A stretch of DNA of 64,000 bases from NCBI GenBank assembly GCA_038065615.1, contig JBBTQQ010000005.1, positions 7,984 through 71,983 on the forward strand, given 5' to 3'. Every line of letters starts with the position of its first letter. Position 1 is the first letter of the stretch. Source of the stretch: Patescibacteria group bacterium (lineage in GTDB: Bacteria > Patescibacteriota > Doudnabacteria > UBA920 > VMFF01). Below, one piece after another: positions 1 to 64,000 of this stretch. The position numbers and the translations under genes were made by a program. Under the pieces are notes generated by a model. The model saw nothing but the letters and a program-made list of their open reading frames with translations. It did no database searches and had not been told where the DNA came from.

Positions 1-1235
1 TCAGTAGGAATTTCACTAAACCTTTCCCTTAGCTCTGATAAAGGAATCTTAATGCTACCAGAAAATATTTGTTTTTGAACAATTTCTGGAGTGTTACGAA
101 TATCTAAAATTGTGTATGCATTTTGGTTCTGCTTAAAATTTTCTAGATCTAGAAACTTAAAATCGACCGGGCAAAATGAGCCGATGAAAGCCCCTTTTAT
201 CTTAGTTTCATAGCCTATATTAGCAATGCGTTCAATTATTTGTTCAAGCCTCATTTCATTCTCCGCTGTTAAATAGAACTGTTCATTAGGTGAAACAATA
301 CTACCCAGCCATGTTTCAAACCTGCCATCGTCCATTAAATTTATGCTGTTTTTAAAGCGATATTTTTGAAATTGTTGTGACGGGCGCGTGTCGATAATTA
401 ATGTATTTTTATCTAATATGCTTGTATAGTTTTCACAAGTTATTTTTTTCATTCGCGGTACGCCTGAAATATTCTTTGCAAAGATACCCGCCCCTTTCTT
501 ATTCAACTCAACGTTAAATCCAAAATATTTTGGAATAAAAGGTTGATCCGTGAGAAGTTCTTTTAGAAAGCTTTCTTCACTCATTTCCTGAAGACTCCAA
601 TTGTTTAAACTCTCAATACCAATAGTGCTGTTACTAGCGTTACCTAATGACTTTCCACAAAGAGTGCCTGCACCATGCGCGGGGTACACTATAATCTTGT
701 CCTCTAAAACAAGGAGTTTTTTACGGAGGGAATTGTACATTTTTTTCGCCAACTCTTTGCGTTCAGCTTTTTTATTACCGGAATTTTCCCGTAAATCTGG
801 TCTGCCACAATCTCCTACAAATAAAGTGTCACCAGAAAAAATAGCTTTATCTTTTCCATTGCTTTCCAAAATCACAGAGATACTGTCTGGTGAGTGCCCA
901 GGAGTGTTTATAGCTTTTAAGACAACATCTCCAAAAACTATCCTATCTCCTTCGTCAAAATTAACGTGAGGGTATTCAGCACCAACAAATTTACTGACAT
1001 ATATTGCAGCACCGTTATTTTCATGGATTTCTAAATGGCTACTGACAAAATCAGCGTGTGGATGTGTTTCTATAACACCTATTATCTTGGCGTTATGTTT
1101 TTTTGCAAAATCATAATACGGTTGAGGATTACGTTCAGGATCTATTAAAATTATTTGTTTGCCACTTAAAATCGCATAAGCATATTGCGACAACGGTTTG
1201 TACTCAAATTGTTGGATAGTGAACTTGTTATTCAT
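1..1235 (-). CDS. MBL-fold hydrolase fused to rhodanese domain (ETHE1/CstB/Blh-like persulfide dioxygenase-sulfurtransferase), 5' complete, 3' truncated by window edge
   Basis: Manual minus-strand translation starts MNNKFTIQQFEY at 1235; contains THPHADF metallo-beta-lactamase metal motif, GHSPDS and YPAHG motifs, then a rhodanese-like C-terminal half; not in ORF track because it has no stop inside the window. Confidence 0.7.
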   Translation of the reverse strand, partial: MNNKFTIQQFEYKPLSQYAYAILSGKQIILIDPERNPQPYYDFAKKHNAKIIGVIETHPHADFVSSHLEIHENNGAAIYVSKFVGAEYPHVNFDEGDRIVFGDVVLKAINTPGHSPDSISVILESNGKDKAIFSGDTLFVGDCGRPDLRENSGNKKAERKELAKKMYNSLRKKLLVLEDKIIVYPAHGAGTLCGKSLGNASNSTIGIESLNNWSLQEMSEESFLKELLTDQPFIPKYFGFNVELNKKGAGIFAKNISGVPRMKKITCENYTSILDKNTLIIDTRPSQQFQKYRFKNSINLMDDGRFETWLGSIVSPNEQFYLTAENEMRLEQIIERIANIGYETKIKGAFIGSFCPVDFKFLDLENFKQNQNAYTILDIRNTPEIVQKQIFSGSIKIPLSELRERFSEIPT

Positions 1236-1294
1236 ATAGCTTATGGAGGATTTTTTAGCAGTTAATAATTAAAACCTGAATAGTGGTTAACTGT

Positions 1295-1609
1295 TTATTC
1301 TATTGCACCGCCAGCAGCTTGCCAATTACCCAAACCACCGATATTTTCAGCAAGGTAGCCTCTTTTTTTCAACTCATGTGTAGCCATAGCAGAACGTCCA
1401 CCAGAAGCACAATACAAATAAATTTTCCTTGAAACGTCGCTTGTCGGTACCTCTCCATGGGTGATTCTGTCAACCGGAAAATGTATAGCTCCAACGGCGT
1501 GGTTAGAATTCCATTCATCATCTCTACGTACATCAACAAGCATTGCCTTGCCAGTCTTTATTTCTTCCTTTATTTTATGCACGTCAATTTTAGACCCAAA
1601 TATAAACAT
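1295..1609 (-). CDS. single-domain rhodanese sulfurtransferase
   Basis: 104 aa; active-site loop CASGGRS typical of rhodanese. Confidence 0.8.
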   Translation of the reverse strand: MFIFGSKIDVHKIKEEIKTGKAMLVDVRRDDEWNSNHAVGAIHFPVDRITHGEVPTSDVSRKIYLYCASGGRSAMATHELKKRGYLAENIGGLGNWQAAGGAIE

Positions 1610-1641
1610 ATAAAGTTACCATTAATATTAAGATTAGTAAG

Positions 1642-2031
1642 CTATTTAACAATCGTACCGCCAATAGCAACAACACTATCCATACCACCAAGGTCTTCTA
1701 CTCGGTACCCTGCTTTTCTTAAGATAGCGGTAGCTTGTGAAGACCTATTTCCACTTTGGCAGTATATGTACAGGGTTTTGTCTGTGTTTACTTTTGGTAA
1801 AGTGCCGGATTGGATATCTTGTAATGGTAGACTTTGTGCTCCCTGAATATGCCCGGCAGCGTATTCACCTGGGGTGCGAACATCTAACAGGATATCCCCA
1901 TCTATTATACCTTTTTGAATAGTGCTGAATTTATTGATTTCTAAACTTTTGGGCGATTGATCAAATTTTAAAAAAAGTCCTAAGATTGTCAGAAATAATA
2001 TAATAACAATGGTTGTAACAGCGTATTTCAT
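1642..2031 (-). CDS. membrane-anchored rhodanese-domain protein
   Basis: N-terminal hydrophobic anchor then rhodanese fold with CQSGNRS active-site loop. Confidence 0.75.
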   Translation of the reverse strand: MKYAVTTIVIILFLTILGLFLKFDQSPKSLEINKFSTIQKGIIDGDILLDVRTPGEYAAGHIQGAQSLPLQDIQSGTLPKVNTDKTLYIYCQSGNRSSQATAILRKAGYRVEDLGGMDSVVAIGGTIVK

Positions 2032-2297
2032 GATTTTGTGTTCCTTATAAAGTTTAATAATTGCTTACTTAATTTAGCTGCCTGTGGTGAAACCAGGCGG
2101 TAATTTATTTTTTTGCCGCTGTGCTTAGCAGTTACCAATCCCGCTTGTCGCAATTTTTTTAGATGTTGCGAAACAGCAGATTGCGATAGTCCACAATCTT
2201 TAATAAGTTTTGTTACACTCTGCTCTTTACGTGAGAGACAAAGTAAAAGTTTTAAGCGCACCTTGTTTGAAAGTGCTGCAAGGATTATTGATTCCAT
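2028..2297 (-). CDS. ArsR/SmtB-family metalloregulator-type transcriptional repressor
   Basis: 89 aa winged HTH; LSQSAVSQHLKKLRQAGLV recognition helix typical of ArsR family; heads the rhodanese operon. Confidence 0.8.
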   Translation of the reverse strand: MESIILAALSNKVRLKLLLCLSRKEQSVTKLIKDCGLSQSAVSQHLKKLRQAGLVTAKHSGKKINYRLVSPQAAKLSKQLLNFIRNTKS

Positions 2298-2305
2298 GTA
2301 TATAT

Positions 2306-2325
2306 ATATTAGCAGATGCTAATAT
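2306..2325. promoter_or_regulatory. perfect 9-2-9 inverted repeat ATATTAGCA-GA-TGCTAATAT, candidate ArsR-family operator
   Basis: Perfect palindrome immediately upstream (minus strand) of the ArsR start codon; ArsR/SmtB operators are classically 12-2-12 type inverted repeats. Confidence 0.5.
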
Positions 2326-2527
2326 ATAGTCAAGTCTTAGAATCGTATAAAATAGTTATGCGATTCTTTGCGTGTATTTTGGTATTTACAACCCCCACTC
2401 CTTATATATCCATTTCGCCTGTGTTTTATAAATTAGGAGTAACCAAAGTTTTGTGAAATCTATTTTCGTTTGATGCCGCTGGTGAGACGGCAGTCTCACC
2501 ACCAAAATGTAATATCATTTATGACTT

Positions 2528-2554
2528 TTAGCACTTGACATGTTAGACTGCTAA
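2528..2554 (+). promoter_or_regulatory. CIRCE operator (HrcA binding site) overlapping a TTGACA -35 element
   Basis: TTAGCACTT-N9-GACTGCTAA vs consensus TTAGCACTC-N9-GAGTGCTAA; sits upstream of hrcA; TTGACA at 2535-2540; a second half-site GAGTGCTAA overlaps the hrcA RBS at 2587-2595. Confidence 0.7.
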
Positions 2555-2595
2555 ATATTAAAATGTCTTTAGCAAACAGTAGAGGAGAGTGCTAA

Positions 2596-3327
2596 ATGAA
2601 TGAAAAAAAGCCCCAAAACATTACTCCCAGACAAGCTAAGATATTAGCCGCTATTGTCAGAGAGTATTCAAATACACCAGAACCAGTTAGTTCAGAGGAT
2701 ATAAGCGTGAAATATAGGTTAGATATATCCTCAGCAACCATCCGTAATGAAATGATGGCCTTAGAAAGAAACGGATACATCCAACAGCCACATACATCAT
2801 CAGGAAGAGTTCCAACTGATTTTGGATATCGCTACTTTGTTAAAGAGCTGATGAAGCGCTTTGAGCTTTCATTAAAAGAACAACACTCTTTAAGAGAACA
2901 GCTTGGTAGGTTACAACAGCAAACTCATGAAATAGGGAAGAACATCGCAAGATTACTAGCTGAAAAAACAGATCAAGCCGCATTCGCGCTTTTACCAGAA
3001 GAAAATTCAGCTAGTGGCCTTTCAAACATCTTACAGCATCCGAGGTTTGATAAAAGAGACGTTGTAGAAGTAGTTCAGTTCTTTGAGGACATCGATGAAT
3101 ATGCTGATCAGATGTTAAGTGATTTCTTTAAAGAACAACCAGCAGCGTTAATTGGTAAAGAACACCATCTGGCGCCAATAAAGAACTACTCATTAATTGT
3201 TTCTAAAGTTGAACTACCAACAGGAGAGCGTGGATTAATTGGTATAGTCGGACCAAAATCCATGAGGTATGACAAAAATATTAGTTTAGTTGAATATTTT
3301 GCAAAATACTTAAGCACAGGAGAATAA
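2596..3327 (+). CDS. hrcA: heat-inducible transcription repressor HrcA
   Basis: 243 aa; N-terminal wHTH; position upstream of grpE-dnaK and downstream of CIRCE. Confidence 0.85.
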   Translation: MNEKKPQNITPRQAKILAAIVREYSNTPEPVSSEDISVKYRLDISSATIRNEMMALERNGYIQQPHTSSGRVPTDFGYRYFVKELMKRFELSLKEQHSLREQLGRLQQQTHEIGKNIARLLAEKTDQAAFALLPEENSASGLSNILQHPRFDKRDVVEVVQFFEDIDEYADQMLSDFFKEQPAALIGKEHHLAPIKNYSLIVSKVELPTGERGLIGIVGPKSMRYDKNISLVEYFAKYLSTGE

Positions 3328-3329
3328 CT

Positions 3330-3845
3330 ATGGACGAACAACAAATATCAGAAACCAGCAGCGGAGATATAACCATGGAGCATCTGCAAGCAGAGCTTTC
3401 AGAAGCCCTTAACCAAGCAGAAGAAAATCTTTCTGGATGGAAACGAACACAGGCTGATCTAGAAAACTACAGAAAGAAAAAAGAAGCAGAGGGAACAGAG
3501 CTAGTACAGTTCGGAAAACAAGCAGGTTTTGTTCAAATCCTTCCAGTTCTTGATTCCCTAGAAATGGCAATATTACACGCACCAGAGATTGAGGATGAAA
3601 AGTACAAGAACTTCAAAAACGGCTTAGATGGCATAGTTAAACAAATAGACGCGGCTATTCAAGCAATGGGTATATCAAAGATAGAAGCAGTTGGAAAAAA
3701 GTTTGATCCAAACCTGCATGAAGCAATAAAAGAAGTGGTTGGAGAAGAAGATGGTTTAGTGGTAGAACAATATCAAACCGGATACACACTTCAAGGAAAA
3801 CTTTTAAGACCAGCACAAGTATCAATATCAAAAAAGAACATTTAG
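3330..3845 (+). CDS. grpE: nucleotide exchange factor GrpE
   Basis: 171 aa; coiled-coil N-term plus GrpE C-terminal domain; operon context. Confidence 0.9.
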
Positions 3846-3868
3846 TAATAACATTAAGAAAGGAACAT

Positions 3869-5692
3869 ATGGCAAAAATAATCGGAATAGACTTAGGAAC
3901 ATCAAACTCTGCAGCTTCAGTGATGGAAGGCGGAAAGCCTGTAATTATTCCATCAGCAGAAGGAAACAGCATTGCTGGCAAAGCATTCCCTTCTTACGTT
4001 GCGTTTACAAAAGAAGGGCAGCTTTTAGTTGGTGAACCTGCAAGAAGACAAGCAGTTACTAACCCAGAAGGAACTGTTTTTGAAGCAAAAAGAAAAATGG
4101 GTACTAGCTTTAAGTATTCATTAAACGGAAAAGAATACACCCCAGAACAAATTTCCGCGTTCATCTTACAAAAGATTAAAAAGGATGCTGAAAGCTATGC
4201 TGGAGGCGCAATCTCTCAAGCAGTTATTACAGTCCCTGCTTACTTTGACGATGCTCAAAGACAAGCAACAAAAAACGCAGGTGAGATTGCTGGTTTAGAG
4301 GTTGTTAGAATAATCAACGAACCAACGGCAGCAGCTTTAGCTTACGGGTTAGACAAAGTTGGGCAAGAACAAAAGATCTTAGTCTTTGACCTTGGCGGTG
4401 GAACATTAGATGTTACAACAATGGACTTTGGCCAAGGAGTTTTTGAAGTCATCTCAACATCAGGTGATACACAGCTTGGTGGTAAAGACATGGACTCTGC
4501 TGTGATCAACCACATCATAACCACATTCAAACACGAAAGCGGTATTGATGTTTCAGCAGACAAAATGGCTTTAAATAGAGTTAGAGAAGCAGCTGAAAAA
4601 GCAAAGATTGAACTTTCTACAACAATGGAAACAGATCTAAACCTTCCTTTCATTACAGCAGATGCAAATGGTCCAAAACATCTGACTATGAAAATAACCA
4701 GAGCGAAATTAGAAGAGTTGGTTAAACCAATTATTGAGAAATTAAGACATCCAATGGAGCAGGCAATCGCAGATGCAAAATTAACTCCTAACCAGATTGA
4801 TAAAGTTATATTGGTTGGTGGTCCTACTCGTATGCCTATTGTTCAGAAATTCGTTGAAGACTTTGTTGGTAAACAAATAGAACGTGGTATTGATCCAATG
4901 GAAGCAGTTGCAAAAGGAGCTGCAATCCAAGCCGGTGTTTTAGGCGGTGAAGTAAAAGACATTCTTTTACTTGATGTTACTCCTTTAACACTTGGTCTTG
5001 AAACAATGGGTGGTATTAGAACACCATTAATTGATAGAAACACAACAGTTCCAACATCAAAGTCTCAGGTATTTAGCACAGCTGCTGATAATCAGACATC
5101 AGTGGAGATAAACGTGTTGCAAGGGGAGCGTGAGTTTGCTAAAGACAACAAAACTTTAGGTAAGTTCATACTAGACGGAATTCCACCAGCACCACGTGGC
5201 GTGCCACAAGTTGAAGTTGCTTTTGACATAGATGCAAACGGTATCTTAACTGTTAAAGCAAAAGACAAAGCAAGCGGTAAAGAACAACACATCACAATTC
5301 AAGGTTCTTCAAACCTTTCAAAAGATGATATTGAAAGAATGAGAAAAGAAGCAGAAGAGCACGCTTCTGAAGACAAGAAAAGAAGAGAAACAGTTGAAAT
5401 CCGAAACCAAGCAGATACCTTAATTTCTGTTTCTGAAAAAACCTTGAAAGATGCAGGAGACAAAGCTCCTGAAGCAGACAGAAAAGATGCTCAGGAAAAA
5501 CTAGACGCTCTAAAAAACACCAAAGACAAAGATGATGTTGATGCAATCAAAAAAGCCTTAGATGAGCTTTCCATATCAATTCAAAAGATTGGTGCTGCAA
5601 TGTATCAGCAAACACCGCCTGAACAAGCATCCGGAACAGAACCTTCTGGTGAAAACAAAGAAGGACCAGTGGATGCAGAGGTTGTTAAATAA
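3869..5692 (+). CDS. dnaK: molecular chaperone DnaK (Hsp70)
   Basis: [18 protein letters not shown] and other Hsp70 signatures across 607 aa. Confidence 0.97.
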
Positions 5693-5706
5693 TTAAGAGA
5701 AAACAC

Positions 5707-6009
5707 ATGAACAATGAAAATAAGCAGGATCAACAGATCCAGGTAAAGATCACAGACGAGATCTTAAAAGGCGTCTATGCAAACACAATGCAAGTAAGCC
5801 ACACTCCTGATGAATTTGTTCTGGATTTCATGAACATCTTTCCTGCAAGCGGAGTTGGTATAGTTACTTCAAAAGTAATTGTATCTCCAGCACACTACAA
5901 AAGAGTGTTAGCCGCAATGCAACAAAACTTAAAGCTTTTCGAAGATAAATTTGGTACAATAAAGCATGTTGATACGCCAGAGCCAAAGATTGGCTTTAGG
6001 GCAGAATAA
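5707..6009 (+). CDS. small conserved hypothetical protein (DUF3467-like?) inserted between dnaK and dnaJ
   Basis: 100 aa ORF with RBS, tight spacing in the operon; family assignment from memory only. Confidence 0.45.
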   Translation: MNNENKQDQQIQVKITDEILKGVYANTMQVSHTPDEFVLDFMNIFPASGVGIVTSKVIVSPAHYKRVLAAMQQNLKLFEDKFGTIKHVDTPEPKIGFRAE

Positions 6010-6022
6010 CTAAAACAAAAAA

Positions 6023-6907
6023 ATGAAACTAAAAAAACTCTTTCTAAGTTTTGGAGCAGTAATATTCTCAGGTTTGGGTTGGTATCTATTCTCTCAAATC
6101 TTTGATGGAAGTAATATTTTCCAAGGCAACAGCTTGAATTGGTTTGGTTTCGTTTTTAGTATCGCCTTAGCTTATGCTTTCAGCTTCTTAATAGCAGCAA
6201 CCAGAGATCGTTTTGATTTTGAGGTTACTTCATTACTTTCAGTTCTTTGGATCCCTGTATTCTTAGGAACAACAGGAAGAAACATCATAGCAGCAATCGT
6301 GCTTTTTCTTTTCTCCCAAGCACTGTTAGAGTTTGCAAGCGCATTGGAACACTCGATAGACCTAAACTATTTTTCAACAGCATATTCAAAAATAGCTTTA
6401 GTTATAATTGCGCTTCTTGCGATCACTTCAATATATTTTCAGGACAGAGTTGTTGCAAACGTTGGAAATACAGCAGTATCTCAAAAAGCAGTAGGTGCTC
6501 TCTGGCCCTATGTAGGTAAATACTTTAACCAGTACAATACCAATGGAACAGTTAATGAGTTTTTAGCCTCTGAGTTTACACAGCAAGGCGTTCAACAACC
6601 AACACCACAAATGATTGCTACAGCAAGAAATGAACTTTCTAAACAGCTCAACTTAAACTTAAACGGGAAAGAAAGCATGTCTGCTTTGGGTGAAGACTTT
6701 GTTGCAAATCAGTTTAATAGTTTCCTTCAAGAATATCACATTGAAAAATCGGGTATATACGTCATCTTCCTTTCACTTTTTGTTCTTTGGCCGATAGGAA
6801 GACTACTCTTTGCTCTGATTGCGTTATTAATATTTAAGATCTTTGAAAGTTCGGGATTAATTAAAATTAGAGAAACTCAGGTTACAGCAAAAACCCTTCA
6901 GATATAA
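6023..6907 (+). CDS. multi-pass membrane protein, unknown function
   Basis: 294 aa, several hydrophobic helices; sits between dnaK and dnaJ. Confidence 0.5.
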   Translation: MKLKKLFLSFGAVIFSGLGWYLFSQIFDGSNIFQGNSLNWFGFVFSIALAYAFSFLIAATRDRFDFEVTSLLSVLWIPVFLGTTGRNIIAAIVLFLFSQALLEFASALEHSIDLNYFSTAYSKIALVIIALLAITSIYFQDRVVANVGNTAVSQKAVGALWPYVGKYFNQYNTNGTVNEFLASEFTQQGVQQPTPQMIATARNELSKQLNLNLNGKESMSALGEDFVANQFNSFLQEYHIEKSGIYVIFLSLFVLWPIGRLLFALIALLIFKIFESSGLIKIRETQVTAKTLQI

Positions 6908-6912
6908 CAAGT

Positions 6913-7974
6913 ATGGTAAAAAACTACTATGACATTCTAGGCATCAGCAAAACAGCAAGTGCAGATGAAATTAAACGGGCATACAGAAAGTTAGCCTCAG
7001 AACACCATCCTGACATGGGAGGTAGTTCAGATCGCTTCAAAGAATTAAATGATGCATATCAGGTTTTGTCTGATTCAGGAAAACGTTCTCAGTATGACCA
7101 GTATGGTCAAACATTTGATCAAGCCCAAAGACAGGGCGGTTTTTCAGGTAATCCATTTGGTGGCTTTGAAGGAAACTTTAACAATGCTGGTTTTGGTTTT
7201 GAAGATATTCTTTCAAGCATGTTTGGTGGAGAAGACACACAAGCAAGGAATCGCGGTATTGATTTAGAAATGCCCCTAAGAATTTCGTTTAAAGAAGCAG
7301 TCTTTGGTGTTGAAAAAGAAATTGCCATTGAAAAGAAAAACCCTTGTGCTAAATGTAATGGGAGTGGGGCAGAACCTGGAAGCAAGATTAACACATGTCC
7401 AAAATGTCATGGGCAAGGACAGATAAAGACACAGAGAAGAACAATCTTTGGAACAATGGCAACTTCAACAGCCTGTGACCGTTGTGAAGGAACAGGGAAA
7501 GTTCCTGAAAAACCTTGTACTGAATGTAAAGGTATTGGATTAAAGAGGGGAAGAAAAACAATCAAGGTTTCAATTCCAGCAGGAATTGATGATGGACAGA
7601 GAATACGAGTTAGAGGAGAAGGAGAGCAAGGATACCGTGGTTCAGCTGTCGGTGATCTATATATTCAAATAGAGGTTCAGGGAAGCAAAGACTTTGTTAG
7701 AAAAGGTTTTGATCTTTTCAAAGAAGAAACAATTTCATTTCCTCAAGCAGCGCTTGGAATGACTTTAGAAACAGAAACCATTGATGGAAGCGTGAGGATA
7801 AAGATACCAGGAGGAACACAATCAGGAAAGGTTTTCAGAATATCTGATATTGGTGTTCCGCATTTAAACCATTCTGGTAGGGGAGATATGTATGTAACAG
7901 TTAAAGTTCATACTCCTGAAAAATTAAGCAAAAAACAAAAAGACTTACTTAAACAACTAGAAGAGATTGAGTAA
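6913..7974 (+). CDS. dnaJ: co-chaperone DnaJ
   Basis: J domain with HPD motif, G/F region, four CxxCxGxG zinc-finger repeats. Confidence 0.95.
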   Translation: MVKNYYDILGISKTASADEIKRAYRKLASEHHPDMGGSSDRFKELNDAYQVLSDSGKRSQYDQYGQTFDQAQRQGGFSGNPFGGFEGNFNNAGFGFEDILSSMFGGEDTQARNRGIDLEMPLRISFKEAVFGVEKEIAIEKKNPCAKCNGSGAEPGSKINTCPKCHGQGQIKTQRRTIFGTMATSTACDRCEGTGKVPEKPCTECKGIGLKRGRKTIKVSIPAGIDDGQRIRVRGEGEQGYRGSAVGDLYIQIEVQGSKDFVRKGFDLFKEETISFPQAALGMTLETETIDGSVRIKIPGGTQSGKVFRISDIGVPHLNHSGRGDMYVTVKVHTPEKLSKKQKDLLKQLEEIE

Positions 7975-7983
7975 AAAGGGTCT

Positions 7984-8319
7984 ATGAAAACACTCAAGTT
8001 TAAGAACCATTTAGTGAAAGAAATTCTAGAAGGTAGGAAAACCGTTACCTGGAGATTATTTGATGACAAAGATTTGAGAACGGGAGACATGTTGGCGCTA
8101 ATTGATTCGTCAACGGGAGAAAAGTTTGCCGAGGCACAAATTGCAAAGGTTAGGGAAAAGACACTTGGGTATATAGAAGAACCTGATTTCGCAGATCATA
8201 AAAAACACCAAACCCTTGAAGACATGCTTAAACACTTCAAGGGATACTATGGAGACAAAGTCGCAAAGGATACGCTAGTTAAGATTATTGACTTTAGGGT
8301 TACGCGTATCCTGAAATAA
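7984..8319 (+). CDS. ASCH (PUA-like) domain protein
   Basis: 111 aa; EILEGRKTVTWRL motif characteristic of ASCH domains. Confidence 0.55.
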   Translation: MKTLKFKNHLVKEILEGRKTVTWRLFDDKDLRTGDMLALIDSSTGEKFAEAQIAKVREKTLGYIEEPDFADHKKHQTLEDMLKHFKGYYGDKVAKDTLVKIIDFRVTRILK

Positions 8320-8333
8320 GTCTAAAAAAATTT

Positions 8334-8588
8334 ATGCGCATAGAATTTAAGGAACGACCACAAAACGTTTGGATGGCTCGATGGTTTGGTGGAATCGTAT
8401 ACCTGTTGATGAAGCTGTTCGCAAAAAACAGAGACAGATATTTTAAGAGGTTAGGGATAAATAAGGAGCGAGTAATAGCTGGAGGGATTGTTCATGGTTC
8501 GTATGTGGCTGTTGTTGGCGAACAAGAAACCGGGGTTTACTTATTAAATACAGACGCCCTTATTACCAATATCCCAAATATATTTTGA
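8334..8588 (+). CDS. hypothetical protein
   Basis: 84 aa ORF, no recognisable motif. Confidence 0.3.
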   Translation: MRIEFKERPQNVWMARWFGGIVYLLMKLFAKNRDRYFKRLGINKERVIAGGIVHGSYVAVVGEQETGVYLLNTDALITNIPNIF

Positions 8589-8635
8589 GCAAGTATGGTA
8601 TAATTAGAGAAACAAAATAGAGTAGAGAAACAAAA

Positions 8636-9175
8636 ATGCCACAAGATTATAATTCGCTTTTAAACAGTGTTAACTTCCAAAACCCAAGCTGGGATGCTTT
8701 CATCTTCTTTTTTTGGGCCATAGTCGCTGTAATATACAGCTTTTCAGCTGGTAGAGGCAGAATAATTAGCATATTAGTTGCTGTTTACATGTCTGAACTG
8801 TTGGTAATCCAGGCCCCTTTCTTAAGTACAGCAGTAGGGGATCAGTTTGGTTTAGCTTTGTATTTAGGTCGTTTAACCACTTTTCTAGTTTTGTTTGCCT
8901 TTTTCTTCCTTGTTCTTTCAAAGTTTGTTTTTAGGACCTCTGTGGAAAATCGTCGTTGGGGTTCATGGGTATTTTCCCTTATCTTCGCTGTCTTACAGGT
9001 CGGTTTTTTAATCAGTGTTATTCTTTCATTCTTACCCCCTGAAGTTAAAACGACGTTCGCACCACTTGTAAAGTTTGTTTTCATTTCAGAAACAGCAAAT
9101 TTTGTTTGGTTGCTTCTGCCGATCGCTTTCTTAGTGTTCGTGGGTAGGCACATCTCAGACCACAGACTAGAGTAA
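8636..9175 (+). CDS. CvpA-like small membrane protein
   Basis: 179 aa, 4 predicted TM helices, GRGRI after first TM as in CvpA family. Confidence 0.4.
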   Translation: MPQDYNSLLNSVNFQNPSWDAFIFFFWAIVAVIYSFSAGRGRIISILVAVYMSELLVIQAPFLSTAVGDQFGLALYLGRLTTFLVLFAFFFLVLSKFVFRTSVENRRWGSWVFSLIFAVLQVGFLISVILSFLPPEVKTTFAPLVKFVFISETANFVWLLLPIAFLVFVGRHISDHRLE

Positions 9176-9191
9176 AGAAAAAAGCCAAATT

Positions 9192-9217
9192 AAAAATCCC
9201 GGTTTGCGGGATTTTTC
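9192..9217. terminator. bidirectional rho-independent terminator
   Basis: AAAAATCCCGGTTTGCGGGATTTTT hairpin with A- and T-tracts on either side. Confidence 0.6.
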
Positions 9218-9219
9218 TA

Positions 9220-9295
9220 TGGTGGGTCGGGTGGGGATCGAACCCACGACAAACGGCTTAAAAGGCCGCTGCTCTACCAACTGAGCTACCGACCC
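9220..9295 (-). tRNA. tRNA-Lys (anticodon TTT)
   Basis: Reverse complement GGGTCGGTAGCTCAGTTGGTAGAGC..CTTTTAA..GGTTCGATCCCCACCCGACCCACCA folds as canonical cloverleaf with encoded CCA. Confidence 0.85.
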
Positions 9296-9371
9296 GCAAG
9301 CTTTGCGAGTCAAAATTGATTTAACTTCCGTATTTTACAATATATATCAGAAAAATTCAAGGTACTTAAAG

Positions 9372-11174
9372 ATGTTCAAATATATTAAATTCCTATCACA
9401 GTATTTCCAAAAAGAGCGAAAAAACATCGTTTTGATTTTTGTATTAGTGATGCTTTCGCAAACCTTCTCTTTAGCAGAGCCAGTATTCTACACTAGAATT
9501 TTAGATCGATTCTTAAGAGATTCACATAATTTAACAAAGTTTCCAACAGAACACGCTTTCTTCGTAGCTTTAGGCATTACTGTGCTTGCTTGGATAGGTT
9601 CTGCTTTTGCAGCACGAATATTTAAAAATCTGCAACAATATTATGTTAATACTGTAAGTGACAGAATTGGAATAAATGTTTTTAACCACGCGTATGAACA
9701 TGTAATATCACTTCCAATTCAATTCCATGCAAACCAGAAAACAGGAGAGGTCTTTAGAAAAATATCAAAAGCTAGAGAAGACATTACAACACTTTTTAGC
9801 GTTGCTTTTGACAAGATTTTTCAAAACGTGTTTTCAATATCCATTGTCCTCATATATATCTTCATCAGAGAATGGAGAGTCGGTGTAATCGCCGTTATTC
9901 TAGTTCCTGTGTTCATAATAGCAACATCTTTTTTCACAAAAAGAGTTAAAAAAATACAGGAAGAGATAAACAAGAGGAACGAGAAACTTTTTGGAACATC
10001 ATTTGAAGCGTTAAACCACATTGAGGTTGTTAAATCCTTTGCTTCAGAAGAACACGAAATTAATCAGATTAAAGAAGACAACAAAGTAACTCACGACAAT
10101 GTTAAAAAGAAAACCATAGCATACCAGCAGCTTTTCTTTGTTCAGGGAACAATTGTAAACCTTGCAAGAGTTTCCTTAATTTGGTTTGGTTCTGTTCTTG
10201 CATTCAAAGGAGTACTAACCTTTGCAGATGTCATTCTTTTTGGAGTGTATTCATTCGTCATATATCAACCTCTCTATGATCTTGGAGATATTTATGCTAA
10301 ATACCAGGAAGGTGTTAGTGCTGTTGATCGTTTACAAACGTTGCTTTCTGAAAAAGCAACAATTTTTTCAAAGCCAAATGCTTTGAAACCAAAAAAGCTT
10401 CAGGGAAAAGTTGAGTTTAAAAATGTTTCCTTTAACTACAATCAAGAGCGTGAGATATTAAAAGATGTTTCTTTCAAAGTTGAACCAGGAAAGAAGTTAG
10501 CAATCGTTGGATTTTCAGGCAGTGGTAAATCTACAATAGTTAAGTTATTACTTCGTTTCTATGAACCAACAACAGGCGAGATTTTAATTGATGGTAAAAA
10601 CATTGCCGATTACAATCTTCAAGCACTTCACAAAAGAATTGGTTTAGTTTTGCAAGACAATATTCTTTTCAACACCACGCTATCAGAAAATATTCGTTAC
10701 GGAACATTCAAAGCAAGTGATACTGAAGTCGAAGCTTCAGCAAACAGGGCATACCTTTCCCCTTTTCTTAAAAAACTTAGTTCAGGTTTAGAAACTTTAG
10801 TAGGTGAAAGAGGAGTTAAGCTTTCTGGTGGTGAAAGACAACGCGTTGCAATCGCTAGAAGTATTATTAAAAAACCTGACATCTTAATTTTTGATGAAGC
10901 AACGTCTTCCTTAGATTCGCATTCAGAAGAAATGATAAAAGAAGCAATCTCAGATGTTTCTAAAGATGTAACTACAATAACTGTGGCACATCGTTTCTCA
11001 ACAGTTGTTAACGCAGATGAGATTATTCTTCTAGAAGCAGGGGAAATAAAGGAGAGAGGGAATCATAAGGCATTACTTGCAAAACATGGTAAATACTCTA
11101 GTTTGTATCAACTTCAAACACAGCGACAAACTGAGGATTTTTACAGTCCCAGCTCAATTGACAAAATTGCGTAA
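9372..11174 (+). CDS. ABC transporter, fused permease/ATP-binding exporter (MsbA/type I exporter-like)
   Basis: 6-TM N-terminal half, Walker A GFSGSGKST, signature LSGGERQRVAIAR, Walker B ILIFDEATS; start moved to ATG 9372 because the track start 9303 abuts the tRNA. Confidence 0.85.
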   Translation: MFKYIKFLSQYFQKERKNIVLIFVLVMLSQTFSLAEPVFYTRILDRFLRDSHNLTKFPTEHAFFVALGITVLAWIGSAFAARIFKNLQQYYVNTVSDRIGINVFNHAYEHVISLPIQFHANQKTGEVFRKISKAREDITTLFSVAFDKIFQNVFSISIVLIYIFIREWRVGVIAVILVPVFIIATSFFTKRVKKIQEEINKRNEKLFGTSFEALNHIEVVKSFASEEHEINQIKEDNKVTHDNVKKKTIAYQQLFFVQGTIVNLARVSLIWFGSVLAFKGVLTFADVILFGVYSFVIYQPLYDLGDIYAKYQEGVSAVDRLQTLLSEKATIFSKPNALKPKKLQGKVEFKNVSFNYNQEREILKDVSFKVEPGKKLAIVGFSGSGKSTIVKLLLRFYEPTTGEILIDGKNIADYNLQALHKRIGLVLQDNILFNTTLSENIRYGTFKASDTEVEASANRAYLSPFLKKLSSGLETLVGERGVKLSGGERQRVAIARSIIKKPDILIFDEATSSLDSHSEEMIKEAISDVSKDVTTITVAHRFSTVVNADEIILLEAGEIKERGNHKALLAKHGKYSSLYQLQTQRQTEDFYSPSSIDKIA

Positions 11175-11182
11175 GTTGGTTA

Positions 11183-11203
11183 ATATGTTAGGTACTAACA
11201 TAT
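11183..11203. promoter_or_regulatory. inverted repeat ATATGTTAG-gta-CTAACATAT, candidate MarR operator
   Basis: 9-3-9 perfect palindrome ending 10 nt before the MarR gene start. Confidence 0.45.
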
Positions 11204-11212
11204 CTAAAAACA

Positions 11213-11668
11213 TTGAAATATAACAGGGAAGAACAAGTAAAGGTCTTTTTTGAAGAAATGGCCAAGTTACAAAGGCTCATGTTTTCTAAGAAAGATTCTT
11301 TTTTAACAAAGTATAAACTCAGCCGTCCGCAGATGGTTGTTATGTATTTCATTTCAGAAGGTGGATCAAAAACCATCAAAGACATTGCTGAGATAATGAA
11401 CATATCAAGCAGTGCTGCAACGCAGATGATAGAAGGACTAGTTAGAAATGGTTTCCTTGAAAGAGTCGTTCATCCAACAGATAGAAGGTCAGTACAGATT
11501 AGTATGTCTAAAATAGGGAAAAAGACATTTGATCAATTCAAGATTCAACACTTAAGACAAATGCAAAATCTTTTGGTGTCTTTAAGTGATGCAGAAATTG
11601 AACTTCTGTTAAAGATCCCTGCAAAGATTCTAAAACAACTAGAAAATTTAAAAGTAAGAAATAACTAA
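11213..11668 (+). CDS. MarR-family transcriptional regulator
   Basis: 151 aa wHTH; RPQMVVMYFI...DRRSVQISMSKIG pattern typical of MarR. Confidence 0.8.
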   Translation: MKYNREEQVKVFFEEMAKLQRLMFSKKDSFLTKYKLSRPQMVVMYFISEGGSKTIKDIAEIMNISSSAATQMIEGLVRNGFLERVVHPTDRRSVQISMSKIGKKTFDQFKIQHLRQMQNLLVSLSDAEIELLLKIPAKILKQLENLKVRNN

Positions 11669-11677
11669 GAGGAAAAG

Positions 11678-13228
11678 ATGAAAGAATTCATCAAAAGAAG
11701 AAAGTACTGGATTATTGGTGGAGTAATCTTGCTTTCGCTAATCATTTGGCGTGCTAATTCAGGCAATGGTCCTAAATACACCGTAGCTTACACAGTTGCT
11801 AAACAAGACGTTAAACAAACCGTCTTAGCAACCGGAACCATAACTTCTCAATCAAACTTAAACTTGAGTTTTAAAAACGGCGGTATATTAAGTAAGATAA
11901 ACGTTAAAGTTGGAGACAAAGTTAGAAAAGGTCAGGTGCTAGCGATGCTTGATCAGCGTGATGCAAGCGCATCATTAAACCAAGCAAGGGCATCTGTGCT
12001 TTCAGCACAAGCAAACTATCAGAAAGTTAAAAGTGGTGCTTCTCAACCAGAAATTGCAGTTGCGCAAGCTTCTGTTGTTGCTGCTGAAGTAACTTACAAA
12101 AATGCCCAGAATACATACACTGCAACTGAATCTCAACAGAAAAGTCTGGTTGCTTCTGCACAAGGAGCAATGCTTAACTCTGGATTGCAAGCAGTTGTTG
12201 AAAGCGGTTCAACAACAATTACAGGAACAGTTTCAGGAACATACACAGGAACAGAACAAGGTAGATACAGAGTAGTTATGGGTACAAGCGGATCAGGATT
12301 AACATACAATGTTTCGGGAATTGAAGGATATTACGCTGAGTTTCAACGTGGAGTTCCAGCTAAAATAGGGAACAGAGGGTTGTATATAACCATCGGGACA
12401 ACAGGAACTTTAAATGCCGGTGATTCTTGGGTTATCGATGTTCCTAACACTCAATCTTCTACATACATCACAGCATCCAATTCATATCAGAGCGCTTTGC
12501 AAACTCAGAATCAAGCCTTAGTTACTGCTCAAAATGCTGTTGATTCAGCACGCGTAGCCCTAACACAAGCTCAAGCAAATTTAAACCTAAAACAGTCTCT
12601 AGCAAGACCAGAGGATTTGGCTGCTGCTGATGCGCAAGTTAAAACAGCACAAGCACAATTACAAGCAGCCCAGAATCAATATAGTAATAATATAATCACA
12701 TCTCCAATAGATGGAACAGTAACTTCTGTTGATTTAAAGCTAGGAGAAAACGTTGCTCCGCAAAAAGCCGTTATTGTAGTCCTAGACCAGTCTTCTTTGC
12801 ATGTTGAGTCTAATATATCTGAATCTTCAATTGCGCTATTACAATCAGGTCAGAAAATAGACATGACAATGGATGCATTTGGTCCTGACAGACACTTCAC
12901 AGGAGAAGTTCTTTCAATTGATCCTGCATCAACTGTTCTTTCAGGAGTCATAAACTACAGAGTAATTTCATCCATCCCACAAGATATTGATATTAAACCA
13001 GGAATGACAGTTAATCTAGTAATACTAGTTAACGAAAAAACTCAGGTCTTAGCAGTTCCAAACAGATTAGTTAAAAGCAACTCTCATAGATACGTAACAG
13101 TCTTAGAAAATGGAAATGTTAAGGAAATAGAAGTAACAATTGGTTTAAGTGGTGATTCATATACTGAAATTACAAGTGGGTTGTCTGGTGGGGAAGAAAT
13201 AGTTACTACCATAGAACCAAAGAAATAA
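11678..13228 (+). CDS. efflux periplasmic adaptor (HlyD/MacA membrane-fusion protein) with long Thr/Ser/Gly-rich insert
   Basis: N-terminal TM anchor, biotin-lipoyl-like hairpin VKVGDKVRKGQVLAMLD, coiled-coil Q/A-rich segments, C-terminal beta-barrel; 516 aa is longer than typical MacA. Confidence 0.8.
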   Translation: MKEFIKRRKYWIIGGVILLSLIIWRANSGNGPKYTVAYTVAKQDVKQTVLATGTITSQSNLNLSFKNGGILSKINVKVGDKVRKGQVLAMLDQRDASASLNQARASVLSAQANYQKVKSGASQPEIAVAQASVVAAEVTYKNAQNTYTATESQQKSLVASAQGAMLNSGLQAVVESGSTTITGTVSGTYTGTEQGRYRVVMGTSGSGLTYNVSGIEGYYAEFQRGVPAKIGNRGLYITIGTTGTLNAGDSWVIDVPNTQSSTYITASNSYQSALQTQNQALVTAQNAVDSARVALTQAQANLNLKQSLARPEDLAAADAQVKTAQAQLQAAQNQYSNNIITSPIDGTVTSVDLKLGENVAPQKAVIVVLDQSSLHVESNISESSIALLQSGQKIDMTMDAFGPDRHFTGEVLSIDPASTVLSGVINYRVISSIPQDIDIKPGMTVNLVILVNEKTQVLAVPNRLVKSNSHRYVTVLENGNVKEIEVTIGLSGDSYTEITSGLSGGEEIVTTIEPKK

Positions 13229-13237
13229 CAGAAGAAT

Positions 13238-13936
13238 ATGCATTTAATACGAATGGAGAAGATCAAAAAGATCTACAACAACGGAGAGGATAACCAAGTT
13301 GTTGCTTTAAAAGATATTGATCTTGGAATAGAGCAAGGTGATTTCGTTGCCATCATGGGTCCTTCAGGATCAGGCAAATCAACACTAATGCATGTCATTG
13401 GTTTTTTAGACAAAGCAGATTCTGGAAACTATTTCTTTGAAGACAAAAACGTTGTTACCTTAACAGATGATGAATTAGCAGAGATACGAAACAAAAGGGT
13501 TGGGTTTGTTTTTCAAGCCTTCAATCTTTTACCAAGAACATCAGCGCTTGATAACGTGGCGTTGCCAATGTTGTATGCAGCGAATTCAGACAAATCCAGC
13601 GCAGAACAACGTGCTTTAGAAATGCTTAAACAAGTTGATTTAGAAAGCAGAAAAGACCATCATCCATCAGAGCTTTCTGGAGGACAACAACAACGCGTTG
13701 CCATAGCAAGAGCTTTAGTTAATGATCCCGCGGTTATCTTTGCTGATGAACCAACGGGAAACCTAGACACCAAATCATCCGAAGAAGTGATGCGTATATT
13801 TAAGCGTTTAAATGATTCCGGAAGAACCTTAATCTTCGTAACACATGAAGAAGACGTTGCCGCATACGCAAAAAGAATCATCCGATTAAAAGACGGAGTC
13901 ATCATTTCAGACGAACTTAACAGGAACAGAATATAA
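13238..13936 (+). CDS. ABC transporter ATP-binding protein (MacB/LolD family)
   Basis: Walker A GPSGSGKST, Q-loop, LSGGQQQRVAIARAL, Walker B IFADEPTGNLD. Confidence 0.9.
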   Translation: MHLIRMEKIKKIYNNGEDNQVVALKDIDLGIEQGDFVAIMGPSGSGKSTLMHVIGFLDKADSGNYFFEDKNVVTLTDDELAEIRNKRVGFVFQAFNLLPRTSALDNVALPMLYAANSDKSSAEQRALEMLKQVDLESRKDHHPSELSGGQQQRVAIARALVNDPAVIFADEPTGNLDTKSSEEVMRIFKRLNDSGRTLIFVTHEEDVAAYAKRIIRLKDGVIISDELNRNRI

Positions 13937-13937
13937 T

Positions 13938-15170
13938 ATGTTTTTCCAATCCATAAAAATAGCGGCAAGAGCATTGCTTCTTAACAAAACAAGATCATTC
14001 CTTACAATGTTAGGGATTATCATTGGTATTACCGCGGTTATTGTCCTAATCTCAGCAGGACAAGGTGCTCAAGAGCTCATTGTTAATCAGGTTAAAGGAA
14101 TAGGGTCAAACCTTCTTTTCGTAATTCCAGGTGGTAGCGGTAAGTCACAGTTTTCAGCACCAGCATCAGCTCAAGGAATAATCATCACGTCTTTAGTTGA
14201 TTCAGATATTAAATCATTAAGAAACAAATTACTTGCTCCTGACATTGAGTATGTAAGTCCAGAAGTTAGAGGACAATATACAGTTTCATACAATAACGTT
14301 GACCAGATTGCTCCTGTAGTCGGCGAAGATGAAAACTTTGGTGTTGTTAGAAACATTAATTTAACAGCAGGAAACTGGTTTACTAAATCAGATGTAGATG
14401 GTTTAACTCAAGTAGCGATTTTAGGTTCAACAATAAAAGAGGATCTTTTTGGAGAACAAGATCCAATCGGTCAGTTGGTTAAGATAAAGCAGGTGAGCTT
14501 TAGAGTTGTTGGTGTTTCTGAACCAAAAGGAGTTGGTGCTTTTGGTGTTGATCAAGATACCCAGATCATTGTTCCTGTAAGCACAGCTCAAAAACTTCTT
14601 TTAGGGATTAACCATTACAACTTAATTTCAATTCAGGTTAAAGACGCAGACTCAATTCCACTTGCCAAAGAAGAAGTTGAACGAATTTTAAGATACAATC
14701 ATAAAATATCAGATCCACAGAAAGATGATTTTACCGTTCGTAATCCTCAAGATGCTTTAAGCCTGCTTTCAAACATCACTTCAGTACTAACAATATTCCT
14801 AGGAGCAATTGCAGGAATATCTTTGTTAGTAGGTGGTATTGGTATTATGAACATCATGCTTGTTTCAGTTACAGAAAGAACAAGAGAGATCGGTTTAAGA
14901 AAAGCAATCGGAGCTAAGAGAAAAGACATCCTCTTACAGTTCCTCATAGAAGCGGTATTCTTAACAGTTTTAGGCGGAGTCATTGGAATATTCTTAGGAT
15001 ACTTGGGATCTGTTGGTATAGCGTTAATAGGGAAATGGACTCCGGTTGTTTCCATAGGTTCAATACTCCTTGCTTTTGGGGTTTGTACGCTATTTGGCTT
15101 AATATTTGGTATATACCCTGCAAACAAAGCATCTAAACTTAGTCCAATCGAAGCGTTAAGATACGAATAA
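13938..15170 (+). CDS. ABC transporter permease, FtsX/MacB-like
   Basis: 410 aa; N-terminal TM, large periplasmic domain, C-terminal 3-TM FtsX domain; follows the ATPase with 1-nt gap. Confidence 0.85.
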   Translation: MFFQSIKIAARALLLNKTRSFLTMLGIIIGITAVIVLISAGQGAQELIVNQVKGIGSNLLFVIPGGSGKSQFSAPASAQGIIITSLVDSDIKSLRNKLLAPDIEYVSPEVRGQYTVSYNNVDQIAPVVGEDENFGVVRNINLTAGNWFTKSDVDGLTQVAILGSTIKEDLFGEQDPIGQLVKIKQVSFRVVGVSEPKGVGAFGVDQDTQIIVPVSTAQKLLLGINHYNLISIQVKDADSIPLAKEEVERILRYNHKISDPQKDDFTVRNPQDALSLLSNITSVLTIFLGAIAGISLLVGGIGIMNIMLVSVTERTREIGLRKAIGAKRKDILLQFLIEAVFLTVLGGVIGIFLGYLGSVGIALIGKWTPVVSIGSILLAFGVCTLFGLIFGIYPANKASKLSPIEALRYE

Positions 15171-15268
15171 CTAAGAAGCCCAGGTAACTCCTGGGTTTTT
15201 CTTTCCAAGTGTGTGAACAAGAATTAACTTAATGCTATAATAGGCTTAAGATATTAACTTTTACTTAA

Positions 15269-16828
15269 ATGTCAGAAAATCTAGAGTTAGATCAAGCACA
15301 ACAAGCAGCGGCACAAGCCAATGCTGCTGAAGACCCGCTTGAAGCTAGGAAGAGAATGATTTTTGAAGCTAAAGCTAGGCAGGATGCTGAAGCTACTAGG
15401 GTGGCTGAAGAAGAGTCTCCTTCGGTTCAAGACTCAGAAGCAATGACAACTAAAGCAGACACAGAAGCTGCTTTGGATGCCAGAGAAAAAGCTATTTTAG
15501 AAGCTAAGGAGAAGTCTACTGAAGTTACCGAAACAAAATCTCAAGCAGAAATACTAAAACAACAGGCAATTGAGGCTGCAAAAAAAGTTGAACAACAAAA
15601 GGCAAAGGTTCAAAGGAAAACCGCTGAACTTGAAGAGTATAATTCTACTCTAGAAGATGCTCGTGCTTTGGGTATACCTGATGACCAAGTGTTTTTGCAA
15701 AGAAAAACCGAAGCCGAGACTGATTTAACCAGTTATCAGACTGAACTAAATCAAGCTGAGCAACAAAAGCAAGAAGTGGAGCAGCGGCTTGCTCAAGCTG
15801 AACAGGGTTTTGCTGAAGCAGAAGCAACAATAGAACGCATTGTCCCTAGTAAAATGGCAGAGACCAACACTTCCGAGCAGATCACTACTAGAGCAGCTTT
15901 AGAAGAACAAGCTTATAGTATGGCTTCGGCAGAGGGTTTAAAGATAAATCGTGATGAAAAAGAAATAGAAACAATTACTGAACCTCAAGTTGAATCAAAA
16001 GTGGATACAGCCGAACACACAGAAGCTGTGATTGAAGATCAACACAGGACAATTATAAAAGAAGCGGAGCAGCAGTATTTAGAAGAAACGAAGCATATCA
16101 AGGAAACTGAGGGAAAAGTCGATTTGCCCGAGGTTGGTTTAGTTTCAATAGAAGATTTAGACAAACCAGAAAATTCCGCTTTGAGAGATAAGGTTAAGAC
16201 TCTAAATTTTGCTAAATCTAAATCAGCCAGAAGAGCTATGCCAGCACTCCTTAAAAAAGGTTTGATTTCATCTGAAGAAGTTCAAAAAGCGTTCTCTGAT
16301 TTGCAACCCGAAACTCTTGCAGATGGAATCGCGGACTTACCTAATGAAACCCAAACTGTTTTAGCTCAAAATCCCAATTTGGCAAGAAATTTTGAGGACG
16401 CTACCAAGAAATTAAACGAACAAGCAGAACAGTCCGGAGTTATAGAAGAGCGTTTTGTCAGTTATGTTAAGTTGATGAAAATCCCTGTGGCTTTTGACAA
16501 GAAACAAGCTCTTGGCTTAAGGTTAGAGTCTTTGGTCCAAGCTCGTGATGGAATGGCAAAAACATTGAATGACGAAAAAGGCTACCCGGGTCATTTGATG
16601 AGCTTGGTAGATAATAATTCTAACGATTTGGAAACCATGATTAATAGGGGCATGTTTAGCAAAGAGCAAGTTGTCGGTTGGATGGGGAAAGCTTTGAAAG
16701 AAACAAGAAGAATTGGTAGGGTAGATGGCGAGCAGCGAATAATGCGTAAATGTATGCAACTTAGGGATGAAGGACTTTTGACTCCAGAAGAAACAAAAAA
16801 TGTCTTGAATTCCGCACTTGAAAAATAA
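15269..16828 (+). CDS. hypothetical protein, E/A/K/Q-rich coiled-coil N-half plus globular C-terminal domain
   Basis: 519 aa long ORF, strongly charged low-complexity coiled-coil; no catalytic motif recognised. Confidence 0.45.
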   Translation: MSENLELDQAQQAAAQANAAEDPLEARKRMIFEAKARQDAEATRVAEEESPSVQDSEAMTTKADTEAALDAREKAILEAKEKSTEVTETKSQAEILKQQAIEAAKKVEQQKAKVQRKTAELEEYNSTLEDARALGIPDDQVFLQRKTEAETDLTSYQTELNQAEQQKQEVEQRLAQAEQGFAEAEATIERIVPSKMAETNTSEQITTRAALEEQAYSMASAEGLKINRDEKEIETITEPQVESKVDTAEHTEAVIEDQHRTIIKEAEQQYLEETKHIKETEGKVDLPEVGLVSIEDLDKPENSALRDKVKTLNFAKSKSARRAMPALLKKGLISSEEVQKAFSDLQPETLADGIADLPNETQTVLAQNPNLARNFEDATKKLNEQAEQSGVIEERFVSYVKLMKIPVAFDKKQALGLRLESLVQARDGMAKTLNDEKGYPGHLMSLVDNNSNDLETMINRGMFSKEQVVGWMGKALKETRRIGRVDGEQRIMRKCMQLRDEGLLTPEETKNVLNSALEK

Positions 16829-16842
16829 TTATATTACGAGAA

Positions 16843-16866
16843 AAACACCGCAAGTGCGGTGTTTTA
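16843..16866 (+). terminator. rho-independent terminator
   Basis: AAAACACCGCAAGTGCGGTGTTTT. Confidence 0.6.
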
Positions 16867-16909
16867 ATATCCGGATAACTTCTTGGGTTTTTTGTGCTAA
16901 AATACAAAC

Positions 16910-18154
16910 ATGCAACCAAAACAAAAAACCATAGCTATTGTTGGCGGAGGCTTCGGCGGTTTAAACGCCGCCATTCTATTACGCAAATACCTTCGTCAGG
17001 AAAAAGCACACGTTTTGTTAATAAACAAAAGTTCGTATCATCTTTACTATCCAAACCTTTATGAAATCGCTTCTTCAGAAGAAGAGTTTGTTAGTATAAA
17101 GGCTTTAAAGAAAAGCATTGCCCTTCCTTTTACTGATGTGCTTTCAAGACACAACATTCAGTTCATTGAAGCAGAAGTAACCAAAATACATCAAAAAGAA
17201 AACTACGTTGTTTTTAGAGAAGAAAAAGTTGACTATGATTACCTTGTTTTAGCAACCGGCGCGATTCCAGATTTCTTCAACATCCCTGGAGCAGAACAAA
17301 ACGCTCTAACCTTTAAATCAGTAAACGATGCTTTAAGAGTTAGATCAAACCTTGAAGCACTAGTTCAACAAGCAGCAACAACCACAGCAAAGAGACCTGT
17401 TAGGATAATAATTGCAGGTGGAGGTTTTACAGGCGTTGAGCTAGCAGGAGAACTTACAAACCTTAAAAAGATTGTTGCTTGGAAATATTCTTTCCCAGAG
17501 GAAAAAATAGAGATTGAGATAATAGAAGGGGCTAATCAGTTAATGCCAGGAATGGGAAAAGAAGTGTACTTACCAATCGCAGAAAGATTAAAAGAGATTG
17601 GAGTTCGTATTAGTTTCAATTCAATGATCACAGAAGTTTCAGAAAAAAGCATTACTTTAAAAAATGGAGAGGTCCAAAATTTTGATATGATCATTTGGGC
17701 AGCTGGTATAAAAGGGGCGGATATTCCTTTTGATGCAAAAACTGAAACAGATCACAAAAATCGTTGCATGACTAGCACTGATTTAACCCTTAAAGATTTT
17801 TCTAATGTGTATTTAATAGGGGACAATGCTTGTGTGCTAGACTCAAACAAAATGCCAATGCCGCAAACAGCAACACAGGCAATTGATCAGGCAGAGTTTG
17901 TAGCCCATAACATTGCTGCTTCAGTAAACGGATATCCAACATTTGAATATGTAACTAAACCATCACCATACATCATCCCTGTAAAAGGGAAGTGGGCATT
18001 ATTACACCTTGCAAATGGTGTGAACATCAAAGGATTCTTTGCTTGGTTTGTAAAGCAATTCGCAAACTTAAGATATTTTATGCGTTTACTACCCCCTTGG
18101 AAAGCAATCTGGCTTGCTTGGTTTGATGTTGAAATATATACCAGGAATGATTAA
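16910..18154 (+). CDS. FAD-dependent pyridine nucleotide-disulfide oxidoreductase, NDH-2 (type II NADH dehydrogenase)-like
   Basis: N-terminal GGGFGG dinucleotide fold, second Rossmann motif IIAGGGFTGVE, 414 aa. Confidence 0.7.
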   Translation: MQPKQKTIAIVGGGFGGLNAAILLRKYLRQEKAHVLLINKSSYHLYYPNLYEIASSEEEFVSIKALKKSIALPFTDVLSRHNIQFIEAEVTKIHQKENYVVFREEKVDYDYLVLATGAIPDFFNIPGAEQNALTFKSVNDALRVRSNLEALVQQAATTTAKRPVRIIIAGGGFTGVELAGELTNLKKIVAWKYSFPEEKIEIEIIEGANQLMPGMGKEVYLPIAERLKEIGVRISFNSMITEVSEKSITLKNGEVQNFDMIIWAAGIKGADIPFDAKTETDHKNRCMTSTDLTLKDFSNVYLIGDNACVLDSNKMPMPQTATQAIDQAEFVAHNIAASVNGYPTFEYVTKPSPYIIPVKGKWALLHLANGVNIKGFFAWFVKQFANLRYFMRLLPPWKAIWLAWFDVEIYTRND

Positions 18155-18155
18155 A

Positions 18156-18183
18156 AAAACCGCAGAGCTTTCTGCGGTTTTTA
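18156..18183. terminator. bidirectional terminator shared by the NDH-2-like gene and topA
   Basis: AAAAACCGCAGAGCTTTCTGCGGTTTTT. Confidence 0.6.
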
Positions 18184-18184
18184 A

Positions 18185-20413
18185 CTATTCCTTTTTCTTT
18201 TTGTAAAATCTTTTCTTTCCTGTTTTCTTAGGTTTTGCTTTTTGTTCTTCCCAAAGCGTTTTAAGCTCTTCTTCAGTTTGCGGTTTCTTGTTTATGATGA
18301 AATCACAATCAGGATATCTAGAGCAGGAATAGAAAGGCTGACCACGTCCACGAGCTTTCTTTTCAACAACCTCTCCAATACCACAGCTCGGGCATTTAAA
18401 ACCAATCTTAGTTAAAATCTTTTTAATTCCTTTGCACTCTGGATATTTAGCACAACCTAAGAAGAAACCAAATCTTCCGCGTTGTATTTTCATAGGTCCG
18501 CTACAGATAGGGCAGAGCTCTCCTTTTGTTTTCTCTTCCAGCTCTTTGATCTTTGCTTCTTCTTCAGGCATTGGTTTTGTAATCTTTTCACCCTCAGGAC
18601 ATGCCAAGAATTTTCCAAACCTCCCGTATTTTATGATCATTGGTTTACCACAATGAGGGCAAGGAGTGTCAGAAACAGTAACCTGTTTTTCAACCTCTTC
18701 GTTTTTTACATCCAAATGTTTTTTAAAGGGTTCGTAAAACTCTTTAATAACAGGTTGCCATTCAATCTTTCCCTCAGCGATTTCATCAAGCTCATCTTCC
18801 ATCTTTGCGGTAAAACCAATGTCTATGACTTCAGGGAAGTGTTCAACCAAAAGATCATTAACCAAAAACCCTATTTCAGTCGGATTATACTTTTTATCAA
18901 TCTTTTCAACATATTCACGATCTTGAATTGTAGAAAGAGTAGGCGCATATGTTGAAGGTCTGCCAATACCGTGTCCTTCCAAGGCTTTAATCAAAGTAGC
19001 ATCAGAATATCTTGGAGGTGGTTCTGTAAAATGTTGATTAGGAACAAGCTCTGAAAGCTCCAAAGACTCGCCGTTAGAAAGTTCAGGTAACTGTCCTTCT
19101 ACCTCTGATTCTTCATCATCTCGTCCCTCAGTGTATGCTTTAATGAAACCTTCAAACTTAACAACCTGTCCATTTGCTCTAAAACCATATTTCTTAGAAG
19201 ATTTACCATTGCTTTCAATGTCTACGGCAGTTGCATCAAAAACAGCTTGTGCCATTTGGCTTGCAACAGTTCTTTTCCAAATTAAATCATAGATTTTTTG
19301 CTGTCCACGATCCAAGAAAGAACGAACCACATCAGGATGACGCATTAAATCAGTTGGCCGGATTGCTTCGTGTGCTTCCTGTGCATTTTTTGATTTGTTG
19401 CTATATCTCCTTGCTTGACCATGGTAATATGTTTTTCCAAAACGGGATTCAATGACCTCTACTGCTTGTTTTAAAGCAAACTCAGAAAGATTAACAGAGT
19501 CAGTACGCATGTAAGTGATTAAACCAGTTGAACCTTCTTCTCCAATATCAATACCTTCATAGAGCTGTTGAGCTATGACCATTGTTTGTTTTGCAGACAT
19601 ACCAAACTTTCGAGCTGCTTCTTGTTGCAAAGTTGATGTTGTAAAAGGCGCTGCTGGATTTCTGTTGACTTCTTTCTTTTCTATTTCAGTGACTGTATAC
19701 TTTGCACCATCTAAATCTGAAATTACTTTGTTTGCAGAAACATCTTTTACAATATCAAACTTTTCAACAGTCTTTTCATCAATTCGGTTTAGCTTTGCCG
19801 GAAAAGAAGCCTTGTCCTTAGAAAACAAAGCATCAATACTCCAATATTCTTCTTTAACAAACTTTTCAATTTCTCTTTCTCGTTCAACAATTAAACGTAA
19901 AGCAACAGACTGAACCCTTCCAGCTGACAAACCATAACGGACTTTTTTCCAGATGAAAGGGGAGAGTCCATAACCAACCAAGCGATCTAAGATTCTACGC
20001 GCTTGCTGGGCATCAACTAAATGCATGTCTAAATTACGGGGATGTGCTAGAGCTTCATCAATCGCGCTTTTAGTAATTTCATGAAATACAATTCTTTTTG
20101 GTTCTTTGTCTTTAAGTTTTAAGGCAGAAACTAGGTGCCAAGAGATTGCTTCTCCTTCGCGGTCTTCATCAGTTGCCAGAATAACTTCAGTTGCTTTATC
20201 TGCTTTAGCTTTTAATTCACTGATTATTTTTTTCGCTTTGACAGGAACAATATATGTAGGTTCAAAGTTATTTTCAATATCAATACCCATCTTGCTTTTA
20301 GGAAGATCTCTAACATGTCCGAAAGATGCTTGAACGTCAAAATCCTTTCCCAAGAAACGGGAAATTGTTTTTGCTTTAGTCGGGGACTCAACAATTACTA
20401 ATGTTTTTTTCAT
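18185..20413 (-). CDS. topA: DNA topoisomerase I
   Basis: 742 aa; TOPRIM N-terminus, catalytic Tyr region, C-terminal C4 zinc ribbons, lysine-rich tail. Confidence 0.95.
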   Translation of the reverse strand: MKKTLVIVESPTKAKTISRFLGKDFDVQASFGHVRDLPKSKMGIDIENNFEPTYIVPVKAKKIISELKAKADKATEVILATDEDREGEAISWHLVSALKLKDKEPKRIVFHEITKSAIDEALAHPRNLDMHLVDAQQARRILDRLVGYGLSPFIWKKVRYGLSAGRVQSVALRLIVEREREIEKFVKEEYWSIDALFSKDKASFPAKLNRIDEKTVEKFDIVKDVSANKVISDLDGAKYTVTEIEKKEVNRNPAAPFTTSTLQQEAARKFGMSAKQTMVIAQQLYEGIDIGEEGSTGLITYMRTDSVNLSEFALKQAVEVIESRFGKTYYHGQARRYSNKSKNAQEAHEAIRPTDLMRHPDVVRSFLDRGQQKIYDLIWKRTVASQMAQAVFDATAVDIESNGKSSKKYGFRANGQVVKFEGFIKAYTEGRDDEESEVEGQLPELSNGESLELSELVPNQHFTEPPPRYSDATLIKALEGHGIGRPSTYAPTLSTIQDREYVEKIDKKYNPTEIGFLVNDLLVEHFPEVIDIGFTAKMEDELDEIAEGKIEWQPVIKEFYEPFKKHLDVKNEEVEKQVTVSDTPCPHCGKPMIIKYGRFGKFLACPEGEKITKPMPEEEAKIKELEEKTKGELCPICSGPMKIQRGRFGFFLGCAKYPECKGIKKILTKIGFKCPSCGIGEVVEKKARGRGQPFYSCSRYPDCDFIINKKPQTEEELKTLWEEQKAKPKKTGKKRFYKKKKE

Positions 20414-20891
20414 CCACTCTATATATTAGTTGCAGAAACGGCGCTAATTACTTTAAGAGTTTAACTATATGTTTCAAAGGTTGTCAAATATACCTCAAAA
20501 AAACAACCCATAACTATAATCCCTAATATCTGGGTGTGATATACTACTAAATGCGAAGAAAAGGCAATAAACAAAGGGGGTTTAGTACCGTTGACAAAGT
20601 AAGGGTACTGTGTTAAATTACAGTGTTAGTTGGTCCTTTATATATATTTCATCCAGCCCCCTATTTGCGAGTAGCGAAAATAGATATGAATCCCTCCTAC
20701 TATTTGTAAGTAGCTATCAAGTAAAGGTTGGCAGCGTTTGTTGTCTTCCTTTCACTCGTAAATAGGGTATTGTATGAAATATTAAAGCGCTTTTGCGCTT
20801 TTTTGTTTTTATGGTATATTAAGTTGCTCACTCACACACGAGAGAGAGGCGCCGTGGCCAGACACACGGTAAAACTCGCAGGAGGTTTGCG

Positions 20892-21821
20892 ATGTCGGTA
20901 TCAGACGTTGCGGGCCGGGACAATGTCCCGTCGAGTGCAACCCCGAACATCCGTCACGATGACGGACAGGGCTTGGAATTTCACGACGCGTTGGTTCGTG
21001 CTGGCTTGACCAGGCATGACCGACAGCATGTGATCAGTTCCAAGGGGAACCTTGTTGCCCAGTCTATCGTCATGGGCATCAGGGTTGTCGCCCAGCAGGA
21101 ACGCGATCTGAAGTGGCGGGACCCGAGGGCCTGGTCTGTATCCTCGGATTGTGGATATCCGGAGAGCTTGTCTTTCCGGAGCCACGAGACCCAGGTTCGG
21201 GTTTACAAGCAGCTGTTCGGAAATCTCGATGGTTCGCACGTCGACCAGATCATTCGGAATACAGCGTTCCCAGAAGAAGCAGATCTCTGGGCTGTGATTC
21301 CCAAGCCTTGGGTCATTGCTGAGGATGTTTTCTCGGCAATGCGCCTGATGGTCGAGAAGCTCTCCGAGCTCGGGATCGTGGTTGAGAACAAGGCTGCGTA
21401 CGAGATGGACGAGGCGCACATGCACCTCATCACCAAGATGCAGATGTTCTACGCCAAGCAACACAACCACCCCGGCGACTTCATCGTACTTCCTGTCCAG
21501 TTCGGCAAGAACTGGGCCGGGCACTCGCTGGTTTCGTCCAAGGCGCAGCACAGCATCGAGGAGTTCTCGTTGGATCCGTATGCCATCTTGGCGTTGCTCT
21601 ACACGCATCCAGAACGACTGCGGGGCGAACATCAGGAACTCGGCATCCGCTGTGGCGGGGTCCTGCTGGATCGACACCACGATGACCACGACGAAGTGAC
21701 CGGTGATCACCATCTCTGCTTCCGCTGGTTCCGCGATGGGTTGCTGATCTCAGCAGACCACGGCATGTGGGACCGCGAAGCGGCCTTGGGCATCCCGACT
21801 GGCTTCGACATCGACATCTAA
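20892..21821 (+). CDS. hypothetical His-rich protein encoded in a high-GC island
   Basis: 309 aa ORF with AGGAGG RBS 8 nt upstream of the ATG; GC markedly higher than flanks; long antisense ORF 20901-21713 considered an artefact of GC richness. Confidence 0.55.
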   Translation: MSVSDVAGRDNVPSSATPNIRHDDGQGLEFHDALVRAGLTRHDRQHVISSKGNLVAQSIVMGIRVVAQQERDLKWRDPRAWSVSSDCGYPESLSFRSHETQVRVYKQLFGNLDGSHVDQIIRNTAFPEEADLWAVIPKPWVIAEDVFSAMRLMVEKLSELGIVVENKAAYEMDEAHMHLITKMQMFYAKQHNHPGDFIVLPVQFGKNWAGHSLVSSKAQHSIEEFSLDPYAILALLYTHPERLRGEHQELGIRCGGVLLDRHHDDHDEVTGDHHLCFRWFRDGLLISADHGMWDREAALGIPTGFDIDI

Positions 21822-21825
21822 CACG

Positions 21826-21888
21826 ACGCAAAAGGCGCGGGTTCTGCAAGACTAACTATCTTGTAGAATCCGCGCCGCTTCGTTTTTT
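21826..21888 (+). terminator. terminator of the high-GC island gene
   Basis: GGCGCGG...CCGCGCC stem followed by T-run. Confidence 0.45.
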
Positions 21889-21899
21889 ATATATCTTCT

Positions 21900-22430
21900 T
21901 TAAACCTTTTCTTTTAACTCCAGAAGAACTCTTGCTTTAATACTTTCAAAAGGAATTTGTTCTAACTCTTCATCTGAAAAATCTTGCAAGACAAAAGCAT
22001 CTGTCGGCATATGTTCCTTGTTCTCTCTGCTTTCAACACCAATTCGTATTCTTCGAAACTCCTTAGTACCAAGATAGTCGATTAATGAGGTAACTCCGTT
22101 GTGTCCTGCTGATCCTGAGTTGTCTGTAAACTTAATTGTCCCTAAAGGTAAATCTACATCGTCATGCAAAACCACAATATCCTTTGGTGTTAGCTTGTAG
22201 AAATCAAGAACCTGTTTTACAGCTTTTCCAGAGTCATTCATAAAGGTCTGAGGGAAAATGAAAAAAGTTTTTCCCGGCATATGTATTTCACAAATCTTTG
22301 AGTCAAAACTTGAATTACAAGAGATTGTTTGTAGTTCTTTCAAGATATGATCCAAAGCCAAGAACCCGACATTGTGTCGGTTGTTTTTGTATTTCTCACC
22401 AGGATTTCCAAGCCCAATGATTACCTGCAT
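21900..22430 (-). CDS. pth: peptidyl-tRNA hydrolase
   Basis: MQVIIGLGNPG...NRHNVGF signature. Confidence 0.9.
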   Translation of the reverse strand: MQVIIGLGNPGEKYKNNRHNVGFLALDHILKELQTISCNSSFDSKICEIHMPGKTFFIFPQTFMNDSGKAVKQVLDFYKLTPKDIVVLHDDVDLPLGTIKFTDNSGSAGHNGVTSLIDYLGTKEFRRIRIGVESRENKEHMPTDAFVLQDFSDEELEQIPFESIKARVLLELKEKV

Positions 22431-22433
22431 ATA

Positions 22434-23798
22434 TTAGTAGTTTACCATTTTTTCATTAAATTTTGGATTACCACGTTTTGCTTGTAGCTTTAAGATGATT
22501 GGAGTGCCCCAAAAGCCAAGCTCTTTCATAATAGAGTTTTGAATGAATTTTCTAAACTGCATTGAGATTGCAGAAGGTTCATTAACCATCATTAAGAAAA
22601 CCGGGGGATTAGTGCTTGTTTGTTGTAGGGAATATACTTTTGGAACTCTCTCATCTCTAAGTCTTTGTGGCTGTCTAATCTTTTGTTTAGCGTAGAAAAA
22701 GTCTTTTAAGGTTTGACTATCAATTTCTTTTTTTCGGTTTACTTCAATAGTTAGAATATAGTCCAAGACTTCTTTGACACCCTCTCCGTCTTTTGCTGAG
22801 ATTGGAACAGCAGGAGCCCACCAAAGGAAAGGGAAGTAATCAGGAAGTTGTGAAAAGAGCTTTTCTTTTTTCTTTGGAGCAAGTAAATCAATCTTGTTTG
22901 CAACCAAAACAAATCCTTTAGATGCTTCAACTATTTCTCCTGCAATTCTTTGATCTTGCTGGGAGATACTTTCTGAAGCATCAATCATAAACAAACAAAC
23001 ATCAGCTTTACGCATTGCACGTATTGTTTGAAGAGCCGCATATATATCAGGTAGCGGTTGATTCTTGTCTTTTCGTTTTAATCCAGCAGTGTCTAAGAAC
23101 TTAATCTTGTGTCCTTTGTAAGTTATATCAGTATCAACAACATTTCTTGTTGTTCCTGGAACACTTGAAACAACAACTCTTTCTTCACCAATGATTTTGT
23201 TAAACAAAGAAGATTTACCAACATTTGGTTTACCAAGAATTGCAACGGATATAGTGGAGGGGTCTTTTTCAATTTGTCCAAAGCCTTGTTTTTTCAAAGA
23301 ATCGGTAATGCCATCAAGCAAATCTCCAGTACCCATTCCTGAAACTGCAGAGATTGGAAAAATATTTTTAAATCCAGTAAAAGAATATTCAGAAACCATC
23401 TCAACAAACTTTTTAGGAGAGTCAATCTTGTTAATAACCAGGAGAACATCTTTCTTTTGTTTCCTTAGTTTTAACATAATGTTTCTGTTGATTGAGTCAG
23501 CAGGTTTTTTACCATCCAAAACATAAAGGATTAAATCAGCTTCACTGATTGCAATCTCAACTTGCTTTTGAATATTTTTCTCTAGCTCATCGCGTTGTTC
23601 CAGGATTATTCCAGCAGTATCAATCAAAGAGAAATCAACTGCATTCCAAGTAGCAGGAGCATAAAAACGATCACGGGTTGTTCCAGCAACTGAAGATGTT
23701 AAAGCAATTCTTGCTTCAACAAGTTTGTTCATTAATGTTGATTTTCCTACATTTGGTTCTCCGATAATTGCAACCAATGCTTCTCTTTCGTTAGACAT
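22434..23798 (-). CDS. der: ribosome-associated GTPase Der (EngA)
   Basis: Two tandem G domains (GEPNVGKS and GKPNVGKS P-loops) plus KH-like C-terminus. Confidence 0.9.
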   Translation of the reverse strand: MSNEREALVAIIGEPNVGKSTLMNKLVEARIALTSSVAGTTRDRFYAPATWNAVDFSLIDTAGIILEQRDELEKNIQKQVEIAISEADLILYVLDGKKPADSINRNIMLKLRKQKKDVLLVINKIDSPKKFVEMVSEYSFTGFKNIFPISAVSGMGTGDLLDGITDSLKKQGFGQIEKDPSTISVAILGKPNVGKSSLFNKIIGEERVVVSSVPGTTRNVVDTDITYKGHKIKFLDTAGLKRKDKNQPLPDIYAALQTIRAMRKADVCLFMIDASESISQQDQRIAGEIVEASKGFVLVANKIDLLAPKKKEKLFSQLPDYFPFLWWAPAVPISAKDGEGVKEVLDYILTIEVNRKKEIDSQTLKDFFYAKQKIRQPQRLRDERVPKVYSLQQTSTNPPVFLMMVNEPSAISMQFRKFIQNSIMKELGFWGTPIILKLQAKRGNPKFNEKMVNY

Positions 23799-23800
23799 AG

Positions 23801-25186
23801 CTATTTACCTCCTGCGACAAAAAGCACCAGGTCGACTCTTGCAGTCATACTTTCTGGCTTTGGCAAAGCTTTTGTGCTTACTAATTGTTGAATATATGTA
23901 ATAGTGGCGGGTTTGTCTTCATTAACCTTGTAAAAAGCACTGTTGCTTAGCGGTAACCCTCGGTATGGTACTTCATAAACAACAACACCTGCGTTAACTA
24001 ATTGTTTTTTGATTAAGTTGTAATACTCAGGATCTCTCCCCGCGTTTTCTAAGATTAAAGAAGCAGACTCTGTTTTAACAGCTGTGTTACTGAAACTGTT
24101 TTTAAAGTATGTTTGCACTTGATTAGTTGTCACTCCTTCACATGGGAAGATTACATAACCAACTTCTTCTTTCACTCCATCACAAAACATTCCTGCTTCT
24201 AAGTCAATGCTCTCTGAAGTAATTTTAACTTCAGGAGATTTTAATATCTCAGCAAGATGTAGTAATTCGCTTGGTTCGACATTTGTGTGAGCACGATCTG
24301 CAAGAATATCTAAGAGATCATTGATTGTTCCTGAGCTTGAAAGAATACCTAAGTCTTGAACCTTGGTTTTAAAAGCGTCTAAAACTTTTGCTTGACGTAT
24401 GCTTCTAGCAATATCTGAGTCTTCTAAATTCGTGCCGTGTCTTGAACGAACAAATTGCAAAGCTCTTGTACCACTCATTTTTTCAAGACCTTTGTTAAAA
24501 ACCAAGGTTGGTAAGTATCCAAACGTATCATTTGGATATTGGCTGTCTGTAAAACTGGTATCAATCTGAACATCAATACCACCTAAGCGATCAACTGCTT
24601 TTTCAAAACCTTTAAAATCAATACTAGCAAAATATGGAATGGTTAGCCCTGTAATTTTGTCAGCAGCTTTTAAAGCTTTTTCTCCTGCTTCATTAAAATC
24701 ATGGCGTGGTTGATATCCAGCAGCAAAAGCAAAATTAATCTTTTGTTTTCCGTCTTCCCAGTAGTAATCGCGGGGGAGAGAGGTCAGAGCAACCTGTTTA
24801 GTTTCAGGATTAATGCTTGCAAGAATAATAGTGTCAGTTAAAAACGGACCATCGTGTCCTTCACCACCATACCCAAGAAGTAAAATATTAATCCTTCCTT
24901 CTGATTCTCCTTTGAGAGACGACGTGCTTCCTGAAAACACCAAAGTAGTTACCTTTTTAAAGAAAGAAGATTTATGTACAAAAACTTTGCTTCCAAAAGA
25001 ATATGCTTTAGAAAAAAGAACTCCTAAGATGATGCATAGGATAATCAGGGCTGGCCAGAATATTCTTGGGAACCAGCGCCTTTTTGTTTGTGGTTGTATA
25101 TCTTGAAATTGTTGCATAGTAGCTTGGTTAGTATATCTGAAAATGAGCCTTTTGCGAAGCAAAAGAACCCTCTTAAACGCTTGCAA
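23801..25186 (-). CDS. LCP family protein (LytR-CpsA-Psr), cell-envelope glycopolymer transferase
   Basis: TM anchor, LCP core (LLLGYGG..TDTIILASINP..LPRDYY), C-terminal LytR_C-like domain; start codon choice uncertain. Confidence 0.8.
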   Translation of the reverse strand: MQAFKRVLLLRKRLIFRYTNQATMQQFQDIQPQTKRRWFPRIFWPALIILCIILGVLFSKAYSFGSKVFVHKSSFFKKVTTLVFSGSTSSLKGESEGRINILLLGYGGEGHDGPFLTDTIILASINPETKQVALTSLPRDYYWEDGKQKINFAFAAGYQPRHDFNEAGEKALKAADKITGLTIPYFASIDFKGFEKAVDRLGGIDVQIDTSFTDSQYPNDTFGYLPTLVFNKGLEKMSGTRALQFVRSRHGTNLEDSDIARSIRQAKVLDAFKTKVQDLGILSSSGTINDLLDILADRAHTNVEPSELLHLAEILKSPEVKITSESIDLEAGMFCDGVKEEVGYVIFPCEGVTTNQVQTYFKNSFSNTAVKTESASLILENAGRDPEYYNLIKKQLVNAGVVVYEVPYRGLPLSNSAFYKVNEDKPATITYIQQLVSTKALPKPESMTARVDLVLFVAGGK

Positions 25187-25254
25187 TACTTAAAAAGAAC
25201 AGGTATATTGAATTAGTTAAGTTCTACTTTTTAGCTCTAGGTGGCGACTGTTTT

Positions 25255-25331
25255 GGACGATTAGCTCAGCTGGTTAGAGCGCACCGTTCACATCGGTGAG
25301 GTCAAAGGTTCGAGTCCTTTATCGTCCACCA
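25255..25331 (+). tRNA. tRNA-Val (anticodon CAC)
   Basis: GGACGATTAGCTCAGCTGGTTAGAGC..anticodon loop TTCACAT..GGTTCGAGTCC..ATCGTCCACCA. Confidence 0.85.
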
Positions 25332-25349
25332 AAGTTTCAAACAAAAAAC

Positions 25350-25967
25350 ATGCAAACAGATCCAGAACAACAGAATACAGAAAACCAGGAAACTGAAAGC
25401 GGTTTTAAAGAACTCGGACTTTTTGTTTGGGATTTGGTTAAGGTTTTAATAATCGCGATGGCGATAATCCTACCGATTAGATATGCTGTAGCTCAACCTT
25501 TCATTGTTTCCGGTTCTTCCATGGAACCAACTTTCTATTCTGGTGAATACTTAATCATCAATGAATGGACATATCATTTCGACAATCCACAAAGAGGCGA
25601 TGTAGTAGTTTTTAAATATCCTAAAGACACAAGTCAATATTTCATAAAAAGAATAATTGCATTACCTGGTGAAAGAGTTAAGATAGAGGAAGATAACGTC
25701 ATTATTTACAACAAAGAACATCCAAACGGATGGGTGTTAGATGAATCATACATTCCTTCGTCAGACACAACTCTTCCAGTAGGTGATGGTATGACAACAT
25801 TGGGAAGCAATGAGTACTATGTTTTGGGAGACAATCGACTAGCATCATCTGATTCTCGTTTCTGGGGGCCAGTCCCTAAAAATGACATCATCGGAAAAGT
25901 TTTTGTCAGAGCTTTTCCTTTCAGTGACTTAAAGAAATTTGAAACAATTGAATACGGGGTTAAATAA
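25350..25967 (+). CDS. lepB: signal peptidase I
   Basis: SGSSMEPT Ser box and GDNRLASSDSRFWG box; start set at ATG 25350 because the track start lies inside the tRNA. Confidence 0.85.
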   Translation: MQTDPEQQNTENQETESGFKELGLFVWDLVKVLIIAMAIILPIRYAVAQPFIVSGSSMEPTFYSGEYLIINEWTYHFDNPQRGDVVVFKYPKDTSQYFIKRIIALPGERVKIEEDNVIIYNKEHPNGWVLDESYIPSSDTTLPVGDGMTTLGSNEYYVLGDNRLASSDSRFWGPVPKNDIIGKVFVRAFPFSDLKKFETIEYGVK

Positions 25968-25968
25968 T

Positions 25969-27273
25969 ATGAATATAAAGAAAAAAACAACAGTTTCTCA
26001 ATCAAGCAAACCACAATCACTTCCTGGCTTAGCCGATATTATTCCAGGACAGGATAATTACTGGGATTTTGTAAGCTCTCATCTTCAAAGAATTGCTCGT
26101 GGTTATGGTTTCAACAGAATTGAAATGCCACTCCTTGAAAATATTAGTTTGTACGCTCAAACAGAATTCGCAGAAAACAATGAAGCGGTTGATTTTGTAG
26201 ACAACAGCGCAACCAAAATTGCTGTTAGAGCAGCAAGCATGCCATCTCTGATGCGTGCTTTTCATGAATACAAAATTCCGGAAGGACACAAGGTTTCAAA
26301 ATGGTACTACCTGTCTCCGGTTTTAAGCTATGACCAGAAACAAAAGCAATACATTTCTTCTTGGCAATATGGTTTTGAAATGTTTGGCGAGTTTTCTCCT
26401 TTAAACGAGGTTCAGATGATTAGCTTGCTTTGGAAGTTCTTCAAAGCAATAGGTTTACAAAATGTTTCTTTGGAGATAGACAGCTTGGGTGACGAAGCTT
26501 GCAAAGGACAATACGAGGAAGCATTAACCGGATACTTACAAAGCAAGAAATATGAACTCTGCAATGATTGTGTGGCTGCAATTGAAGAGTTCCCAATGCA
26601 GGTTTTCAGATGCAACAACCTAGAGTGCAAAACCGTTGCAACAGACGCTCCACAATCAGTGGATTTCTTAGACACTGCTTGCCACAAACATCTTACAAAT
26701 GTTTTAGAAGGATTAGATGAGTTGGGAATAATGTACGCGTTAAATCCAATGCTTGCTGGAAAAAAAGGAACATCTAAAACAACCTTTGCTTTCAAACACA
26801 CAGAAACAACTCCAACAGGAACAGTAGACAGATTTCTAGGAGAGGGAGCATACCATGATCAGATATATAAAGAACTGACCGGCAAAAATGTTGTTTGTTT
26901 TGGTTTTCATTCAAACATTGAAAGTTTACAAAAAGCAGTTAAAGAACAAAAACAAGAACAGATCGAAACATTAGCTGTAGCAAAAGCAGAGGTTTTCTTA
27001 GCACCACTTGGTGATCTTGCTTCTAAGAAAGCCATAAAGCTATTCTCAGAACTTTGGGATGCACAGGTTTCAGTTCATGATCATTTCGGAGGAGAGGGTG
27101 TCAAAAATCAACTTAAACTAGCAGAGGGATCAAAAGCCATGATTGCTTTAATCATTGGACAAAAAGAAGCTATGGATGACATGGTTATTCTAAGAGATGT
27201 TAAATCAGGAATGCAGGAAGTTTTTAGATATGACCAAATAATTGAAGAGGTTAAAAAAAGATTGGGGAAATAG
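25969..27273 (+). CDS. histidyl-tRNA synthetase-like paralog with degenerate catalytic motifs (HisZ-like/pseudo-HisRS) retaining an anticodon-binding domain
   Basis: Class II aaRS core aligns to HisRS (GFNRIEMPLLE, motif-2 region reads WYYLSPVLSYDQKQKQYISSW instead of FRYERPQKGRYREF); C-terminal anticodon-binding-like domain present. Confidence 0.55.
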   Translation: MNIKKKTTVSQSSKPQSLPGLADIIPGQDNYWDFVSSHLQRIARGYGFNRIEMPLLENISLYAQTEFAENNEAVDFVDNSATKIAVRAASMPSLMRAFHEYKIPEGHKVSKWYYLSPVLSYDQKQKQYISSWQYGFEMFGEFSPLNEVQMISLLWKFFKAIGLQNVSLEIDSLGDEACKGQYEEALTGYLQSKKYELCNDCVAAIEEFPMQVFRCNNLECKTVATDAPQSVDFLDTACHKHLTNVLEGLDELGIMYALNPMLAGKKGTSKTTFAFKHTETTPTGTVDRFLGEGAYHDQIYKELTGKNVVCFGFHSNIESLQKAVKEQKQEQIETLAVAKAEVFLAPLGDLASKKAIKLFSELWDAQVSVHDHFGGEGVKNQLKLAEGSKAMIALIIGQKEAMDDMVILRDVKSGMQEVFRYDQIIEEVKKRLGK

Positions 27274-27274
27274 C

Positions 27275-27607
27275 ATGGAAGAATGTGTATTTTGTAAAAT
27301 CGTAAACAAAGAAGAACCAACTGAACGAATCATATTTGAAGATCAGGATTTTTTGGTTTTTCCCTCAAAGTTTCCATCAGCAGAAACACATCTTTTGTTA
27401 ATCCCTAAAAAACATATTCTTTCAATGGCACATGTTTCCCAAGAAGATGCTGATACTTTAGGACGTTTACTTGTTCTTTCAAGGGAAATTGCTGAGCTAG
27501 AAAGCATAAAAGATTACAAATTGGTTTTTAACATTGGGAAATACCTGCACGTGTCACACTTGCATCTACATCTTGTAGCAGGGAATCTAGAGAACGACCG
27601 AGTTTAG
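27275..27607 (+). CDS. HIT family (histidine triad) protein
   Basis: HVSHLHLHLV histidine triad motif. Confidence 0.8.
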   Translation: MEECVFCKIVNKEEPTERIIFEDQDFLVFPSKFPSAETHLLLIPKKHILSMAHVSQEDADTLGRLLVLSREIAELESIKDYKLVFNIGKYLHVSHLHLHLVAGNLENDRV

Positions 27608-27618
27608 CAAAGAAGAAA

Positions 27619-27650
27619 TAATGTCGCCATAATAGGGCGGCATTTTTGTT
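27619..27650 (+). terminator. rho-independent terminator
   Basis: ATGTCGCCataataGGGCGGCATTTTTGTTTT. Confidence 0.55.
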
Positions 27651-27745
27651 TTAAAGAGAATCGCTCATTTGACCAAAGCCCATATTTGGGGTATATTCAT
27701 ATCAGTTTTAATCAGTTTTTACATCCTTAGAAGGGGGTGACAGTA

Positions 27746-27982
27746 GTGGTAGAAGTTAAAAAGAAAGAAGGCGAGTCATTCGAAAGTTTACTCAGAAGAT
27801 TTAACCGCAAAATACAACAAAGCGGTGTTTTAGTGCGTGCTAGAAAAACAAGATTTTTCGAGCCAGTAAAAAGCAAGCGATTTGTCAGAGAAGACGCTCG
27901 TAGACGCGCTGATTTAAAAGAGAAAAGAGAAGAGTTAAAAAAATCAGGTAAATTACCTATTAAAAAGTACGGTAGATATTAA
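27746..27982 (+). CDS. rpsU: 30S ribosomal protein S21
   Basis: ESFESLLRRFNRKIQQSGVL..ARKTRFFEP matches bS21; GTG start with AAGGGGG RBS; TTGACC/TATATT promoter near 27669-27697. Confidence 0.85.
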   Translation: MVEVKKKEGESFESLLRRFNRKIQQSGVLVRARKTRFFEPVKSKRFVREDARRRADLKEKREELKKSGKLPIKKYGRY

Positions 27983-27988
27983 ACCCTC

Positions 27989-28426
27989 ATGTTAAAAGAA
28001 CAAATTGACGCAGACTTAAAAGCAGCAATGATCGCAAAAGACCAGACAACACTGGATACTTTAAGAATGCTTAGAGCACGCATCAAAAACGAAGAAATAG
28101 CTAAGGGAAAAGATTCCACAGACGAAGATATTATCTCAGTCCTCGGTTCTGAAGTTAAAAAAAGAAAAGACTCAGTGACCGCGTACACACAAGGGAACAG
28201 ACCAGAGCTAGCAGAAAAAGAACAAAGCGAAATCACAGTTCTACAAAAATATTTACCAGCTCAGCTTTCAGAACAAGAAGTAACACAGATCATAACAGAA
28301 GCATTAGCAGGGCAAACATTCCAAGCTTCTGAGTTTGGTAAGGCCATGGCTTTAGTAATGCCTAAGTTAAAAGGTAAAGCCGACGGTTCTTTAATTTCAA
28401 AAATCTTGAAAGAAAAGCTTAGTTAA
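27989..28426 (+). CDS. GatB/YqeY domain protein
   Basis: 145 aa, LKEQIDADLKAAM...typical YqeY; classic neighbour of rpsU. Confidence 0.8.
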   Translation: MLKEQIDADLKAAMIAKDQTTLDTLRMLRARIKNEEIAKGKDSTDEDIISVLGSEVKKRKDSVTAYTQGNRPELAEKEQSEITVLQKYLPAQLSEQEVTQIITEALAGQTFQASEFGKAMALVMPKLKGKADGSLISKILKEKLS

Positions 28427-28435
28427 AAAAAACAA

Positions 28436-29680
28436 ATGCCACAACAACAATATCTTGTAGGTTTGGATATAGGGTCATCATACGTTAGAGTAGTTGTCGG
28501 AAAGATTGATGAAGAATCCAAAGTTCCAAGCATCATCGGAGTAAGCGAAACACCATCTTCTGGAATCAGAAAGGGAGTTATCATTGACATTGATGAAGCT
28601 GTTTCAACAATTTCTCAAGCACTTGAAAAAGTTGAACGCATGACAGGTATTGCTGTTACCGAGGCAACAGTAGCAATTGGTGGAGCACATATCTCATCAG
28701 TTGAATCACATGGAGTCATTGCAGTTTCCAGAGCTGATGGTGAGATCATGGAAAATGACATCATAAGAGTGATAGACGCTTCACAAGCGATTTCAATTCC
28801 AGCGAACAGGGAAATAATACACGTCATACCTAAAAATTTTGTTGTTGACGGACAAACAGGAATAAAAGATCCGCTCGGTATGACAGGTATTCGTTTAGAA
28901 GTTGATACAGTCATAGTTCAGGCAGCAGCACCATTCATAAAAAACTTAACTAAAGCAATACAGCAAGCTGGTATAAAGATAAACGACATGGTTTTAGCAC
29001 CTCTTGCCGCAGCTCAAGCAGTACTAACAAAGCGCCAAAAAGAACTTGGCGTTGCTTTAGTAGATTTGGGCGGTGGCACGACAGGTTTAGTTGTTTTTGA
29101 AGAAGGACAACTCTTGCACACATCAGTTGTTCCTGTTGGTTCAGCACATATTACAAACGACATTGCGATTGGCCTCAGAACTTCAATCGAAACAGCAGAG
29201 AAAGTTAAACAAAGATATGCTCATGCAATACCAAGAGAAGTAAACAGAAGCGAAGAAATAGATCTTTCTGAGATTGATTCATCTGAAGAAGAGCGTGTTT
29301 CAAGACACCATGTTGCTGAAATATCAGAAGCTCGCCTTGAAGAAATCTTTGATCTAGTAAACAAAGAATTAAAGACCATAAATAGAGACGGACAACTGCC
29401 GGCCGGGGTTGTTTTCACAGGGGCTGGCGCAAATCTTCCGGGCATACTAGAATTAGCTAAAAAGCAGCTTCGATTACCAGTACAACTTGGAGTTCCCGCA
29501 AACGTAAATACAATCATTGACCGGGTGGAGGACCCTGCATACGCAACAGCAGTGGGTCTAGTTCTTTGGGCTTTTGAATACCATCATGGTAGTGCTAAAG
29601 CACCAAAGTTTGGATTTGATATATTACAGAATGCAAAATTGGATCCTCTAAAAAAGCTGTTTAAGAAGTTTTTGCCATAA
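28436..29680 (+). CDS. ftsA: cell division protein FtsA
   Basis: Actin-fold motifs VGLDIGSS and DLGGGTT; upstream of ftsZ. Confidence 0.9.
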
Positions 29681-30957
29681 TGAAAAAGAATTTAAACAAG
29701 AAAAAGATGCAAGTTAAACCTAAAATTGAGACCTACGCCAGAATCAAAGTGTTAGGTGTTGGTGGTTCAGGCACAAATGCAATTCACCGAATGATGGAAC
29801 TTGGTATTAATGGTGTTGAGTTCATTGCTATAAACACAGACGCGCAGGCATTACACAATTCCAAAGCTGATAAAAAAGTTCACATCGGAAGAACAATCAC
29901 AAGAGGTCTTGGTGCTGGAATGAATCCAGACCAAGGAAGACAAGCAGCGGAAGAATCACACGATGATATATTTGAAGCTATTGAAAATGCTGACATGGTT
30001 TTCATTACTTGTGGTTTAGGTGGAGGAACAGGAACAGGTGCAGCACCAATCATTGCAGAGCTAGCCAAAGAACACGGCGTCTTAACAGTTGCTGTTGTTA
30101 CAAAACCTTTTGCATTTGAAGGAACAAAAAGAAGAGACGTTGCAGAAGAAGGCTACTCAAATCTAAAAGACAAAGTTGACGCAATAATCTCAATTTCAAA
30201 CGATCGAATCTTACAGATCATCGACAAAAAAACATCCTTAATAGATGCTTTCAAAACAGTTGATGATGTACTAAGACAAGGTATACAAGGAATCTCCGAT
30301 TTAATTACAACACACGGTATTGTTAACGCTGACTTTGCGGATGTTAGAACAATAATGCAAGATGCTGGTACTGCTTTAATGGGTATTGGCAGAGCATCTG
30401 GTGAAGGCAGAGCAATCGAAGCCGCAAGAAACGCAATTAATTCGCCATTATTAGAATTAGCAATCGATGGTGCTAAAGGAGTCTTGTTTAATATCACAGG
30501 TGGAACCAACCTTGGAATGTTTGAAATTGATGAAGCAGCTAAGATCATTACAAAGAGCGTTGATCCTGAAGCAAAAATCAAATTCGGCGCAGTTATTAAC
30601 GAAGACATGACTGATGAAGTTCAGATTACAGTCATTGCAACAGGTTTTGATGAGATGCAAAGAAAACCAAGCACAATTCGTTTGTCAGAAATTGATGAAC
30701 AGCTCGGTGGTGGTATGAGAGAATTTAGAAAAATGGATGATATTAAAAGAGAAGACATCTTTAAAAAAGTAGAAAAGCACGAAGAACCAAAAATTGAACC
30801 AAAAAAAGTAGAAGAACCAAGAGTGGTTCAAGAAAAACAAGTTCTTCCAGAAGCGAGAGAAGTTAGGAAACCATTTTTTTCAGGAACAGCGCCAGTCGTT
30901 GATGAAGAAACAGATGAGTTAGACATTCCTGCGTTCATCAGAAAAAAAATGAAGTAA
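29680..30957 (+). CDS. ftsZ: cell division GTPase FtsZ
   Basis: GVGGSGTNA tubulin signature, T7 loop, disordered C-terminal tail with conserved DIPAFIRKK peptide. Confidence 0.95.
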
Positions 30958-31008
30958 AAACTCTAGACAAGAACGAAATTTTGTGATATAATAGATATGT
31001 AAAGTTAG

Positions 31009-31036
31009 AAACTCTAAGAAAACCTTAGAGTTTTTG
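31009..31036 (+). terminator. rho-independent terminator after ftsZ
   Basis: AAACTCTAAGaaaaCCTTAGAGTTTTT. Confidence 0.55.
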
Positions 31037-31086
31037 ATTGGTCGATTACCGATCCTTTGTTCCCAAAGATCTAGTGAATAAAGGGT

Positions 31087-31503
31087 ATGAAACAAAAACA
31101 AAAAAGAAAAATGAAAACAAAGACTAAAGTCTATCAATCAGACGCGCACATTATTATGCCGTTGTTAGTTGTTGCTTTAGCAGCAAACCTTTTCTTGTTT
31201 GCTGTATCATATAGCAACGCATCTTTTTACGGCGAGGAGCGCGCATTCCCTGACTTCTTTGGTCCTGCTCAAATTTCACAGAATTTAGACCAGGTCATAA
31301 ACAAAGTGGTTTTTAATGTTCAAGATTCCTTAAACTTTGTTGCTACCGAAATAAAGCCAGCGGTAGTTGCATTTATGGGACTTGATGGATATCACTATGG
31401 TTCATCAAGACAAACTGCTTTAGCACCACAAGTGCAGAGTTACACTCAAGGAGCAGTACTTGGTGCCGTATATTACAACCCAGCATATTTTGTTGGACAA
31501 TAG
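31087..31503 (+). CDS. hypothetical membrane-anchored protein
   Basis: 138 aa, basic N-term then one TM helix. Confidence 0.4.
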   Translation: MKQKQKRKMKTKTKVYQSDAHIIMPLLVVALAANLFLFAVSYSNASFYGEERAFPDFFGPAQISQNLDQVINKVVFNVQDSLNFVATEIKPAVVAFMGLDGYHYGSSRQTALAPQVQSYTQGAVLGAVYYNPAYFVGQ

Positions 31504-31728
31504 AGAGTAGATGATCTGCGCGATGGGAGCTCGGATCGAATCTAGACGGAGGGTGCAGGGATAATTTTAAGCAACAATTCAAAACAAAGAACGCAACGGA
31601 CTTCTACGCAAACCGAGGCGTTTTTTGTTTGTCCAAAGGATTTGGCAAAACCCGTACCTTATGTTAATTTTATATGTCGCGGTACATGCCGTGATACAAG
31701 TAGGTTCACAGTCTGACACGGAGGACTC

Positions 31729-32445
31729 TTGGACAAACTGATGTTGCTTAACCGTATGGTGTTGGCTCTTGACGATATGGAACCGGATCAGATCGGTGAG
31801 CTGATCGCTGCACTTGCTCACAATGATCTTCTTCCATGGTCGTTCAAGGTCAACGATCGTTGGGTCGAGAGTGGAAAGCAGACGGTACCGATGTTGCGTC
31901 TTGCGGCCGGCGGTGCTCACGTCAGGGTGCTCGCAGACCTGAAGCTCAGCGACACCCCCAAGACCATGAGCGCAAGCGCGAGGCGGGTGCGCGAGGCGGG
32001 TGCAGTTGCACTCACAATCCATGCCAGCTGCGGCCTTGATTCCATCAAGGCTGCGCTTGAGCACGGTCCAGCGGAGATCATTGCTGTGACCTTGCTCACC
32101 TCGATCAATCGGATGAACTGCCTGGCGCTCTACGGGCGTGAGCCGATTGAGCAGGTCAAGATCTTTGCCAAATACGCGCTCGAGAGCGGGGTTGGCAATC
32201 TGGTCTGCTCCGGGGAAGAAGTCGCGACGCTTCACGAGATGTACCCTGGCATCGGTCTGCTGGTTCCCGGTGTTCGTATGCCGGGTAGCGACCTTCGGGG
32301 TCAGAAGCGCATCACTACGCCATGGGATGCTTTCAACAACGGTGCAACGCGCATCGTTGTCGGAAGCGAAGTCACGATGGCGAAGGACCCAGTGGCTACG
32401 TTCGAGAATCTGCTCGCGGAAACTGAGAAGCACGTGGAGTTCTGA
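31729..32445 (+). CDS. pyrF: orotidine 5'-phosphate decarboxylase (type 1), high-GC
   Basis: VLALDD N-terminal motif, catalytic DLKLSDTPKT (DxKxxD) and C-terminal RIVVGSEVTMAKDP phosphate-binding motif. Confidence 0.75.
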   Translation: MDKLMLLNRMVLALDDMEPDQIGELIAALAHNDLLPWSFKVNDRWVESGKQTVPMLRLAAGGAHVRVLADLKLSDTPKTMSASARRVREAGAVALTIHASCGLDSIKAALEHGPAEIIAVTLLTSINRMNCLALYGREPIEQVKIFAKYALESGVGNLVCSGEEVATLHEMYPGIGLLVPGVRMPGSDLRGQKRITTPWDAFNNGATRIVVGSEVTMAKDPVATFENLLAETEKHVEF

Positions 32446-32465
32446 CACCAACCGGAGGAGGAAGG

Positions 32466-33161
32466 ATGATAGTAACTGGGGGAAGGTGGCAGAACGAAGC
32501 TGTGACAAGCTTCCTAGACTCCCTCTGGGCCTTTGGCGCCATCATGGGCGTCGACAAGTCGCCAGAGGGCAAGGGGTTTCGGCTTGCGCTTCACGAGCGT
32601 AACCCAGATGCCCCACTCTCGCCGTTCTACTTCAACCTGCGGCGGGTCCAGTCGCACCCGGCGACCCTGTACATGGCAGCACAGATGATGAGGGAGAAGA
32701 TCATCGAGGATATTGATGGTGGTGCTTTCCAACTCATCGCCGGCATTCCAACTGCCGGTACACCGTTTTCGACAGCCTTGTCCCTGCTGATGCATCGCGG
32801 ACAGGTGTCGCCGCGGATGCAGGCGAAGGGGCACGGGGTTGGTGATCTCGTGGATGGTGACTTCCATGACGGGCAGACCGTTCTGTTGGTCGACGATCTG
32901 ATCACCGAGGCTGATTCCAAGCTTCGTGCGATCGACATCCTGCAGCGCGCCGGTCTCATCGTTCAGAATATCGCCGTCCTGATCGACCGGGAACAGGGCG
33001 GCAGACAGCGGCTTGAGGCTGCTGGGTACAAGGTTCACCCCGTCTTCACGGTCACTGAAGTCTTCTCCTACTACCTGGCTGCTGGTGAATCCACCCAGTC
33101 CGCCTACGACCAGATCGTGGAGTACCTCGACCGCGAAGCCGAGAAGCACGCGAACCAGTAA
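32466..33161 (+). CDS. pyrE: orotate phosphoribosyltransferase, high-GC
   Basis: SPFYFN and VLLVDDLITEADSKLRAIDILQRAGLIVQNIAVLIDREQGG align closely with E. coli PyrE PRPP-binding region; GGAGGAGG RBS. Confidence 0.8.
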   Translation: MIVTGGRWQNEAVTSFLDSLWAFGAIMGVDKSPEGKGFRLALHERNPDAPLSPFYFNLRRVQSHPATLYMAAQMMREKIIEDIDGGAFQLIAGIPTAGTPFSTALSLLMHRGQVSPRMQAKGHGVGDLVDGDFHDGQTVLLVDDLITEADSKLRAIDILQRAGLIVQNIAVLIDREQGGRQRLEAAGYKVHPVFTVTEVFSYYLAAGESTQSAYDQIVEYLDREAEKHANQ

Positions 33162-33220
33162 CAAACAATCGACAAGAGGAAAAACCGTCCCTGGAGGAGG
33201 ACGGATGAAAGAAACAGGCT

Positions 33221-33262
33221 ATGGCTCTGGTGCAGATTTTGTACCAGAGCCTGCTGTTTTTT
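33221..33262 (+). terminator. terminator closing the pyrFE island
   Basis: GGCTCTGGT...ACCAGAGCC stem then TGCTGTTTTTT. Confidence 0.55.
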
Positions 33263-33325
33263 AGTGATTGTGGATAAACTTGATTTAGTTGTTTAAAAAG
33301 GTTGAAATTATTGGATTTTTGATAT

Positions 33326-33382
33326 ATTTGCCTACCACAACATATGGTGCTAAGATGTTTTTAGGAACACAAGATATAGTGT
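33326..33382 (+). promoter_or_regulatory. pair of NrdR boxes
   Basis: CACAACATATGGTG (33326-33339) and ACACAAGATATAGTGT (33367-33382) match the NrdR box consensus acaCwAtATaTwGtgt; centres about 42 bp apart; upstream of nrdR-nrdJ. Confidence 0.55.
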
Positions 33383-33501
33383 CCTGAAACAAAGACAAAA
33401 GCACATTCTTAATGTTCCCCGGTTTGTTTTTAACCTTATTTGGAGCTAAGGGCTAGTTATCATCGGCTCAAAAAAGGAAATATTACCTAAATTTTAAGAC
33501 C

Positions 33502-33945
33502 ATGCGCTGCCTAAACTGCAATCACGAAGACACAAAAGTTATTGACTCCCGCGTTGCTGGAGATGGTGTTGCAATTCGCCGCAGAAGAGAATGTAATTCC
33601 TGTGGTTTTCGTTTTTCTACATACGAAGAAGTTGAAATTTTAGATCTAACAGTTGTAAAAAGAGATGGAGTTAAAGAACTCTACTCTAGAGACAAACTAG
33701 AGCGGGGAATTAGGAGGGCATTTGAAAAAAGACCAGTCTCAGAAGAAAACTTCAAGAAACTAATATCACAGATTGAGCAGGAGATACAAAAAGTTGCAGA
33801 TCCGGAAATAACGACAGAGCAAATTGGAGACATAGTCATGAAAAAGATTAAAAAGGTCGACAAGGTTGCTTACGTAAGATTCGCATCAGTATACAAACAG
33901 TTTGAAGACATTGAAGAATTCAAAGCAGAACTGCAAAAACTTTAA
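33502..33945 (+). CDS. nrdR: transcriptional repressor NrdR
   Basis: N-terminal CxxC...CxxC zinc ribbon (MRCLNCNH...CNSCGFRF) plus ATP-cone. Confidence 0.9.
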   Translation: MRCLNCNHEDTKVIDSRVAGDGVAIRRRRECNSCGFRFSTYEEVEILDLTVVKRDGVKELYSRDKLERGIRRAFEKRPVSEENFKKLISQIEQEIQKVADPEITTEQIGDIVMKKIKKVDKVAYVRFASVYKQFEDIEEFKAELQKL

Positions 33946-33974
33946 TAACCAATAACAGAAAACAATTAAAAACC

Positions 33975-36900
33975 ATGAGTGAAAACTTACAAATCAGAAC
34001 CAAGAACGCACTATCCGAACTCGGAGAAAAAATCTTTCTAGATCGTTATGCAGTTAAAGATGCTAAAAAAGAAACATTGGCAGTAGGAGATACTGTTGTC
34101 ATCAATGTTAATTTAAAAACAGGACAGAGAGAAATTGGAACAGTTAAGGAAGTTGATAGGTTTAGCAAACAAGTAGAAGTAACCTTGCGCGATGGCACAG
34201 TAGAGAAACGCGCAATAGAGCATGTAGACAAACCTTTGGAAACAGTTCCTGAACAAATGTTTGAGCGCATAGCTCGTCATATTGCAAGCGTTGAGAAAAC
34301 TCCAGAAAAACAAAATGAATGGCAGGGGAAATTTAGAGAACTAATGGATGACTGGAAATATGTTCCAGCAGGAAGAATCTTTACTGGTGCAGGAACCGGT
34401 CAAAACCTAACTTTTTACAACTGCTATGTCATACCATGTCCTCAGGATTCTCGTGGTGGTATTTTTGACACACTCAGACAAATGGCAGAAATCATGTCCC
34501 GAGGGGGCGGTGTTGGTATAAACGTATCTACGTTGAGACCAAGATACGCATATGTTAAAGGTGTTAATGGAAGATCTTCTGGTTCTGTTTCTTGGGCTTC
34601 TTTGTATAGCTTTGTTACGGGTTTAATTGAACAGGGTGGTTGTTTTGGACCGAATGAAAGAATTGCAACCAATGTTGGTTTGGTTCCTGCAAAAGAATTG
34701 GCTGACCGTATTGAAGCAGGAGAAGCAATATACGCCCAAACCCATAAAGGTATGCGTCGAATAACAGCTAAATTCAGAAATGGCGTGAAAGAACTTTATG
34801 AAGTAACAACTGAGCGTGGATTTAGCACCGAGATAACAGCAGATCATAAGGTCGCAGTACTATTAAACGGCCGAGTTGAAACAACTGCTTTAAAAAATTT
34901 GAAGCAAGGAGACGACATCTTGTTGTTGCTTGGCAATGCTACTGGTCAAAATTATGTGTCGCTTAAGAAAAGTGATTACAAGCGTTCTGTAATGAGTACG
35001 ACCTTAAATACTGATGTTCGTCTTCCTGAAATGCTCAATGAAGATTTGGCATACCTTGTTGGATATATGTTGGGTGATGGATATGTGAGTTGGGGTAAAA
35101 AAGTAAATTGGTCTGCTCCTAAAGCTGTTAAAATGGCAACCGCCGATACATACCCTGAAATTCGTCAGAGAATTGTTGATGCGATCCAAAATCTTTTTGG
35201 TGTTGATGCAGTAATTGAAAAAGGCGACGGTGCTTGCCAAAACGTTTCTTTGTATTCTCGCATTGTAATTGAGTGGCTCTTAGAAAATGGTTTACTCAAA
35301 TCTAAAGCAAAAGATATTCGTGTGCCAGAAAGCATTTTTCGCTCACCGACCAGCGTGACTGGGTCATTCATAGCCGGGTATTTTGACGCTGACGGTTGCA
35401 ACCGTGGAGCAAAGGGTGGTTATGGTATTGACAGCATAAGTCGTGAAATGCTCACAGACGTGCAACAGCTTTTAGCTGCAAACGGTGTCTTGTCTGCTAT
35501 TCGTGCAACTGATCGAACAGAACAAGGTTGGCAAACAATCTATCGTTTAAGTGTTGCTGGAAATCAATTTAAAGAGCGTTTTGCAGATTTGGTTTCTACT
35601 GCCAAGCGTTCTGACTTCAATGGCAAGCGCGATATGTTTAATACTTACCCGTCAGAAATTTTAGCTGCTGTCGGTGTGCGTAGCAAGGACCGTCAGGGAA
35701 TCTATGATGGCACATCTCCGCAGGTTTCTTTTAATCAACTTGTACACATCCAAAAACGTTTGAATACTGTCGAACAATATTCTGCCGCCCAATATCTTGA
35801 TGACATCATGCACACCATTCCTGACACGATTACCGCAATCAAATCGGTTGGTAAAAGCGATGTTTATGACTTTGAGGTTGAAGATGTCCATTTGCTCAGT
35901 GGTGGTGGTGTTTACACTTCAAACAGCAGAAGAGGCGCTTTAATGCTCATTCTAAACGTTTGGCATCCTGATATTGTTGATTTCATCAATGCGAAGAGAG
36001 AAGCTGGAAAAATAACTAACGCGAATATTTCTGTTGGTATTACTGATGATTTCATGGAAGCTGTTAAAAATGATGCTGATTGGGATTTAGTTTTCCCAGA
36101 CACATCAGATCCTTTGTACCAAGCAGAGTGGGCTAATACACAAGGTGATATTAAAGCATGGCAAAAACTTGGTGGTAAAGTCGTTGTTCATAAAACAATG
36201 AAAGCAAAAGAAATCTGGGATCAAATCATTTCCTCAGCATGGTCTTCAGCAGAACCTGGTGTTTACTTCATTGATCGCGCAAACTATCTTTCAAATTCTT
36301 ACTACTACGCAGCATTGCCTTGTACCAATCCTTGTGGTGAACAACCACTTCCTGCTTGGGGTGTTTGTAACCTAGGACATGTTAATCTTGCAAAACATCT
36401 TTCAAACAATGAAGTTGATTGGCAGAAATTAAAAGAAACAGTAAAGTATGCAGTTCGTTTCCAGGACAATGTCATAGATGCAACACCATACTTTTTTGAT
36501 GAGAACTTCAAACAACAAATGTCTGAAAGAAGAGTTGGCATGGGAACAATCGGACTCGCAGAGATGTTAATTAAATTAAGAATTAGATATGGAAGTGATG
36601 AAGCAATTCAATTCATCGACAAGCTCTATCAATTCATTGCAGTTACATCTTACGAAACATCAGTAGAAATCGCTCGTGAAAAAGGATCTTTCCCTCAATT
36701 TGATGCTGAAAAATTCTTAGAAAGCGGATACATGAAAGCAATGCCTGAATATATTCGTTCATTAGTCAGACAGTATGGTGTCAGAAACGTAACAATAATG
36801 ACTCAGGCACCAACTGGAACAATCGGAACAATGGTTGGAACATCAACAGGAATTGAACCATTCTTCTCATGGACATACTTTAGAAAGAGCAGACTTGGTG

Positions 36901-37931
36901 TTCATGAAGAAAAGATTAAACTAGCTCAAGACTGGTTGGATCAAAATCCAGGACAAGAACTTCCAGAATACTTTGTTACTGCAATGAGCCTTGCTCCTGA
37001 AGACCACGTTAGAGTTCAGGCAGCAGTTCAACGTTGGACAGACTCAGCAATTTCAAAGACCTGTAATGCCCCTTCAAACTACACTGTAGAAGACACTAAA
37101 AAGCTATACCAGATGATGTATGACCTTGGTTGCAAAGGTGGAACCATTTACCGTGATGGTTCAAGAGATGAACAAATCTTAGCAACAGATGCAAAGAACC
37201 TTGGTAAAGATGTTCAGGAACAACTAGAGGCAAAAGCAAAGATTGAAACACAAGTAACTCAAATTGTTCAAGAAGGACAAGATCTCTTACAAATTGGTGA
37301 CCACAAGTTCTTGGTTAAAAAACTCATTCAAAACGGAACTAAATTTGAAGTTGTACCAAGGGAACGTCCAATTGAGATGCAAGGAACAACATACAAATTA
37401 AATACGCCGTATGGTTCGCTCTTTGTAACCATAAACGAAGATGAGCATGGACCATTTGAAGTCTTTGCACAGCTTGGTAAAGCTGGTGGTTTTTTCGCAG
37501 CTCAATCAGAAGCTCTATGCAGAATGATTTCCTTAAGTTTAAGATCAGGCGTTGCTGTAGAGGAAATAATCAAACAGTTGAAGGGAATTAGAAGTACTGA
37601 GGTTGCATTTAACCAAGGCGAGATAATTTATTCATTGCCTGATGGTATTGCAAAGACCATGGAAAAGCACATCAATCGCAAACAGCAAAGCTTACAACTC
37701 CAATTCAAACAAGCAGAACCAGCAAAACTCGATTTAAAAGAAGAAGTCAAAATGACAGTTTCAGAAGGACCGGTAGAAGTAAGTTCTGTTGCGGAGTTTC
37801 AGCCTAAACAACAAAAGGTTTCAATGGCAGACTATGGTCATGCGCCGGTTTGTCCAGATTGTTCTTCAATGCTTGTTATGGCAGAGGGATGTATGAAATG
37901 TGATGTCTGCGGATATTCTAAGTGCGGTTAA
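33975..37931 (+). CDS. nrdJ: class II (adenosylcobalamin-dependent) ribonucleotide reductase NrdJ, interrupted by an in-frame intein
   Basis: NPCGEQPLPAWGVCNLGHVNL active-site region, SRRGALM motif, C-terminal Cys-rich zinc ribbon; 1318 aa vs about 700-900 expected, difference explained by the intein. Confidence 0.9.
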   Translation: MSENLQIRTKNALSELGEKIFLDRYAVKDAKKETLAVGDTVVINVNLKTGQREIGTVKEVDRFSKQVEVTLRDGTVEKRAIEHVDKPLETVPEQMFERIARHIASVEKTPEKQNEWQGKFRELMDDWKYVPAGRIFTGAGTGQNLTFYNCYVIPCPQDSRGGIFDTLRQMAEIMSRGGGVGINVSTLRPRYAYVKGVNGRSSGSVSWASLYSFVTGLIEQGGCFGPNERIATNVGLVPAKELADRIEAGEAIYAQTHKGMRRITAKFRNGVKELYEVTTERGFSTEITADHKVAVLLNGRVETTALKNLKQGDDILLLLGNATGQNYVSLKKSDYKRSVMSTTLNTDVRLPEMLNEDLAYLVGYMLGDGYVSWGKKVNWSAPKAVKMATADTYPEIRQRIVDAIQNLFGVDAVIEKGDGACQNVSLYSRIVIEWLLENGLLKSKAKDIRVPESIFRSPTSVTGSFIAGYFDADGCNRGAKGGYGIDSISREMLTDVQQLLAANGVLSAIRATDRTEQGWQTIYRLSVAGNQFKERFADLVSTAKRSDFNGKRDMFNTYPSEILAAVGVRSKDRQGIYDGTSPQVSFNQLVHIQKRLNTVEQYSAAQYLDDIMHTIPDTITAIKSVGKSDVYDFEVEDVHLLSGGGVYTSNSRRGALMLILNVWHPDIVDFINAKREAGKITNANISVGITDDFMEAVKNDADWDLVFPDTSDPLYQAEWANTQGDIKAWQKLGGKVVVHKTMKAKEIWDQIISSAWSSAEPGVYFIDRANYLSNSYYYAALPCTNPCGEQPLPAWGVCNLGHVNLAKHLSNNEVDWQKLKETVKYAVRFQDNVIDATPYFFDENFKQQMSERRVGMGTIGLAEMLIKLRIRYGSDEAIQFIDKLYQFIAVTSYETSVEIAREKGSFPQFDAEKFLESGYMKAMPEYIRSLVRQYGVRNVTIMTQAPTGTIGTMVGTSTGIEPFFSWTYFRKSRLGVHEEKIKLAQDWLDQNPGQELPEYFVTAMSLAPEDHVRVQAAVQRWTDSAISKTCNAPSNYTVEDTKKLYQMMYDLGCKGGTIYRDGSRDEQILATDAKNLGKDVQEQLEAKAKIETQVTQIVQEGQDLLQIGDHKFLVKKLIQNGTKFEVVPRERPIEMQGTTYKLNTPYGSLFVTINEDEHGPFEVFAQLGKAGGFFAAQSEALCRMISLSLRSGVAVEEIIKQLKGIRSTEVAFNQGEIIYSLPDGIAKTMEKHINRKQQSLQLQFKQAEPAKLDLKEEVKMTVSEGPVEVSSVAEFQPKQQKVSMADYGHAPVCPDCSSMLVMAEGCMKCDVCGYSKCG
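34641..35924 (+). mobile_element. intein with LAGLIDADG homing-endonuclease domain inside nrdJ
   Basis: Starts with Cys (CFGPNERIATNVGLV), two LAGLIDADG motifs (LAYLVGYMLGDGYV, FIAGYFDADGC), ends ...VYTSN followed by Ser; spliced junction would read LIEQGG-SRRGALM. Confidence 0.75.
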
Positions 37932-37980
37932 TTAAAGAACTTAAAGAAATCGCCTTAGAGGCGATTTTCTTTTTACTAAA

Positions 37981-38232
37981 ATGATCCTAAAAGTAAAAGC
38001 TCATCCTAAATCTAAAAAAAGAATGCTCAAGAAAATTTCCAATACTGAAGTCGAAGTTTGGATTCATGAAGAACCAATAGAAGGGAAGGCTAACAAAGCA
38101 ATCATAGAGCTTTTGTCTGAAGAACTAGAAATCCCTAAGAGTTTGATTAGTATAAAGTCGGGGAGCGCTTCTAAACAAAAAAGCTTTGAGATACAAGGCA
38201 AGCCCAAAATGCCAAGAGACTTGTTTGGGTAA
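37981..38232 (+). CDS. DUF167/YggU-family protein
   Basis: 83 aa; EGKANKAIIELLSEEL pattern of UPF0235. Confidence 0.6.
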   Translation: MILKVKAHPKSKKRMLKKISNTEVEVWIHEEPIEGKANKAIIELLSEELEIPKSLISIKSGSASKQKSFEIQGKPKMPRDLFG

Positions 38233-38340
38233 TCAAAAGCCCCGATTGCTCGGGGCTAGAGAATTTACACGAGTTCTTAGGGAACGTAGACCTAACAAAG
38301 ACAATGTAGCAAAACAATTGTAGAACGTCAATATTTTGGT

Positions 38341-38410
38341 GGACCCCAGGGGAATCGAACCCCGCGTGTAAAATGTTAGGTCTACACTGTTCACCTGAAG
38401 CTTTTAGGCC
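38341..38410 (-). other. tRNA-like element (T-arm GGTTCGATTCC plus acceptor 3' strand and CCA) lacking a foldable 5' half; followed on the minus strand by its own terminator at 38226-38250
   Basis: Reverse complement ends ...ACACGCGGGGTTCGATTCCCCTGGGGTCCACCA; no complementary 5' acceptor strand or 7-nt anticodon loop could be found. Confidence 0.3.
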
Positions 38411-38476
38411 CAGGAACAAATCATAACAAACTCAAATTAAATAAAGATTAAACATAGATAATTATTCAAATCCATT

Positions 38477-39058
38477 ATGTCCAAAGGCCTAAACATTTAT
38501 TACTACGGAAAAGGAAAAGGAAAAACCACAGCAGTTATGGGTCTTGCTGTTCGTGCTGCTGGTGCTTTAATGAATGTTTCAATCTTGCAGTTTGTTAAAG
38601 CAAAACAACCAAAAAAAGGAAACCGTTTACAAAGCGGGGAATGGCCTGTCTCAAATGAGTTCTTGTATTTCAACGCAACAAAAACAAAAAAGGTAGGTAA
38701 AATTGAAAGCAAACAAGTTGGAGCTGGATTTGTTGGAATATTAGGCGACAAAAAACAAAGAGAGATTCATATTAAAGCCGCAAAGCAAGGATTAAAAGAA
38801 GCAGAGAAAATATTCAAGTCTAAAAAATATCAGCTCGTAATTCTAGATGAACTAATTTCTGCGCTTGAACTTAAACTAATAACTGAAAAAGAAGTCCTCA
38901 ACCTCATTTCTAAAAAACCTAAAGAATTACACCTTGCATACACTGGACACGAGGCTTTCAAAAAGATAATAGAGGTTTCAGATTTGGTTTCCGAAGTAAA
39001 AATGATTAAGCATCCATATTACAAGGGAATCATGGCAATTAGGGGCATAGATTTTTAA
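38477..39058 (+). CDS. cobA: cob(I)yrinic acid a,c-diamide / corrinoid adenosyltransferase (CobA/CobO/BtuR family)
   Basis: P-loop YGKGKGKTTA, VSILQFVK, LVILDELISALE, HLAYTGHEA motifs of PF02572-type ATP:cob(I)alamin adenosyltransferase. Confidence 0.75.
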   Translation: MSKGLNIYYYGKGKGKTTAVMGLAVRAAGALMNVSILQFVKAKQPKKGNRLQSGEWPVSNEFLYFNATKTKKVGKIESKQVGAGFVGILGDKKQREIHIKAAKQGLKEAEKIFKSKKYQLVILDELISALELKLITEKEVLNLISKKPKELHLAYTGHEAFKKIIEVSDLVSEVKMIKHPYYKGIMAIRGIDF

Positions 39059-39106
39059 TTGTGATATACTAACATCACTAGAAAACATTAGAGGAGAAAC
39101 AAAAAA

Positions 39107-39565
39107 ATGATGGAAAACAAACAAAAAATATTAGTTGGTTTAGTGGTTCTTTTAGCAATCGCTTTAATATCAATGCTTTTGTTAAAGAATTATGCTAAAC
39201 AAAACAAGCAAGCAGAACAGCCAAGCATAAACAGGACTGATGCGCCTAAGGGCAAAATCGTTTCTGGTTTCCCACAAGCATTAATAGTTGATAGCTCGGT
39301 AGAGACCCAATCCAGCTACACCATAAAGTACGAGACAGAGAATCAATACACAGCAAGCTTTAAGACAGACAAGAGCGTTAAAGATGAATACAGCGCATAC
39401 ATATCTTTCTTTGAAAAGAATAAGTATGAGGTTGTAAACAAGTCAGAAGGACCGGTTGTTTCATCAATCTATGCGAAAGATGCCTCCGGAGAAGTTAACG
39501 TAGTCATAAGCAGGCTTGAAAAAGACACCCAAACCTCAGTTGTTGTTTCTTACTTGAAGAAATAA
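39107..39565 (+). CDS. hypothetical exported/membrane-anchored protein
   Basis: 152 aa; N-terminal TM/signal anchor. Confidence 0.4.
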   Translation: MMENKQKILVGLVVLLAIALISMLLLKNYAKQNKQAEQPSINRTDAPKGKIVSGFPQALIVDSSVETQSSYTIKYETENQYTASFKTDKSVKDEYSAYISFFEKNKYEVVNKSEGPVVSSIYAKDASGEVNVVISRLEKDTQTSVVVSYLKK

Positions 39566-39580
39566 CTTAAAGAGAATACA

Positions 39581-39612
39581 AAGACCGGCTGTTTCAAAGC
39601 CGGTTTTTTTCT
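39581..39612 (+). terminator. rho-independent terminator
   Basis: GACCGGCTgtttcaAAGCCGGTTTTTTTT. Confidence 0.6.
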
Positions 39613-39626
39613 GTTAAAATACAGAT

Positions 39627-40952
39627 ATGAAATTAATAGAACCACGAAATCTAAAGGGCTTCAGAGACTATCTGCCAACAGATCAGATTCCAAGAAGCAT
39701 CATGTTTTCAAAAATCAAAGCAGTCTTTGAGCGTTTTGGATTTGAGCCATTAGAAACGCCTGTTTTAGAGTATGAAGACATTCTAGCTGGTAAATACGGA
39801 GCAGAGGGCGAGAAATTAATGTATCGCTTCAAAGACAATGGCGAAAGAGATGTTGCTATGCGATATGACCTAACGGTTCCTCTTGCCAGAGTTTCAGCAC
39901 AATACCAAAATGATCTGCCAAAGCCTTTCAAGAGATATCAGATTGCTCCAGTGTGGAGAGCAGAGAATACACAAAAAGGAAGATATCGCGAGTTCTATCA
40001 ATGTGATGTTGATGTTGTTGGAGCACCTGCTGGTGTTGCAGATGCTGAATGTATTGCTATGGTAGAACAGATTTTCTTAGAGCTGGGTATAAAGAAATTT
40101 GTTGTTAAAGTAAACAACAGAAAAATATTGAATGCGATAATGCTGACAGCAGGGGTTTCAGAAGACAAGATACTAGATGCGATAAGAGCCATAGACAAGT
40201 TGGATAAGGTGGGGGCTAAAGCAGTTGTTTTAGAATTAAAAGAAAAAGTCGGTTTAAGCTTAAACGAAGCTGAAGGCTTAATTACCCTTGCCTCAACAAA
40301 AGTTCCTGATATAGGTGCCCTAAAAGCATTCATAAACAAATACATCCTTAAACAACCTCAAGGACAAGAAGGCTTTGATGAATTAAACAGTGTTTTCACA
40401 GCCTTAAAAGTTTTTGGAATAAGAAACGTTGAGATTGATCTTTCTTTAGCTCGTGGTCTTGATTACTATACTTCAACAATCTTTGAAACAATCATTACTG
40501 AAACAATAGACTCAAGAAAATATGGTTCAGTTGCTGGGGGAGGTAGATACGACAAATTAATCAAACTTTTCACGGGAAAAGATGTTCCTGCTGTTGGTAT
40601 TTCAATTGGTATTGATCGTTTGTTTGCAGCAATGGAAGACCTTGGTTTAGTTAAAAAACAAGGCATTGTTTCAGTATTGGTCTTAAACATGGAAGAATCT
40701 CTTCAAAAAGAATACTTAAAGATTGTTTCAGACTTGAGAAAAGCTGGTATTAATTCAGAGTTTTACTATGTTCCTTCAGAAATGAAAAAGCAGTTTGCTT
40801 TTGCAGAAGCAAAAAACATCCCATATGGAATACTTTTTGGTTTAGAAGAAGCAAAAAAAGGAACAGTTACCTTAAGAGACTTAAAAACAAGAAAACAAAA
40901 GACCGTTAAACAAAAAGACCTTCCAAAGGAATTAAAAAAACTTTTAAAATAG
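39627..40952 (+). CDS. hisS: histidyl-tRNA synthetase
   Basis: Motif 1/2 intact (QIAPVWRAENTQKGRYREFYQCDVD), class II anticodon-binding domain. Confidence 0.95.
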   Translation: MKLIEPRNLKGFRDYLPTDQIPRSIMFSKIKAVFERFGFEPLETPVLEYEDILAGKYGAEGEKLMYRFKDNGERDVAMRYDLTVPLARVSAQYQNDLPKPFKRYQIAPVWRAENTQKGRYREFYQCDVDVVGAPAGVADAECIAMVEQIFLELGIKKFVVKVNNRKILNAIMLTAGVSEDKILDAIRAIDKLDKVGAKAVVLELKEKVGLSLNEAEGLITLASTKVPDIGALKAFINKYILKQPQGQEGFDELNSVFTALKVFGIRNVEIDLSLARGLDYYTSTIFETIITETIDSRKYGSVAGGGRYDKLIKLFTGKDVPAVGISIGIDRLFAAMEDLGLVKKQGIVSVLVLNMEESLQKEYLKIVSDLRKAGINSEFYYVPSEMKKQFAFAEAKNIPYGILFGLEEAKKGTVTLRDLKTRKQKTVKQKDLPKELKKLLK

Positions 40953-40990
40953 TTAAGAAATATTTAATCTCAAGATGCTAGACTTGCAAA

Positions 40991-42430
40991 ATGAACAAGT
41001 CTAGCATCTTTGTTTGGGGAAGTAGTTTTTTCCTTCTAGGTTCTTTCCTGGGAGTTAGCAAACAGACGGGGATAATACTTCCGTTGATTCTTTTTGTGTT
41101 TGGGTTGTTTTGTTCTTTTAAGATTAAAGAGAGGAGATTAAAAATATTTGCAATATTTCTTGTTTTCTTCTTGCTTGGTTTTTTGAAAGCTGAGGTTTCT
41201 TCTTGGGAAACTAGTACATATTCTAAATACTATGGCCAAAAAGCTTTCTTCAAAGCAACAATTACAAAAGACCCTGAAATATACAAACAAAGGTTTAAAA
41301 GAATAACCCTAAAGCCTGAGGGGTTTGATCAGATGCTTTTAACAACGTTTTTTTCAAGAGACCAGTATTTCTACGGAGATCATGTTTTTGTAAGTGGAAA
41401 GATAAAAGAACCAAGAAGCGATGATGATTTCAACTACAAAAGATATCTTCAATCAAAAAATATCTATGCTCAGATTTCATCTCCAGAAATCTTTGTCCTA
41501 ACAAAAGCAAATGGTTTTACTTTAAACTCTAATCCAGCAATATTCTGGAGTTTAAAATTTAAACACTGGGTCTACAAACAATTTCAACAAAAGCTTCCTA
41601 AAGAACAAGCGGGTCTTTTAGTTTCCTTGCTAGTGGGACAAAAAGAGTTGCTTTCAGAACAAACAATTACAGAGTTTACCAAAGCAGGTTTGGCGCATAT
41701 AATCGCGGTGTCGGGATTTACACTCACTTTAATCCTTCTTTTCTGCAACAAACTAGGTGCATACATTGGTAAAAAGAAGGCTTGGATCATTTGTTTAGCG
41801 GTAGCTTTCCTTTATATTGTAATGGCTGATTTTGCCGCTGGGGTTATACGAGCAGCTTTAATGTCAGGAATCTTTGTTTTTGGAAAAAGTCTTGGAAGAC
41901 AATATGCACTCCTGCCAGCATTAGCCTTTACAGCGGGAGCTTTGGTTTTTCTTAATCCTTTAATCATAAAGTATGACATTGGGTTTATGCTTTCTTTTCT
42001 TTCAATCCTTGGAATATTGTTTTTTGTTCCACCACTTGAAATCCTTCTTGAAAAAATACATATTCCAAAAAGATTTGAGATCAGGAGCATTATTGCAACA
42101 ACCCTGGCTGCTGAAATTGTTACAGTCCCATTAACCCTTTACTATTTTCAACAGTTTTCAGTTGTTGCTCCACTTTCTAATTTGTTAATTCTTCCAATTC
42201 TTCCGATCTGTCTTGCTTTAGGGTACTTGGTTTGTTTTCCTTTGATAGGTTTTTTGATTGCAAAAATTCTTTTGATCCCTTTAAACTATTGCTTGTTTGT
42301 TGTTTCAACACTCTCTTCATTCAAATATTCAACCTTAAATTTTAAGATTCAAGCAAGCGTTTTAATCCTGGCATACATAGGTATTTTTCTCTTCTACAGA
42401 GCTTTAATGCGAAAGTTGAAAGATGTTTAA
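40991..42430 (+). CDS. ComEC/Rec2-family DNA internalisation channel (no beta-lactamase domain)
   Basis: DUF4131-like N-term with OB region, competence domain with AGLAHIIAVSGFTLT, about 10 TM helices. Confidence 0.7.
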   Translation: MNKSSIFVWGSSFFLLGSFLGVSKQTGIILPLILFVFGLFCSFKIKERRLKIFAIFLVFFLLGFLKAEVSSWETSTYSKYYGQKAFFKATITKDPEIYKQRFKRITLKPEGFDQMLLTTFFSRDQYFYGDHVFVSGKIKEPRSDDDFNYKRYLQSKNIYAQISSPEIFVLTKANGFTLNSNPAIFWSLKFKHWVYKQFQQKLPKEQAGLLVSLLVGQKELLSEQTITEFTKAGLAHIIAVSGFTLTLILLFCNKLGAYIGKKKAWIICLAVAFLYIVMADFAAGVIRAALMSGIFVFGKSLGRQYALLPALAFTAGALVFLNPLIIKYDIGFMLSFLSILGILFFVPPLEILLEKIHIPKRFEIRSIIATTLAAEIVTVPLTLYYFQQFSVVAPLSNLLILPILPICLALGYLVCFPLIGFLIAKILLIPLNYCLFVVSTLSSFKYSTLNFKIQASVLILAYIGIFLFYRALMRKLKDV

Positions 42431-42470
42431 TAGTTTGTTAAAATACCCAAGTAATTAAGCAAAATACAAG

Positions 42471-43187
42471 ATGACAAGAGCAGTTAAAATTTCAAGTGTA
42501 ATTGCGGCAATAATCGTCATTGCTGCTGTAGTAATAATCGTTAAGAATAATAAAGGGGGAAGCAGAGAGGAAGTAAAAGATATGGCTAGTCAGACAGAAA
42601 ACAAGCAAGCTGAGAATCAGAGCAATCCATGTGCTGATGCATCACAAAAAGACAGCAACGGTAAGTTTAAACCAGCTGTAGACATTGCAAACAAAACAGC
42701 AGTTTTACAAACCAGCATGGGTGTAATCTCAATCAAGCTGTATGATCAAGATGTTCCAAAGACAGTTCAGAACTTTGTCTGTTTAATCCAAAAAGGGTAC
42801 TATGATGGTATTAAATTTCATAGAGTCTCGCATGGATTTGTAATTCAAGCAGGGGATCCGACTGGAACAGGTGCTGGTGGTGAAAGTATCTTTGGCGGAA
42901 AATTTGAAGATGAACTAAATCAAGACACAGCTTCATATAAAGAAGGGTATGTTGAAGGAGTAGTAGCAATGGCAAATTCAGGACCAAACACAAATGGATC
43001 GCAGTTCTTCATAATGACAGATACACGAAAAGATCTTCCAAATGCGTACACAATCTTTGGTAAAGTAACCATAGGTCTCGATGTTGTTAAGAAGATTGGC
43101 GCTGTTCCCGTAGAACCAGGTCCTTTTGGAACAGAAGATGGTGCTCCTAAGACCCCTGTTTTAATAAACAAAGCAATAATTAAATAA
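42471..43187 (+). CDS. cyclophilin-type peptidyl-prolyl cis-trans isomerase, membrane-anchored
   Basis: FHRVSHGFVIQAGDPTGTGAGGESIFG cyclophilin signature after TM anchor and low-complexity linker. Confidence 0.9.
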   Translation: MTRAVKISSVIAAIIVIAAVVIIVKNNKGGSREEVKDMASQTENKQAENQSNPCADASQKDSNGKFKPAVDIANKTAVLQTSMGVISIKLYDQDVPKTVQNFVCLIQKGYYDGIKFHRVSHGFVIQAGDPTGTGAGGESIFGGKFEDELNQDTASYKEGYVEGVVAMANSGPNTNGSQFFIMTDTRKDLPNAYTIFGKVTIGLDVVKKIGAVPVEPGPFGTEDGAPKTPVLINKAIIK

Positions 43188-43196
43188 TAGAAAAAT

Positions 43197-43688
43197 ATGG
43201 AAAGAACATTAGTTTTACTAAAACCAGACGCAGTTAGCAGAGGATTGGTGGGAGAAATAACTCAGCGTTTTGAGAGGGTTGGATTAAAAATTGCTGGTAT
43301 GAAAATGGTTCAACCAGACGAGGATATTGCGACAAAACAGTACCACGACCTTGGTGAAAGAAAAGGCGCTGATGTTTTGAGAGTAACAGTTGAAATGTTA
43401 GTATCAGGTCCTGTTGTTGCAATTGTTTTTGAGGGAATAGAAGCAGTTGAATTGGTTAGAAAAATGGCTGGATCAACAGAACCAAAAGCAGCAGCTCCAG
43501 GAACAATACGAGGAGACTACTCACACATTTCTTTCAAGCATGCTGATGTAAAGAAAATTGGTGTTAAGAATTTAATCCATGCATCAGGATCAGTAGAGGA
43601 TGCGGAAAAAGAGATTCCTATTTGGTTTGAAGAAGAAGAGTTAATTCAACACACTCCGTCATACGCAAAACACACATTAGGTGAATAA
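43197..43688 (+). CDS. ndk: nucleoside diphosphate kinase
   Basis: ERTLVLLKPDAV, catalytic NLIHASGS region. Confidence 0.9.
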   Translation: MERTLVLLKPDAVSRGLVGEITQRFERVGLKIAGMKMVQPDEDIATKQYHDLGERKGADVLRVTVEMLVSGPVVAIVFEGIEAVELVRKMAGSTEPKAAAPGTIRGDYSHISFKHADVKKIGVKNLIHASGSVEDAEKEIPIWFEEEELIQHTPSYAKHTLGE

Positions 43689-43690
43689 CT

Positions 43691-43718
43691 AAAAAAGAAC
43701 CTCATCTGAGGTTCTTTT
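43691..43718. terminator. bidirectional terminator between ndk and the RelA/SpoT gene
   Basis: AAAAAAGAACCTCATCTGAGGTTCTTTT. Confidence 0.6.
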
Positions 43719-45198
43719 ACTTTCTCTTAATCAAGTTTTTTAAAGTGTTAAATATCCCACTTTGGTTTTCATTCAAGTAGTGCCGTATTTTATGCTTTGC
43801 ATTAGATGTTTTAACCTGTTTTAACCAATCCTGTGAAATCTTTACAGGTTTTTTTGTTTTAATAATCTCAACAACATCACCGCTGTGAAGCGCGTGATCA
43901 ATCTTTACCATCTTGCCATTAACTTTAGCGCCCATCATAAAGAAACCAAGATCAGAGTGGACTGAAAAAGCAAAATCAATTGGGGTTGCTCCCTCAGGAA
44001 GATCTTTAACGTCTCCTTTTGGTGTTAAGACGAAAATACGGTCTTGGAAAAAATCAATCTTTAAAGCTTGCAAGAAATCCTCCGCATTCTTAACCTCATC
44101 CTGCATACTTTGTAAGTCTTCAACCCACTGAACCTTAAAGCTGTTAATATCATCACTTTTGCCTTCTTCCTCATACACCCAGTGAGCAGCAATACCACGC
44201 TCAGCTTCATCATGCATTTGTTCAGTTCTAATTTGTATTTCAAAAACATTCTTTTCAGAGTCAAAAACAGTGGTGTGAATAGAGCGATAGCCATTTGGTT
44301 TAGGTAGTGCGATGAAGTCTTTAACACGGCCAGGAAGAGGCTGTAAGTGCTTATGAATAGCTCCAAGAGCTGCATAACAGTCTGCAGTTGATTGTGTAAT
44401 GACTCTTAAAGCAATCAAATCATAAATCTTGTTAACATCCCCGTCATAACGAGGGAGTTTCTTGTACAGTGAGTAAACACGCTTGACCCTACCTTTTAAA
44501 TCTTCAAACTTAACTCCTTCGGTTTTAAGGATAGTTGAAACATCTCTTTGTAGTTTCTTCAAAGCAGATTGTCTTCCAGAAAGAGCAGCTTCCAAAACTT
44601 CCTTTGTTTTCTTAAATGCTTCTGGGTTTGCAATCTCAAAAGCCGTATCTTCTAACTCGTCCTTCCATTCTCCAATACCCAAACGGTTTGCAATAGGGGC
44701 AAAAATTTCAAGAGTCTCTTCCGCAATTCTTTTTTGTTTTTCTTTTTTAACATATTGAATTGTGCGCATATTATGAATTCGATCAGCAAGCTTAATCAAA
44801 ATTACACGAATATCTTTAGACGTTGCCACAAACATCTTGCGCAGATTTTCAACATAATACTTGTCTTTGCTGTTTCTTAAACGCACTTTTCCAAGTTTAG
44901 TTACTCCATCAACTAAAGATGCAACCTCTTTTCCAAATTCTTTTTCAATTTCTAAAAGACCAACCTTAGTGTCTTCAGGAACATCGTGCAAAAGTGTTGC
45001 AGCTATAGTCGTTGCATTTGGAAAAATCCTTCCGAGAATCAAAGCAGCTTCTTGAGGATGTATGACATACTCTTCTCCGGAAAATCGTTTCTGCCCTTTA
45101 TGTGCCAATTCCCCAAACTTAAAAGCACGCTCTAAAAGCTCTTTGTTCTTGTCTTTAAACTTAAATTGAATCTTACTTAGAAATCCGTTAAAATCCAT
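43717..45198 (-). CDS. bifunctional (p)ppGpp synthetase/hydrolase, RelA/SpoT family (short form)
   Basis: HD hydrolase motif (HPQEAA...LLHDVPED), synthetase domain, TGS domain; 493 aa lacks ACT domain. Confidence 0.85.
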   Translation of the reverse strand: MDFNGFLSKIQFKFKDKNKELLERAFKFGELAHKGQKRFSGEEYVIHPQEAALILGRIFPNATTIAATLLHDVPEDTKVGLLEIEKEFGKEVASLVDGVTKLGKVRLRNSKDKYYVENLRKMFVATSKDIRVILIKLADRIHNMRTIQYVKKEKQKRIAEETLEIFAPIANRLGIGEWKDELEDTAFEIANPEAFKKTKEVLEAALSGRQSALKKLQRDVSTILKTEGVKFEDLKGRVKRVYSLYKKLPRYDGDVNKIYDLIALRVITQSTADCYAALGAIHKHLQPLPGRVKDFIALPKPNGYRSIHTTVFDSEKNVFEIQIRTEQMHDEAERGIAAHWVYEEEGKSDDINSFKVQWVEDLQSMQDEVKNAEDFLQALKIDFFQDRIFVLTPKGDVKDLPEGATPIDFAFSVHSDLGFFMMGAKVNGKMVKIDHALHSGDVVEIIKTKKPVKISQDWLKQVKTSNAKHKIRHYLNENQSGIFNTLKNLIKRK

Positions 45199-45335
45199 AT
45201 ATTTCCATCCCCCCTAATTATATGCCACAACTACCATAACCAGAAACAAGTTGTCAAAGGTAAAAAATTTAAGTCCCAAGACTTAATCCATTAATTTGAT
45301 ATACTGCTTAAAGAAGCCTTAAACAAGGAGCATCT

Positions 45336-45686
45336 ATGCAAGATGATAAATGGAACATGTTAATAGAACATGCAAAAAAGTCCTTTAGAGATGTTGATTT
45401 AAGGACAGAGGATTTAACCGCAGAAACAGCTGACGGTCTAGTAAAACAGGGGACCCAGGAGATTCTAGAGTTTACAAACGATAAAGGAAGATTCAGGTTA
45501 ATACGAGAAACAAAGCCTGTGGTCCTAGAAAAAAAGATGCACTATTCCCACAGACAAGGGGACAGCGCTAGAACAGAATATGTTTTTTCAGATACAGAAA
45601 AAACACACAGAATGCGCTTCTTCAAAGAAGACGGTTTTGATGAATGGAGAGAGTTAGAAGCAGACAACATTACAGATATATTTTAA
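45336..45686 (+). CDS. hypothetical protein
   Basis: 116 aa ORF. Confidence 0.35.
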   Translation: MQDDKWNMLIEHAKKSFRDVDLRTEDLTAETADGLVKQGTQEILEFTNDKGRFRLIRETKPVVLEKKMHYSHRQGDSARTEYVFSDTEKTHRMRFFKEDGFDEWRELEADNITDIF

Positions 45687-45688
45687 AG

Positions 45689-46540
45689 ATGCTAGCTGAA
45701 CAAATATTAAAAACCATAAAATACTTTGATGTTCAAAATCACCCTTTGACGCTTTTAGAGATACATAAATATTTGCTTGCAGACAAAGGTATTAAAGCAA
45801 CAGTTTCAGAAATACTAACAATCCTAGAAACAGACTTAAAAGACAAAGTTCAAACAACAAACGGTTTCTACTACTTGAATGGTAGAAGTGAAATTTCAGA
45901 ACAAAGATTAAAAAACAACATCTTTGCAACCAAACGATTAAAAAGAACAAAAAAATATCTTTCAAAAATTAAATACATACCTTTCATAAAAGGTCTTGCT
46001 GTTGGTGGTTCTGAAGCAATCACCAATTCCAGAGAGGGAAGTGATATTGATTTATTTGTTTTAACCAAACCCAACAGAATTTGGCTAGCAAGACTTTTCC
46101 TAAGTGCATACTTTCAAATTTTTGGGGTTAGAAGACATGGCAAAAAAACAGCAAATCGTTTTTGTTTAAACCACTACATAGAACAAGGTAAACTTTTAAA
46201 AAGGGAACAGCATATATATTCAGCAGTAGAATATATTTCTTTAATCCCATACTTTGGAGGAGAAGAAATTTATGAATTTCAAAAAACAAACATTTCTTGG
46301 ATTAAAGAATACTTAGCTCAACCACAGATTGTTAAATACACAACTCCAAAAGCAGCGAAGGTAACAGAGATATTTGAAAAGATGCTACAGAATAGACTCG
46401 GAGACTTCTTAGAAAAAATATCAGGTAAATTTCAGACAAAAAAAATACACCTTCAGGATAGCATAGTGTTAGAGAAAGACGAGCTTGCTTTCCACCCAGG
46501 AAACAAAGGTAGACAAGTAATGAGTAAATTTAACCTTTAA
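45689..46540 (+). CDS. putative minimal nucleotidyltransferase (Pol-beta superfamily)
   Basis: GGSEAITNSREGSDIDLFVL matches hG[GS]x9-13DxD NTase signature; start placed at ATG after the upstream stop. Confidence 0.5.
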   Translation: MLAEQILKTIKYFDVQNHPLTLLEIHKYLLADKGIKATVSEILTILETDLKDKVQTTNGFYYLNGRSEISEQRLKNNIFATKRLKRTKKYLSKIKYIPFIKGLAVGGSEAITNSREGSDIDLFVLTKPNRIWLARLFLSAYFQIFGVRRHGKKTANRFCLNHYIEQGKLLKREQHIYSAVEYISLIPYFGGEEIYEFQKTNISWIKEYLAQPQIVKYTTPKAAKVTEIFEKMLQNRLGDFLEKISGKFQTKKIHLQDSIVLEKDELAFHPGNKGRQVMSKFNL

Positions 46541-46590
46541 AAACGACGAGGCCCCGCAGACAAAAGCAGTCTGGGGGCCTCACGGGGGTT

Positions 46591-46761
46591 TCACGGCTTC
46601 GTCGTGTCGATGACAGCCGCGGGCGGCGTCTGGGCGGCCGCTCTCGGCTTCGGGGTCTGGTTGACGAAGAAGTAGCCGGCTACAAGCGCGCAGACGATGA
46701 TGACGAACGCGATCGTCCATGTGCTTGGTCCGGTGTCCACCGTGGCACGCTTGCCGAACAT
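46591..46761 (-). CDS. small high-GC single-TM protein (56 aa)
   Basis: AGGAGGG RBS 5 nt upstream of ATG on the minus strand; MFGKRATVDTGPSTWTIAFVIIVCALVAGYFFV; high GC unlike neighbours. Confidence 0.4.
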   Translation of the reverse strand: MFGKRATVDTGPSTWTIAFVIIVCALVAGYFFVNQTPKPRAAAQTPPAAVIDTTKP

Positions 46762-46908
46762 AGTCCCTCCTGCGATCCCTCGCATGTTGAAGTGGTGCTG
46801 CGTGATACTGCGTGGGGTTTCATTGCATATTGCCACATCTGTTTTAAAAAATCAAGCGCAACAAAACACCCTAAAGAATGCTCTTTAGGGTGTTTAAATT
46901 AGATGTAT

Positions 46909-47562
46909 TTAAACTTTCTTTATGACCTCTGCGATATATCCTGGTTCTGTAATGGAATGCGTATAGCTATTCAGTATTAAACTTACTAATTCATCCTTAT
47001 GTACAAAAGAAACATCATCAGAAACATGATTAACACCACCATCGCGCATATTCGGCATAACAAGGATCGCATTAACCCAAATTTTTTTTCTGCAGTACGC
47101 ATCAATGAAATGCTTTAACTTCATTGCACCACGATGTGATTGATTTAAAAAAGCATGCATTTGTCCCTGGTTTGGGTGATAGTGGCTTTTGACTTCAATC
47201 GCAAAAATTCCAGTTGGACCAATAACAGCAAAATCAATATCACCGCCGTGTCTTAAAGAGAGGTCTTGGAAAACATAAAAGTCATGTGGTAGGCGAAGAA
47301 GTTCTTTTTTGATGCTTTCTTCACCCCAGATTCCTCTTGAAAATCTATGAGATCTTTTTTCAAAAAGTTTAGCCAAGCTGTAACCGAGAGGGATTAATAG
47401 AACAATCAAAAGCATCCAATCAGAAAGAGAAGAGTAGGTATCAACATCACGCTGGGTTAAATAACTCAAAAACAAGAACAGTCCTAAGGTTATGACAAAC
47501 AGAAGAATAAAAAGAGACTCTTTTCTTTGCAGGAAACTGCTTTTTTTAATGTATATAGCCAT
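46909..47562 (-). CDS. NERD (nuclease-related domain) protein, membrane-anchored
   Basis: GDIDFAVIGPTGIFAIEVKSH motif characteristic of NERD; N-terminal TM helices; low GC. Confidence 0.7.
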   Translation of the reverse strand: MAIYIKKSSFLQRKESLFILLFVITLGLFLFLSYLTQRDVDTYSSLSDWMLLIVLLIPLGYSLAKLFEKRSHRFSRGIWGEESIKKELLRLPHDFYVFQDLSLRHGGDIDFAVIGPTGIFAIEVKSHYHPNQGQMHAFLNQSHRGAMKLKHFIDAYCRKKIWVNAILVMPNMRDGGVNHVSDDVSFVHKDELVSLILNSYTHSITEPGYIAEVIKKV

Positions 47563-47602
47563 TACTGTTTTATTCTAGCACTTTTGGATCCTCTGTGGAG
47601 GG

Positions 47603-47631
47603 TTGACATGGTAAGTCCTTGGTGTTAATAT
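47603..47631 (+). promoter_or_regulatory. consensus-like sigma70 promoter (TTGACA-17-TAATAT)
   Basis: TTGACA at 47603-47608, 17-nt spacer, TAATAT at 47626-47631; drives the high-GC small ORF. Confidence 0.5.
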
Positions 47632-47776
47632 GCTTTTTCTACAGTATTCTCCTGCAGCCGCTCGCGTGAGCGAAGCGGAAGCAACACAAGCCCAGAGGGC
47701 GAGTGGCTGTAGGAAACCCTTTCGTTCTGGCACAAGGGTCCAGATACGAAGGACAACTCGTTCGGAGGAACCATCT

Positions 47777-47945
47777 GATGACCACCACGAGCACCGGCCG
47801 ACTGCGGACCCGCAAGCCCCAGGCGAGCATTTTTCCCACCATCATGGACATCCTGGACGCGGTGAAGCACGACGACGGCAGCGGGCAGCAGGGCATCGAC
47901 AAGGCGCCGGCCACGCAGTCCGACGGCAGCGGCACCGCGCAGTAG
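47777..47945 (+). CDS. small high-GC hypothetical protein (56 aa)
   Basis: GGAGGA RBS 9 nt upstream of the ATG; MTTTSTGRLRTRKPQASIFPTIMDILDAVKHDDG; followed by several GC-rich hairpins to about 48095. Confidence 0.35.
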
Positions 47946-48339
47946 CAAGGCGGCGCCGGGTCACCAGGGAAGCTCGCCCCGAGGCGCTCGGGGCGGGCAA
48001 CCCCAGGTTTTCCTGGGGAGCAAGCGAAGAAGCAGCAACCGCATTGGTTGACTGCTTTTTTCGTCCCTTTCTTAGGTCCTTGACAAACTAGCAATATTTA
48101 GTTAATATTCCCAGTTAAAACAAAATATTAGTTATGGCTCCTGATTTCGTGCATACGGATTGGGGGCAACCCAAAAGGCTTGTGTAAGAGCATTTATTTA
48201 TGAGGCTCTATGGCACGAGTCTTTTTGTTTTGTATATTTAATACTTTGTTAATGAATTTTTAATGTTTTTTGCGTATTAATAGTAGGAAGGTTAAAAAGG
48301 AATATTAGTTTAGATCTAGTCTGTGTTTTCAGGAGCGCG

Positions 48340-48368
48340 TTGACATATGGGGTCTTTTGTTTTAAAAT
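48340..48368 (+). promoter_or_regulatory. sigma70 promoter for rpmF (TTGACA-17-TAAAAT)
   Basis: TTGACA 48340-48345, TAAAAT 48363-48368, about 40 nt upstream of rpmF. Confidence 0.45.
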
Positions 48369-48408
48369 GAAACCTGTATATTAACTTGATAATCATAAAA
48401 CTATGGGT

Positions 48409-48579
48409 GTTCCAAAAAAGCACAAGACCAGATCAGGAAGAGACCAAAGAAGATCTCACCACGCTTTAAAAGCAAAGGTATACGTAGCTTGCAAAAACTG
48501 TGGCGCTCCAATAAGAACGCACGAGATTTGTCAGAGCTGTGGTTTTTACAAGGGACGTCAGGTCCGTAAAGTTAAATAA
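48409..48579 (+). CDS. rpmF: 50S ribosomal protein L32
   Basis: MGVPKKHKTRSGRDQRRSHHALK...CKNCG..CQSCG zinc ribbon; 56 aa so absent from the ORF track. Confidence 0.85.
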   Translation, partial: VPKKHKTRSGRDQRRSHHALKAKVYVACKNCGAPIRTHEICQSCGFYKGRQVRKVK

Positions 48580-48588
48580 CCGAGAAAC

Positions 48589-49020
48589 ATGGCAAACCGA
48601 CATCTCTCACGAACAGTAGCAATGCAAACCCTGTATGAGTGGGATTTTAACGGTAGAAAAGAACAGCTTAAAGATCTAGCAAAGCACAACATTGAACAGC
48701 TAGCTCCAGGAATGGAAGATACTGCGTTCATCTATGATTTGCTAGTCGGGGTTGAATCTAATCTTGAAGATATAGATAAAACGATTATTGAGACTGCTCC
48801 AGAATGGCCATTGGATCAAATCACAGTCGTTGATAGAAATATCTTACGCATCGGAATATTTGAACTTATCTTTGAAAAACAAGTGCCTCCTAAAGTCGCT
48901 ATAAACGAAGCGGTTGAATTGGGAAAGACATTTGGTGGAGAATCATCTGGTAAGTTCGTAAACGGTGTGTTGGGAACTCTTTACAAAAAACTATTTCCTG
49001 AAGAGACTTTGAAGGTATAA
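48589..49020 (+). CDS. nusB: transcription antitermination factor NusB
   Basis: [18 protein letters not shown]-terminus and overall NusB helical pattern. Confidence 0.85.
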
Positions 49021-49094
49021 TAAAGTCGACTTCTAACAAAAAGACCTTCCAAAAGAAGGTCTTTTTGTTTTGTCATTAAAAGAGGGGAGTAAAC

Positions 49095-49658
49095 ATGAAA
49101 TATATTGCGATTGCCTTTATGGCAATAACAGTGTTGTTAACAGGGAGCATTGCTTTAGCGAAAGAAACTCCAATGCATGCTCAAGCTCAGTCTGTTGAGA
49201 GTGCTGAATTAACAACACAGGTTCAGTCTCAGAGTAGTACGAGTACAACAAAGCCAAAGCAAACAACCAAGAAGAAAAAGGCTAAGAAAAAAGCAACTAA
49301 GAAACAGACTAAGGCAAAGAACACTGATGCAAAGAAACAGACCAAAGAAAAAAAGAGTGCTAAAAAGACAACAAAGAAAACTAGCGCAAAGAAACCGAAG
49401 ACAAGCAAGAGCGTTTCAACAAACACAACAACAGATGTTGAAAGAGCTAACCTTGGAACAACCAAAGATTCTTTAAAGGTTGAGCAACCTGATGCTTTGG
49501 GGCAGTTAATAAATAGCGGGGTGGTTGATTTACAAGCACAGTCTACAGAAGAGTTAGTTCGTCCTAACGGAGCTCGTAAAGGATTGGCTATTGCGGGCGC
49601 TTCGGGATTTGGGGGCTTAGGATTAATGCTTTTGTTAAAGAAGTTCTTGCTTCATTAA
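49095..49658 (+). CDS. secreted lysine-rich low-complexity protein with C-terminal hydrophobic anchor
   Basis: Signal peptide, KKKAKKKATKK tract, C-terminal GLAIAGASGFGGLGLMLLLKKFLLH segment (sorting-signal-like). Confidence 0.5.
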   Translation: MKYIAIAFMAITVLLTGSIALAKETPMHAQAQSVESAELTTQVQSQSSTSTTKPKQTTKKKKAKKKATKKQTKAKNTDAKKQTKEKKSAKKTTKKTSAKKPKTSKSVSTNTTTDVERANLGTTKDSLKVEQPDALGQLINSGVVDLQAQSTEELVRPNGARKGLAIAGASGFGGLGLMLLLKKFLLH

Positions 49659-49740
49659 CTAAGCATTAGGTGGTTGCCAAAAGGCCTCTGCTTGAGGTAT
49701 ACTAGTGGGGAATTATTTTAAGAAAAACAGTACAAAAGAA

Positions 49741-50022
49741 ATGAACAAAAACGAACTAATAGAAAACCTTGCAGGTAAGCTTGCTCTGCCAAGATCAGAA
49801 GCAGAGAGAATGTTGAATACTTTAGTTGATGTGATTTCTGAAACTCTGAAAAAGGGAGATGAGGTAAATATTACTGGGTTTGGTCAGTTCTCAGTAAGTA
49901 ACAGAGCAGCAAGAGCAGGAGTAAATCCTCAGAATCCAACAGAGAGAATACAGATTGCTGCAACAAAAGTCCCAAAGTTTAGAGCAGGCAAGAGTTTGAA
50001 AGAAGCGGTAAAAAGCGAATAA
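49741..50022 (+). CDS. hup: DNA-binding protein HU
   Basis: MNKNELIENLA...GFGQFSVSNRAARAGVNPQ HU/IHF signature; TATACT -10 at 49698-49703. Confidence 0.9.
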   Translation: MNKNELIENLAGKLALPRSEAERMLNTLVDVISETLKKGDEVNITGFGQFSVSNRAARAGVNPQNPTERIQIAATKVPKFRAGKSLKEAVKSE

Positions 50023-50062
50023 CTAGAAAATGTTTGGCCAGAAACTTCTGGCCAAACTTTAA

Positions 50063-50139
50063 CGGGAACTGGCTCAATTGGCTAGAGCGCTCGCTTTGGG
50101 AGCGAGAGGTTCCGGGTTCGAGTCCCGGGTTCCCGACCA
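50063..50139 (+). tRNA. tRNA-Pro (anticodon TGG)
   Basis: CGGGAAC acceptor pairs with GTTCCCG; anticodon loop TTTGGGA; GGTTCGAGTCC T-loop; CCA encoded. Confidence 0.85.
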
Positions 50140-50190
50140 AAATAATTCCGGTTCCCCCGGTTTTTATTTAAGTTGAAATTAGGAGGATGC

Positions 50191-50865
50191 GTGAAATCAT
50201 ATTTAAAACAAAAGGCAATACAACTGCGCAAAGAAGGTTGGTCATACAGCGTTATCCAAAAAAGAACAGGGATATCTAAGAGCACCCTTAGTAATTGGCT
50301 TGGTAATTTACCGTACAGACCAAACTTAGAAGTTAGAAAGAGCATAAAAGAAGGACCGTTGCGTTCTGCTATTATGCGCAGAAAAGCTAAGATCAGGAGT
50401 ATAAGAGAGATTAAAATAGCTGCAGCAAAAGAATTAGGTAAGCTTTCCAAAAGAGATAAGTGGATGTTAGGTTTGGCTATTTATATGGGTGAAGGTTCAA
50501 AGACTCATGATAATATTAGGGTTGTAAACTCAAACCCAGAAATAATTAAAAGTGCTGTTAAATGGTTTAGTAATAATTGTGATGTGCCATTAGCTAATCT
50601 CGCTATTAGGGTCCATTCATATCCTGATATAGACCAAGACAAGACTAAAGTATATTGGTCAGGAGTTACTGGTATACCCTTAAGCCAGTTTTTTAAAAAT
50701 CATATAGATACCAGGACAAACAAATCAGTTTTGAAAAAACGTAAATTGCAATATGGGACTGCCCATTTAATAATCAAGAGTTGTGGAAAAATAAAATTTG
50801 GGGTAATCTTACATAGAAGAATTATGGGCTGGATACAAGAAGCCTATAAACAAATGCGGGTATAG
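50191..50865 (+). CDS. HTH plus LAGLIDADG-like (single-motif) putative homing endonuclease, between two tRNA genes
   Basis: AGGAGG RBS 4 nt before GTG; N-terminal HTH (SVIQKRTGISKSTLSNWL), WMLGLAIYMGEGSK resembles a LAGLIDADG motif; 3' end overlaps tRNA-Gly by 10 nt. Confidence 0.4.
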   Translation: MKSYLKQKAIQLRKEGWSYSVIQKRTGISKSTLSNWLGNLPYRPNLEVRKSIKEGPLRSAIMRRKAKIRSIREIKIAAAKELGKLSKRDKWMLGLAIYMGEGSKTHDNIRVVNSNPEIIKSAVKWFSNNCDVPLANLAIRVHSYPDIDQDKTKVYWSGVTGIPLSQFFKNHIDTRTNKSVLKKRKLQYGTAHLIIKSCGKIKFGVILHRRIMGWIQEAYKQMRV

Positions 50866-50929
50866 TTTAGTGGTCAAACGCCTCCCTTCCAAGGAGAAGT
50901 CGCGGGTTCGATTCCCACTACCCGCTCCA
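50856..50929 (+). tRNA. tRNA-Gly (anticodon TCC)
   Basis: GCGGGTA/TACCCGC acceptor, anticodon loop CTTCCAA, GGTTCGATTCC T-loop, CCA; one mismatch each in anticodon and T stems. Confidence 0.7.
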
Positions 50930-51047
50930 AATATCGGTTAATTTAGATTGCGGAAGATCTGCATTTTTTATCCACAAGAATTTTTGGTTATCCTCATTGA
51001 CCACACAAAAATATTTTTGTTAAACTCCTCATACGGGAGGAAATATT

Positions 51048-51464
51048 ATGCCAGAAGTAACAGAGAAAATAAGGACAATATTTAGAGAAGAAGGCGTTCG
51101 TTTAATTGAGCCTTTAAGTAAGGCTATTCAAAGAACGCAGGACGATATCTTGTATATCAAAAATGACGTCTCAGGTTTGAAGGGTGACGTCTCAAGTCTT
51201 AAGAGTGATGTTTCGGGTCTCAAGAGTGATATGTCAGGTGTTAAGGTAGATATTTCGTATCTAAAAAGTGACATGTCGGATGTCAAAGATGATGTTACTG
51301 GGATTCGAGAAGTTGTTGATAGTCACACGGTTACACTTGATGGAATGGCTGGTTCTTTGGAAATCATGAGAACAGAGTTATCGGTAAGCAAATATAGACT
51401 GGATCGCCATGAGGGATGGATTAGTAAACTAGCTGAAAAGACCAAGCTCAAGCTTAGTCATTAA
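51048..51464 (+). CDS. small coiled-coil protein with seven tandem heptad repeats (DVSGLKG-type)
   Basis: Seven 21-bp DNA repeats at 51165-51311 encode DVSGLKG/DVSSLKS/...; paralog of the 59437 and 59938 genes. Confidence 0.5.
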   Translation: MPEVTEKIRTIFREEGVRLIEPLSKAIQRTQDDILYIKNDVSGLKGDVSSLKSDVSGLKSDMSGVKVDISYLKSDMSDVKDDVTGIREVVDSHTVTLDGMAGSLEIMRTELSVSKYRLDRHEGWISKLAEKTKLKLSH

Positions 51465-51509
51465 CATGGGGTAGTGTTATCAGAGCGTTGCCAGAGTTTT
51501 TTAGGAAGT

Positions 51510-51565
51510 GTAATATTTATTTACAAACGCCACACCCAGCCCGCAAGGGTCCGGTGTGGTTTTTG
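51510..51565 (+). repeat. 55-bp conserved terminator element, copy 1
   Basis: GTAATATTTATTTACAAACGCCACACCCAGCCCGCAAGGGTCCGGTGTGGTTTTT; 7-bp stem, GCAA tetraloop hairpin, T-run; near-identical to 60358-60413. Confidence 0.7.
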
Positions 51566-51806
51566 ATTCAGTTGGGTAGCTATGTATTTCAGATCAGAAT
51601 TTATTCCTACAATCTCAGTTGGAGTTTATTAGCCACGGCAAGAGCAAATCAATATGGGCTGGTACCTGAATAATTCGAAATTTAAAGTGAATTTTATTAA
51701 CAAATATCCTATTTATGGGACAAGTGGATATGTAGGCTTGTAATATTTAGGATTATATGTTAATATGTTTCTAAAGAGTGTTATTAATAGCCTTTTTTAG
51801 AAACGT

Positions 51807-52427
51807 ATGCAATATAATGAATTTAAGGAACAATTAAAAGACTTTATTGTTTTTTCGATAACGGATATCCGCAAGATAGAACCGAAGTTTTACCGCCGTC
51901 GTTTAAATGAGTGGCAAGACAAGGGTTACATCAAGAAGATACGCCGTGGTTACTATATGTTTGCAGACACGCAGTTGAGTGAGGAAAAGCTTTTTTTGAT
52001 TGCTAATAAAATTTATTCTCCATCTTATGTTTCTTTTGAAATGGCTTTGTCTTATTATGGTCTGATCCCCGAAGGTGTTTATTCGATTACTTCTGCTTCC
52101 AGCAAGAAGACAGAAAAGTTTAAGACAACTGTTGGTGAATTTACTTATCGAAGTCTTAAGCCACAACTGCTGTTTGGTTTTAGCTTACTAACGCAAGGAA
52201 AACAGACATACAAGTTAGCGGAGATGGAAAAGGCAGTCTTAGATTATTTATACATCAATTCCAAGAGCACGAGAAAGGAAGATTTGCAGGAGTGGCGATT
52301 TGAGGGGCGAGAATTTCTGGCAAAGGCTGACTTAAATAAGTTTAATAGATATGTTAAAGCTTTTAATAGTCCCAGTCTGGAAAAGCGAGTCAAGCAGTTT
52401 ATAAATTTTATTAAGCAACAACAATAA
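51807..52427 (+). CDS. AbiEi-family antitoxin/transcriptional regulator (type IV TA)
   Basis: 206 aa; N-terminal wHTH plus C-terminal AbiEi_4-like region (SYVSFEMALSYYGLIPEGVYSITSA); overlaps the next gene by ATGA. Confidence 0.65.
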   Translation: MQYNEFKEQLKDFIVFSITDIRKIEPKFYRRRLNEWQDKGYIKKIRRGYYMFADTQLSEEKLFLIANKIYSPSYVSFEMALSYYGLIPEGVYSITSASSKKTEKFKTTVGEFTYRSLKPQLLFGFSLLTQGKQTYKLAEMEKAVLDYLYINSKSTRKEDLQEWRFEGREFLAKADLNKFNRYVKAFNSPSLEKRVKQFINFIKQQQ

Positions 52428-53203
52428 TGTTAACCTTAGAACAAATTGAACAGCAATATCCTGAAAACTTGCGAGCTTTTAAACGTTCACTGCTTCGGGA
52501 GTATTTGCAGTATAAGATTTTAGAAATTATTTTTGCTTCTGAGTATGCCATTAAGCTGTCGTTTTTAGGTGGCACGGCTTTAAGAATTCTTTATAATAAT
52601 AATCGTTTTTCTGAAGATATTGATTTTGACAATTTTGGTTTAGAAGAGAGCGAGTTTAATGCCTTAGCAGAAAAGGTAAAATCTGGTTTAGAAGCTGAGG
52701 GACTGAAAGTAGAAATTGATATTGTTGGTAAAGAGGCTTATCGTTGCAATGTTCGTTTTCCAGATATTCTTTTTGGCAGCGAGCTGTCTCAACATCAAAG
52801 CGAAAAAATTCTTATTCAAATTGACAGTCTAGCGCACGGTTTTTCTTACCAACCCGAACGCAAGATTTTGAACAAGTTTGATGTTTTTACCGAAATTTTT
52901 GTTGCCACTTCTGATTTGTTACTGTCGCAAAAAATAAATGCTGCTGTAAACCGCAAACGGGCCAAAGGTAGGGATTTTTATGATATTGTATTTTTGCTAT
53001 CTTTTACCAAGCCCAACTATCAATACCTACACCAAAAAATGAACATTAGGGAACCAGAAGAGTTAAGAGCAAAGCTACTTAAACTGTCTGAGGAACTTGA
53101 TTTTACAGAGTTAGCACGAGATGTAGAGCCTTTTCTTTTTAATCCTAGTGATAGTAAAAAGGTAGAGTTATTCCGAGATTTTATTCAGCAAGCAAAATTA
53201 TAG
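52427..53203 (+). CDS. AbiEii/AbiGii-family nucleotidyltransferase toxin (DUF1814)
   Basis: FLGGTALRILYNNNRFSEDIDFD nucleotidyltransferase motif typical of AbiEii. Confidence 0.75.
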   Translation: MLTLEQIEQQYPENLRAFKRSLLREYLQYKILEIIFASEYAIKLSFLGGTALRILYNNNRFSEDIDFDNFGLEESEFNALAEKVKSGLEAEGLKVEIDIVGKEAYRCNVRFPDILFGSELSQHQSEKILIQIDSLAHGFSYQPERKILNKFDVFTEIFVATSDLLLSQKINAAVNRKRAKGRDFYDIVFLLSFTKPNYQYLHQKMNIREPEELRAKLLKLSEELDFTELARDVEPFLFNPSDSKKVELFRDFIQQAKL

Positions 53204-53270
53204 GGAGTAAGCTTTAAATTAACAAAGTTTTTGTTGCACTTCAGATTAGAATTTATGTAGTGGTCGCGTG

Positions 53271-53300
53271 TTGACCTAGTCTGTATAAGTAGGGTATAAT
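53271..53300 (+). promoter_or_regulatory. promoter TTGACC-17-TATAAT containing the conserved CTAGTCTGTATAAG box, copy 1
   Basis: TTGACCTAGTCTGTATAAGTAGGGTATAAT; 27/30 identical to the copy at 53945-53974. Confidence 0.6.
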
Positions 53301-53322
53301 ACGAACAACTAAAAAAGTATAT

Positions 53323-53640
53323 ATGACAAAATTACATAAAATTTTTAGAGTTATATATCCCGCTAAACACCCAGAGGAACTTATTAAAGAATATAATATT
53401 CCTCGTACTTTGCATTTACAAATACGTCTTACTAAAGACGGCTGGTTTGTTGCGTCTGTTCCAGAACTTCCAGGTTTAATTACTCAAGCACAAACTCAAC
53501 ATGAATTACTAGATATGGTTAATGACGCGGTTTTAACTTATTTTGATGTACCAAAAAGACAAGCTGATATAATTTACGATCAATTGAATATTCAAGGAGT
53601 CCCAGCAGTCCAATATGAGGCTCAATTACGAACTACTTAA
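53323..53640 (+). CDS. HicB-like antitoxin (UPF0150 fold)
   Basis: DGWFVASVPELPGLITQAQTQHELLDMVNDAVLTYF matches HicB/UPF0150 pattern. Confidence 0.6.
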   Translation: MTKLHKIFRVIYPAKHPEELIKEYNIPRTLHLQIRLTKDGWFVASVPELPGLITQAQTQHELLDMVNDAVLTYFDVPKRQADIIYDQLNIQGVPAVQYEAQLRTT

Positions 53641-53646
53641 ATTTCA

Positions 53647-53904
53647 ATGGGAGAGTATAATTTCAATAAAAGACAATGCTTACAAGCATTAAAAAAATTA
53701 GGTTTTTTTGAGGGAAGCAAGCGCAGAGGTATTCATGATAAATATTATCCTCCCAAAAGAATAGCCGAAAATCTGACTTCTGAGAAAGCCCCTTTTATAA
53801 TGATACCTAGGCATAACGAGTTGCATATCCAAACGGAAATTATCAAAGAGATTAAGGCTATGGGTGGTGATGATTTGGTAGAACAATTTAAAAAATATTT
53901 ATAA
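53647..53904 (+). CDS. HicA-like mRNA interferase toxin
   Basis: 85 aa; LKKLGFFEGSKRRGIHDKYY and FIMIPRHNELHIQTEIIKEIKAMG resemble HicA (YcfA) motifs. Confidence 0.5.
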   Translation: MGEYNFNKRQCLQALKKLGFFEGSKRRGIHDKYYPPKRIAENLTSEKAPFIMIPRHNELHIQTEIIKEIKAMGGDDLVEQFKKYL

Positions 53905-53944
53905 TAGAACCGCTATAAATCAAATAAGCGGTTTTATAGTTTTG

Positions 53945-53974
53945 TTGATCTAGTCTGTATAAGCAGGGTATAAT
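53945..53974 (+). promoter_or_regulatory. promoter TTGATC-17-TATAAT with conserved CTAGTCTGTATAAG box, copy 2
   Basis: TTGATCTAGTCTGTATAAGCAGGGTATAAT. Confidence 0.6.
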
Positions 53975-54002
53975 TTAAACAAGTATTAAGCTAATTTTAG
54001 CT

Positions 54003-54350
54003 ATGTCCAGATTTATTCAAAGAATACAATCTTATTTGGCTACTCCGGCACAAGCCCAAGAAAAGATCACTCATTTATTGATTGAGCTTCGTCATCGTGG
54101 GTTGACTTTTGATATTAGCTTAGAAAATGAAGATGGACAAAAATTCTTTTATGCAAAATCCATAGATTATCCAAAGGGTTATATTTCTGCTACTGGTCAA
54201 ACTACGGAAGAATTAGAAAGTGAATTAAAGGACGCGATTTTTACAGCCTTTGAAGTTCCAGCAAGATTTTGCATTTCTGAACTAATTGTTTTCAATCCTC
54301 CTGTCTCACAGGTAGCTACTGCAAACCAGAAAGTATATGCTACCATCTAG
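54003..54350 (+). CDS. second HicB-like antitoxin
   Basis: FYAKSIDYPKGYISATGQTTEELESELKDAIFTAFEV fits the UPF0150/HicB pattern. Confidence 0.5.
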   Translation: MSRFIQRIQSYLATPAQAQEKITHLLIELRHRGLTFDISLENEDGQKFFYAKSIDYPKGYISATGQTTEELESELKDAIFTAFEVPARFCISELIVFNPPVSQVATANQKVYATI

Positions 54351-54563
54351 TTTCCCGTCTGATATATCGCAAAAGAGACTAGCAAAAGCATTTCAAAAAG
54401 GGTTTACGCTGGTGGCAAAGGCGGTCATTATAAACTTGATGATCCTAAAAGCAAGAAGTTTATAACTCTACAATCTAAACTCTGGAAAGCTGTACTTAAA
54501 GATAAATTGAAGCAAGCGGAAGAACTCGGTTATGACGCAACAGAGATAATGAATAATTATTAA
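54337..54563 (+). pseudogene. HicA-like toxin gene disrupted by a frameshift
   Basis: Frame from ATG 54337 reads MLPSSFPSDISQKRLAKAFQKGFTLVAKA then hits a stop; the adjacent frame continues GGKGGHYKLDDPKSKKFITLQSKLWKAVLKDKLKQAEELGYDATEIMNNY to TAA 54561-54563; shift lies near 54410-54425. Confidence 0.4.
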
Positions 54564-54694
54564 ATTCTCCGGCTTCTAAAATAAGAAGCAGGAGCTTTTT
54601 AATAGAAAAGGACTACATTCAACATTCTAGTGCAACACCTCATTAGTCTACCTTACGGTGTTGCGCTTACTTGTTGAACTTACTGTACGGTTGG

Positions 54695-54723
54695 TTGACA
54701 AGAACCTATAAAGATTATATAAT
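54695..54723 (+). promoter_or_regulatory. perfect consensus sigma70 promoter TTGACA-17-TATAAT
   Basis: TTGACA 54695-54700, 17-nt spacer, TATAAT 54718-54723; about 470 nt upstream of the giant surface-protein gene. Confidence 0.55.
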
Positions 54724-55194
54724 GCTTGTATCTTAAACCTTTGTACCAGGTTTATCCACATTATGATTTGTACCATCATAAGCAGTTCCAAAGGAATTCT
54801 GCTGAATACCTTAGGAGCCAAAGAAATCAGGAAAGTAGAACCAACCACGCTTAAATAGGGGATTTTAAGCGACTTTGTTATACTTTCCTGGTTTTTTTAT
54901 GCAGATTGTGTTTGCACGCACATGTACGTATAAAAATAACCGGGCGGTTATTTGAAGACATATATAGAGGTGTAACAACGCTCTATTATAGGCGTCAAAT
55001 AATACGCAACTAGCACTGGAGTGTTTAGTGTTCTTTATTAATAAAGATTGGTCGATCTCTAGGCGAAAGGCCTTGTAATAGGCTTTGTCAGAAGCTAGTT
55101 GAAACAGAAAATATATTAATAACACTTTTTTTAGATCAAGATTGATTGTCGCATATGAACAATTAATCCCTCGTCTAAAAAAACGGAGTAAAAC

Positions 55195-58100
55195 ATGCAA
55201 ACCTCTTTAGCAAAGAAAATCTTTGCAATAGGTTCAACTTCAGCCATGTTGTTAGCTGCTGTCCCTTTTGTGGCTTCAGCTGCAGTTCACTCTGCCGGAA
55301 CAAACGTCGTTTCTAACGGAACCGTTTATTTCGTCAACAGCAATGGTCAGAAACAACCTTACACTTCAGCTGGTGCATTTTTGTCCTATGGTTTTAACAC
55401 CTGGGCAGATGTAGTAGCAGCTTCCGCTGAGGATATGGCTTTGCCTACTGGCTCATTCGTTCCTCCATCAGATGGTTCCCTTATCAATGATAAAGGCACT
55501 GTATATTTGATGGTTAACGGAATGCCATCAGGCTTTACTACAGAACCAAACTTCTTAGGCTCAGGCTATTCTTACAAGAATGTCTTGGCTGGTGATGTTT
55601 CCTTCTTAGCAAAAGGCTCAAATATCAGCACAACAGCAATGTCCCACCCAGTTGGTACATTAGTAAACGACAAAGGTACTGTTTACTTAATGACAGCATC
55701 TGGAAAAATGGGCATTCCTTCTCTTTCAACATTTAATTCTTGGGGCTATAGCTTCGCAAAAGTCGTTCCTGCAAACAGCTACGACTCAGCAGTTTCTATG
55801 AGCTCTGGAATTATGAATGCAAGAGTTGTCGGACAATTGAACCCAACAGGTTCAACAGTCAACATTCCTCCAGTATCTGGAACTCTATCTGTAAGCGCAG
55901 CTTCAGATATGCCAGTTACTAGAGCAGTGGTCTCTACTGAAGGCGTAGCAGACTTAGCACACTTTACCTTCTATGGTACAGGTGCAGTTACAAGCCTTTC
56001 CTTAAAGAGATTCGGCGTTTCAGCTGATACCTCTTTGAATAACGTTTACCTCTTTGATTCAAATGGAACAAGACTTACAGATGGAGCATCAGTTTCATCT
56101 GGAAGCATTGTTAACTTTAACAATCCAAATGGATTGTTTACTGTCAGTGGTTCAAAGACCATTTATGTAAAAGCTGATATGAATGGTACAGCAGGTGAAA
56201 CAATTGGTGTTCAACTTACTTCTGCTATGAGCGGCTCAGTCGCAGTTAGCGGCGGAACAGTTTCCAGCAATTTGTTCACAGTAGCTACAGCTACATTAGC
56301 TGGCGTAGCCCTTTCATCAGCAACTGGTTCAGGCAACACTGATCCAGGCGTAGCAATCAGCGTCTGGCAAGGTACAGCAACTGTATCAACCAGAGACGTA
56401 TTGATGACCCGCTTGGCATTGCGCCAACTTGGTTCTATTGTTTCAACTGACATTAAGAACTTCACCCTTTATGTAGACGGTGTTCAGGTTGCTACAACAG
56501 CAGCTTTGGATTCCAATGGCTATGTGACTTTCACAATGAGCCAGGCATTAAAGTCAGGTGCAAGAGTTTTGAAGGTAACTGCTGATGTAATTGGCGGTTC
56601 CGGCAGAACAGTTCAAATGTCTTTCCGTGGTGCTTATGACCTTTCAGTGACTGATACTCAGTACAATGCAGGTGTCGTAGCAACCGGTACTTTCCCATTT
56701 GGTCCATCAGCATTCACAGTTAACAATGGTTCAATGACAGTTGTTAAAACAACTGACTCACAGGCTACTAACGTAACTGTCGGTGCTTCAGATCAAGCAT
56801 TGGCTAAGTACACCTTTACCGCTTATGGTGAAGCAATCAAAGTTAGCACCTTGAACGTTGGTATGATTACCAACGGTACTCCTGCTAACGTCACTATCCG
56901 TAATACCCGCCTGTTGTTAACCAACAGTGGCACAACCGGACAGGTTGGTAGCACCTTAAGCGTTCCTGCGGCAGCTTCTTTTGCTGCAGCTGCAGGTACT
57001 GCATTCACCACAAACTTCACTGTTAATCCTGGTGCTCCCGCAACTGTTGAAATCCGCGGCGACATCTATGACAATGAAGGCGCAGATGATATCGCAGCAT
57101 TAACGGTTACTACAATACAGGGATTGTTGGTCGGCGGTACAGCTACCAGCAACGCTACCCCACAAGTTTCTCTAGGAACCCTTAATGTTCCATCCCAGAC
57201 CAATGTTTTGGGTAACAACCTAACCATTGCTTCTGGTTCATTGAGCATTGCTAAAACATCAACATATGCAAACCAGACTGTTGTTGTTCCAGCAACCACA
57301 TACAAGATCGGTTCATTTGTCTTAACAGGCAATGCAACCGAAGCAGTTAACTTAAACACCCTTTATGTTGGTTTTGCTGATACTACATTAGATGCAGCTC
57401 CTGCAACTGATTTGACAGACCTTTACGTCAAATACGGTAGCAACCAAACAACTGTTAAAGGGACTGTGACTTGTACTTACAGCGCTGGTTGTAGCAACGC
57501 AAACTCTTGGTCAATTAACACCACATTGGCTGTTAACCAGACCATGCAATTTGATGTCTACGCAACCATTGCTTCATCTCTAAGCACTAACCAGTTAATC
57601 CCTACATTGGCTGTAGCAGGTACAACCGCTCAGTCAGGTATTGCTGTCTACGCTGACGGCACATCTAACACTTCGTTGGATGCAGGATTCTCAGGTCAGC
57701 AAATTACAGGTGGCACAGGTACAATTACAGCATCTCTTGATGCAAGTACTCCAAATTCAACGATTGTTGATGATTCTGGTACAATCACATCTGCCGTTTA
57801 CAAATTCCAATCTGCAAACGACAGCTACACAATCACTGACTTAACTGTCACCTTAGGCGATGCTTCTGCTGTTTCAACAGTAACATTGCTTGATGGTAAT
57901 GGTTCACCGATTACCGGTGGTTCCTTGCCAGGCGCAACAACCGTTGCTTTCCATGGCTTGAACATCGCAGTCGCAGCAAATGCAACTGTTCTTGTCCAAG
58001 TACAATTGACAATGGGTGCAGTTGGCTTTGGCGCAGGTACTTCTAATGCTTCTTTGTTGACCACAATGACTGTGGCAACAGCTAGAAACTCAGCAGGTAC

Positions 58101-59241
58101 TTCAGCAGGCGCAACAGGTGTTGGTTCTGGTATTGCAGGAAACGTCATGTACGTTTACCATGCAATTCCTACTATCACTAACGTTGCTTTGCCATCAACA
58201 GTGCTAACAGCTGGTGGCAGTACTCAAACCTTGTCGAAATTCACTATTTCTTCAGGTGGTACTGGCGCAATCGGTTGGCAAAAGTTAGTCTTTACCGTTG
58301 CAAAGAATGTCAGCGGCGTAGACACTTTGGCCACCCCAACTTTGTGGAATACTGATTCCAATACTCAAATTACTGGAACAGCAGTATTCACAGGCGCTGT
58401 TAACGTTAACGATGACACTGCTGGTGGAATTGTCTTCGTAGCAAACAGCGAGCAAGCAGTCAGCGGCTCAAAGACCTATGAGTTGAGAGCTACTGTTGGC
58501 GGTGCTCCTGTAGCAGGCGATAGCTTGACAGTTAACATTGCACAGCCTTCAACTTACTCAATAAACAAAACAGCATTCGCATATAACGCTGGCACAGGTG
58601 CCAACCTATATGTTGCTGATGTTGATGCTGATGCAACTATAAGTGCAAATGATATTCGTGAATCAGTACAATCAAGCTACACAGCAGCTGATGTAACATT
58701 AGGTGTAACAACCACTGGTGGTACATTTAGTCAAAAACTTCAACAGTCATATGCAGTGACTGGTACTGTTACTCTAACCATGGTTGAAGGTGCAACAGAT
58801 AACACTGTTGGCGCAGCTACATTTACTGTAGGTGGCGCAGGTGCTTCTGACTTAGTCTGTACCCCATACACAGGCGTAAGCGGTACTGGCGCAGTAGTAG
58901 TTGGTACAACCTTGTTCTCTGCTGTCCAGTCCATTGTTTGTACTGGAACAAACAAGCAGTTGAAATTGTTTAGCATTGTTGTCACAGTTGACAGTGATGT
59001 TGCAGCTGGTGGTACATTTGGCTTAGTTACAATTAGCAAAGGTACTGACTATGCTGTCGGTTCTACTGTTGCTGCAACTGATTCTGACTTTGGCTTAGCT
59101 TTGACTGCCGGCGTTGTCGGCTCTGCAAGCTTTGTCTGGTCAGACCAGTCTGCACAGTCTCATGCTTCAACAACAGCTGACTGGGCTAACGACTACTTGG
59201 TAAAGACTTTACCAACAGTCACGCAATCTCTCGTAAGATAA
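55195..59241 (+). CDS. giant secreted surface protein (S-layer/adhesin-like), Thr/Ser/Gly/Ala/Val-rich with three N-terminal ~45-aa repeats
   Basis: Signal peptide, repeats of GTVYxxxNGxxxxxTSxxxFxSxGYSF, then about 1100 aa of beta-rich low-complexity sequence; GGAG RBS. Confidence 0.7.
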   Translation: MQTSLAKKIFAIGSTSAMLLAAVPFVASAAVHSAGTNVVSNGTVYFVNSNGQKQPYTSAGAFLSYGFNTWADVVAASAEDMALPTGSFVPPSDGSLINDKGTVYLMVNGMPSGFTTEPNFLGSGYSYKNVLAGDVSFLAKGSNISTTAMSHPVGTLVNDKGTVYLMTASGKMGIPSLSTFNSWGYSFAKVVPANSYDSAVSMSSGIMNARVVGQLNPTGSTVNIPPVSGTLSVSAASDMPVTRAVVSTEGVADLAHFTFYGTGAVTSLSLKRFGVSADTSLNNVYLFDSNGTRLTDGASVSSGSIVNFNNPNGLFTVSGSKTIYVKADMNGTAGETIGVQLTSAMSGSVAVSGGTVSSNLFTVATATLAGVALSSATGSGNTDPGVAISVWQGTATVSTRDVLMTRLALRQLGSIVSTDIKNFTLYVDGVQVATTAALDSNGYVTFTMSQALKSGARVLKVTADVIGGSGRTVQMSFRGAYDLSVTDTQYNAGVVATGTFPFGPSAFTVNNGSMTVVKTTDSQATNVTVGASDQALAKYTFTAYGEAIKVSTLNVGMITNGTPANVTIRNTRLLLTNSGTTGQVGSTLSVPAAASFAAAAGTAFTTNFTVNPGAPATVEIRGDIYDNEGADDIAALTVTTIQGLLVGGTATSNATPQVSLGTLNVPSQTNVLGNNLTIASGSLSIAKTSTYANQTVVVPATTYKIGSFVLTGNATEAVNLNTLYVGFADTTLDAAPATDLTDLYVKYGSNQTTVKGTVTCTYSAGCSNANSWSINTTLAVNQTMQFDVYATIASSLSTNQLIPTLAVAGTTAQSGIAVYADGTSNTSLDAGFSGQQITGGTGTITASLDASTPNSTIVDDSGTITSAVYKFQSANDSYTITDLTVTLGDASAVSTVTLLDGNGSPITGGSLPGATTVAFHGLNIAVAANATVLVQVQLTMGAVGFGAGTSNASLLTTMTVATARNSAGTSAGATGVGSGIAGNVMYVYHAIPTITNVALPSTVLTAGGSTQTLSKFTISSGGTGAIGWQKLVFTVAKNVSGVDTLATPTLWNTDSNTQITGTAVFTGAVNVNDDTAGGIVFVANSEQAVSGSKTYELRATVGGAPVAGDSLTVNIAQPSTYSINKTAFAYNAGTGANLYVADVDADATISANDIRESVQSSYTAADVTLGVTTTGGTFSQKLQQSYAVTGTVTLTMVEGATDNTVGAATFTVGGAGASDLVCTPYTGVSGTGAVVVGTTLFSAVQSIVCTGTNKQLKLFSIVVTVDSDVAAGGTFGLVTISKGTDYAVGSTVAATDSDFGLALTAGVVGSASFVWSDQSAQSHASTTADWANDYLVKTLPTVTQSLVR

Positions 59242-59436
59242 TTGCGTTAGTCTAGAAGCTTTGTTAAAGCTGAACTTTTCTAGAAGTCTAAACTAGATCA
59301 AAAGACCGCCCAACCAGGGCGGTCTTTTGTATTGTGTATAAGTTAAAACAAGAGAGTAGATTAACCAGCTATTAAACTTTTTGACCTCCCTTTCATATCT
59401 GCGCTACAATAACCCTCCAACAATATTAATTGAAGT

Positions 59437-59721
59437 TTGTTTATGGATACAGAAACAAAAAAGGAGTTTGAGAAGATAAGCTCAGAGTTTAAGACAATGA
59501 ATCTTGAATTCAGGAAAATAGATCAAAGATTTGATCAGGTTGATAATGATATATCCCTAGTATTAATGACTGTGAGTAAAACATATGAAGAACTGGAAAT
59601 AGAGGTTAAATCAATCAATGCTCATATGGTAACCAAAGACTATCTTGATCGCCGTTTAGAGAGATTTGTTAGTACAAACAAGCTTTTGTTAAGAGAAGAA
59701 GGACCTGATTACAAGGTTTAA
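59437..59721 (+). CDS. small coiled-coil protein, heptad-repeat family paralog (short repeat tract)
   Basis: Shares 5' UTR CCAACAATATTAATTG and C-terminal MVTKDYLDRRLERF..LLLREEGPDYKV with 59938 gene. Confidence 0.5.
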   Translation: MFMDTETKKEFEKISSEFKTMNLEFRKIDQRFDQVDNDISLVLMTVSKTYEELEIEVKSINAHMVTKDYLDRRLERFVSTNKLLLREEGPDYKV

Positions 59722-59937
59722 TTTGGTGCGCTTAAAAGCGCTGATGCAAAGTGGACTACTTTAGAACGAGTTTTTAAAAAAGCTGTGCTTGTCGAAAAAC
59801 AAGAACCAGGAGCTGAAACAAAAAAACCAAGAAAGAACTAAAACAAGCGAATAGATTAACTATATATTAAATATTTTGACTTTAGTTTTAGATCTAGGAT
59901 ACAATAACTTTCCAACAATATTAATTGGAGTTCGTTT

Positions 59938-60324
59938 ATGGATATTGAGACCAAAAGAGAGTTTGAAAAGATAGGTCTTCAATTAGACCAAAAGTTTAAA
60001 GACGTGGATAAACGGTTCGAGAAGGTAGACAAGAGGTTTGAGCAAATAGACAAGAGATTCGAGAAGGTAGACAAGAGGTTTGAAAAAGTTGATCAGAGGT
60101 TTGAGAATTTGGAAAACATCATGATCAAAGGGTTTAACAGGGTGGACGAAGAAATTGCTTTAGTTTTAAGAACAATGAATGCATTTTCAACAGCCATGGA
60201 AACAGAAATCAAAGCAATGAACAGCCGGATGGTAACCAAAGACTATCTTGATCGTCGTTTAGAAAGATTTGCCAGTGCAAACCATCTTTTGTTGAGAGAT
60301 GAAGGACCTGATTACAAGGTTTGA
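59938..60324 (+). CDS. small coiled-coil protein, heptad-repeat family paralog with five VDKRFEK repeats
   Basis: Five tandem 21-bp repeats at 60004-60108; conserved C-terminus with the 59437 gene. Confidence 0.5.
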   Translation: MDIETKREFEKIGLQLDQKFKDVDKRFEKVDKRFEQIDKRFEKVDKRFEKVDQRFENLENIMIKGFNRVDEEIALVLRTMNAFSTAMETEIKAMNSRMVTKDYLDRRLERFASANHLLLRDEGPDYKV

Positions 60325-60357
60325 TTTGCCATGTGTTGACAGGGCTATTTGGACGTG

Positions 60358-60413
60358 GTAATATTTAATTACAAACGCCACACCCAGCCCGCAAGGGTCC
60401 GGTGTGGTTTTTT
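60358..60413 (+). repeat. 55-bp conserved terminator element, copy 2 (embedded in a TTGACA-17-TAATAT promoter-like context)
   Basis: One mismatch vs copy 1; TTGACA at 60335-60340 and TAATAT at 60358-60363. Confidence 0.7.
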
Positions 60414-60427
60414 TAGAAAGAAATAAA

Positions 60428-61003
60428 ATGAAAACAATATTGTATGTAGACGGAAGAAATTTCTTGGGCAAATTGGAAGAAGTCTTTAAGACAGAAAAAA
60501 AGCTAAGACCTGAATGGCATAAGTACAATTTCAAAAGTCTTTTAGACCAAGTATTAAAAGGGTTAAATGTTGATAGTAAAATCTTTTACTTTGCAAAGAT
60601 AAAAGAACATCCTGATACTAAAGAAAAATCCCAAGAATTAATTAAGGCTAGAAGATTACTGAAAACACATTTAGAGCAGCAAGGTTTCCAAGTTATTCTG
60701 ACTGGTGTCGTAAGGGGTAATTATAATCAAGATGGGGTTCTGGTTTTCAAAGAAAAAGGTGTAGATATTAGTATTGCAGTAGACATGGTCAGTGCCGCTT
60801 GTGCTAAATCAATGGCAATAGCCATACTCGCAAGTTCTGATTCTGACTTACAGCCAGCAATTCGTGAGATCACAAAGAGAGGTATTGAGTGTATTTATTT
60901 AGGGTTCGAGCTAATGCCCAACAAAGGACTGGCTTCTACCACGAAACGTACAATACTAATCAGAAACTCCGAAGTTCTACAATTTAATTCCGCATTGATC
61001 TAA
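60428..61003 (+). CDS. NYN-domain (LabA-like) putative ribonuclease
   Basis: MKTILYVDGRNF start, KGVDISIAVDM and ILASSDSDLQP motifs of PF01936. Confidence 0.7.
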   Translation: MKTILYVDGRNFLGKLEEVFKTEKKLRPEWHKYNFKSLLDQVLKGLNVDSKIFYFAKIKEHPDTKEKSQELIKARRLLKTHLEQQGFQVILTGVVRGNYNQDGVLVFKEKGVDISIAVDMVSAACAKSMAIAILASSDSDLQPAIREITKRGIECIYLGFELMPNKGLASTTKRTILIRNSEVLQFNSALI

Positions 61004-61006
61004 TAA

Positions 61007-61035
61007 TAAGACCGCCTAAACTGGCGGTTTTATTA
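61007..61035. terminator. rho-independent terminator
   Basis: AAGACCGCCTAAACTGGCGGTTTTATT. Confidence 0.55.
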
Positions 61036-61116
61036 TAAAATAAAGATTTGCCATGCCATTGAAAAAAACAGTAATCTTTGGTAATATTACATTTGTACTT
61101 TGTGTTTTAAACACAT

Positions 61117-61193
61117 GCGCCCGTAGCTCAACTGGATAGAGCGTGTGGCTTCGGACCACAAGGCTGTAGGTTCGACTCCTACCGGGCGCACCA
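61117..61193 (+). tRNA. tRNA-Arg (anticodon TCG)
   Basis: GCGCCCG/CGGGCGC acceptor, anticodon stem TGTGG/CCACA with loop CTTCGGA, GGTTCGACTCC T-loop, CCA. Confidence 0.85.
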
Positions 61194-61420
61194 TAGTAGA
61201 TACAGAAGAAGAAATAGAATTGATATAATGGACTGCCACAAGGGCAGTCCATTAATTTACCCATACATTACTTATCCTGCTTGTAACACAGTCCCGACCC
61301 ATTTAGTAAATACTCTAAAAAGCCTTTATTATCCGTAATAAACAGGTGTTTGACTTCTCTATATCATTAGAGTAGTATAGTAAATGATATTACTATATCA
61401 CCCCAAAAGGATACAAAAAT

Positions 61421-62854
61421 ATGGACGAGATTCTTAAATACGTACAAAACCAGCTAGTACAAGCCCCTTTCCGGCTCAAGTCCTATGTCCAGGACGAGCA
61501 GGGTAGGAAATATCCGCAAAGAAATATCTACGTCAAAGTTGATAAATACTTCCGGGATTTTTTGCATAACTCAAAAGCTCAGGATCGCTGGATCATAATC
61601 CCGGGTCTTCGTGGCGTCGGTAAAACCACCATCCTTGCACAGCTTTTCTTAAATCATTACCAAGAAGTCAGCGACCGTAGAATACTCTATGTTTCGTTGG
61701 ATGAAGTAGTGGATGTTCTCGGATCGTCATTGAAAGATGTTTTGACTGCATACGAAAAGATAATCGGTGAAAGTTTTGAAAAACTCACTAAACCAGTCTT
61801 TATATTTATTGACGAAGCACAATACGATCCCAAGTGGGCATCAGTATTAAAGTCTGTGTACGATCGGTCAAACAAAGTTTTTGTTGCATGCAGTGGCTCA
61901 TCAGCTGTTTCCTTGCAGACCAATCCGGATGTCATTCGCCGTTCTATTTTTCTGAAACTCTTTCCAACGAGCTTCACTGAATTCTTAATGATTCGTGATG
62001 GCAAACTACCAACTAAGGGTTTGAAACAAAATATAAAAGACGCGTTGTTTAATGCTGACTCTGCTAAAGATGCTTACGAAAAGCTAAAAAAATATGAGCA
62101 AAGCATAGTGAGTGCTTGGTCATCCATTGACCGTCACTATGTTGATGAATATTTGAAAATCGGTACTTTACCATTTGCTATCCGAATGAAAGATGAAGTG
62201 CGTGTGTATCAAACAATTAATTTGCTTTTAGACAAAGTGATTAATCAGGACGTTCAAAGTCTCGGTCGTTTTGATACCAAGACCCTTATCTACATCAAGA
62301 GGGTGCTATTTCTGCTTGCCGAGTCTGATGTAGTGAGTATTCAGAAACTTGCCACAATGCTTGAGGCTAGCATCAACACCGTTTCAAATATACTTGAGGT
62401 TTTGGAGCAAGCCGAGCTGCTCATTCGTGTTATGCCCTATGGTTCAAATTCCAAAAAAGTCAGAAAGCCTTCACGTTACCAGTTTATGTCTAGTGCAATG
62501 CGGTCGGCATTTCTCTCGGTTGCTGGTAATGAGCAGATTTTTGCTGACCAGAAGGGCAGACTCATGGAGGATATTGTTGCAATGACATTGTATCGGGAGT
62601 TCGTGGTCAATAGTCGAGGTGCTTTAAATTATGACAGCGCAAAGGCTGGCTCAGATTTCATTCTAACGATTGCCGGTAAGAACATTATTCCGATTGAAGT
62701 TGGGATGGGTGAGAACCTTGGCACACAAGTCCGAAACACCATGAAAAAGGTTGGATCAGCCAAGTACGGCGTGGTGATCTGCAAAAACTCGCTTGCATTA
62801 CTGGAGGATGCCAATGTAGTTAAAGTCCCGTTAGATTACTTTTTGTTAATGTAA
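61421..62854 (+). CDS. AAA+ ATPase of the COG1373/DUF4143 type
   Basis: P-loop IIPGLRGVGKTT, Walker B IFIDEAQY, C-terminal DUF4143-like region; commonly found in mobile/defence islands. Confidence 0.7.
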   Translation: MDEILKYVQNQLVQAPFRLKSYVQDEQGRKYPQRNIYVKVDKYFRDFLHNSKAQDRWIIIPGLRGVGKTTILAQLFLNHYQEVSDRRILYVSLDEVVDVLGSSLKDVLTAYEKIIGESFEKLTKPVFIFIDEAQYDPKWASVLKSVYDRSNKVFVACSGSSAVSLQTNPDVIRRSIFLKLFPTSFTEFLMIRDGKLPTKGLKQNIKDALFNADSAKDAYEKLKKYEQSIVSAWSSIDRHYVDEYLKIGTLPFAIRMKDEVRVYQTINLLLDKVINQDVQSLGRFDTKTLIYIKRVLFLLAESDVVSIQKLATMLEASINTVSNILEVLEQAELLIRVMPYGSNSKKVRKPSRYQFMSSAMRSAFLSVAGNEQIFADQKGRLMEDIVAMTLYREFVVNSRGALNYDSAKAGSDFILTIAGKNIIPIEVGMGENLGTQVRNTMKKVGSAKYGVVICKNSLALLEDANVVKVPLDYFLLM

Positions 62855-62859
62855 CATTT

Positions 62860-63051
62860 ATGTCAACGAAAATCGTCGCCAAAACTAAAAAAGATACCTA
62901 CTACAAATGTACTCATTGTGGAGATGAGATTTTTTGGAATACCCATAAAAAATTCACCTACTGCAAGTGCAAGAAAATTTGGATTGATGGTTGCGAGGAT
63001 TACGTCCGAGTTGGTGGTAATAAAGAAGATTATGTAGTGATTCACAAATAA
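62860..63051 (+). CDS. small Cys-rich (zinc-ribbon-like) protein
   Basis: 63 aa; CTHCGDE...YCKCKK...DGCED. Confidence 0.4.
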   Translation: MSTKIVAKTKKDTYYKCTHCGDEIFWNTHKKFTYCKCKKIWIDGCEDYVRVGGNKEDYVVIHK

Positions 63052-63053
63052 CT

Positions 63054-63452
63054 ATGCGCAAAAAAGCTAAAACCAGAATTAAAATCAATAATCCACTCCA
63101 AGCATCCGGACGCAGGCTTTTTGACGATGAAAAGGGCGCTGCAAGTATTGTTTTTGAAATAGAGTCAAAACAGCAAATCCTTAAACAGCGGAAAGAGATT
63201 GAGCAGGAGCTCGTGGATATGCTCAAAGAAACAGAGAGCGATTTTTCACTGCAGGATGTGCAGGATGTCATTTTTCACGAAGAAGACAACGACGACATGA
63301 TGAAGATCATAGCCATGTTTGACCATGTCAGAGACGCTTCGGAATTAAACAATGTTCTTGAACTTGTTACGGACGCTTGGAATTACTTTCCGCATAAGGT
63401 TCTTGGTGGCATTTCTCCAGCCGAGAAACTATTAGAGTATAAAAGCACATAA
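63054..63452 (+). CDS. hypothetical acidic protein
   Basis: 132 aa ORF immediately after the zinc-ribbon ORF. Confidence 0.35.
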   Translation: MRKKAKTRIKINNPLQASGRRLFDDEKGAASIVFEIESKQQILKQRKEIEQELVDMLKETESDFSLQDVQDVIFHEEDNDDMMKIIAMFDHVRDASELNNVLELVTDAWNYFPHKVLGGISPAEKLLEYKST

Positions 63453-63733
63453 GGTATTTGCTTAACATTGTTGAAGTCAAGCAAACCGTCCGATGTTCTC
63501 AAATTTAGTTTTACAGCCCGGTCAGTATTGCAATGGGTACAAAGTTCGCTACAAGGTCAAACACACGGCAACAATCGAGGCGTTTGATTGGGAGTCAATA
63601 TGCTCTGGAACAAGGTCAGATTTTCTGCTAAAATTACTGTTGTAAAAGGTCTTTAATCTCTCGGATATTTCGGAGAATTAAGTTCCAATTCAATACTTTA
63701 ATCGGTACTGTTAAGGTTTACAAATGAATATGC

Positions 63734-63809
63734 GGGTTGGTAGCTCAGTTGGTAGAGCAGTTGCCTCTTAAGCAATTGGTCGTGGGTTCGAATCCCACCC
63801 AACCCACCA
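63734..63809 (+). tRNA. tRNA-Lys (anticodon CTT)
   Basis: GGGTTGG/CCAACCC acceptor, anticodon loop CTCTTAA, GGTTCGAATCC T-loop, CCA; terminator hairpin at 63823-63845. Confidence 0.85.
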
Positions 63810-63862
63810 GAGATCAATATATACGCCCAAAAGGCGTTTTTTTGATATACTGAACATATATG

Positions 63863-64000
63863 CAGGATCATATCCTTACAGTCCCTGAAATATCCAAGTT
63901 TTTCGGGGTTAGCAAGAAAACAGTCTATGAATGGTGTCGTTTTGGACACTTGCCGGCCTTTAAGATTGGACAAGAATGGATGCTTAGACAAAGCGATTTA
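63863..64000 (+). CDS. excisionase/MerR-type HTH DNA-binding protein (partial, continues past window)
   Basis: MQDHILTVPEISKFFGVSKKTVYEWCRFGHLPAFKIGQEWMLRQSDL resembles the Xis-type helix-turn-helix family; position just 3' of a tRNA gene. Confidence 0.5.

Follow-up and report, generated by a model that had tools for sequence, protein, structure and literature searches.

In a 64,000-nt window (the whole stretch of Patescibacteria DNA that was analyzed), we found a HisRS-like protein that, judged by its sequence, is catalytically dead, with its ATP, histidine and acceptor-end contacts gone, and that is retained beside a working HisRS under strong purifying selection. The best reading of this protein (hereafter pseudo-HisRS), to which we give about an even chance, is that it is a non-catalytic pseudo-synthetase that binds the anticodon of tRNA-His and that descends, by position, from the ancestral bacterial-type hisS. 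Coordinates of the gene, its parts and the neighboring elements are given in Table 1.

Table 1. Features of the pseudo-HisRS locus and the working hisS (window coordinates).
Feature	Coordinates	Strand	Description
tRNA-Val(CAC)	25255..25331	+	immediately ahead of lepB; follows a promoter-like site (25181-25209)
lepB (signal peptidase I)	25350..25967	+	upstream gene, in a tightly packed unit with pseudo-HisRS
Pseudo-HisRS gene	25969..27273	+	434 aa plus stop; bacterial-type HisRS fold, active site dead as judged by alignment
Core-N half (catalytic-like)	26014..26493	+	residues 16-175; holds degenerate RPEGT (RAASM, 87-91) and motif 2
Degenerate motif-2 region	26317..26388	+	residues 117-140, PVLSYDQKQKQYISSWQYGFEMFG; motif-2 Arg = S120, loop Arg = Q127
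Insertion domain	26494..26754	+	residues 176-262; 59% identity, conservation rank 2
Cys4 knuckle C198-x2-C201...C215-x4-C220	26560..26628	+	invariant or nearly so across the pseudo-HisRS family
Core-C half (catalytic-like)	26755..26973	+	residues 263-335; degenerate HisA (GKKGTS), HisB (GEGAYHD) and motif 3 (FGFHSNIES)
Anticodon-binding domain	26974..27270	+	residues 336-434; top conservation, 79% mean identity, dN/dS 0.017
Putative anticodon-reading head	27157..27219	+	G397-Q-K-E400 ... R409 ... G414-M-Q416-E417
HIT-family gene	27275..27607	+	starts 1 nt past the pseudo-HisRS stop; adjoins in most, not all, related loci
Terminator-like hairpin + T-run	27620..27654	+	closes the lepB-pseudoHisRS-HIT unit
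Working HisRS (hisS)	39627..40952	+	eukaryote/Bacteroidota-like subfamily; all motifs intact

The original prediction of a full-length HisRS-like protein at 25969-27273 had placed the ORF correctly. The ATG at 25969 lies 1 nt past the lepB stop, and the stop codon occupies 27271-27273; an alternative upstream start (TTG, 25939) is possible, yet at odds with the family alignment. Pfam recognized tRNA-synt_His (PF13393, E 3e-22) at residues 20-320 and HGTP_anticodon (PF03129, E 1e-9) at residues 341-431, and no further domain in this free-standing ORF. The AF2 model (pLDDT 91.2) was HisRS-like, and its best Foldseek matches were HisRS structures (1qe0, 4e51, 1kmm and the tRNA complex 4rdx). The protein has the class IIa HisRS fold, i.e., a core with an insertion domain and a C-terminal HGTP anticodon-binding domain. 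It retains motif 1 (YGF..E.P), the class II dimer-interface region. The Cys4 knuckle of the insertion domain, also present in intact CPR type-1 HisRS, is probably a Zn site.

The tRNA-Val(CAC) gene is possibly the first gene of the lepB-pseudoHisRS-HIT unit. Only tRNAs reached gathering scores in an Rfam scan of the window, with no T-box or other known RNA element. The window and 46 loci contained no tRNA-His gene, which would be informative for co-variation of G-1, C73 and the anticodon. The pseudo-HisRS protein had no match in PADLOC, and its membership in a defence system was therefore rejected.

Catalytic residues were judged by alignment to the S. aureus and E. coli HisRS and to the intact syntenic orthologue. 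In these alignments, RPEGT is replaced by RAASM, motif-2 FRHERPQ.GR.RQF by LSYDQKQK-QYISSW, HisA RGLDYY by (A)GKKGTS with the Arg deleted, HisB GGGRYD by GEGAYHD, and motif-3 G.ER by NIES, with S319 standing for the motif-3 Arg. The holders of the acceptor end (the GG of the G-1 pocket, the N-terminal Arg and the motif-2 loop) are missing as well. Q133 and E137 are kept and correspond to E. coli Q127 and E131. The motif-2, HisA and motif-3 strings vary freely between family members, and the motif-2 loop is unconserved even among orthologues. Against the hisS equivalog model TIGR00442, pseudo-HisRS scored 201 bits, below the cut-off of 286.75, and the working HisRS scored 415.3. Of the features of a functional HisRS, pseudo-HisRS thus lacks a score above this cut-off, both ATP-binding arginines (of motif 2 and motif 3) and the motifs that bind histidine (RPEGT, HisA, HisB). 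The original prediction that aminoacylation is unlikely, given degenerate catalytic motifs, is borne out by the alignments, which show all three essential arginines and the motifs for histidine binding to be gone. Of the two motif-2 strings that it quoted, LSYDQKQKQYISSW does occur, at pseudo-HisRS residues 119-132; FRYERPQKGRYREF, ascribed to the canonical hisS, is absent from that gene, which reads VWRAENTQKGRYREF and so still has an intact motif 2.

The canonical hisS, itself also anticipated, lies 12 kb downstream of pseudo-HisRS. Both proteins were full-length and encoded no more than 10 kb apart in 14 related loci, and 13 homologue pairs with equal-sized longest contigs were counted toward co-occurrence with the working enzyme. 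An unusually short Rel (HD-synthetase-TGS only) is encoded near the working hisS. Pseudo-HisRS and the working HisRS are 23% identical and belong to separate HisRS subfamilies. The best PDB matches were the S. aureus and E. coli HisRS for the former and the Elizabethkingia, human and Nostoc HisRS for the latter. The term paralog, used earlier for pseudo-HisRS, is misleading. Because of the low identity and the separate subfamilies, a recent duplication of the window's hisS was rejected, and the gene is most likely an old hisS that was disabled, as it sits in a slot occupied elsewhere by an intact one.

This slot was constant in its surroundings. The order pth-der-lytR-lepB-X-HIT-rpsU-yqeY-ftsA-ftsZ was held in all 80 of the 80 species-level loci, with the HIT match absent in a few, and also in four further loci carrying more distant dead members. 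In L086, another Patescibacteria genome, the slot lepB-X-HIT-rpsU-yqeY-ftsA-ftsZ is filled by an intact bacterial-type HisRS that is 29% identical to pseudo-HisRS. The ancestral hisS, disabled in the presence of a second HisRS, is therefore the most likely origin of pseudo-HisRS. This ancestry is supported by a profile search with distant degenerate members (A2), which mainly returned intact Patescibacteria type-1 HisRS. The HIT gene adjoins the intact orthologue too and is absent beside some dead-copy lineages, which weakens a functional link between pseudo-HisRS and HIT. On a neighbor-joining tree of 147 representatives, the window's clade and a sister clade (23 representatives) were all degenerate. 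Elsewhere on the tree, dead and intact forms were interleaved on long branches, and the tree is unreliable for counting independent losses.

We assessed the constraint on pseudo-HisRS across its relatives, which form more than 120 clusters at 90% identity and are 42-66% identical to it. Together with an overall dN/dS of 0.036-0.037, this breadth indicates that the ORF did not arise by chance. At least 177 species-level genomes, most of them under the label Ca. Doudnabacteria, carry the dead form with an unbroken frame. In a near-identical strain with a 2.2% nucleotide difference, one of 434 residues was changed. Among the 147 nearest cluster representatives at 50% identity, about half were catalytically degenerate type-1 HisRS-like proteins. 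The core of the dead copy is, in some lineages, too divergent for Pfam recognition.

Constraint on pseudo-HisRS is inverted relative to the working enzyme. Across the same 15 genomes, mean identity in core-N, insertion domain, core-C and anticodon domain was 49%, 59%, 45% and 79% for pseudo-HisRS and 74%, 39%, 66% and 43% for the working HisRS. Compared with intact CPR type-1 HisRS, the pseudo-HisRS core lost constraint at 49 conserved positions (37 in core-N), whereas its anticodon domain lost two constrained positions and gained seven. Net charge was also lower in the pseudo-HisRS family than in intact CPR type-1 HisRS, both in the insertion domain (-6.9 versus +1.6) and in the anticodon domain (+2.1 versus +10.5).

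The conserved residues of the anticodon domain include those expected to read the anticodon. E400, R409 and Q416 are invariant in the pseudo-HisRS family; all 69 degenerate representatives have R409, and 63 of them have GQ[KR]E. The spacing of the three residues (E-9-R-7-Q) equals that of T. thermophilus HisRS E388, K397 and Q404, which contact G34, G36 and U35, respectively, in the T. thermophilus HisRS-tRNA complex. The anticodon-reading residues are thus in place in pseudo-HisRS, on a mapping made from motif spacing and the E. coli alignment rather than from a complex structure; phmmer left the Thermus anticodon domain unaligned to pseudo-HisRS. The domain signature GQKE...R...G.QE is common to pseudo-HisRS and intact CPR type-1 HisRS. 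We infer that E400, R409 and Q416 read the GUG anticodon. With this head intact, pseudo-HisRS probably still binds tRNA-His without charging it, as suggested by the conserved residues. The loss of positive charge counts against ordinary binding of the whole tRNA or extensive backbone binding, especially of the acceptor stem.

Binding of the anticodon loop without catalysis is the most likely mode of action in light of the preserved anticodon readers, Cys4-knuckle domain and scaffold. Under this explanation, aminoacylation would be done by the second HisRS, from another subfamily, and the old hisS would have lost its ATP, histidine and acceptor-end contacts while being retained under strong purifying selection. 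Selection would preserve the anticodon-binding domain, the Cys4-knuckle insertion domain and the dimer-forming core scaffold. The resulting dimeric, HisRS-shaped protein would bind, in a sequence-specific manner, the GUG anticodon loop of tRNA-His or an RNA mimic of it, and this binding might serve buffering, sensing, hand-over, protection or regulation. By occupying tRNA-His without charging it, such a protein would be in competition with the working enzyme, and some benefit has to be postulated. The earlier suggestion of a regulatory or tRNA-binding pseudo-synthetase is plausible.

A conserved protein partner would explain the extreme conservation of the C-terminal head just as well. Pseudo-HisRS could be a non-catalytic subunit whose head and core scaffold bind protein and not RNA, an explanation that we consider unlikely overall. 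The seven additional constrained positions in the anticodon domain, the loss of net positive charge, the retained dimer-interface region (motif 1) and the tight packing with lepB and HIT (1-nt spacers) all speak for it, but the constrained residues are the anticodon readers of real HisRS, unchanged from intact relatives. In one version, pseudo-HisRS would form a heterodimer or complex with the working HisRS, much as SLIMP, a dead SerRS paralogue, does with mitochondrial SerRS; the 23% identity between the two proteins and their separate subfamilies make such a heterodimer less likely. In another version, the partner comes from the same operon (HIT or LepB) or is the short Rel. As for HIT, it is absent beside the gene in several lineages, and its adjacency is older than the loss of catalysis.

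A role as the HisZ-type regulatory subunit of a short ATP phosphoribosyltransferase (HisG) has the faintest prospects of all. Pseudo-HisRS shares with HisZ a HisRS-derived origin without the catalytic residues of aminoacylation, and some records name its close relatives 'ATP phosphoribosyltransferase regulatory subunit'. HisZ, however, is without a functional anticodon-binding domain, works with HisG and is usually located with his genes, whereas pseudo-HisRS has a complete anticodon-binding domain that is its best conserved part and belongs, in all genomes examined, to a housekeeping cluster (lepB/rpsU/ftsAZ). It scored 70.7 bits against TIGR00443 (cut-off 271.65) and at most 32 against the NF0089xx models (cut-offs at least 224); the hisS model fits far better. 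No his-biosynthesis genes were apparent in the original prediction, and tblastn with E. coli HisG, D, C, B, H, A, F and I likewise returned nothing at E <= 0.1 in the window and 86 related loci (1.48 Mb); no HisG Pfam match was obtained among the unannotated ORFs tested. Patescibacteria are generally without amino acid biosynthesis, which also counts against HisZ. Based on model scores, domain content, gene context and the absence of his genes from the loci searched, we rejected a HisZ identity, in line with the original view that this is no conventional HisZ.

Activity through unconventional residues, either still as a HisRS or as a different aminoacyl- or adenylate-forming enzyme, is also very improbable for pseudo-HisRS. 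The full-length fold, the kept Q133 and E137 and purifying selection on the core over short time scales (dN/dS 0.04) would agree with activity, but the motif-2, motif-3 and HisA arginines are all absent and an intact HisRS co-occurs. Moreover, the active-site strings are unconserved among orthologues, so no alternative pocket is under selection. Just as hard to credit is a functionless relic heading for loss: the catalytic motifs have indeed decayed, in some lineages along with a core beyond Pfam recognition, yet the frame is intact across those at least 177 genomes at a dN/dS of ~0.04, the anticodon domain is more conserved across the clade than that of the working enzyme, and the same slot has been held across deep divergence. 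A decaying pseudogene was therefore rejected on dN/dS and breadth of conservation.

Among known systems, pseudo-HisRS shares its domain order and fold with bacterial-type (E. coli/S. aureus-like) HisRS, especially the intact type-1 enzymes of other Patescibacteria (e.g., P0283 and Nealsonbacteria P0505). These occupy the same slot (lepB-hisS-HIT-...-yqeY-ftsA-ftsZ) and have the same Cys4 knuckle and anticodon signature. Pseudo-HisRS differs from them by its lost contacts, its score below the cut-off, the move of constraint from core to anticodon domain and its much lower net charge. Insect mitochondrial SerRS-like SLIMP and POLG2, the DNA polymerase gamma accessory subunit, are dead, full-length class II synthetase folds re-used as binding subunits; unlike pseudo-HisRS, they belong to eukaryotes or organelles, descend from other synthetases and bind protein or DNA partners that are known.

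The HisRS-like domain of GCN2 (HRSL) is likewise a dead HisRS-shaped module, dimeric and with a C-terminal part resembling an anticodon domain; pseudo-HisRS would be a dimer too. The HRSL structure 9bf3 matched pseudo-HisRS in Foldseek (E 1.6e-21, rank 43). According to two reports (PMC4335047, PMC11363354), this domain binds uncharged tRNA. HRSL has no specificity for tRNA-His and is part of a large kinase of eukaryotes that is activated by uncharged tRNA or ribosome stalling, whereas pseudo-HisRS is a free-standing bacterial protein with no kinase or effector domain and with HisRS-specific anticodon readers retained. A speculative idea, with a poor chance of being right, is that pseudo-HisRS acts on its own as a tRNA sensor in bacteria, as the prokaryotic counterpart of the GCN2 domain. 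Such a sensor would clasp tRNA-His by its anticodon arm, with the acceptor end left unbound, and report or buffer the charging state to another factor, candidates being the short Rel near the working hisS and a nuclease or modification enzyme.

Dead synthetase paralogues with new roles are few and informative, the main examples being HisZ, the GCN2 HisRS-like domain, POLG2 and SLIMP. Pseudo-HisRS appears to be a free-standing bacterial example of such re-use, conserved across a class-level Patescibacteria lineage and with similarly degenerate relatives in other lineages. We found no description of it for Patescibacteria in the searchable full-text literature. It also offers a clear case of functional displacement, in which the ancestral hisS stays in its slot without catalysis and charging is left to a HisRS of another subfamily. 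In public records, these proteins go by 'histidine--tRNA ligase', 'HisS family protein' or 'ATP phosphoribosyltransferase regulatory subunit', labels that can lead metabolic reconstruction and marker-gene phylogeny of CPR bacteria astray. The host is a small-genome bacterium that keeps a dead HisRS copy beside a working one under strong selection. If all degenerate type-1 HisRS-like proteins shared a sensor role, they would constitute a widespread, unrecognised regulatory layer in ultra-small bacteria.

The HisRS-like protein (the dead copy) retained a full-length tRNA-synt_His core (residues 20–320) and an HGTP_anticodon domain (residues 341–431) according to Pfam. It scored 201 bits against the NCBIfam hisS equivalog, under the cut-off of 286.75. 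The second, canonical hisS product (the working HisRS) scored 415 bits, with all motifs intact (RYDLT, RAENTQKGRYREFYQ, RGLDYY, GGGRYD, and GIDR). Active-site losses were read residue by residue from alignments with the HisRS of S. aureus and E. coli and with P0283, an intact Patescibacteria HisRS. RPEGT was replaced by RAASM, the motif-2 Arg by S120, the motif-2 loop Arg by Q127, GGGRYD by GEGAYHD, and the motif-3 Arg by S319; the HisA Arg was deleted (LVRGLDYY to LA-GKKGTS). All three arginines required to form the adenylate were missing. The alignments bore out the degenerate catalytic motifs claimed in the original prediction, which cited the motif-2 region. Its motif string for the paralog was quoted correctly; the string for the canonical gene was partly wrong (the gene has VWRAENTQKGRYREF), and the intactness of that gene's motifs held. 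Despite the lost motifs, the HisRS fold of the dead copy is predicted to be intact. Its AlphaFold2 model had a mean pLDDT of 91.2, and the best-matching solved structures were bacterial HisRS, including a tRNA complex (4rdx); the GCN2 HisRS-like domain (9bf3) was also matched, lower in the list.

The dN/dS of the dead-copy gene was 0.036 and 0.037 relative to orthologues at 96% and 91% protein identity, with 0.04 for the core and 0.017 for the C-terminal domain. In a near-identical strain (L005), the gene differed by 29 nucleotides (2.2%) and the protein by one residue. Across 15 genomes, mean pairwise identity of the dead copy was 49% (Core-N), 59% (Insertion), 45% (Core-C), and 79% (Anticodon domain), versus 74%, 39%, 66%, and 43%, respectively, for the working HisRS of the same genomes. 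Relative to intact Patescibacteria type-1 (S. aureus / E. coli-like) HisRS, 49 conserved core positions were unconstrained in the dead family; in the anticodon domain, two constrained positions were lost, 29 were common, and seven were gained. A Cys4 knuckle in the insertion domain (C198, C201, C215, and C220), common to intact relatives, was invariant or nearly so. These patterns show a protein maintained by selection, with its constraint relocated.

The dead copy shared only 23% identity with the working HisRS. It was closest in type to the HisRS of S. aureus and E. coli, and the working HisRS to those of Elizabethkingia, human cytosol, and Nostoc; the two represent different subfamilies. 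Relatives of the dead copy were detected in at least 177 genomes (one genome scanned per species), most of them under the label Ca. Doudnabacteria or Patescibacteria group; some third-party assemblies were labelled Saccharibacteria. The gene order topA ... pth-der-lytR-lepB-X-HIT-rpsU-yqeY-ftsA-ftsZ, X being the dead copy, was found in 80 of 80 retrieved loci, HIT being without a match in a few. Both HisRS genes were full-length in 14 loci, the working one lying 4–10 kb downstream beside comEC-ndk-rel; for a further 13 pairs of dead and working homologues, the longest contig was equal in size. The most telling comparison was L086, a locus from another Patescibacteria lineage, where the slot (pth-lepB-X-HIT-...-yqeY-ybeY-ftsA-ftsZ) was occupied by a HisRS whose motifs were all intact. 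The favoured reading of the dead copy is therefore an ancestral hisS that kept its place and lost catalysis, rather than one duplicated from the working gene. That it is a conserved, catalytically dead descendant of ancestral hisS we regard as highly probable.

Eleven catalytic positions were scored in the 147 nearest full-length representatives of 50%-identity clusters; as aligned, intact enzymes keep 8–9 of the 11. Such intact scores were obtained for 71, whereas 62 kept at most four and 14 were intermediate, so HisRS degeneration extends beyond the dead copy's own clade. More distant degenerate members occupied the same genomic slot (loci L085, L088, and L089). A profile built from distant degenerate members matched mainly intact Patescibacteria type-1 HisRS with the same anticodon-domain signature, which fits descent from such enzymes. 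One sister clade of dead HisRS-like proteins comprised L088 10001–11275, P0255, P0262, P0277, P0282, P0286, P0295, P0320, P0324, P0325, P0342, P0343, P0350, and P0354. Recurrent residues marked its former active site ([SP]PT[HQ] for RPEGT; (H)ELG ending motif 2), and GGNY replaced GGRY in most members. The L088 core was highly divergent, with only the anticodon domain recognised by Pfam. These features hint that the clade specialised differently, perhaps for ligand binding.

The dead copy is part of a compact unit, (tRNA-Val)-lepB-X-HIT, as indicated by single-nucleotide spacers from the lepB (signal peptidase) stop to its ATG and from its stop to the HIT-family start, a terminator-like hairpin, and a promoter-like site 5' of the tRNA-Val(CAC) gene. 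This tRNA gene was also present in about 28 of 46 related loci, being kept in many Doudnabacteria, and may be co-transcribed with lepB, the dead copy, and HIT. Its anticodon and that of tRNA-His (GUG) are complementary, probably by coincidence. Adjacency to HIT is ancestral (also beside the intact HisRS of L086) and not universal, and so gives no indication of a new link in function.

Elsewhere in the window, three GC-rich islands (55–67% GC; genome 39%) could be mobile or hypervariable segments. Their ORFs lacked Pfam matches except for one threshold-level domain, and no Rfam family was detected in them at E ≤ 0.05 (up to 0.1, only a spurious eukaryotic snoRNA model, E 0.08). Island 1 aligned with two close relatives at 79–83% and was replaced by different GC-rich sequence in L005; island 2 was 100% identical there. 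Overall, the window and L005 (species-representative contig CAYIKZ010000002.1) were not identical, forming a mosaic of 100% and 87–99% blocks, as expected of strain variants or co-assembly. The ribonucleotide reductase (864–924 aa in related loci) contained an intein bearing a LAGLIDADG homing endonuclease at residues ~254–639 (Pfam Intein_splicing, LAGLIDADG_3). The short Rel/SpoT homologue had only HD, RelA_SpoT, and TGS domains, lacking the regulatory domains found at the C terminus of long RelA; many related loci share the cluster hisS(type 2)-comEC-ndk-rel. Two direct-repeat pairs spanning adjacent small ORFs look like a local tandem gene duplication.

Features of the window and their coordinates
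Feature	Coordinates	Strand	Remark
GC-rich island 1	~20800–21900		
tRNA-Val(CAC)	25255–25331	+	immediately 5' of lepB, same strand
Dead copy ORF	25969–27273	+	434 codons without interruption
Terminator-like hairpin	27620–27654		3' of HIT
GC-rich island 2	~31750–33250		
Phosphoribosyltransferase domain	32466–33161		threshold-level match
Ribonucleotide reductase	33975–37931	+	1318 aa
Working hisS	39627–40952	+	
Rel/SpoT homologue	43717–45198	-	493 aa
GC-rich island 3	~47600–48150		
Direct-repeat pairs	59344–60328		132–135 nt, 80–83% identical
Coiled-coil-like ORFs	59437–59721; 59938–60324		

In the T. thermophilus HisRS–tRNA-His complex, E386–E388 read G34, Q404 reads U35, and K397 and K399 read G36 (PMC4357726). 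E400, R409, and Q416 were invariant in the dead family, spaced exactly as these readers (E-9-K/R-7-Q) within a G-x-x-E ... K/R ... G-x-Q motif alignable with E. coli HisRS. Of 69 degenerate representatives, all had R409 and 63 had GQ[KR]E. Acceptor-end elements (N-terminal Arg, GG pocket for G-1, and motif-2 loop) were not conserved in the dead family. We infer a dimeric HisRS-shaped protein that would recognise the tRNA-His anticodon loop (GUG), or an RNA mimicking it, and would neither engage nor charge the tRNA 3' end. For true HisRS enzymes, the anticodon counts among the minor identity elements; as the sole specific contact left, it would be expected to place the head under stronger selection than in those enzymes. 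For the full statement, including anticodon-specific RNA binding, we see roughly even chances. No tRNA-His gene for co-variation was found in the window or 46 related loci.

A real alternative is a protein-binding subunit, for instance one that pairs with the working HisRS in the manner of SLIMP, or with Rel or HIT. Net charge was lower in the dead family than in intact relatives (insertion domain, -6.9 vs +1.6; anticodon domain, +2.1 vs +10.5), which argues against extensive tRNA backbone contacts and is compatible with a protein partner. An unconventional active enzyme is unlikely, as the invariant class II arginines are absent and the pocket is not conserved: the former active-site segments vary freely among relatives, so no alternative pocket is maintained. 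The selection data contradict a functionless relic. HisZ was rejected within the reach of these analyses, in agreement with the original prediction that this is no conventional HisZ: all HisZ models scored at most 70.7 bits against cut-offs of at least 224, the anticodon domain was kept, and the gene context was housekeeping. Nor were E. coli His-enzyme homologues found in the window and 86 loci (1.48 Mb), as anticipated from the apparent lack of his-biosynthesis genes.

The dead copy would resemble HisZ, the GCN2 HisRS-like domain, POLG2, and SLIMP in re-using an aaRS fold for binding, but it belongs to none of them. It differs from functional HisRS in score, motifs 2 and 3, HisA, and HisB, from HisZ in failing the HisZ tests, and from the GCN2 domain in lacking a kinase fusion. 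Close relatives are named inconsistently in databases ('histidine--tRNA ligase', 'HisS family protein', 'ATP phosphoribosyltransferase regulatory subunit', and 'hypothetical protein'), and full-text literature searches yielded no account of such a Patescibacteria protein. While its function is one that we infer, the evolutionary pattern of the dead copy is well supported and somewhat surprising.

What the first reader, a model, noticed from the sequence alone, without database searches (positions are those of the whole stretch)
33975..37931. nrdJ carries a 428-aa LAGLIDADG intein; B12 adenosyltransferase gene nearby
The class II RNR gene is roughly 430 codons longer than usual. The extra block starts with Cys, has two LAGLIDADG motifs and ends in Asn before Ser, splitting the conserved ...EQGG | SRRGALM... 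region - a classic intein with homing endonuclease. About 550 bp downstream, cobA/btuR-type corrinoid adenosyltransferase (38477-39058) would supply the AdoCbl cofactor NrdJ needs. That implies this organism salvages cobalamin rather than making it.
Basis: partly seen in the sequence, partly recalled or inferred. Interest (0 to 1): 0.55.

Follow-up and report, generated by a model that had tools for sequence, protein, structure and literature searches.

The report
Homing-endonuclease intein in a groundwater bacterium's NrdJ
The B12-dependent ribonucleotide reductase gene of this ultra-small groundwater bacterium is interrupted by a 428-residue self-splicing intein with a homing endonuclease, an ordinary kind of selfish element whose closest relatives sit at the same spot in a different phylum (Chloroflexota) and in a phage-like contig.

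Summary
ORF 33975-37931 (1318 aa) is a class II ribonucleotide reductase (NrdJ). It carries an in-frame 428-aa insertion (nt 34641-35924; Cys223...Ser-Asn650 | Ser651).

- An intein-free allele 94% identical in the extein reads straight through ...LIEQGG|SRRGALM...
- All splicing residues and both LAGLIDADG aspartates are present. They are invariant in 31 full-length relatives.
- The predicted fold matches solved intein-endonucleases (TliVMA, PI-PkoII, PI-PfuI, PI-SceI).
- The penultimate Ser is invariant in the family, so it is not decay.
- The insertion sits inside RNR "loop 2", one residue before the essential Arg. An active enzyme therefore requires splicing.

The host gene is native to Patescibacteria/CPR, where 119 of the 120 best extein matches lack the intein. 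The intein's relatives (at most 69% identity) occupy the same site in Anaerolineae, Ktedonobacteria and one phage-like contig. This points to horizontal acquisition.

The corrinoid adenosyltransferase gene (38477-39058) is real. The nrdR-nrdJ-...-btuR order recurs in related CPR genomes, so a functional link is well supported. "Salvages rather than makes B12" is plausible but cannot be shown from this window.

Verdict: a new member of a well-known kind, of low to moderate interest.

The parts
33335..33382 (+). Two NrdR-box-like palindromes upstream of nrdR: ccacaacatatggtgc (33335-33350) and acacaagatatagtgt (33367-33382). Their centres are 32 bp apart and they overlap a promoter-like site.
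   Evidence: Read from the sequence; promoter-like TTGATA-18-TATGGT at 33319-33348. The match to the NrdR-box consensus and its about 31-32 bp spacing rests on my own knowledge (Rodionov and Gelfand 2005) and has no statistical test behind it.
33502..33945 (+). nrdR, the transcriptional repressor of ribonucleotide reductase genes; it ends 29 bp before nrdJ
   Evidence: Pfam Zn_ribbon_NrdR + ATP-cone; NCBIfam TIGR00244 at 188 bits, above the 124.65 cut-off
33975..37931 (+). nrdJ precursor ORF, 1318 codons plus stop (N-extein + intein + C-extein)
   Evidence: NCBIfam TIGR02504 NrdJ_Z at 583 bits, cut-off 400
33975..34640 (+). N-extein, 222 aa, ending ...YSFVTGLIEQGG (the effector-proximal half of RNR loop 2)
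   Evidence: loop 2 assignment from PMC4728125 and PMC3267527
34641..35924 (+). Intein, 428 aa (Cys1 ... Ser427-Asn428)
   Evidence: blastn against the intein-free relative L003 breaks at window 34641 and 35928, within 3 nt of the C-terminal junction (35924).
34641..34940 (+). N-terminal splicing (Hint) half, intein residues 1 to about 100. Block A is CFGPNERI; block B is T66-A-D-H69.
   Evidence: TIGR01445 intein_Nterm at 29.4 bits, cut-off 24.5; beta-strands 7-96 in the model; retained in the mini-intein relatives P0021, P0022 and P0024
34941..35816 (+). Nested homing-endonuclease region, intein residues about 101-392: linker, two-motif LAGLIDADG core (about 133-320) and a helical region (about 321-392)
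   Evidence: Pfam LAGLIDADG_3; Foldseek matches to TliVMA, PI-PkoII, PI-PfuI, PI-SceI and I-DmoI; this is the segment missing from the mini-intein relatives
35055..35081 (+). LAGLIDADG motif 1, LVGYMLGDG (Asp146)
   Evidence: Asp146 and Gly147 invariant in 31/31 relatives
35370..35396 (+). LAGLIDADG motif 2, IAGYFDADG (Asp251)
   Evidence: Asp251 invariant in 31/31
35817..35924 (+). C-terminal splicing half, intein residues 393-428. Block F is VYDFEVEDVHLL (D410, H417); block G is VYTSN (S427, N428).
35925..37931 (+). C-extein, 668 aa plus stop. It starts Ser-Arg-Arg-Gly-Ala (the substrate-proximal half of loop 2, with the conserved Arg) and contains the NPCGE active-site motif.
   Evidence: colinear alignment with T. 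maritima NrdJ 1xje
37404..37670 (+). TSCPD domain of the C-extein
   Evidence: Pfam PF12637, residues 1144-1232
37851..37928 (+). C-terminal Cys-rich tail, CPDCSSMLVMAEGCMKCDVCGYSKCG (zinc-ribbon-like)
   Evidence: Read from the translation and conserved in CPR and Anaerolineae homologues. A role in re-reduction of the active site is from my own knowledge of class II RNR tails and was not tested.
37946..37968 (+). Terminator-like hairpin followed by a T-run, after nrdJ
   Evidence: a consensus scan only
37981..38232 (+). DUF167/YggU-family ORF between nrdJ and btuR
   Evidence: Pfam PF02594; the same position in relative L033
38477..39058 (+). btuR/cobA-type ATP:corrinoid adenosyltransferase, with P-loop GKGKGKTT
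   Evidence: PF02572 at E 9e-48; PDB 1g5r/4hut at E 1e-16; NCBIfam TIGR00708 at 136.7 bits, below the equivalog cut-off of 167.75; synteny with nrdJ in L023, L033, L034 and L035

Best explanation
The insertion is a canonical (class 1) intein carrying a nested two-motif LAGLIDADG homing endonuclease. It sits in the nrdJ gene of a Patescibacteria/CPR bacterium from Hainich groundwater.

The gene is translated as a 1318-aa precursor. Cys223 is expected to start an N-S acyl shift. Ser651 (+1) attacks the thioester, Asn650 cyclises to release the intein, and an O-N shift leaves the 890-aa enzyme with a normal ...EQGG-SRRGA... loop 2.

The intein lies between the Gln side and the Arg side of the allosteric specificity loop. 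The unspliced precursor therefore cannot be a working reductase, which keeps splicing under selection.

The released intein is expected to cut intein-free nrdJ alleles at the GLIEQGG|SRRGALM-coding site and to be copied in by repair (homing).

The element most likely entered this CPR lineage horizontally. The source pool is the set of alleles resident at the same site in Chloroflexota (Anaerolineae, Ktedonobacteria) and carried by at least one phage-like genome.

The nearby btuR/cobA-type gene belongs to a conserved nrdR-nrdJ-...-btuR cluster and most likely makes the adenosylcobalamin that NrdJ needs.

Shown: anatomy, boundaries, residue conservation, predicted fold, distribution, synteny. 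Inferred: actual splicing, endonuclease activity, direction and vector of transfer, and the source of the corrinoid.
For: Precise in-frame insertion:
- The in-silico spliced protein aligns colinearly with T. maritima NrdJ 1xje (E 7e-83) through the junction.
- Relative P0030 (94% extein identity, 895 aa) has an uninterrupted LIEQGGSRRGALM.
- Its DNA aligns to the window with the break at 34641/35928.

Intein identity:
- TIGR01445 intein_Nterm scores above its cut-off and Pfam finds LAGLIDADG_3.
- Sequence search of the PDB hits the VMA inteins 7qss/7qsu (E 2e-13), PI-PkoII and PI-PfuI.
- The AlphaFold model (pLDDT 79, pTM 0.82) matches TliVMA intein 7qss (E 2e-24, TM 0.70), then PI-PkoII, PhoVMA, PI-PfuI, PI-SceI and I-DmoI.

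Conservation:
- C1, H69, D146, D251, D410, H417, S427 and N428 are invariant, and T66 is kept in 30/31, across 31 full-length alleles.
- All 27 genomic copies are open, with no stop codons, at the same site with Ser+1.

Host gene under constraint: dN/dS is 0.07 for the exteins between the window and the 98%-identical MAG L006.

Loop 2 position: E. coli loop 2 is residues 292-301 with Gln294 and Arg298 (PMC4728125). T. maritima K202 and Q203 lie in loop 2 (PMC3267527). Alignment with 1xje places the intein after the QGG.

Horizontal origin:
- 119 of the 120 best extein matches, mostly unnamed and where named mainly Patescibacteria/Doudnabacteria, lack the intein.
- Intein relatives sit in Anaerolineae, Aggregatilineales, Phototrophicaceae and Ktedonobacteria NrdJ.
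- The intein is 58-69% identical to Anaerolineae copies, while the exteins are only about 50-67% identical.
- In NJ bootstraps the Anaerolineae inteins exclude the window's in only 2% of replicates.
- The +1 Ser codon is AGC here but TCT in the empty CPR sites. That accounts for 3 of the 5 differences in 42 bp. AGY occurs in many Chloroflexota alleles, which is consistent with co-conversion.
- A contig with tail sheath, tail tube and baseplate genes carries an allele at the same site.

Homing cycle: HE-less mini-inteins occupy the same site in P0021, P0022 and P0024.

btuR; synteny.
Against: - Nothing here demonstrates splicing or DNA cleavage.
- The penultimate His, a common assisting residue, is replaced by Ser. 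Inteins without it are known to splice (Chen, Benner and Perler 2000, cited in PMC4031507), but efficiency cannot be predicted.
- Pfam Intein_splicing scores just below its gathering threshold (33.7 vs 35.8).
- The endonuclease part shows only 1 synonymous and 2 non-synonymous differences between the two closest copies. That is too few to show current purifying selection.
- The nearest known relative is only 69% identical, and intein GC3 (0.32) is within the host range. The transfer is therefore not recent, or the donor is unsampled.
- The closest intein-free relative is itself distant at silent sites (dS about 0.93). Loss in that lineage is not excluded.
- The NJ topology around the window's intein has only moderate support (63%).
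- btuR scores below NCBIfam's equivalog cut-off.
Confidence: 0.88

Rival explanations
1. The intein was inherited vertically from a common ancestor of CPR and Chloroflexota NrdJ and has since been lost precisely from almost all CPR lineages. It was not acquired horizontally.
For: CPR and Anaerolineae NrdJ belong to the same subfamily, with the N-terminal insert, TSCPD domain and Cys-rich tail. They share ftsZ upstream of nrdJ. The intein is compositionally like its host (GC3 0.32 vs 0.28) and only 69% identical to any relative. The nearest intein-free relative is dS about 0.93 away, so loss there is conceivable. A second CPR-like genome (L023) also carries an allele.
Against: 119 of the 120 best extein matches lack it, which would require very many independent precise losses. 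The intein is more similar to Anaerolineae copies than the far more constrained exteins are. The window's intein nests inside Anaerolineae diversity: Anaerolineae monophyly excluding it appears in 2% of bootstraps, and the three CPR copies group together in only 4%. The +1 Ser codon switch is consistent with co-conversion.
Confidence: 0.15
2. The intein still splices, but its endonuclease is dead. The element is fixed in this lineage and persists only because deleting it imprecisely would destroy an essential gene.
For: Only one shallow clade (window + L006, 98% nt identity) carries it, and no polymorphic empty site was seen at that depth. Between these two copies the HE region has 2 non-synonymous and 1 synonymous change. 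HE-less mini-inteins at this site show that the family does go through endonuclease loss.
Against: Both catalytic Asp residues and the surrounding motifs are intact and invariant in 31 alleles. The LAGLIDADG core is about as conserved as the splicing halves (0.76 vs 0.80-0.81 mean column agreement). The ORF is intact and the region folds confidently.
Confidence: 0.25
3. The 428-aa block is a non-splicing insertion domain, or a decayed intein that leaves nrdJ a pseudogene, and another reductase supplies dNTPs.
For: The penultimate His is absent, Pfam Intein_splicing is sub-threshold, and the rest of the genome is unseen.
Against: Every nucleophile and assisting residue other than the penultimate His is present and invariant. 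Ser427 is itself invariant in 31 intact alleles across two phyla, which points to function rather than decay. The exteins are under strong purifying selection (dN/dS 0.07). The insertion breaks loop 2 one residue before the Arg whose Ala mutant is essentially inactive in E. coli (PMC4728125), so a permanent insert is incompatible with the observed constraint. The Hint fold is predicted with high confidence.
Confidence: 0.03

Closest known systems
Intein-encoded LAGLIDADG homing endonucleases with solved structures: TliVMA/PhoVMA inteins (7qss, 7qst), PI-PkoII (2cw7), PI-PfuI (1dq3, itself from a ribonucleotide reductase), PI-SceI (1vde)
   Same: The architecture is the same: a Hint splicing domain split by a two-motif LAGLIDADG endonuclease plus an extra DNA-binding-type region. 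Size is about 430-540 aa. Foldseek gives E 2e-24 to 2e-11 and TM up to 0.70; sequence search gives E 2e-13 to the VMA inteins.
   Different: Sequence identity is only 11-21%. Most of these sit in a different host protein and all at a different insertion site. The penultimate residue is Ser instead of His.
Allelic NrdJ inteins of Chloroflexota: Anaerolineae, Aggregatilineales and Phototrophicaceae MAGs (L007-L032), and Ktedonobacteria such as Dictyobacter kobayashii (P0002)
   Same: The insertion site is identical (GLIEQGG|C...[TS]SN|SRRGALM). Length is the same (about 427-431 aa), as are all catalytic residues including Ser427. Identity is 51-69% over the full length.
   Different: The host phylum differs. 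Those genes often hold two to four inteins (extra sites near extein residues 150, 359 and 535), whereas this gene has one. They lack nrdR and btuR next to nrdJ.
Ribonucleotide reductase inteins in general (RNR is the second most frequent intein host in bacteria, with 211 inteins in 16 phyla; Novikova et al. 2016, PMC4760082)
   Same: An intein placed in a highly conserved functional site of an essential dNTP-synthesis enzyme, with sporadic distribution and evidence of horizontal spread.
   Different: Patescibacteria/CPR are not among the phyla listed there. I could not establish whether this loop 2 site already has an InBase name.
Inteins that splice without a penultimate His (for example those studied by Chen, Benner and Perler 2000; Ssp DnaE intein, Sun et al. 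2005; both cited in PMC4031507)
   Same: The C-terminal Asn is preceded by a non-His residue in an otherwise canonical class 1 intein.
   Different: Here the residue is Ser and is fixed across a whole allelic family. No biochemical data exist for it.

Membership tests
Class 1 (canonical) intein | In-frame insertion whose removal restores a colinear, conserved host protein; intein-free alleles exist | tested here: met
   Alignment to 1xje; intein-free P0030 at 94% extein identity; the blastn break falls within 3 nt of the intein ends
Class 1 (canonical) intein | N-terminal nucleophile Cys/Ser (block A position 1) | tested here: met
   Cys223 (intein C1), 31/31 in the family
Class 1 (canonical) intein | Block B Thr-x-x-His | tested here: met
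   T66-A-D-H69; T in 30/31, H in 31/31
Class 1 (canonical) intein | Block F with conserved Asp and His | tested here: met
   VYDFEVEDVHLL; D410 and H417 in 31/31. Assignment to the block F positions is by pattern, from my own knowledge plus PMC4031507.
Class 1 (canonical) intein | Block G: penultimate His | tested here: not met
   Ser427, invariant in 31/31. This residue assists but is not obligatory; inteins lacking it are known to splice (references in PMC4031507).
Class 1 (canonical) intein | C-terminal Asn and a +1 Cys/Ser/Thr | tested here: met
   Asn650 (intein N428) and Ser651. Asn428 is invariant in 31 full-length alleles. Ser +1 was seen in the window and in all 27 genomic loci.
Class 1 (canonical) intein | Hint (Hedgehog/intein) fold | tested here: met
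   The AlphaFold model has beta-rich N (7-96) and C (392-427) parts. Foldseek hits whole inteins and also mini-intein splicing domains (Mtu RecA, Npu DnaB). This is a prediction only.
Class 1 (canonical) intein | Autocatalytic protein splicing | not testable with these tools
   Needs expression and protein analysis
LAGLIDADG homing endonuclease (two-motif, monomeric) | Two LAGLIDADG motifs, each ending in a catalytic acidic residue | tested here: met
   LVGYMLGDG (D146) and IAGYFDADG (D251), both Asp in 31/31; Pfam LAGLIDADG_3
LAGLIDADG homing endonuclease (two-motif, monomeric) | Pseudo-dimeric alpha-beta-beta-alpha-beta-beta-alpha core | tested here: met
   Model helices and strands at 134-314; matches to I-DmoI with target-normalised TM 0.58-0.74. 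This is a prediction only.
LAGLIDADG homing endonuclease (two-motif, monomeric) | Site-specific cleavage of the intein-free allele | not testable with these tools
   The candidate target is the empty site of L003/L033
Class II (adenosylcobalamin-dependent) ribonucleotide reductase NrdJ | Match to the curated equivalog model, and active-site Cys/Asn/Cys/Glu/Cys aligned with the T. maritima enzyme | tested here: met
   TIGR02504 at 583 bits against a 400-bit cut-off. FYNC, NPCGE and CNLG align with 1xje C134, N320/C322/E324 and C333. Residue numbers come from counting the alignment, plus Table 4 of PMC4728125 for N320 and E324.
CobA/BtuR/CobO ATP:corrinoid adenosyltransferase | Family profile match and P-loop | tested here: met
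   PF02572 at 163 bits against a 25.7-bit cut-off; GKGKGKTT aligned with the Salmonella CobA P-loop
CobA/BtuR/CobO ATP:corrinoid adenosyltransferase | Score above NCBIfam's equivalog cut-off (same function as the characterised enzyme) | tested here: not met
   TIGR00708 at 136.7 bits against a 167.75-bit cut-off. It is a divergent member, and its activity is inferred.

The most novel reading that the evidence does not exclude
The intein may be a trace of DNA traffic between this groundwater CPR lineage and Anaerolineae-type Chloroflexota, either directly (an epibiont living on a Chloroflexota host) or through phages that carry the same nrdJ subfamily with the same intein. Allelic inteins could then be used as markers to pair uncultured CPR bacteria with their hosts. 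A second, weaker reading is that splicing at loop 2, with an unusual fixed Ser-Asn C-terminus, is slow or conditional and acts as a post-translational gate on dNTP supply.
Probability: 0.1. Interest if true: 0.55.

Novelty: new member of a known kind. Interest (0 to 1): 0.27.

Why it matters
Inteins in ribonucleotide reductases are textbook cases, so the element itself adds little. Three points have some value.

1. It documents a full-length, apparently functional intein-endonuclease in a protein gene of a CPR/Patescibacteria genome. In the papers I searched, the homing endonucleases described for that group are those in rRNA introns.

2. Its nearest relatives lie in another phylum and in a phage-like contig, at a target whose 14 residues are identical everywhere. 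This makes it a clean example of cross-phylum homing made possible by an invariant functional site (RNR loop 2).

3. It defines an allelic family with a fixed Ser-Asn C-terminus, which could be of practical interest for intein engineering.

For annotation, the gene should be described as intein-containing nrdJ, not as an oversized or fused reductase. The conserved nrdR-nrdJ-btuR cluster is a useful marker of B12 dependence in these reduced genomes.

Tried and rejected
- **Cobalamin riboswitch or other RNA element near nrdJ/btuR:** an Rfam gathering scan of the whole window found only six tRNAs.
- **Cobalamin synthesis or uptake genes in the window:** Pfam annotations of all called genes across the window show no Cob/Cbi, FecCD/BtuC or Peripla_BP_2/BtuF families. 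The ABC transporters present are of the MacB and ABC_membrane types.
- **Profile-based locus search with alignment A1:** this failed because no sufficiently conserved stretch was available, owing to fragmentary rows. The single-protein query worked.
- **dN/dS on the endonuclease between the two closest copies:** there are too few substitutions (1 synonymous, 2 non-synonymous) to say anything.
- **The +1 Ser codon as a diagnostic of the donor:** both AGY and TCN occur among Chloroflexota alleles, so it is consistent with co-conversion but not proof.
- **The GC-rich pyrF/pyrE island just upstream as a sign of gene flow from Chloroflexota:** rejected. Its nearest relatives are Doudnabacteria-type CPR (77%), followed by a drop below 50% with no clear donor. 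The intein-free relative L003 also has the island.
- **Search for a closer donor in JGI metagenomes and IMG/VR:** nothing above 68-69% identity turned up.
- **InBase name of the insertion site:** I could not find one in the papers available.
- **First phylogeny script:** it timed out and I replaced it with a faster NJ and bootstrap.

Full report
**1. What is in the sequence**

The + strand ORF 33975-37931 encodes 1318 residues. Pfam finds the ribonucleotide reductase all-alpha domain, a barrel domain split in two, a TSCPD domain, LAGLIDADG_3, and Intein_splicing at 33.7 bits against a 35.8-bit cut-off.

The extra block is residues 223-650 (nt 34641-35924), exactly 428 aa. It begins CFGPNERI, ends VYTSN and is followed by SRRGALM. 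NCBIfam places the whole protein in TIGR02504 (NrdJ_Z) well above the cut-off. It places the first 72 residues of the insert in TIGR01445 (intein N-terminal splicing region), also above the cut-off.

The window is part of a 96.6-kb contig from a 0.2-µm-filtered Hainich groundwater metagenome, ERZ1292628 Hain_H41_02um. NCBI lists the identical protein as a Patescibacteria MAG protein.

**2. It is a precise insertion**

- With the block removed in silico, the 890-aa protein aligns colinearly with T. maritima NrdJ (1xje, E 7e-83) straight through the junction.
- 119 of the 120 best extein homologues are 842-960 aa and have no intein domains. Most are unnamed; where a source names the organism it is mainly Patescibacteria/Doudnabacteria.
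- The closest, P0030 (94% identical), reads ...LIEQGGSRRGALM... uninterrupted.
- At the DNA level its contig (L003) aligns to the window in two blocks that end at 34641 and resume at 35928.
- The junction reads GAACAAGGTGGT|TCTAGAAGA in the empty allele and GAACAGGGTGGT|[intein]|AGCAGAAGA here.

**3. It has what an intein-endonuclease needs**

I compared 31 full-length alleles: the window, 27 genomic loci and three Ktedonobacteria proteins.

- Invariant residues are C1, H69, D410, H417, S427, N428 and both LAGLIDADG aspartates (D146, D251). T66 is kept in 30 of 31.
- All 27 genomic copies are open and share the same flanks and a +1 Ser.
- Sequence search of the PDB finds VMA inteins, PI-PkoII and PI-PfuI.
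- An AlphaFold model built on the family alignment (pLDDT 79, pTM 0.82) has a beta-rich splicing domain made of residues about 1-96 and 392-427. A LAGLIDADG core and a helical region lie in between.
- Foldseek ranks TliVMA intein first (E 2e-24, TM 0.70). PI-PkoII, PhoVMA, PI-PfuI, PI-SceI, I-DmoI and mini-intein splicing domains follow.
- Three relatives (P0021, P0022, P0024) are mini-inteins at the same site that lack residues about 100-395. This marks the endonuclease boundaries and shows the family passes through the usual cycle of endonuclease loss.

It is fixed in all 31 alleles, so it is a family trait. Inteins without the penultimate His are known to splice (references listed in PMC4031507).

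**4. Where it sits in the enzyme**

- E. coli loop 2 is residues 292-301 (C-S-Q-G-G-V-R-G-G-A). Gln294 selects pyrimidines, and Arg298 latches the substrate; R298A is essentially inactive (PMC4728125).
- In T. maritima, K202 and Q203 are loop 2 residues (PMC3267527).
- Counting along the alignment, the window's Q-G-G | S-R-R-G-A corresponds to Q294-G-G | V297-R298-G-G-A.
- The intein therefore splits the loop that carries allosteric specificity information to the active site, one residue before the essential Arg.

An unspliced precursor cannot plausibly be an active reductase. The exteins are under strong purifying selection (dN/dS 0.07 against the 98%-identical MAG L006). Splicing competence is therefore inferred, but it has not been shown.

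**5. Where it came from**

The extein belongs to CPR. The intein's relatives do not.

- They occupy the same site in NrdJ of Ktedonobacteria (about 52% identity) and of Anaerolineae, Aggregatilineales and Phototrophicaceae (58-69%).
- One further CPR-like genome carries an allele (L023, 62%; it has nrdR-nrdJ-btuR-hisS synteny).
- Identity of the intein to Anaerolineae copies exceeds that of the far more constrained exteins (about 66% for the N-extein, about 51% for the C-extein).
- In a neighbour-joining analysis the window's intein nests among Anaerolineae inteins. The group with L007, L008 and L019 has 63% support. Anaerolineae are monophyletic to its exclusion in 2% of 300 replicates, and the three CPR copies group together in 4%.
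- The 14-residue target GLIEQGG|SRRGALM is identical in all 32 alleles examined, filled or empty, and differs only at silent positions. This explains how one endonuclease family can home across phyla.
- The +1 Ser codon is AGC here but TCT in the two nearest empty CPR sites, which accounts for three of the five differences in 42 bp. AGY is common among Chloroflexota alleles, consistent with co-conversion of the flank.
- A 26.9-kb IMG/VR contig with tail-sheath, tail-tube and baseplate genes carries the same NrdJ subfamily with an allelic intein at this site, plus a second intein. Phages are therefore a plausible vehicle.

There are caveats.

- The best match is only 69% identical.
- The intein's GC3 (0.32) is host-like.
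- The nearest intein-free relative is dS about 0.93 away.

The event is therefore old or the donor is unsampled, and loss in sister lineages cannot be excluded. I put vertical inheritance with massive loss at about 0.15.

**6. The B12 part**

- ORF 38477-39058 is a CobA/BtuR-type adenosyltransferase: PF02572 at E 9e-48, and a P-loop aligned with Salmonella CobA 1g5r.
- It scores below NCBIfam's equivalog cut-off.
- It lies 546 bp after nrdJ, with a DUF167/YggU ORF and a terminator-like hairpin in between.
- The order nrdR-nrdJ-(DUF167)-btuR-...-hisS recurs in intein-free CPR relatives with 72-83% NrdJ identity. In one of them btuR follows nrdJ by 5 bp. The order also holds in L023. A functional link is well supported.
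- The window holds no cob/cbi genes, no BtuF/BtuCD-type transporter and no cobalamin riboswitch.

That is compatible with salvage, but it covers only a fraction of the genome.

**7. Regulation**

nrdR ends 29 bp before nrdJ. Upstream of nrdR lie two palindromes resembling NrdR boxes, with centres 32 bp apart, overlapping a promoter-like site. The comparison to the NrdR-box consensus rests on my own knowledge.

**8. Verdict**

Both the observation and the interpretation are correct. The element is a new member of a well-known kind: RNR is the second commonest bacterial intein host, with 211 inteins in 16 phyla (PMC4760082). Three features go modestly beyond routine:

- the CPR host,
- the cross-phylum and phage-linked allelic family,
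- the position in loop 2 together with a fixed Ser-Asn terminus.

Interest 0.27.

Noticed in passing
window 31729-33161: A GC-rich island (58-59% GC, GC3 0.68-0.72, against about 39% and 0.23-0.33 around it) encodes pyrF-like and pyrE-like genes immediately upstream of nrdR. The intein-free relative L003 has the same GC-rich pyrE-like gene, but at only 67-68% aa identity while its NrdJ is 94% identical. The nearest homologues are Doudnabacteria-type (77%), followed by a drop below 50%. Why these genes stay GC-rich in a low-GC genome is unexplained.
   Followed up: partly
window 20892-21821: A second GC-rich patch (58% GC) has overlapping ORFs on both strands (309 aa on +, 270 aa on -). Neither Pfam nor NCBIfam matches the 309-aa product.
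   Followed up: partly
window 55195-59241: A 1348-aa ORF with no Pfam hit on record and somewhat raised GC (0.446). It lies in a stretch that also holds AbiEii, NYN, AAA_14/DUF4143 and HTH genes, so it may be a mobile or defence-type island.
   Followed up: no
window 25969-27273 and 39627-40952: There are two histidyl-tRNA-synthetase-like genes (434 and 441 aa) about 12 kb apart. The second is part of the conserved nrdJ-btuR-hisS neighbourhood.
   Followed up: no
L008, L011, L015, L018, L022, L026 and other Anaerolineae loci: Anaerolineae nrdJ genes are intein hot spots. N-sides of about 620-650 aa and C-sides of about 1000-1450 aa imply up to four inteins per gene. The extra sites lie near extein residues 150 (FYN|C), 359 (NPC|) and 535. 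The CPR gene carries only the loop 2 one.
   Followed up: partly
L055 (IMGVR_UViG_3300032164_000059; the same contig as L054), 4302-9335: A phage-like contig (tail sheath, two gp19-type tail tube genes, T4-type baseplate, HNH) carries a 1677-aa nrdJ with two inteins. One of them is allelic to the window's (GLIEQGG|CFAPETRL...IYTSN|SRQGALM).
   Followed up: partly
P0002 (Dictyobacter kobayashii, 6-Mb contig): The annotated protein stops nine residues or fewer after the intein (…YTSNSRREH). This suggests a frameshift, a pseudogene or a sequencing error in that genome's nrdJ.
   Followed up: no
L009-L032 (Anaerolineae) and window 29680-30957: ftsZ lies a few kb upstream of nrdJ both in the CPR genomes and in many Anaerolineae loci. 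This gene-order resemblance between the two phyla may reflect shared ancestry of the region.
   Followed up: no
window 37981-38232: A DUF167/YggU-family ORF sits between nrdJ and btuR. It occupies the same position in relative L033 but not in L034 or L035. Its role, if any, in the cluster is unknown.
   Followed up: partly

Follow-up and report, generated by a model that had tools for sequence, protein, structure and literature searches.

Candidate GC-rich transcription units for small proteins on either side of a NERD-domain gene in Candidatus Doudnabacteria

The DNA analysed here (the window; 64,000 nucleotides, to which all positions refer) belongs to a Candidatus Doudnabacteria (Patescibacteria) genome of approximately 37% GC from Hainich groundwater. 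Two GC-rich segments lie on either side of a low-GC NERD-domain gene, and, judged from sequence and its conservation, each of these is one complete transcription unit, promoter through terminator; transcript ends, promoters and translation are all predicted on this basis. Our preferred reading, to which we assign a probability of approximately 0.45, is that these are two separate, complete and vertically inherited Doudnabacteria units, whose mRNAs would be armoured against decay and whose composition would be held by selection acting on the RNA. We put forward with more doubt the claim that this lineage maintains by selection GC-saturated, U-depleted units, among them two orphan genes for small proteins and one or more enzyme genes, with an RNA switch of approximately 90 nt at the 5' end of the ORF B transcript.

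The GC content in 200-nt windows is 0.58-0.64 at 46500-46800 and 0.61-0.72 at 47700-48100, compared to 0.35-0.39 in the NERD stretch between them and a background of approximately 0.37. The most GC-rich 300-nt bin of the 64-kb window is 47701-48000 (0.663). An earlier note on this DNA had pointed to such a high-low-high mosaic, and it is confirmed both by these values and by its recurrence in over 10 assemblies that were made independently of one another, from several wells, size fractions and sequencing runs; the same junctions are found in other species and in datasets from other continents. Mosaic and synteny are kept in at least four other species-level relatives (L013, L014, L019 and L035), with an identical gene order of p298, ORF A, NERD, ORF B, sRNA and L32. 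The sharp compositional breaks could point to an assembly chimera or a contaminant mis-join, a reading that is refuted by the same junctions in independently assembled contigs and other species and to which we give practically no weight. The earlier note had named a mis-join with unconserved small ORFs as the case against this locus: as the ORFs are conserved and no mis-join is found, the locus stands as a real feature.

Both units start a few bases past a conserved AT-rich sigma-70-type promoter and end at a conserved intrinsic terminator, with a structured leader, a GGAGG ribosome-binding site and an intact small ORF between the two. The boundaries of the GC-rich segments match transcript boundaries, not gene or insertion boundaries. 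The divergent orientation described previously is correct for the NERD gene and ORF B, whose promoters are back to back, but not for ORF A and the NERD gene, which are co-directional (both on the minus strand).

ORF A (46591-46761, minus strand) encodes a 56-aa single-pass membrane protein. A 56-aa, single-transmembrane (TM), minus-strand ORF with a ribosome-binding site had been proposed at this position, and the proposal agrees with the ORF call, with the sole helix (residues 12-34) of the AlphaFold2 prediction and with a GGAGG sequence located 4-5 nt 5' of the ATG. The protein consists of a short N-terminus, an invariant GP, the TM helix and a Pro/Ala/Thr-rich tail; its translation includes ATVDTGPSTWTIAFVIIVCALVAGYFFVNQTPKPR. 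ORF A is intact in the window and in L013, L014, L019 and L035 (54-58 aa), with GC contents of 0.53/0.56/0.84 at the three codon positions. Its dN/dS is 0.28-0.94 and conservation is confined to the termini.

The ORF A leader and putative promoter occupy 46762-46835 (minus strand). An invariant hairpin in the leader, CCUGCGA-GGGA-UCGCAGG (plus-strand 46769-46785), abuts the GGAGG Shine-Dalgarno (SD) sequence; its 16-nt core is exact in 15 loci and has a single occurrence in the window. The 5' segment of the leader, AUGAAACCCCCACGCAG, is likewise invariant. The extended -10 is TGGCAATAT (46827-46835) and the -35 is TTGATT (46850-46855), and these hexamers are invariant while their spacer varies among orthologues; because this promoter scored below the threshold of the scan, it is called putative. 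At the other end of the unit, a GC-rich hairpin at 46548-46581 is a predicted bidirectional intrinsic terminator, common to an upstream 298-aa gene (plus strand) and ORF A (minus strand), with a stem that is maintained by compensatory changes in five species. The 60 nt 3' of ORF A are more folded than shuffled sequences (z = -2.9 to -5.0), and the leader plus ORF are no more folded than shuffles. Pairing between the 5' and 3' ends of the mRNA is also predicted (RNAalifold).

The gene in the middle (46909-47562, minus strand) has a GC3 of 0.31 and N-terminal hydrophobic segments. The earlier reading of a low-GC NERD gene with a hydrophobic N-terminal region holds: the protein matches Pfam NERD (PF08378) above the gathering score (2.2e-11, 44.7 bits, cutoff 22.1) over profile positions 1-110 of 111. 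Amino acid identity is 75-88% in L013, L014, L019 and L035, with a dN/dS of 0.08-0.13. The predicted promoter (47599-47572, minus strand) has an extended -10, TGcTAGAAT, 9 nt ahead of the ATG and there is no SD, so that the mRNA is probably leaderless. A conserved sequence, TTCTAGCAC, was considered as a CIRCE/HrcA site and rejected, because the extended -10 of this promoter accounts for it better. The NERD terminator (46864-46895, minus strand) is a perfect 14-bp hairpin (inverted repeat I4, 100% complementary) that is AT-rich and host-like; L013 and L014 have other hairpins here instead. The NERD gene is a neighbour of the small-gene units and not demonstrably part of them.

ORF B (47778-47945, plus strand) encodes a hydrophilic, mostly disordered protein of 55 aa, for which AlphaFold2 gives a pTM of 0.22 and one short helix. 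The soluble small plus-strand protein of the earlier note is therefore retained with a corrected start: its start at 47777 (56 aa) is off by one, as it gives 169 nt, a length not divisible by 3. The N-terminus (MTTTSxxxxRTRKPQ) and C-terminus (PATQSDGSGTAQ) are conserved and the middle is variable; the translation includes KPQASIFPTIMDILDAVK, HDDGSGQQGIDK and APATQSDGSGTAQ. ORF B is intact in seven orthologues (49-55 aa; 71 aa in a repeat variant, P0002). An in-frame 48-nt tandem-repeat polymorphism lies at 47860-47932 (plus strand), with approximately 1.5 units in the window and 2.2 perfect units in other strains. The GC content per codon position is 0.57/0.54/0.95, the third position being C in 54%, G in 41%, A in 2% and T in 4% of codons, and the U content is 9%. 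Open frames of approximately 50 codons are not rare in DNA of 70% GC. ORF B carries the marks of a coding small ORF: the frame is kept through indels (alignment gaps are all multiples of 3, compared to 1, 2, 4 and 5 nt in the UTRs), the SD and ATG are invariant across orthologues, and there is codon periodicity. With a dN/dS of 0.64-1.24, protein-level constraint appears weak, and the products may matter little, or merely the act of translation may matter.

The ORF B promoter (47603-47631, plus strand), TTGACA-17-TAATAT with a TG before the -10, is back to back with the NERD promoter. It had been recognized in the earlier note and is recovered by the promoter scan; both hexamers are kept in six orthologues and the spacer varies. 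The 5' leader (47637-47777, plus strand) is approximately 140 nt long and contains the SD, GGAGGA, at 47764-47769. A domain of approximately 90 nt extends from the predicted transcription start and is followed by a second hairpin. Two mutually exclusive folds, S1 and S2, are predicted for this domain: in S1, the 5' end (47639-47647) pairs with approximately 47706-47714 and closes a three-way junction, and in S2, 47651-47665 pairs with 47699-47713. S1 comprises 35 pairs, 6 of them with double changes, and 96.3% of its cells are paired (slid control, 36-45%); S2 comprises 15 pairs, with 3 double changes, and 96.2% are paired (slid control, 29-51%). This covariation comes from seven sequences in essentially two clades and so represents few independent events. 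Nothing in the predicted structures clearly connects the switch to the SD, and pairing of a leader UUCCU with the SD was rejected, as the complementarity is inconsistent across species.

The ORF B 3' UTR (47946-48061, plus strand) contains the conserved sequence GGUCACCAGGGAAGCUC and three hairpins: 47972-47998, 48001-48018 (with a compensatory A-U to U-A swap) and a predicted intrinsic terminator at 48029-48061. The three consecutive hairpins noticed earlier are therefore real, with a span of 47972-48061 in place of 48000-48095; positions 48062-48095 belong to the promoter of the next unit. In six orthologues, the leader (z = -3.0 to -4.6) and the 3' UTR (z = -4.3 to -8.9) are more folded than shuffles, while the coding part is less folded in all six (z = +1.1 to +2.6). 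The z-score of the full transcript is -4.6. Searches with Rfam 15 covariance models gave no match in 47630-48065 or 46540-46840, even at E <= 10, and none in the relatives; ARAGORN found no tmRNA.

These folding data bear on whether the islands are structured non-coding RNAs, with ORFs that are by-products, untranslated or of use only for the act of translation. GC-rich islands in an AT-rich genome usually mark structural RNAs, the UTRs are better conserved than the middle of ORF B, dN/dS is near 1, and in L017 an RNA at the equivalent place has no convincing ORF. Such a reading is nevertheless improbable, given the invariant SD and ATG, the restriction of ORF indels and of the repeat to in-frame changes, the strong three-base periodicity of GC, the low folding of ORF B itself, and the clean TM helix with a conserved GP motif encoded by ORF A. 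The structured sRNA suggested in the earlier note is partly upheld: the leader and 3' UTR are strongly structured and show compensatory changes, but the same unit carries a frame-conserved ORF. A separate sRNA-like unit (48080-48226, plus strand) adjoins the right-hand island, with a promoter at 48080-48108 and a predicted two-hairpin RNA at approximately 48112-48226. It lies outside the GC islands, always next to the right-hand one, is kept in L017 and L020 too, and has no Rfam match in the window or in the relatives.

The earlier note had also raised foreign DNA, as a recent acquisition or a contaminant. This is not borne out: the islands occupy the same site in relatives, and neither a donor nor mobility genes were found. 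Word-based searches of 5.8 billion proteins returned no relatives of ORF A or ORF B outside the clade, the sole relative of ORF A in the database search being itself. An exhaustive profile search of 1.84 billion representative proteins, run for ORF B alone, gave clade-internal matches only. Comparison by blastn to phages and plasmids revealed no donor, nor did IMG/VR (the alignment of ORF A was too variable for scanning viral sequences), and JGI metagenomes yielded one further Doudnabacteria contig and no donor. The block contains neither mobility genes nor a tRNA target, its flanks carry no conserved repeats, and the islands have no second copy in the window. Only one inverted match lies at the termini (I8, 13 nt), and its conservation already fails in strain L002. 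A repeated or mobile element was rejected, since such matches as flank the islands, inverted or direct, are short and unconserved.

The composition of the two genes is atypical (GC 0.64-0.68 and GC3 0.84-0.95, compared to 0.37 and about 0.3). In our view it is rather unlikely that the GC content is a relic of an older horizontal transfer from a high-GC donor (for example a host or neighbour of actinobacterial type), in which the DNA came to lie behind host promoters before this Doudnabacteria subclade diversified and has ameliorated only slowly since. The appeal of this reading lies in the codon-position profile of ORF B, which is that of a product of a genome of approximately 70% GC, in other GC-rich genes of recognisable function in the window (OMP decarboxylase and phosphoribosyltransferase [PRTase], approximately 58% GC), in a net excess of S>W among polarised changes, and in the documented transfer of genes into groundwater Patescibacteria (PMC12455944), which is general context. 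Against this, every orthologue of ORF A and ORF B keeps a GC3 of 0.76-0.98, compared to 0.25-0.37 in neighbouring genes. As this holds in every lineage despite native neighbours that are near synonymous saturation (dS about 0.3-1.8), the composition appears to be retained and not that of an un-ameliorated recent transfer. The absence of homologues beyond the clade, in phage, plasmid, viral and JGI collections as well, the coincidence of the GC-rich boundaries with transcript boundaries, and the lack of mobility genes and conserved flanking repeats also disfavour transfer.

Polarised substitutions lead in the same direction. The islands have 88 S>W and 62 W>S changes, where a host-like bias would give about 2.5-3.8:1; this test uses parsimony on partly saturated sites, and for island B its outcome becomes marginal once the empirical native ratio is taken as the reference. 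In the PRTase, a larger GC-rich gene of the window, third positions give 46:18, where the neighbouring nrdR would lead one to expect about 11:1. A host-type bias predicts S>W:W>S ratios 3-4 times higher than those observed. A modest net loss of GC is still visible in the islands, which leaves some probability for an old transfer that ameliorates at a reduced rate.

Replication slippage could also keep a sequence GC-rich: de novo low-complexity genes in which GGC, AGC, GAC and 48-nt units expand and contract would regenerate GC-rich coding sequence irrespective of point-mutation bias. The 48-nt repeat, micro-repeats and many in-frame indels of ORF B, the orphan status of both genes and a GC-rich Ala/Gly/Ser low-complexity insertion in the p298 homologue of L017 are of this kind. 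Slippage leaves unexplained the GC-rich, non-repetitive, covarying UTRs, the TM segment of ORF A and the GC-rich enzyme genes, and we consider it a poor candidate.

More distant relatives separate the islands from the NERD gene. The NERD gene is missing from both L017 and L020, where groES-groEL fills its site; for the present genome, groESL was found neither in the window nor in the loci examined. GC-rich islands with small ORFs occupy the equivalent positions in L020, on either side of groES-groEL. A 106-aa TM protein of L020 has the same GP-TM layout as ORF A at 26% identity, and this layout is the sole backing for equivalence of island A. L017 has a GC-rich island only at the right-hand position, downstream of groEL (a multi-hairpin RNA of approximately 450 nt), and no ORF-A-type island. 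A covariance model of the ORF B leader retrieved orthologous sites only and missed the islands of L017 and L020, so that equivalence of island B there is positional.

The earlier note had suggested a toxin/immunity-like module with the NERD gene. In such a three-gene toxin/immunity or defence module, the membrane NERD nuclease would be the central component; ORF A might serve as an immunity protein or as a membrane toxin similar to those of type I systems, and ORF B might have a regulatory role. The three genes and the sRNA are co-inherited in the NERD clade, and their 1.8-kb block (ORF A, NERD, ORF B and sRNA) has only one SNP between strains that differ by approximately 5% in the flanks. In size and topology ORF A is like small membrane toxins, its SD abuts an invariant hairpin, and the promoters of NERD and ORF B stand back to back. 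We nonetheless consider the module very unlikely. Neither small protein has a Pfam, NCBIfam, PADLOC or PHROGs match, no toxin-antitoxin or defence family was hit in these searches, and the defence matches of the NERD protein are sub-threshold (PADLOC PDC-S01, 12.9 bits). Each gene has its own promoter and terminator, and a consensus scan, which weak or atypical promoters could escape, found no plus-strand antisense promoter within island A (46540-46840). The co-occurrence of the NERD gene and the small ORFs, proposed as a check, is seen throughout the NERD clade but not in L020; with islands around groES-groEL in L020 and at the right-hand position only in L017, the module is unsupported.

Returning to the reading that we prefer, the mRNAs of the small proteins would be armoured in the sense that a 5' stem at the transcription start and hairpins at the 3' end block exonucleolytic or 5'-end-dependent decay. 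A U-poor, unstructured ORF would offer few AU-rich sites to endonucleases and yet be translatable, and the GC-rich composition would be held by selection at the RNA level instead of being a relic of transfer. The leader of ORF B may act as a conformational switch that sets the accessibility of the 5' end and, through it, mRNA stability and/or translation. The products would be fast-evolving small proteins of the envelope or cytoplasm, and the NERD gene a neighbour, not a partner. As the leader and ORF of ORF A are not more folded than shuffles, the armoured design is clear for the ORF B unit only.

When segments of a metagenome-assembled genome deviate in composition, the usual practice is to set them aside as contamination or recent transfer; here, such outliers are conserved promoter-to-terminator units, a warning for pipelines of GC-based binning, decontamination and detection of horizontal transfer. 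Our literature search found no paper on GC-rich small genes in Patescibacteria. The locus offers a candidate new cis-regulatory RNA and two candidate new small-protein families. If the composition is selected, it would be a natural case, from an uncultivated bacterium of ultra-small size, of base composition serving as mRNA design; the design might make the message RNase-proof or allow selective translation through G/C-ending codons, which are rare in this genome.

Several known systems resemble parts of this locus. Type I toxin-antitoxin loci include hok/sok, tisB/istR and fst. ORF A is similar to their toxins in having fewer than 60 aa, a single predicted TM helix and a structured mRNA with a hairpin at the SD and a predicted pairing of its two ends, but its long Pro/Ala/Thr-rich, predicted extracytoplasmic tail is atypical and it matches no family. 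Horizontally acquired genomic islets that undergo amelioration are known from Lawrence and Ochman 1997, as cited in PMC12455944. The base composition and codon usage found here are, as in such islets, atypical for the host. In contrast to them, the GC-rich units are at the same site in all close relatives, have yielded no donor homologues, mobility genes or flanking repeats, and have retained their composition although the synonymous sites of their neighbours are near-saturated.

Small-protein or dual-function RNAs with large structured UTRs include RNAIII/hld, SgrS/SgrT and SR1/SR1P. As in these, a short ORF makes up approximately 40% of a conserved structured transcript that starts at a promoter and ends at a terminator of its own. 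The transcript is unrelated to them by sequence or Rfam family, and they are not known to differ so extremely in composition from their host genomes. Riboswitch and attenuator platforms have mutually exclusive helices, and 5'-terminal stem-loops act as stabilisers in the ompA, ermC and aprE leaders. The ORF B leader combines aspects of both: strand 47651-47665 has two alternative predicted partners with coordinated three-way changes, and one of the folds pairs the very 5' end of the transcript. Unlike riboswitches, it matches no Rfam class, could be linked to no ligand, terminator or SD-sequestering helix, and draws its support from two clades only. Lastly, Klein, Misulovin and Eddy are said to have described, in PNAS in 2002, GC-rich islands that mark structural RNA genes in AT-rich genomes. 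The present organism comes from cold groundwater and is not a thermophile, and the highest GC content of its islands falls in an ORF with a conserved frame, which is folded less than chance would give and has its GC concentrated at third positions. What the two have in common is that sharp GC peaks coincide with transcription units of strongly folded RNA.

Against a window mean of approximately 37%, GC content is 0.58-0.64 in the left segment (46541-46835) and 0.61-0.72 in the right segment (47640-48062; both in 200-nt windows), with the intervening NERD gene at 0.35-0.39; the bin 47701-48000 has the highest GC content of all 300-nt bins in the window. The left island carries ORF A (46591-46761, minus strand), just as the earlier note described it, and the gene in the middle (46909-47562, minus strand) does encode a NERD-domain protein (Pfam E = 2.2e-11). 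The right island contains the small plus-strand ORF that had been proposed, but its start was placed one base off: ORF B spans 47778-47945 and encodes 55 aa. The expected promoter, TTGACA-17-TAATAT, was found at 47603-47631, with a TG extension in addition. The three hairpins reported downstream exist, but at 47972-47998, 48001-48018, and 48029-48061 (the third being the terminator), and their tract had been drawn too far to the right: the next unit's promoter occupies 48080-48108.

That unit (48080-48226, plus strand) is sRNA-like and independent, with a promoter TTGACA-17-TAATAT, an RNA of approximately 100 nt with two hairpins, and a T-run. It has no Rfam match, is more conserved than the islands, shows a few compensatory pairs, and lies beside L32 in all Doudnabacteria loci, including the distant L017 and L020. 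Further downstream, the stretch between tRNA-Pro (50063-50139) and tRNA-Gly (50856-50929) holds an ORF of 230 aa (50173-50865, plus strand) that matches HTH_23 weakly; its 3' end overlaps the tRNA-Gly start by approximately 10 nt.

The alignments show each island to be one complete predicted transcription unit. In unit B (plus strand), promoter hexamers that are invariant across the alignment, with a variable spacer, precede a leader of approximately 140 nt, an invariant GGAGGA and ATG, the ORF, and a 3' UTR of approximately 115 nt comprising two conserved hairpins (one with a compensatory swap from A-U to U-A) and the terminator. In unit A (minus strand), a conserved putative promoter, TTGATT-17-(TGG)CAATAT, which scores below the promoter-scan threshold, is accompanied by an invariant 5' segment, a hairpin CCUGCGA-GGGA-UCGCAGG that abuts GGAGG (exact in 15 loci and occurring once in the window), and, after ORF A, a terminator hairpin common to the convergent upstream gene. 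In both units, high GC sets in within approximately 10-15 nt of the predicted transcription start and ceases at the terminator. The NERD gene appears to be transcribed separately, probably as a leaderless mRNA, since it is followed by an AT-rich terminator hairpin of its own and its extended -10 element ends nine bases short of the ATG. In this region (47560-47600, minus strand) the element reads TGcTAGAAT, no Shine-Dalgarno sequence is present, and the NERD -35 is only 3 nt from that of the divergent ORF B promoter. In its 5' region (46818-46846), the ORF A unit resembles the NERD 5' end (47544-47572) over 29 nt in direct, same-strand orientation (76%). The resemblance may be accidental or left over from a duplication, and is not obviously kept in the related locus L013.

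The NERD protein occurs on at least 21 contigs of independent assemblies (Hainich wells H32, H41, H43, and H52, with different filter fractions, plus other runs assembled by Logan), and every one of them shows identical neighbours and spacing, which disposes of a mis-join or contaminant as the source of the mosaic. Relatives were sought with the adjacent RelA/SpoT protein as query against the GTDB species representatives, yielding matches in Candidatus Doudnabacteria and other Patescibacteria MAGs. The order p298 (the upstream 298-aa gene), ORF A, NERD, ORF B, sRNA, L32 is exact in four relatives (L019, with 96% RelA identity; L013 and L014, with 93%; and L035), so that NERD and the small ORFs do co-occur in related genomes; the high-low-high GC profile is kept there too. 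Two extra ORF B orthologues (L036 and L034) came from ENA and JGI contigs.

Between strains, the islands and NERD hardly vary apart from an in-frame tandem repeat of 48 nt within ORF B (47860-47932; 5583-5690 in strain locus L002), whose copy number differs between co-occurring strains: the window has approximately 1.5 units, L002 and L007 each 2.2 perfect ones. Being 48 nt long, this VNTR stays in frame. Several assemblies are interrupted at the repeat, L004 by an N-run and L006 and L008 by the end of the contig. An alternative is that the small ORFs are low-complexity genes driven by repeat slippage; GC-rich low-complexity coding sequence arises inside native genes of the group too, as seen in the L017 homologue of p298 (nucleotidyltransferase-like), which has a GC-rich insertion with an Ala/Gly/Ser/His repeat at approximately 8330-8520.

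A further alternative, raised in the earlier note, is a toxin/immunity-like set linked to NERD. In its favour, the 1.8-kb block 46600-48400 (ORF A, NERD, ORF B, and the sRNA) differs from L002 by 1 SNP, compared with approximately 5% in flanking genes, which suggests recent recombination or a gene-specific sweep moving as a unit within the NERD clade; the block's left edge is sharp, at the ORF A terminator. However, in L020 (RelA 76%), GC-rich islands at the same two positions, beside p298 and beside sRNA/L32, flank groES-groEL rather than NERD. The left one codes for a single-TM protein of 106 aa (GC3 0.79) that shares ORF A's GP-TM layout, and here too a hairpin lies at the SD; the right one codes for a hydrophilic protein of 54 aa (GC3 0.85). 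In L017 (RelA 72%), which lacks a left island, a GC-rich RNA of approximately 450 nt (4880-5330, minus strand of the locus) with its own TTGACA-17-TAATAT promoter and approximately nine near-perfect hairpins, but with no convincing ORF or Rfam match, lies downstream of groEL. This RNA opens with a helix (CAGCAGCCGCTCG...AGCGGCTGTGGGAAA) similar to the outer one in the leader of ORF B. Given these two arrangements, a NERD-specific module seems unlikely.

ORF B is intact in 7/7 orthologues (49-55 aa; 71 aa in the repeat variant). Its internal gaps are all multiples of three, those in the UTRs being 1, 2, 4, 5, and 10 nt, and its GC content by codon position is 0.57/0.54/0.95. The ends are conserved (N-terminus MTTTS..RTRKPQ, C-terminus PATQSDGSGTAQ) and the middle is not; AF2 (pTM 0.22) predicts a single short helix, in a non-conserved stretch. 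ORF A is intact in 5/5 orthologues (54-58 aa), with an invariant GP ahead of the TM helix, a TPPAAV.DTTKP-like tail, and one AF2 helix (residues 12-34). We conclude that both ORFs are likely translated. Essentially non-coding RNAs are an alternative here: ORF B has a dN/dS of 0.64-1.24 and ORF A one of 0.28-0.94, as opposed to 0.01-0.15 in native neighbours, which speaks against strong protein constraint. Either the sequences are fast-evolving, or composition and topology alone matter. Most simply, ORF A would be a small envelope protein; ORF B, also small, reads as disordered and cytoplasmic, with its head basic and its tail acidic and rich in Gly/Ser.

GC3 is 0.84 in ORF A, 0.95 in ORF B, and 0.76-0.98 in their orthologues, compared with 0.25-0.37 in native genes, whose dS between the same genome pairs is approximately 0.3-1.8. 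When substitutions were polarised with the other clade as outgroup, the two islands showed 88 changes from G/C to A/T and 62 in reverse; this deviation from host-type bias is clear against an expected ratio of approximately 3.8:1 (native equilibrium assumed) and only marginal against approximately 2.5:1 (empirical native ratio). A cleaner test is the larger phosphoribosyltransferase gene at 32466-33161, conserved in L021 and L014 (saturated dS, 0.9-1.7; dN/dS 0.09-0.2) with GC3 of 0.73-0.76 in 3/3 genomes, including the window. Its third-position changes number 46 and 18, respectively, where the bias of the neighbouring nrdR predicts approximately 11:1. This adjoining nrdR has a GC3 of 0.32 and an identity of 97-100%. 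From these counts, the substitution regime of the GC-rich units is 3-4 times less AT-directed than that of adjacent genes, with modest net GC loss persisting. An old transfer with slowed amelioration is an alternative account; the anomalous composition is retained, not merely inherited. Larger GC-rich (57-60%) transcription units also stand behind AT-rich promoters at approximately 20826-21900 and 31690-33300, one holding a 309-aa ORF without a Pfam or NCBIfam match and the other OMP decarboxylase and the phosphoribosyltransferase.

The whole ORF B transcript is more folded than shuffled sequences (z = -4.6), as are the leader (z = -3.0 to -4.6) and 3' UTR (z = -4.3 to -8.9) in 6/6 orthologues tested. 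The coding part, which is just 9% U and nearly free of A/U runs, is less folded than dinucleotide shuffles (z = +1.1 to +2.6; 6/6 orthologues), so its GC-richness does not serve folding. RNAalifold gives the leader a three-way junction whose closing helix starts at the predicted 5' end (fold S1), with 96.3% of cells paired (36-45% in slid controls) and double changes in six pairs. A 15-bp helix (47651-47665 with 47699-47713; fold S2), exclusive of S1, is 96.2% paired with three double changes. Columns 33 and 34 covary with both partners (columns 43/44 and 74/75), as predicted for a two-state element; the seven sequences come, however, from two clades, which leaves few independent events. A covariance model of the leader domain matched orthologous sites only. 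In unit A, the terminator alone is significantly folded, and the SD-proximal hairpin, being invariant, gives no covariation evidence.

Word-indexed searches of 5.8 billion proteins matched ORF A only to itself and ORF B only to four clade-internal proteins. For ORF B, an HMMER profile run exhaustively against 1.84 billion representatives recovered only the two that belong to its own family. Neither ORF matched Pfam, NCBIfam, PADLOC, or PHROGs; phage and plasmid blastn and IMG/VR gave no match, nor did Rfam within the islands at E <= 10.

The islands are two small-gene units that are conserved, autonomous, and anomalous in a composition they have retained. Unit B combines hyper-structured UTRs, an ORF that is U-poor and unstructured, and a leader for which two folds have support. 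Such a design may produce long-lived, translatable mRNAs: the paired 5' end and 3' hairpins would shield the message from end-dependent decay, few AU-rich single-stranded sites would be left for endonucleases, and the leader could toggle accessibility of the 5' end. Composition may be under selection at the RNA level. As a kind, small-protein genes with structured UTRs are already known. What is unusual is the candidate two-state leader without an Rfam family match, and the extreme, persistent compositional contrast with the host genome, confined to transcript boundaries. A literature search found no paper describing such conserved GC-rich small-gene units; closest to them is work on HGT in general among groundwater Patescibacteria, in which the compositional signal of old transfers is expected to fade (PMC12455944).
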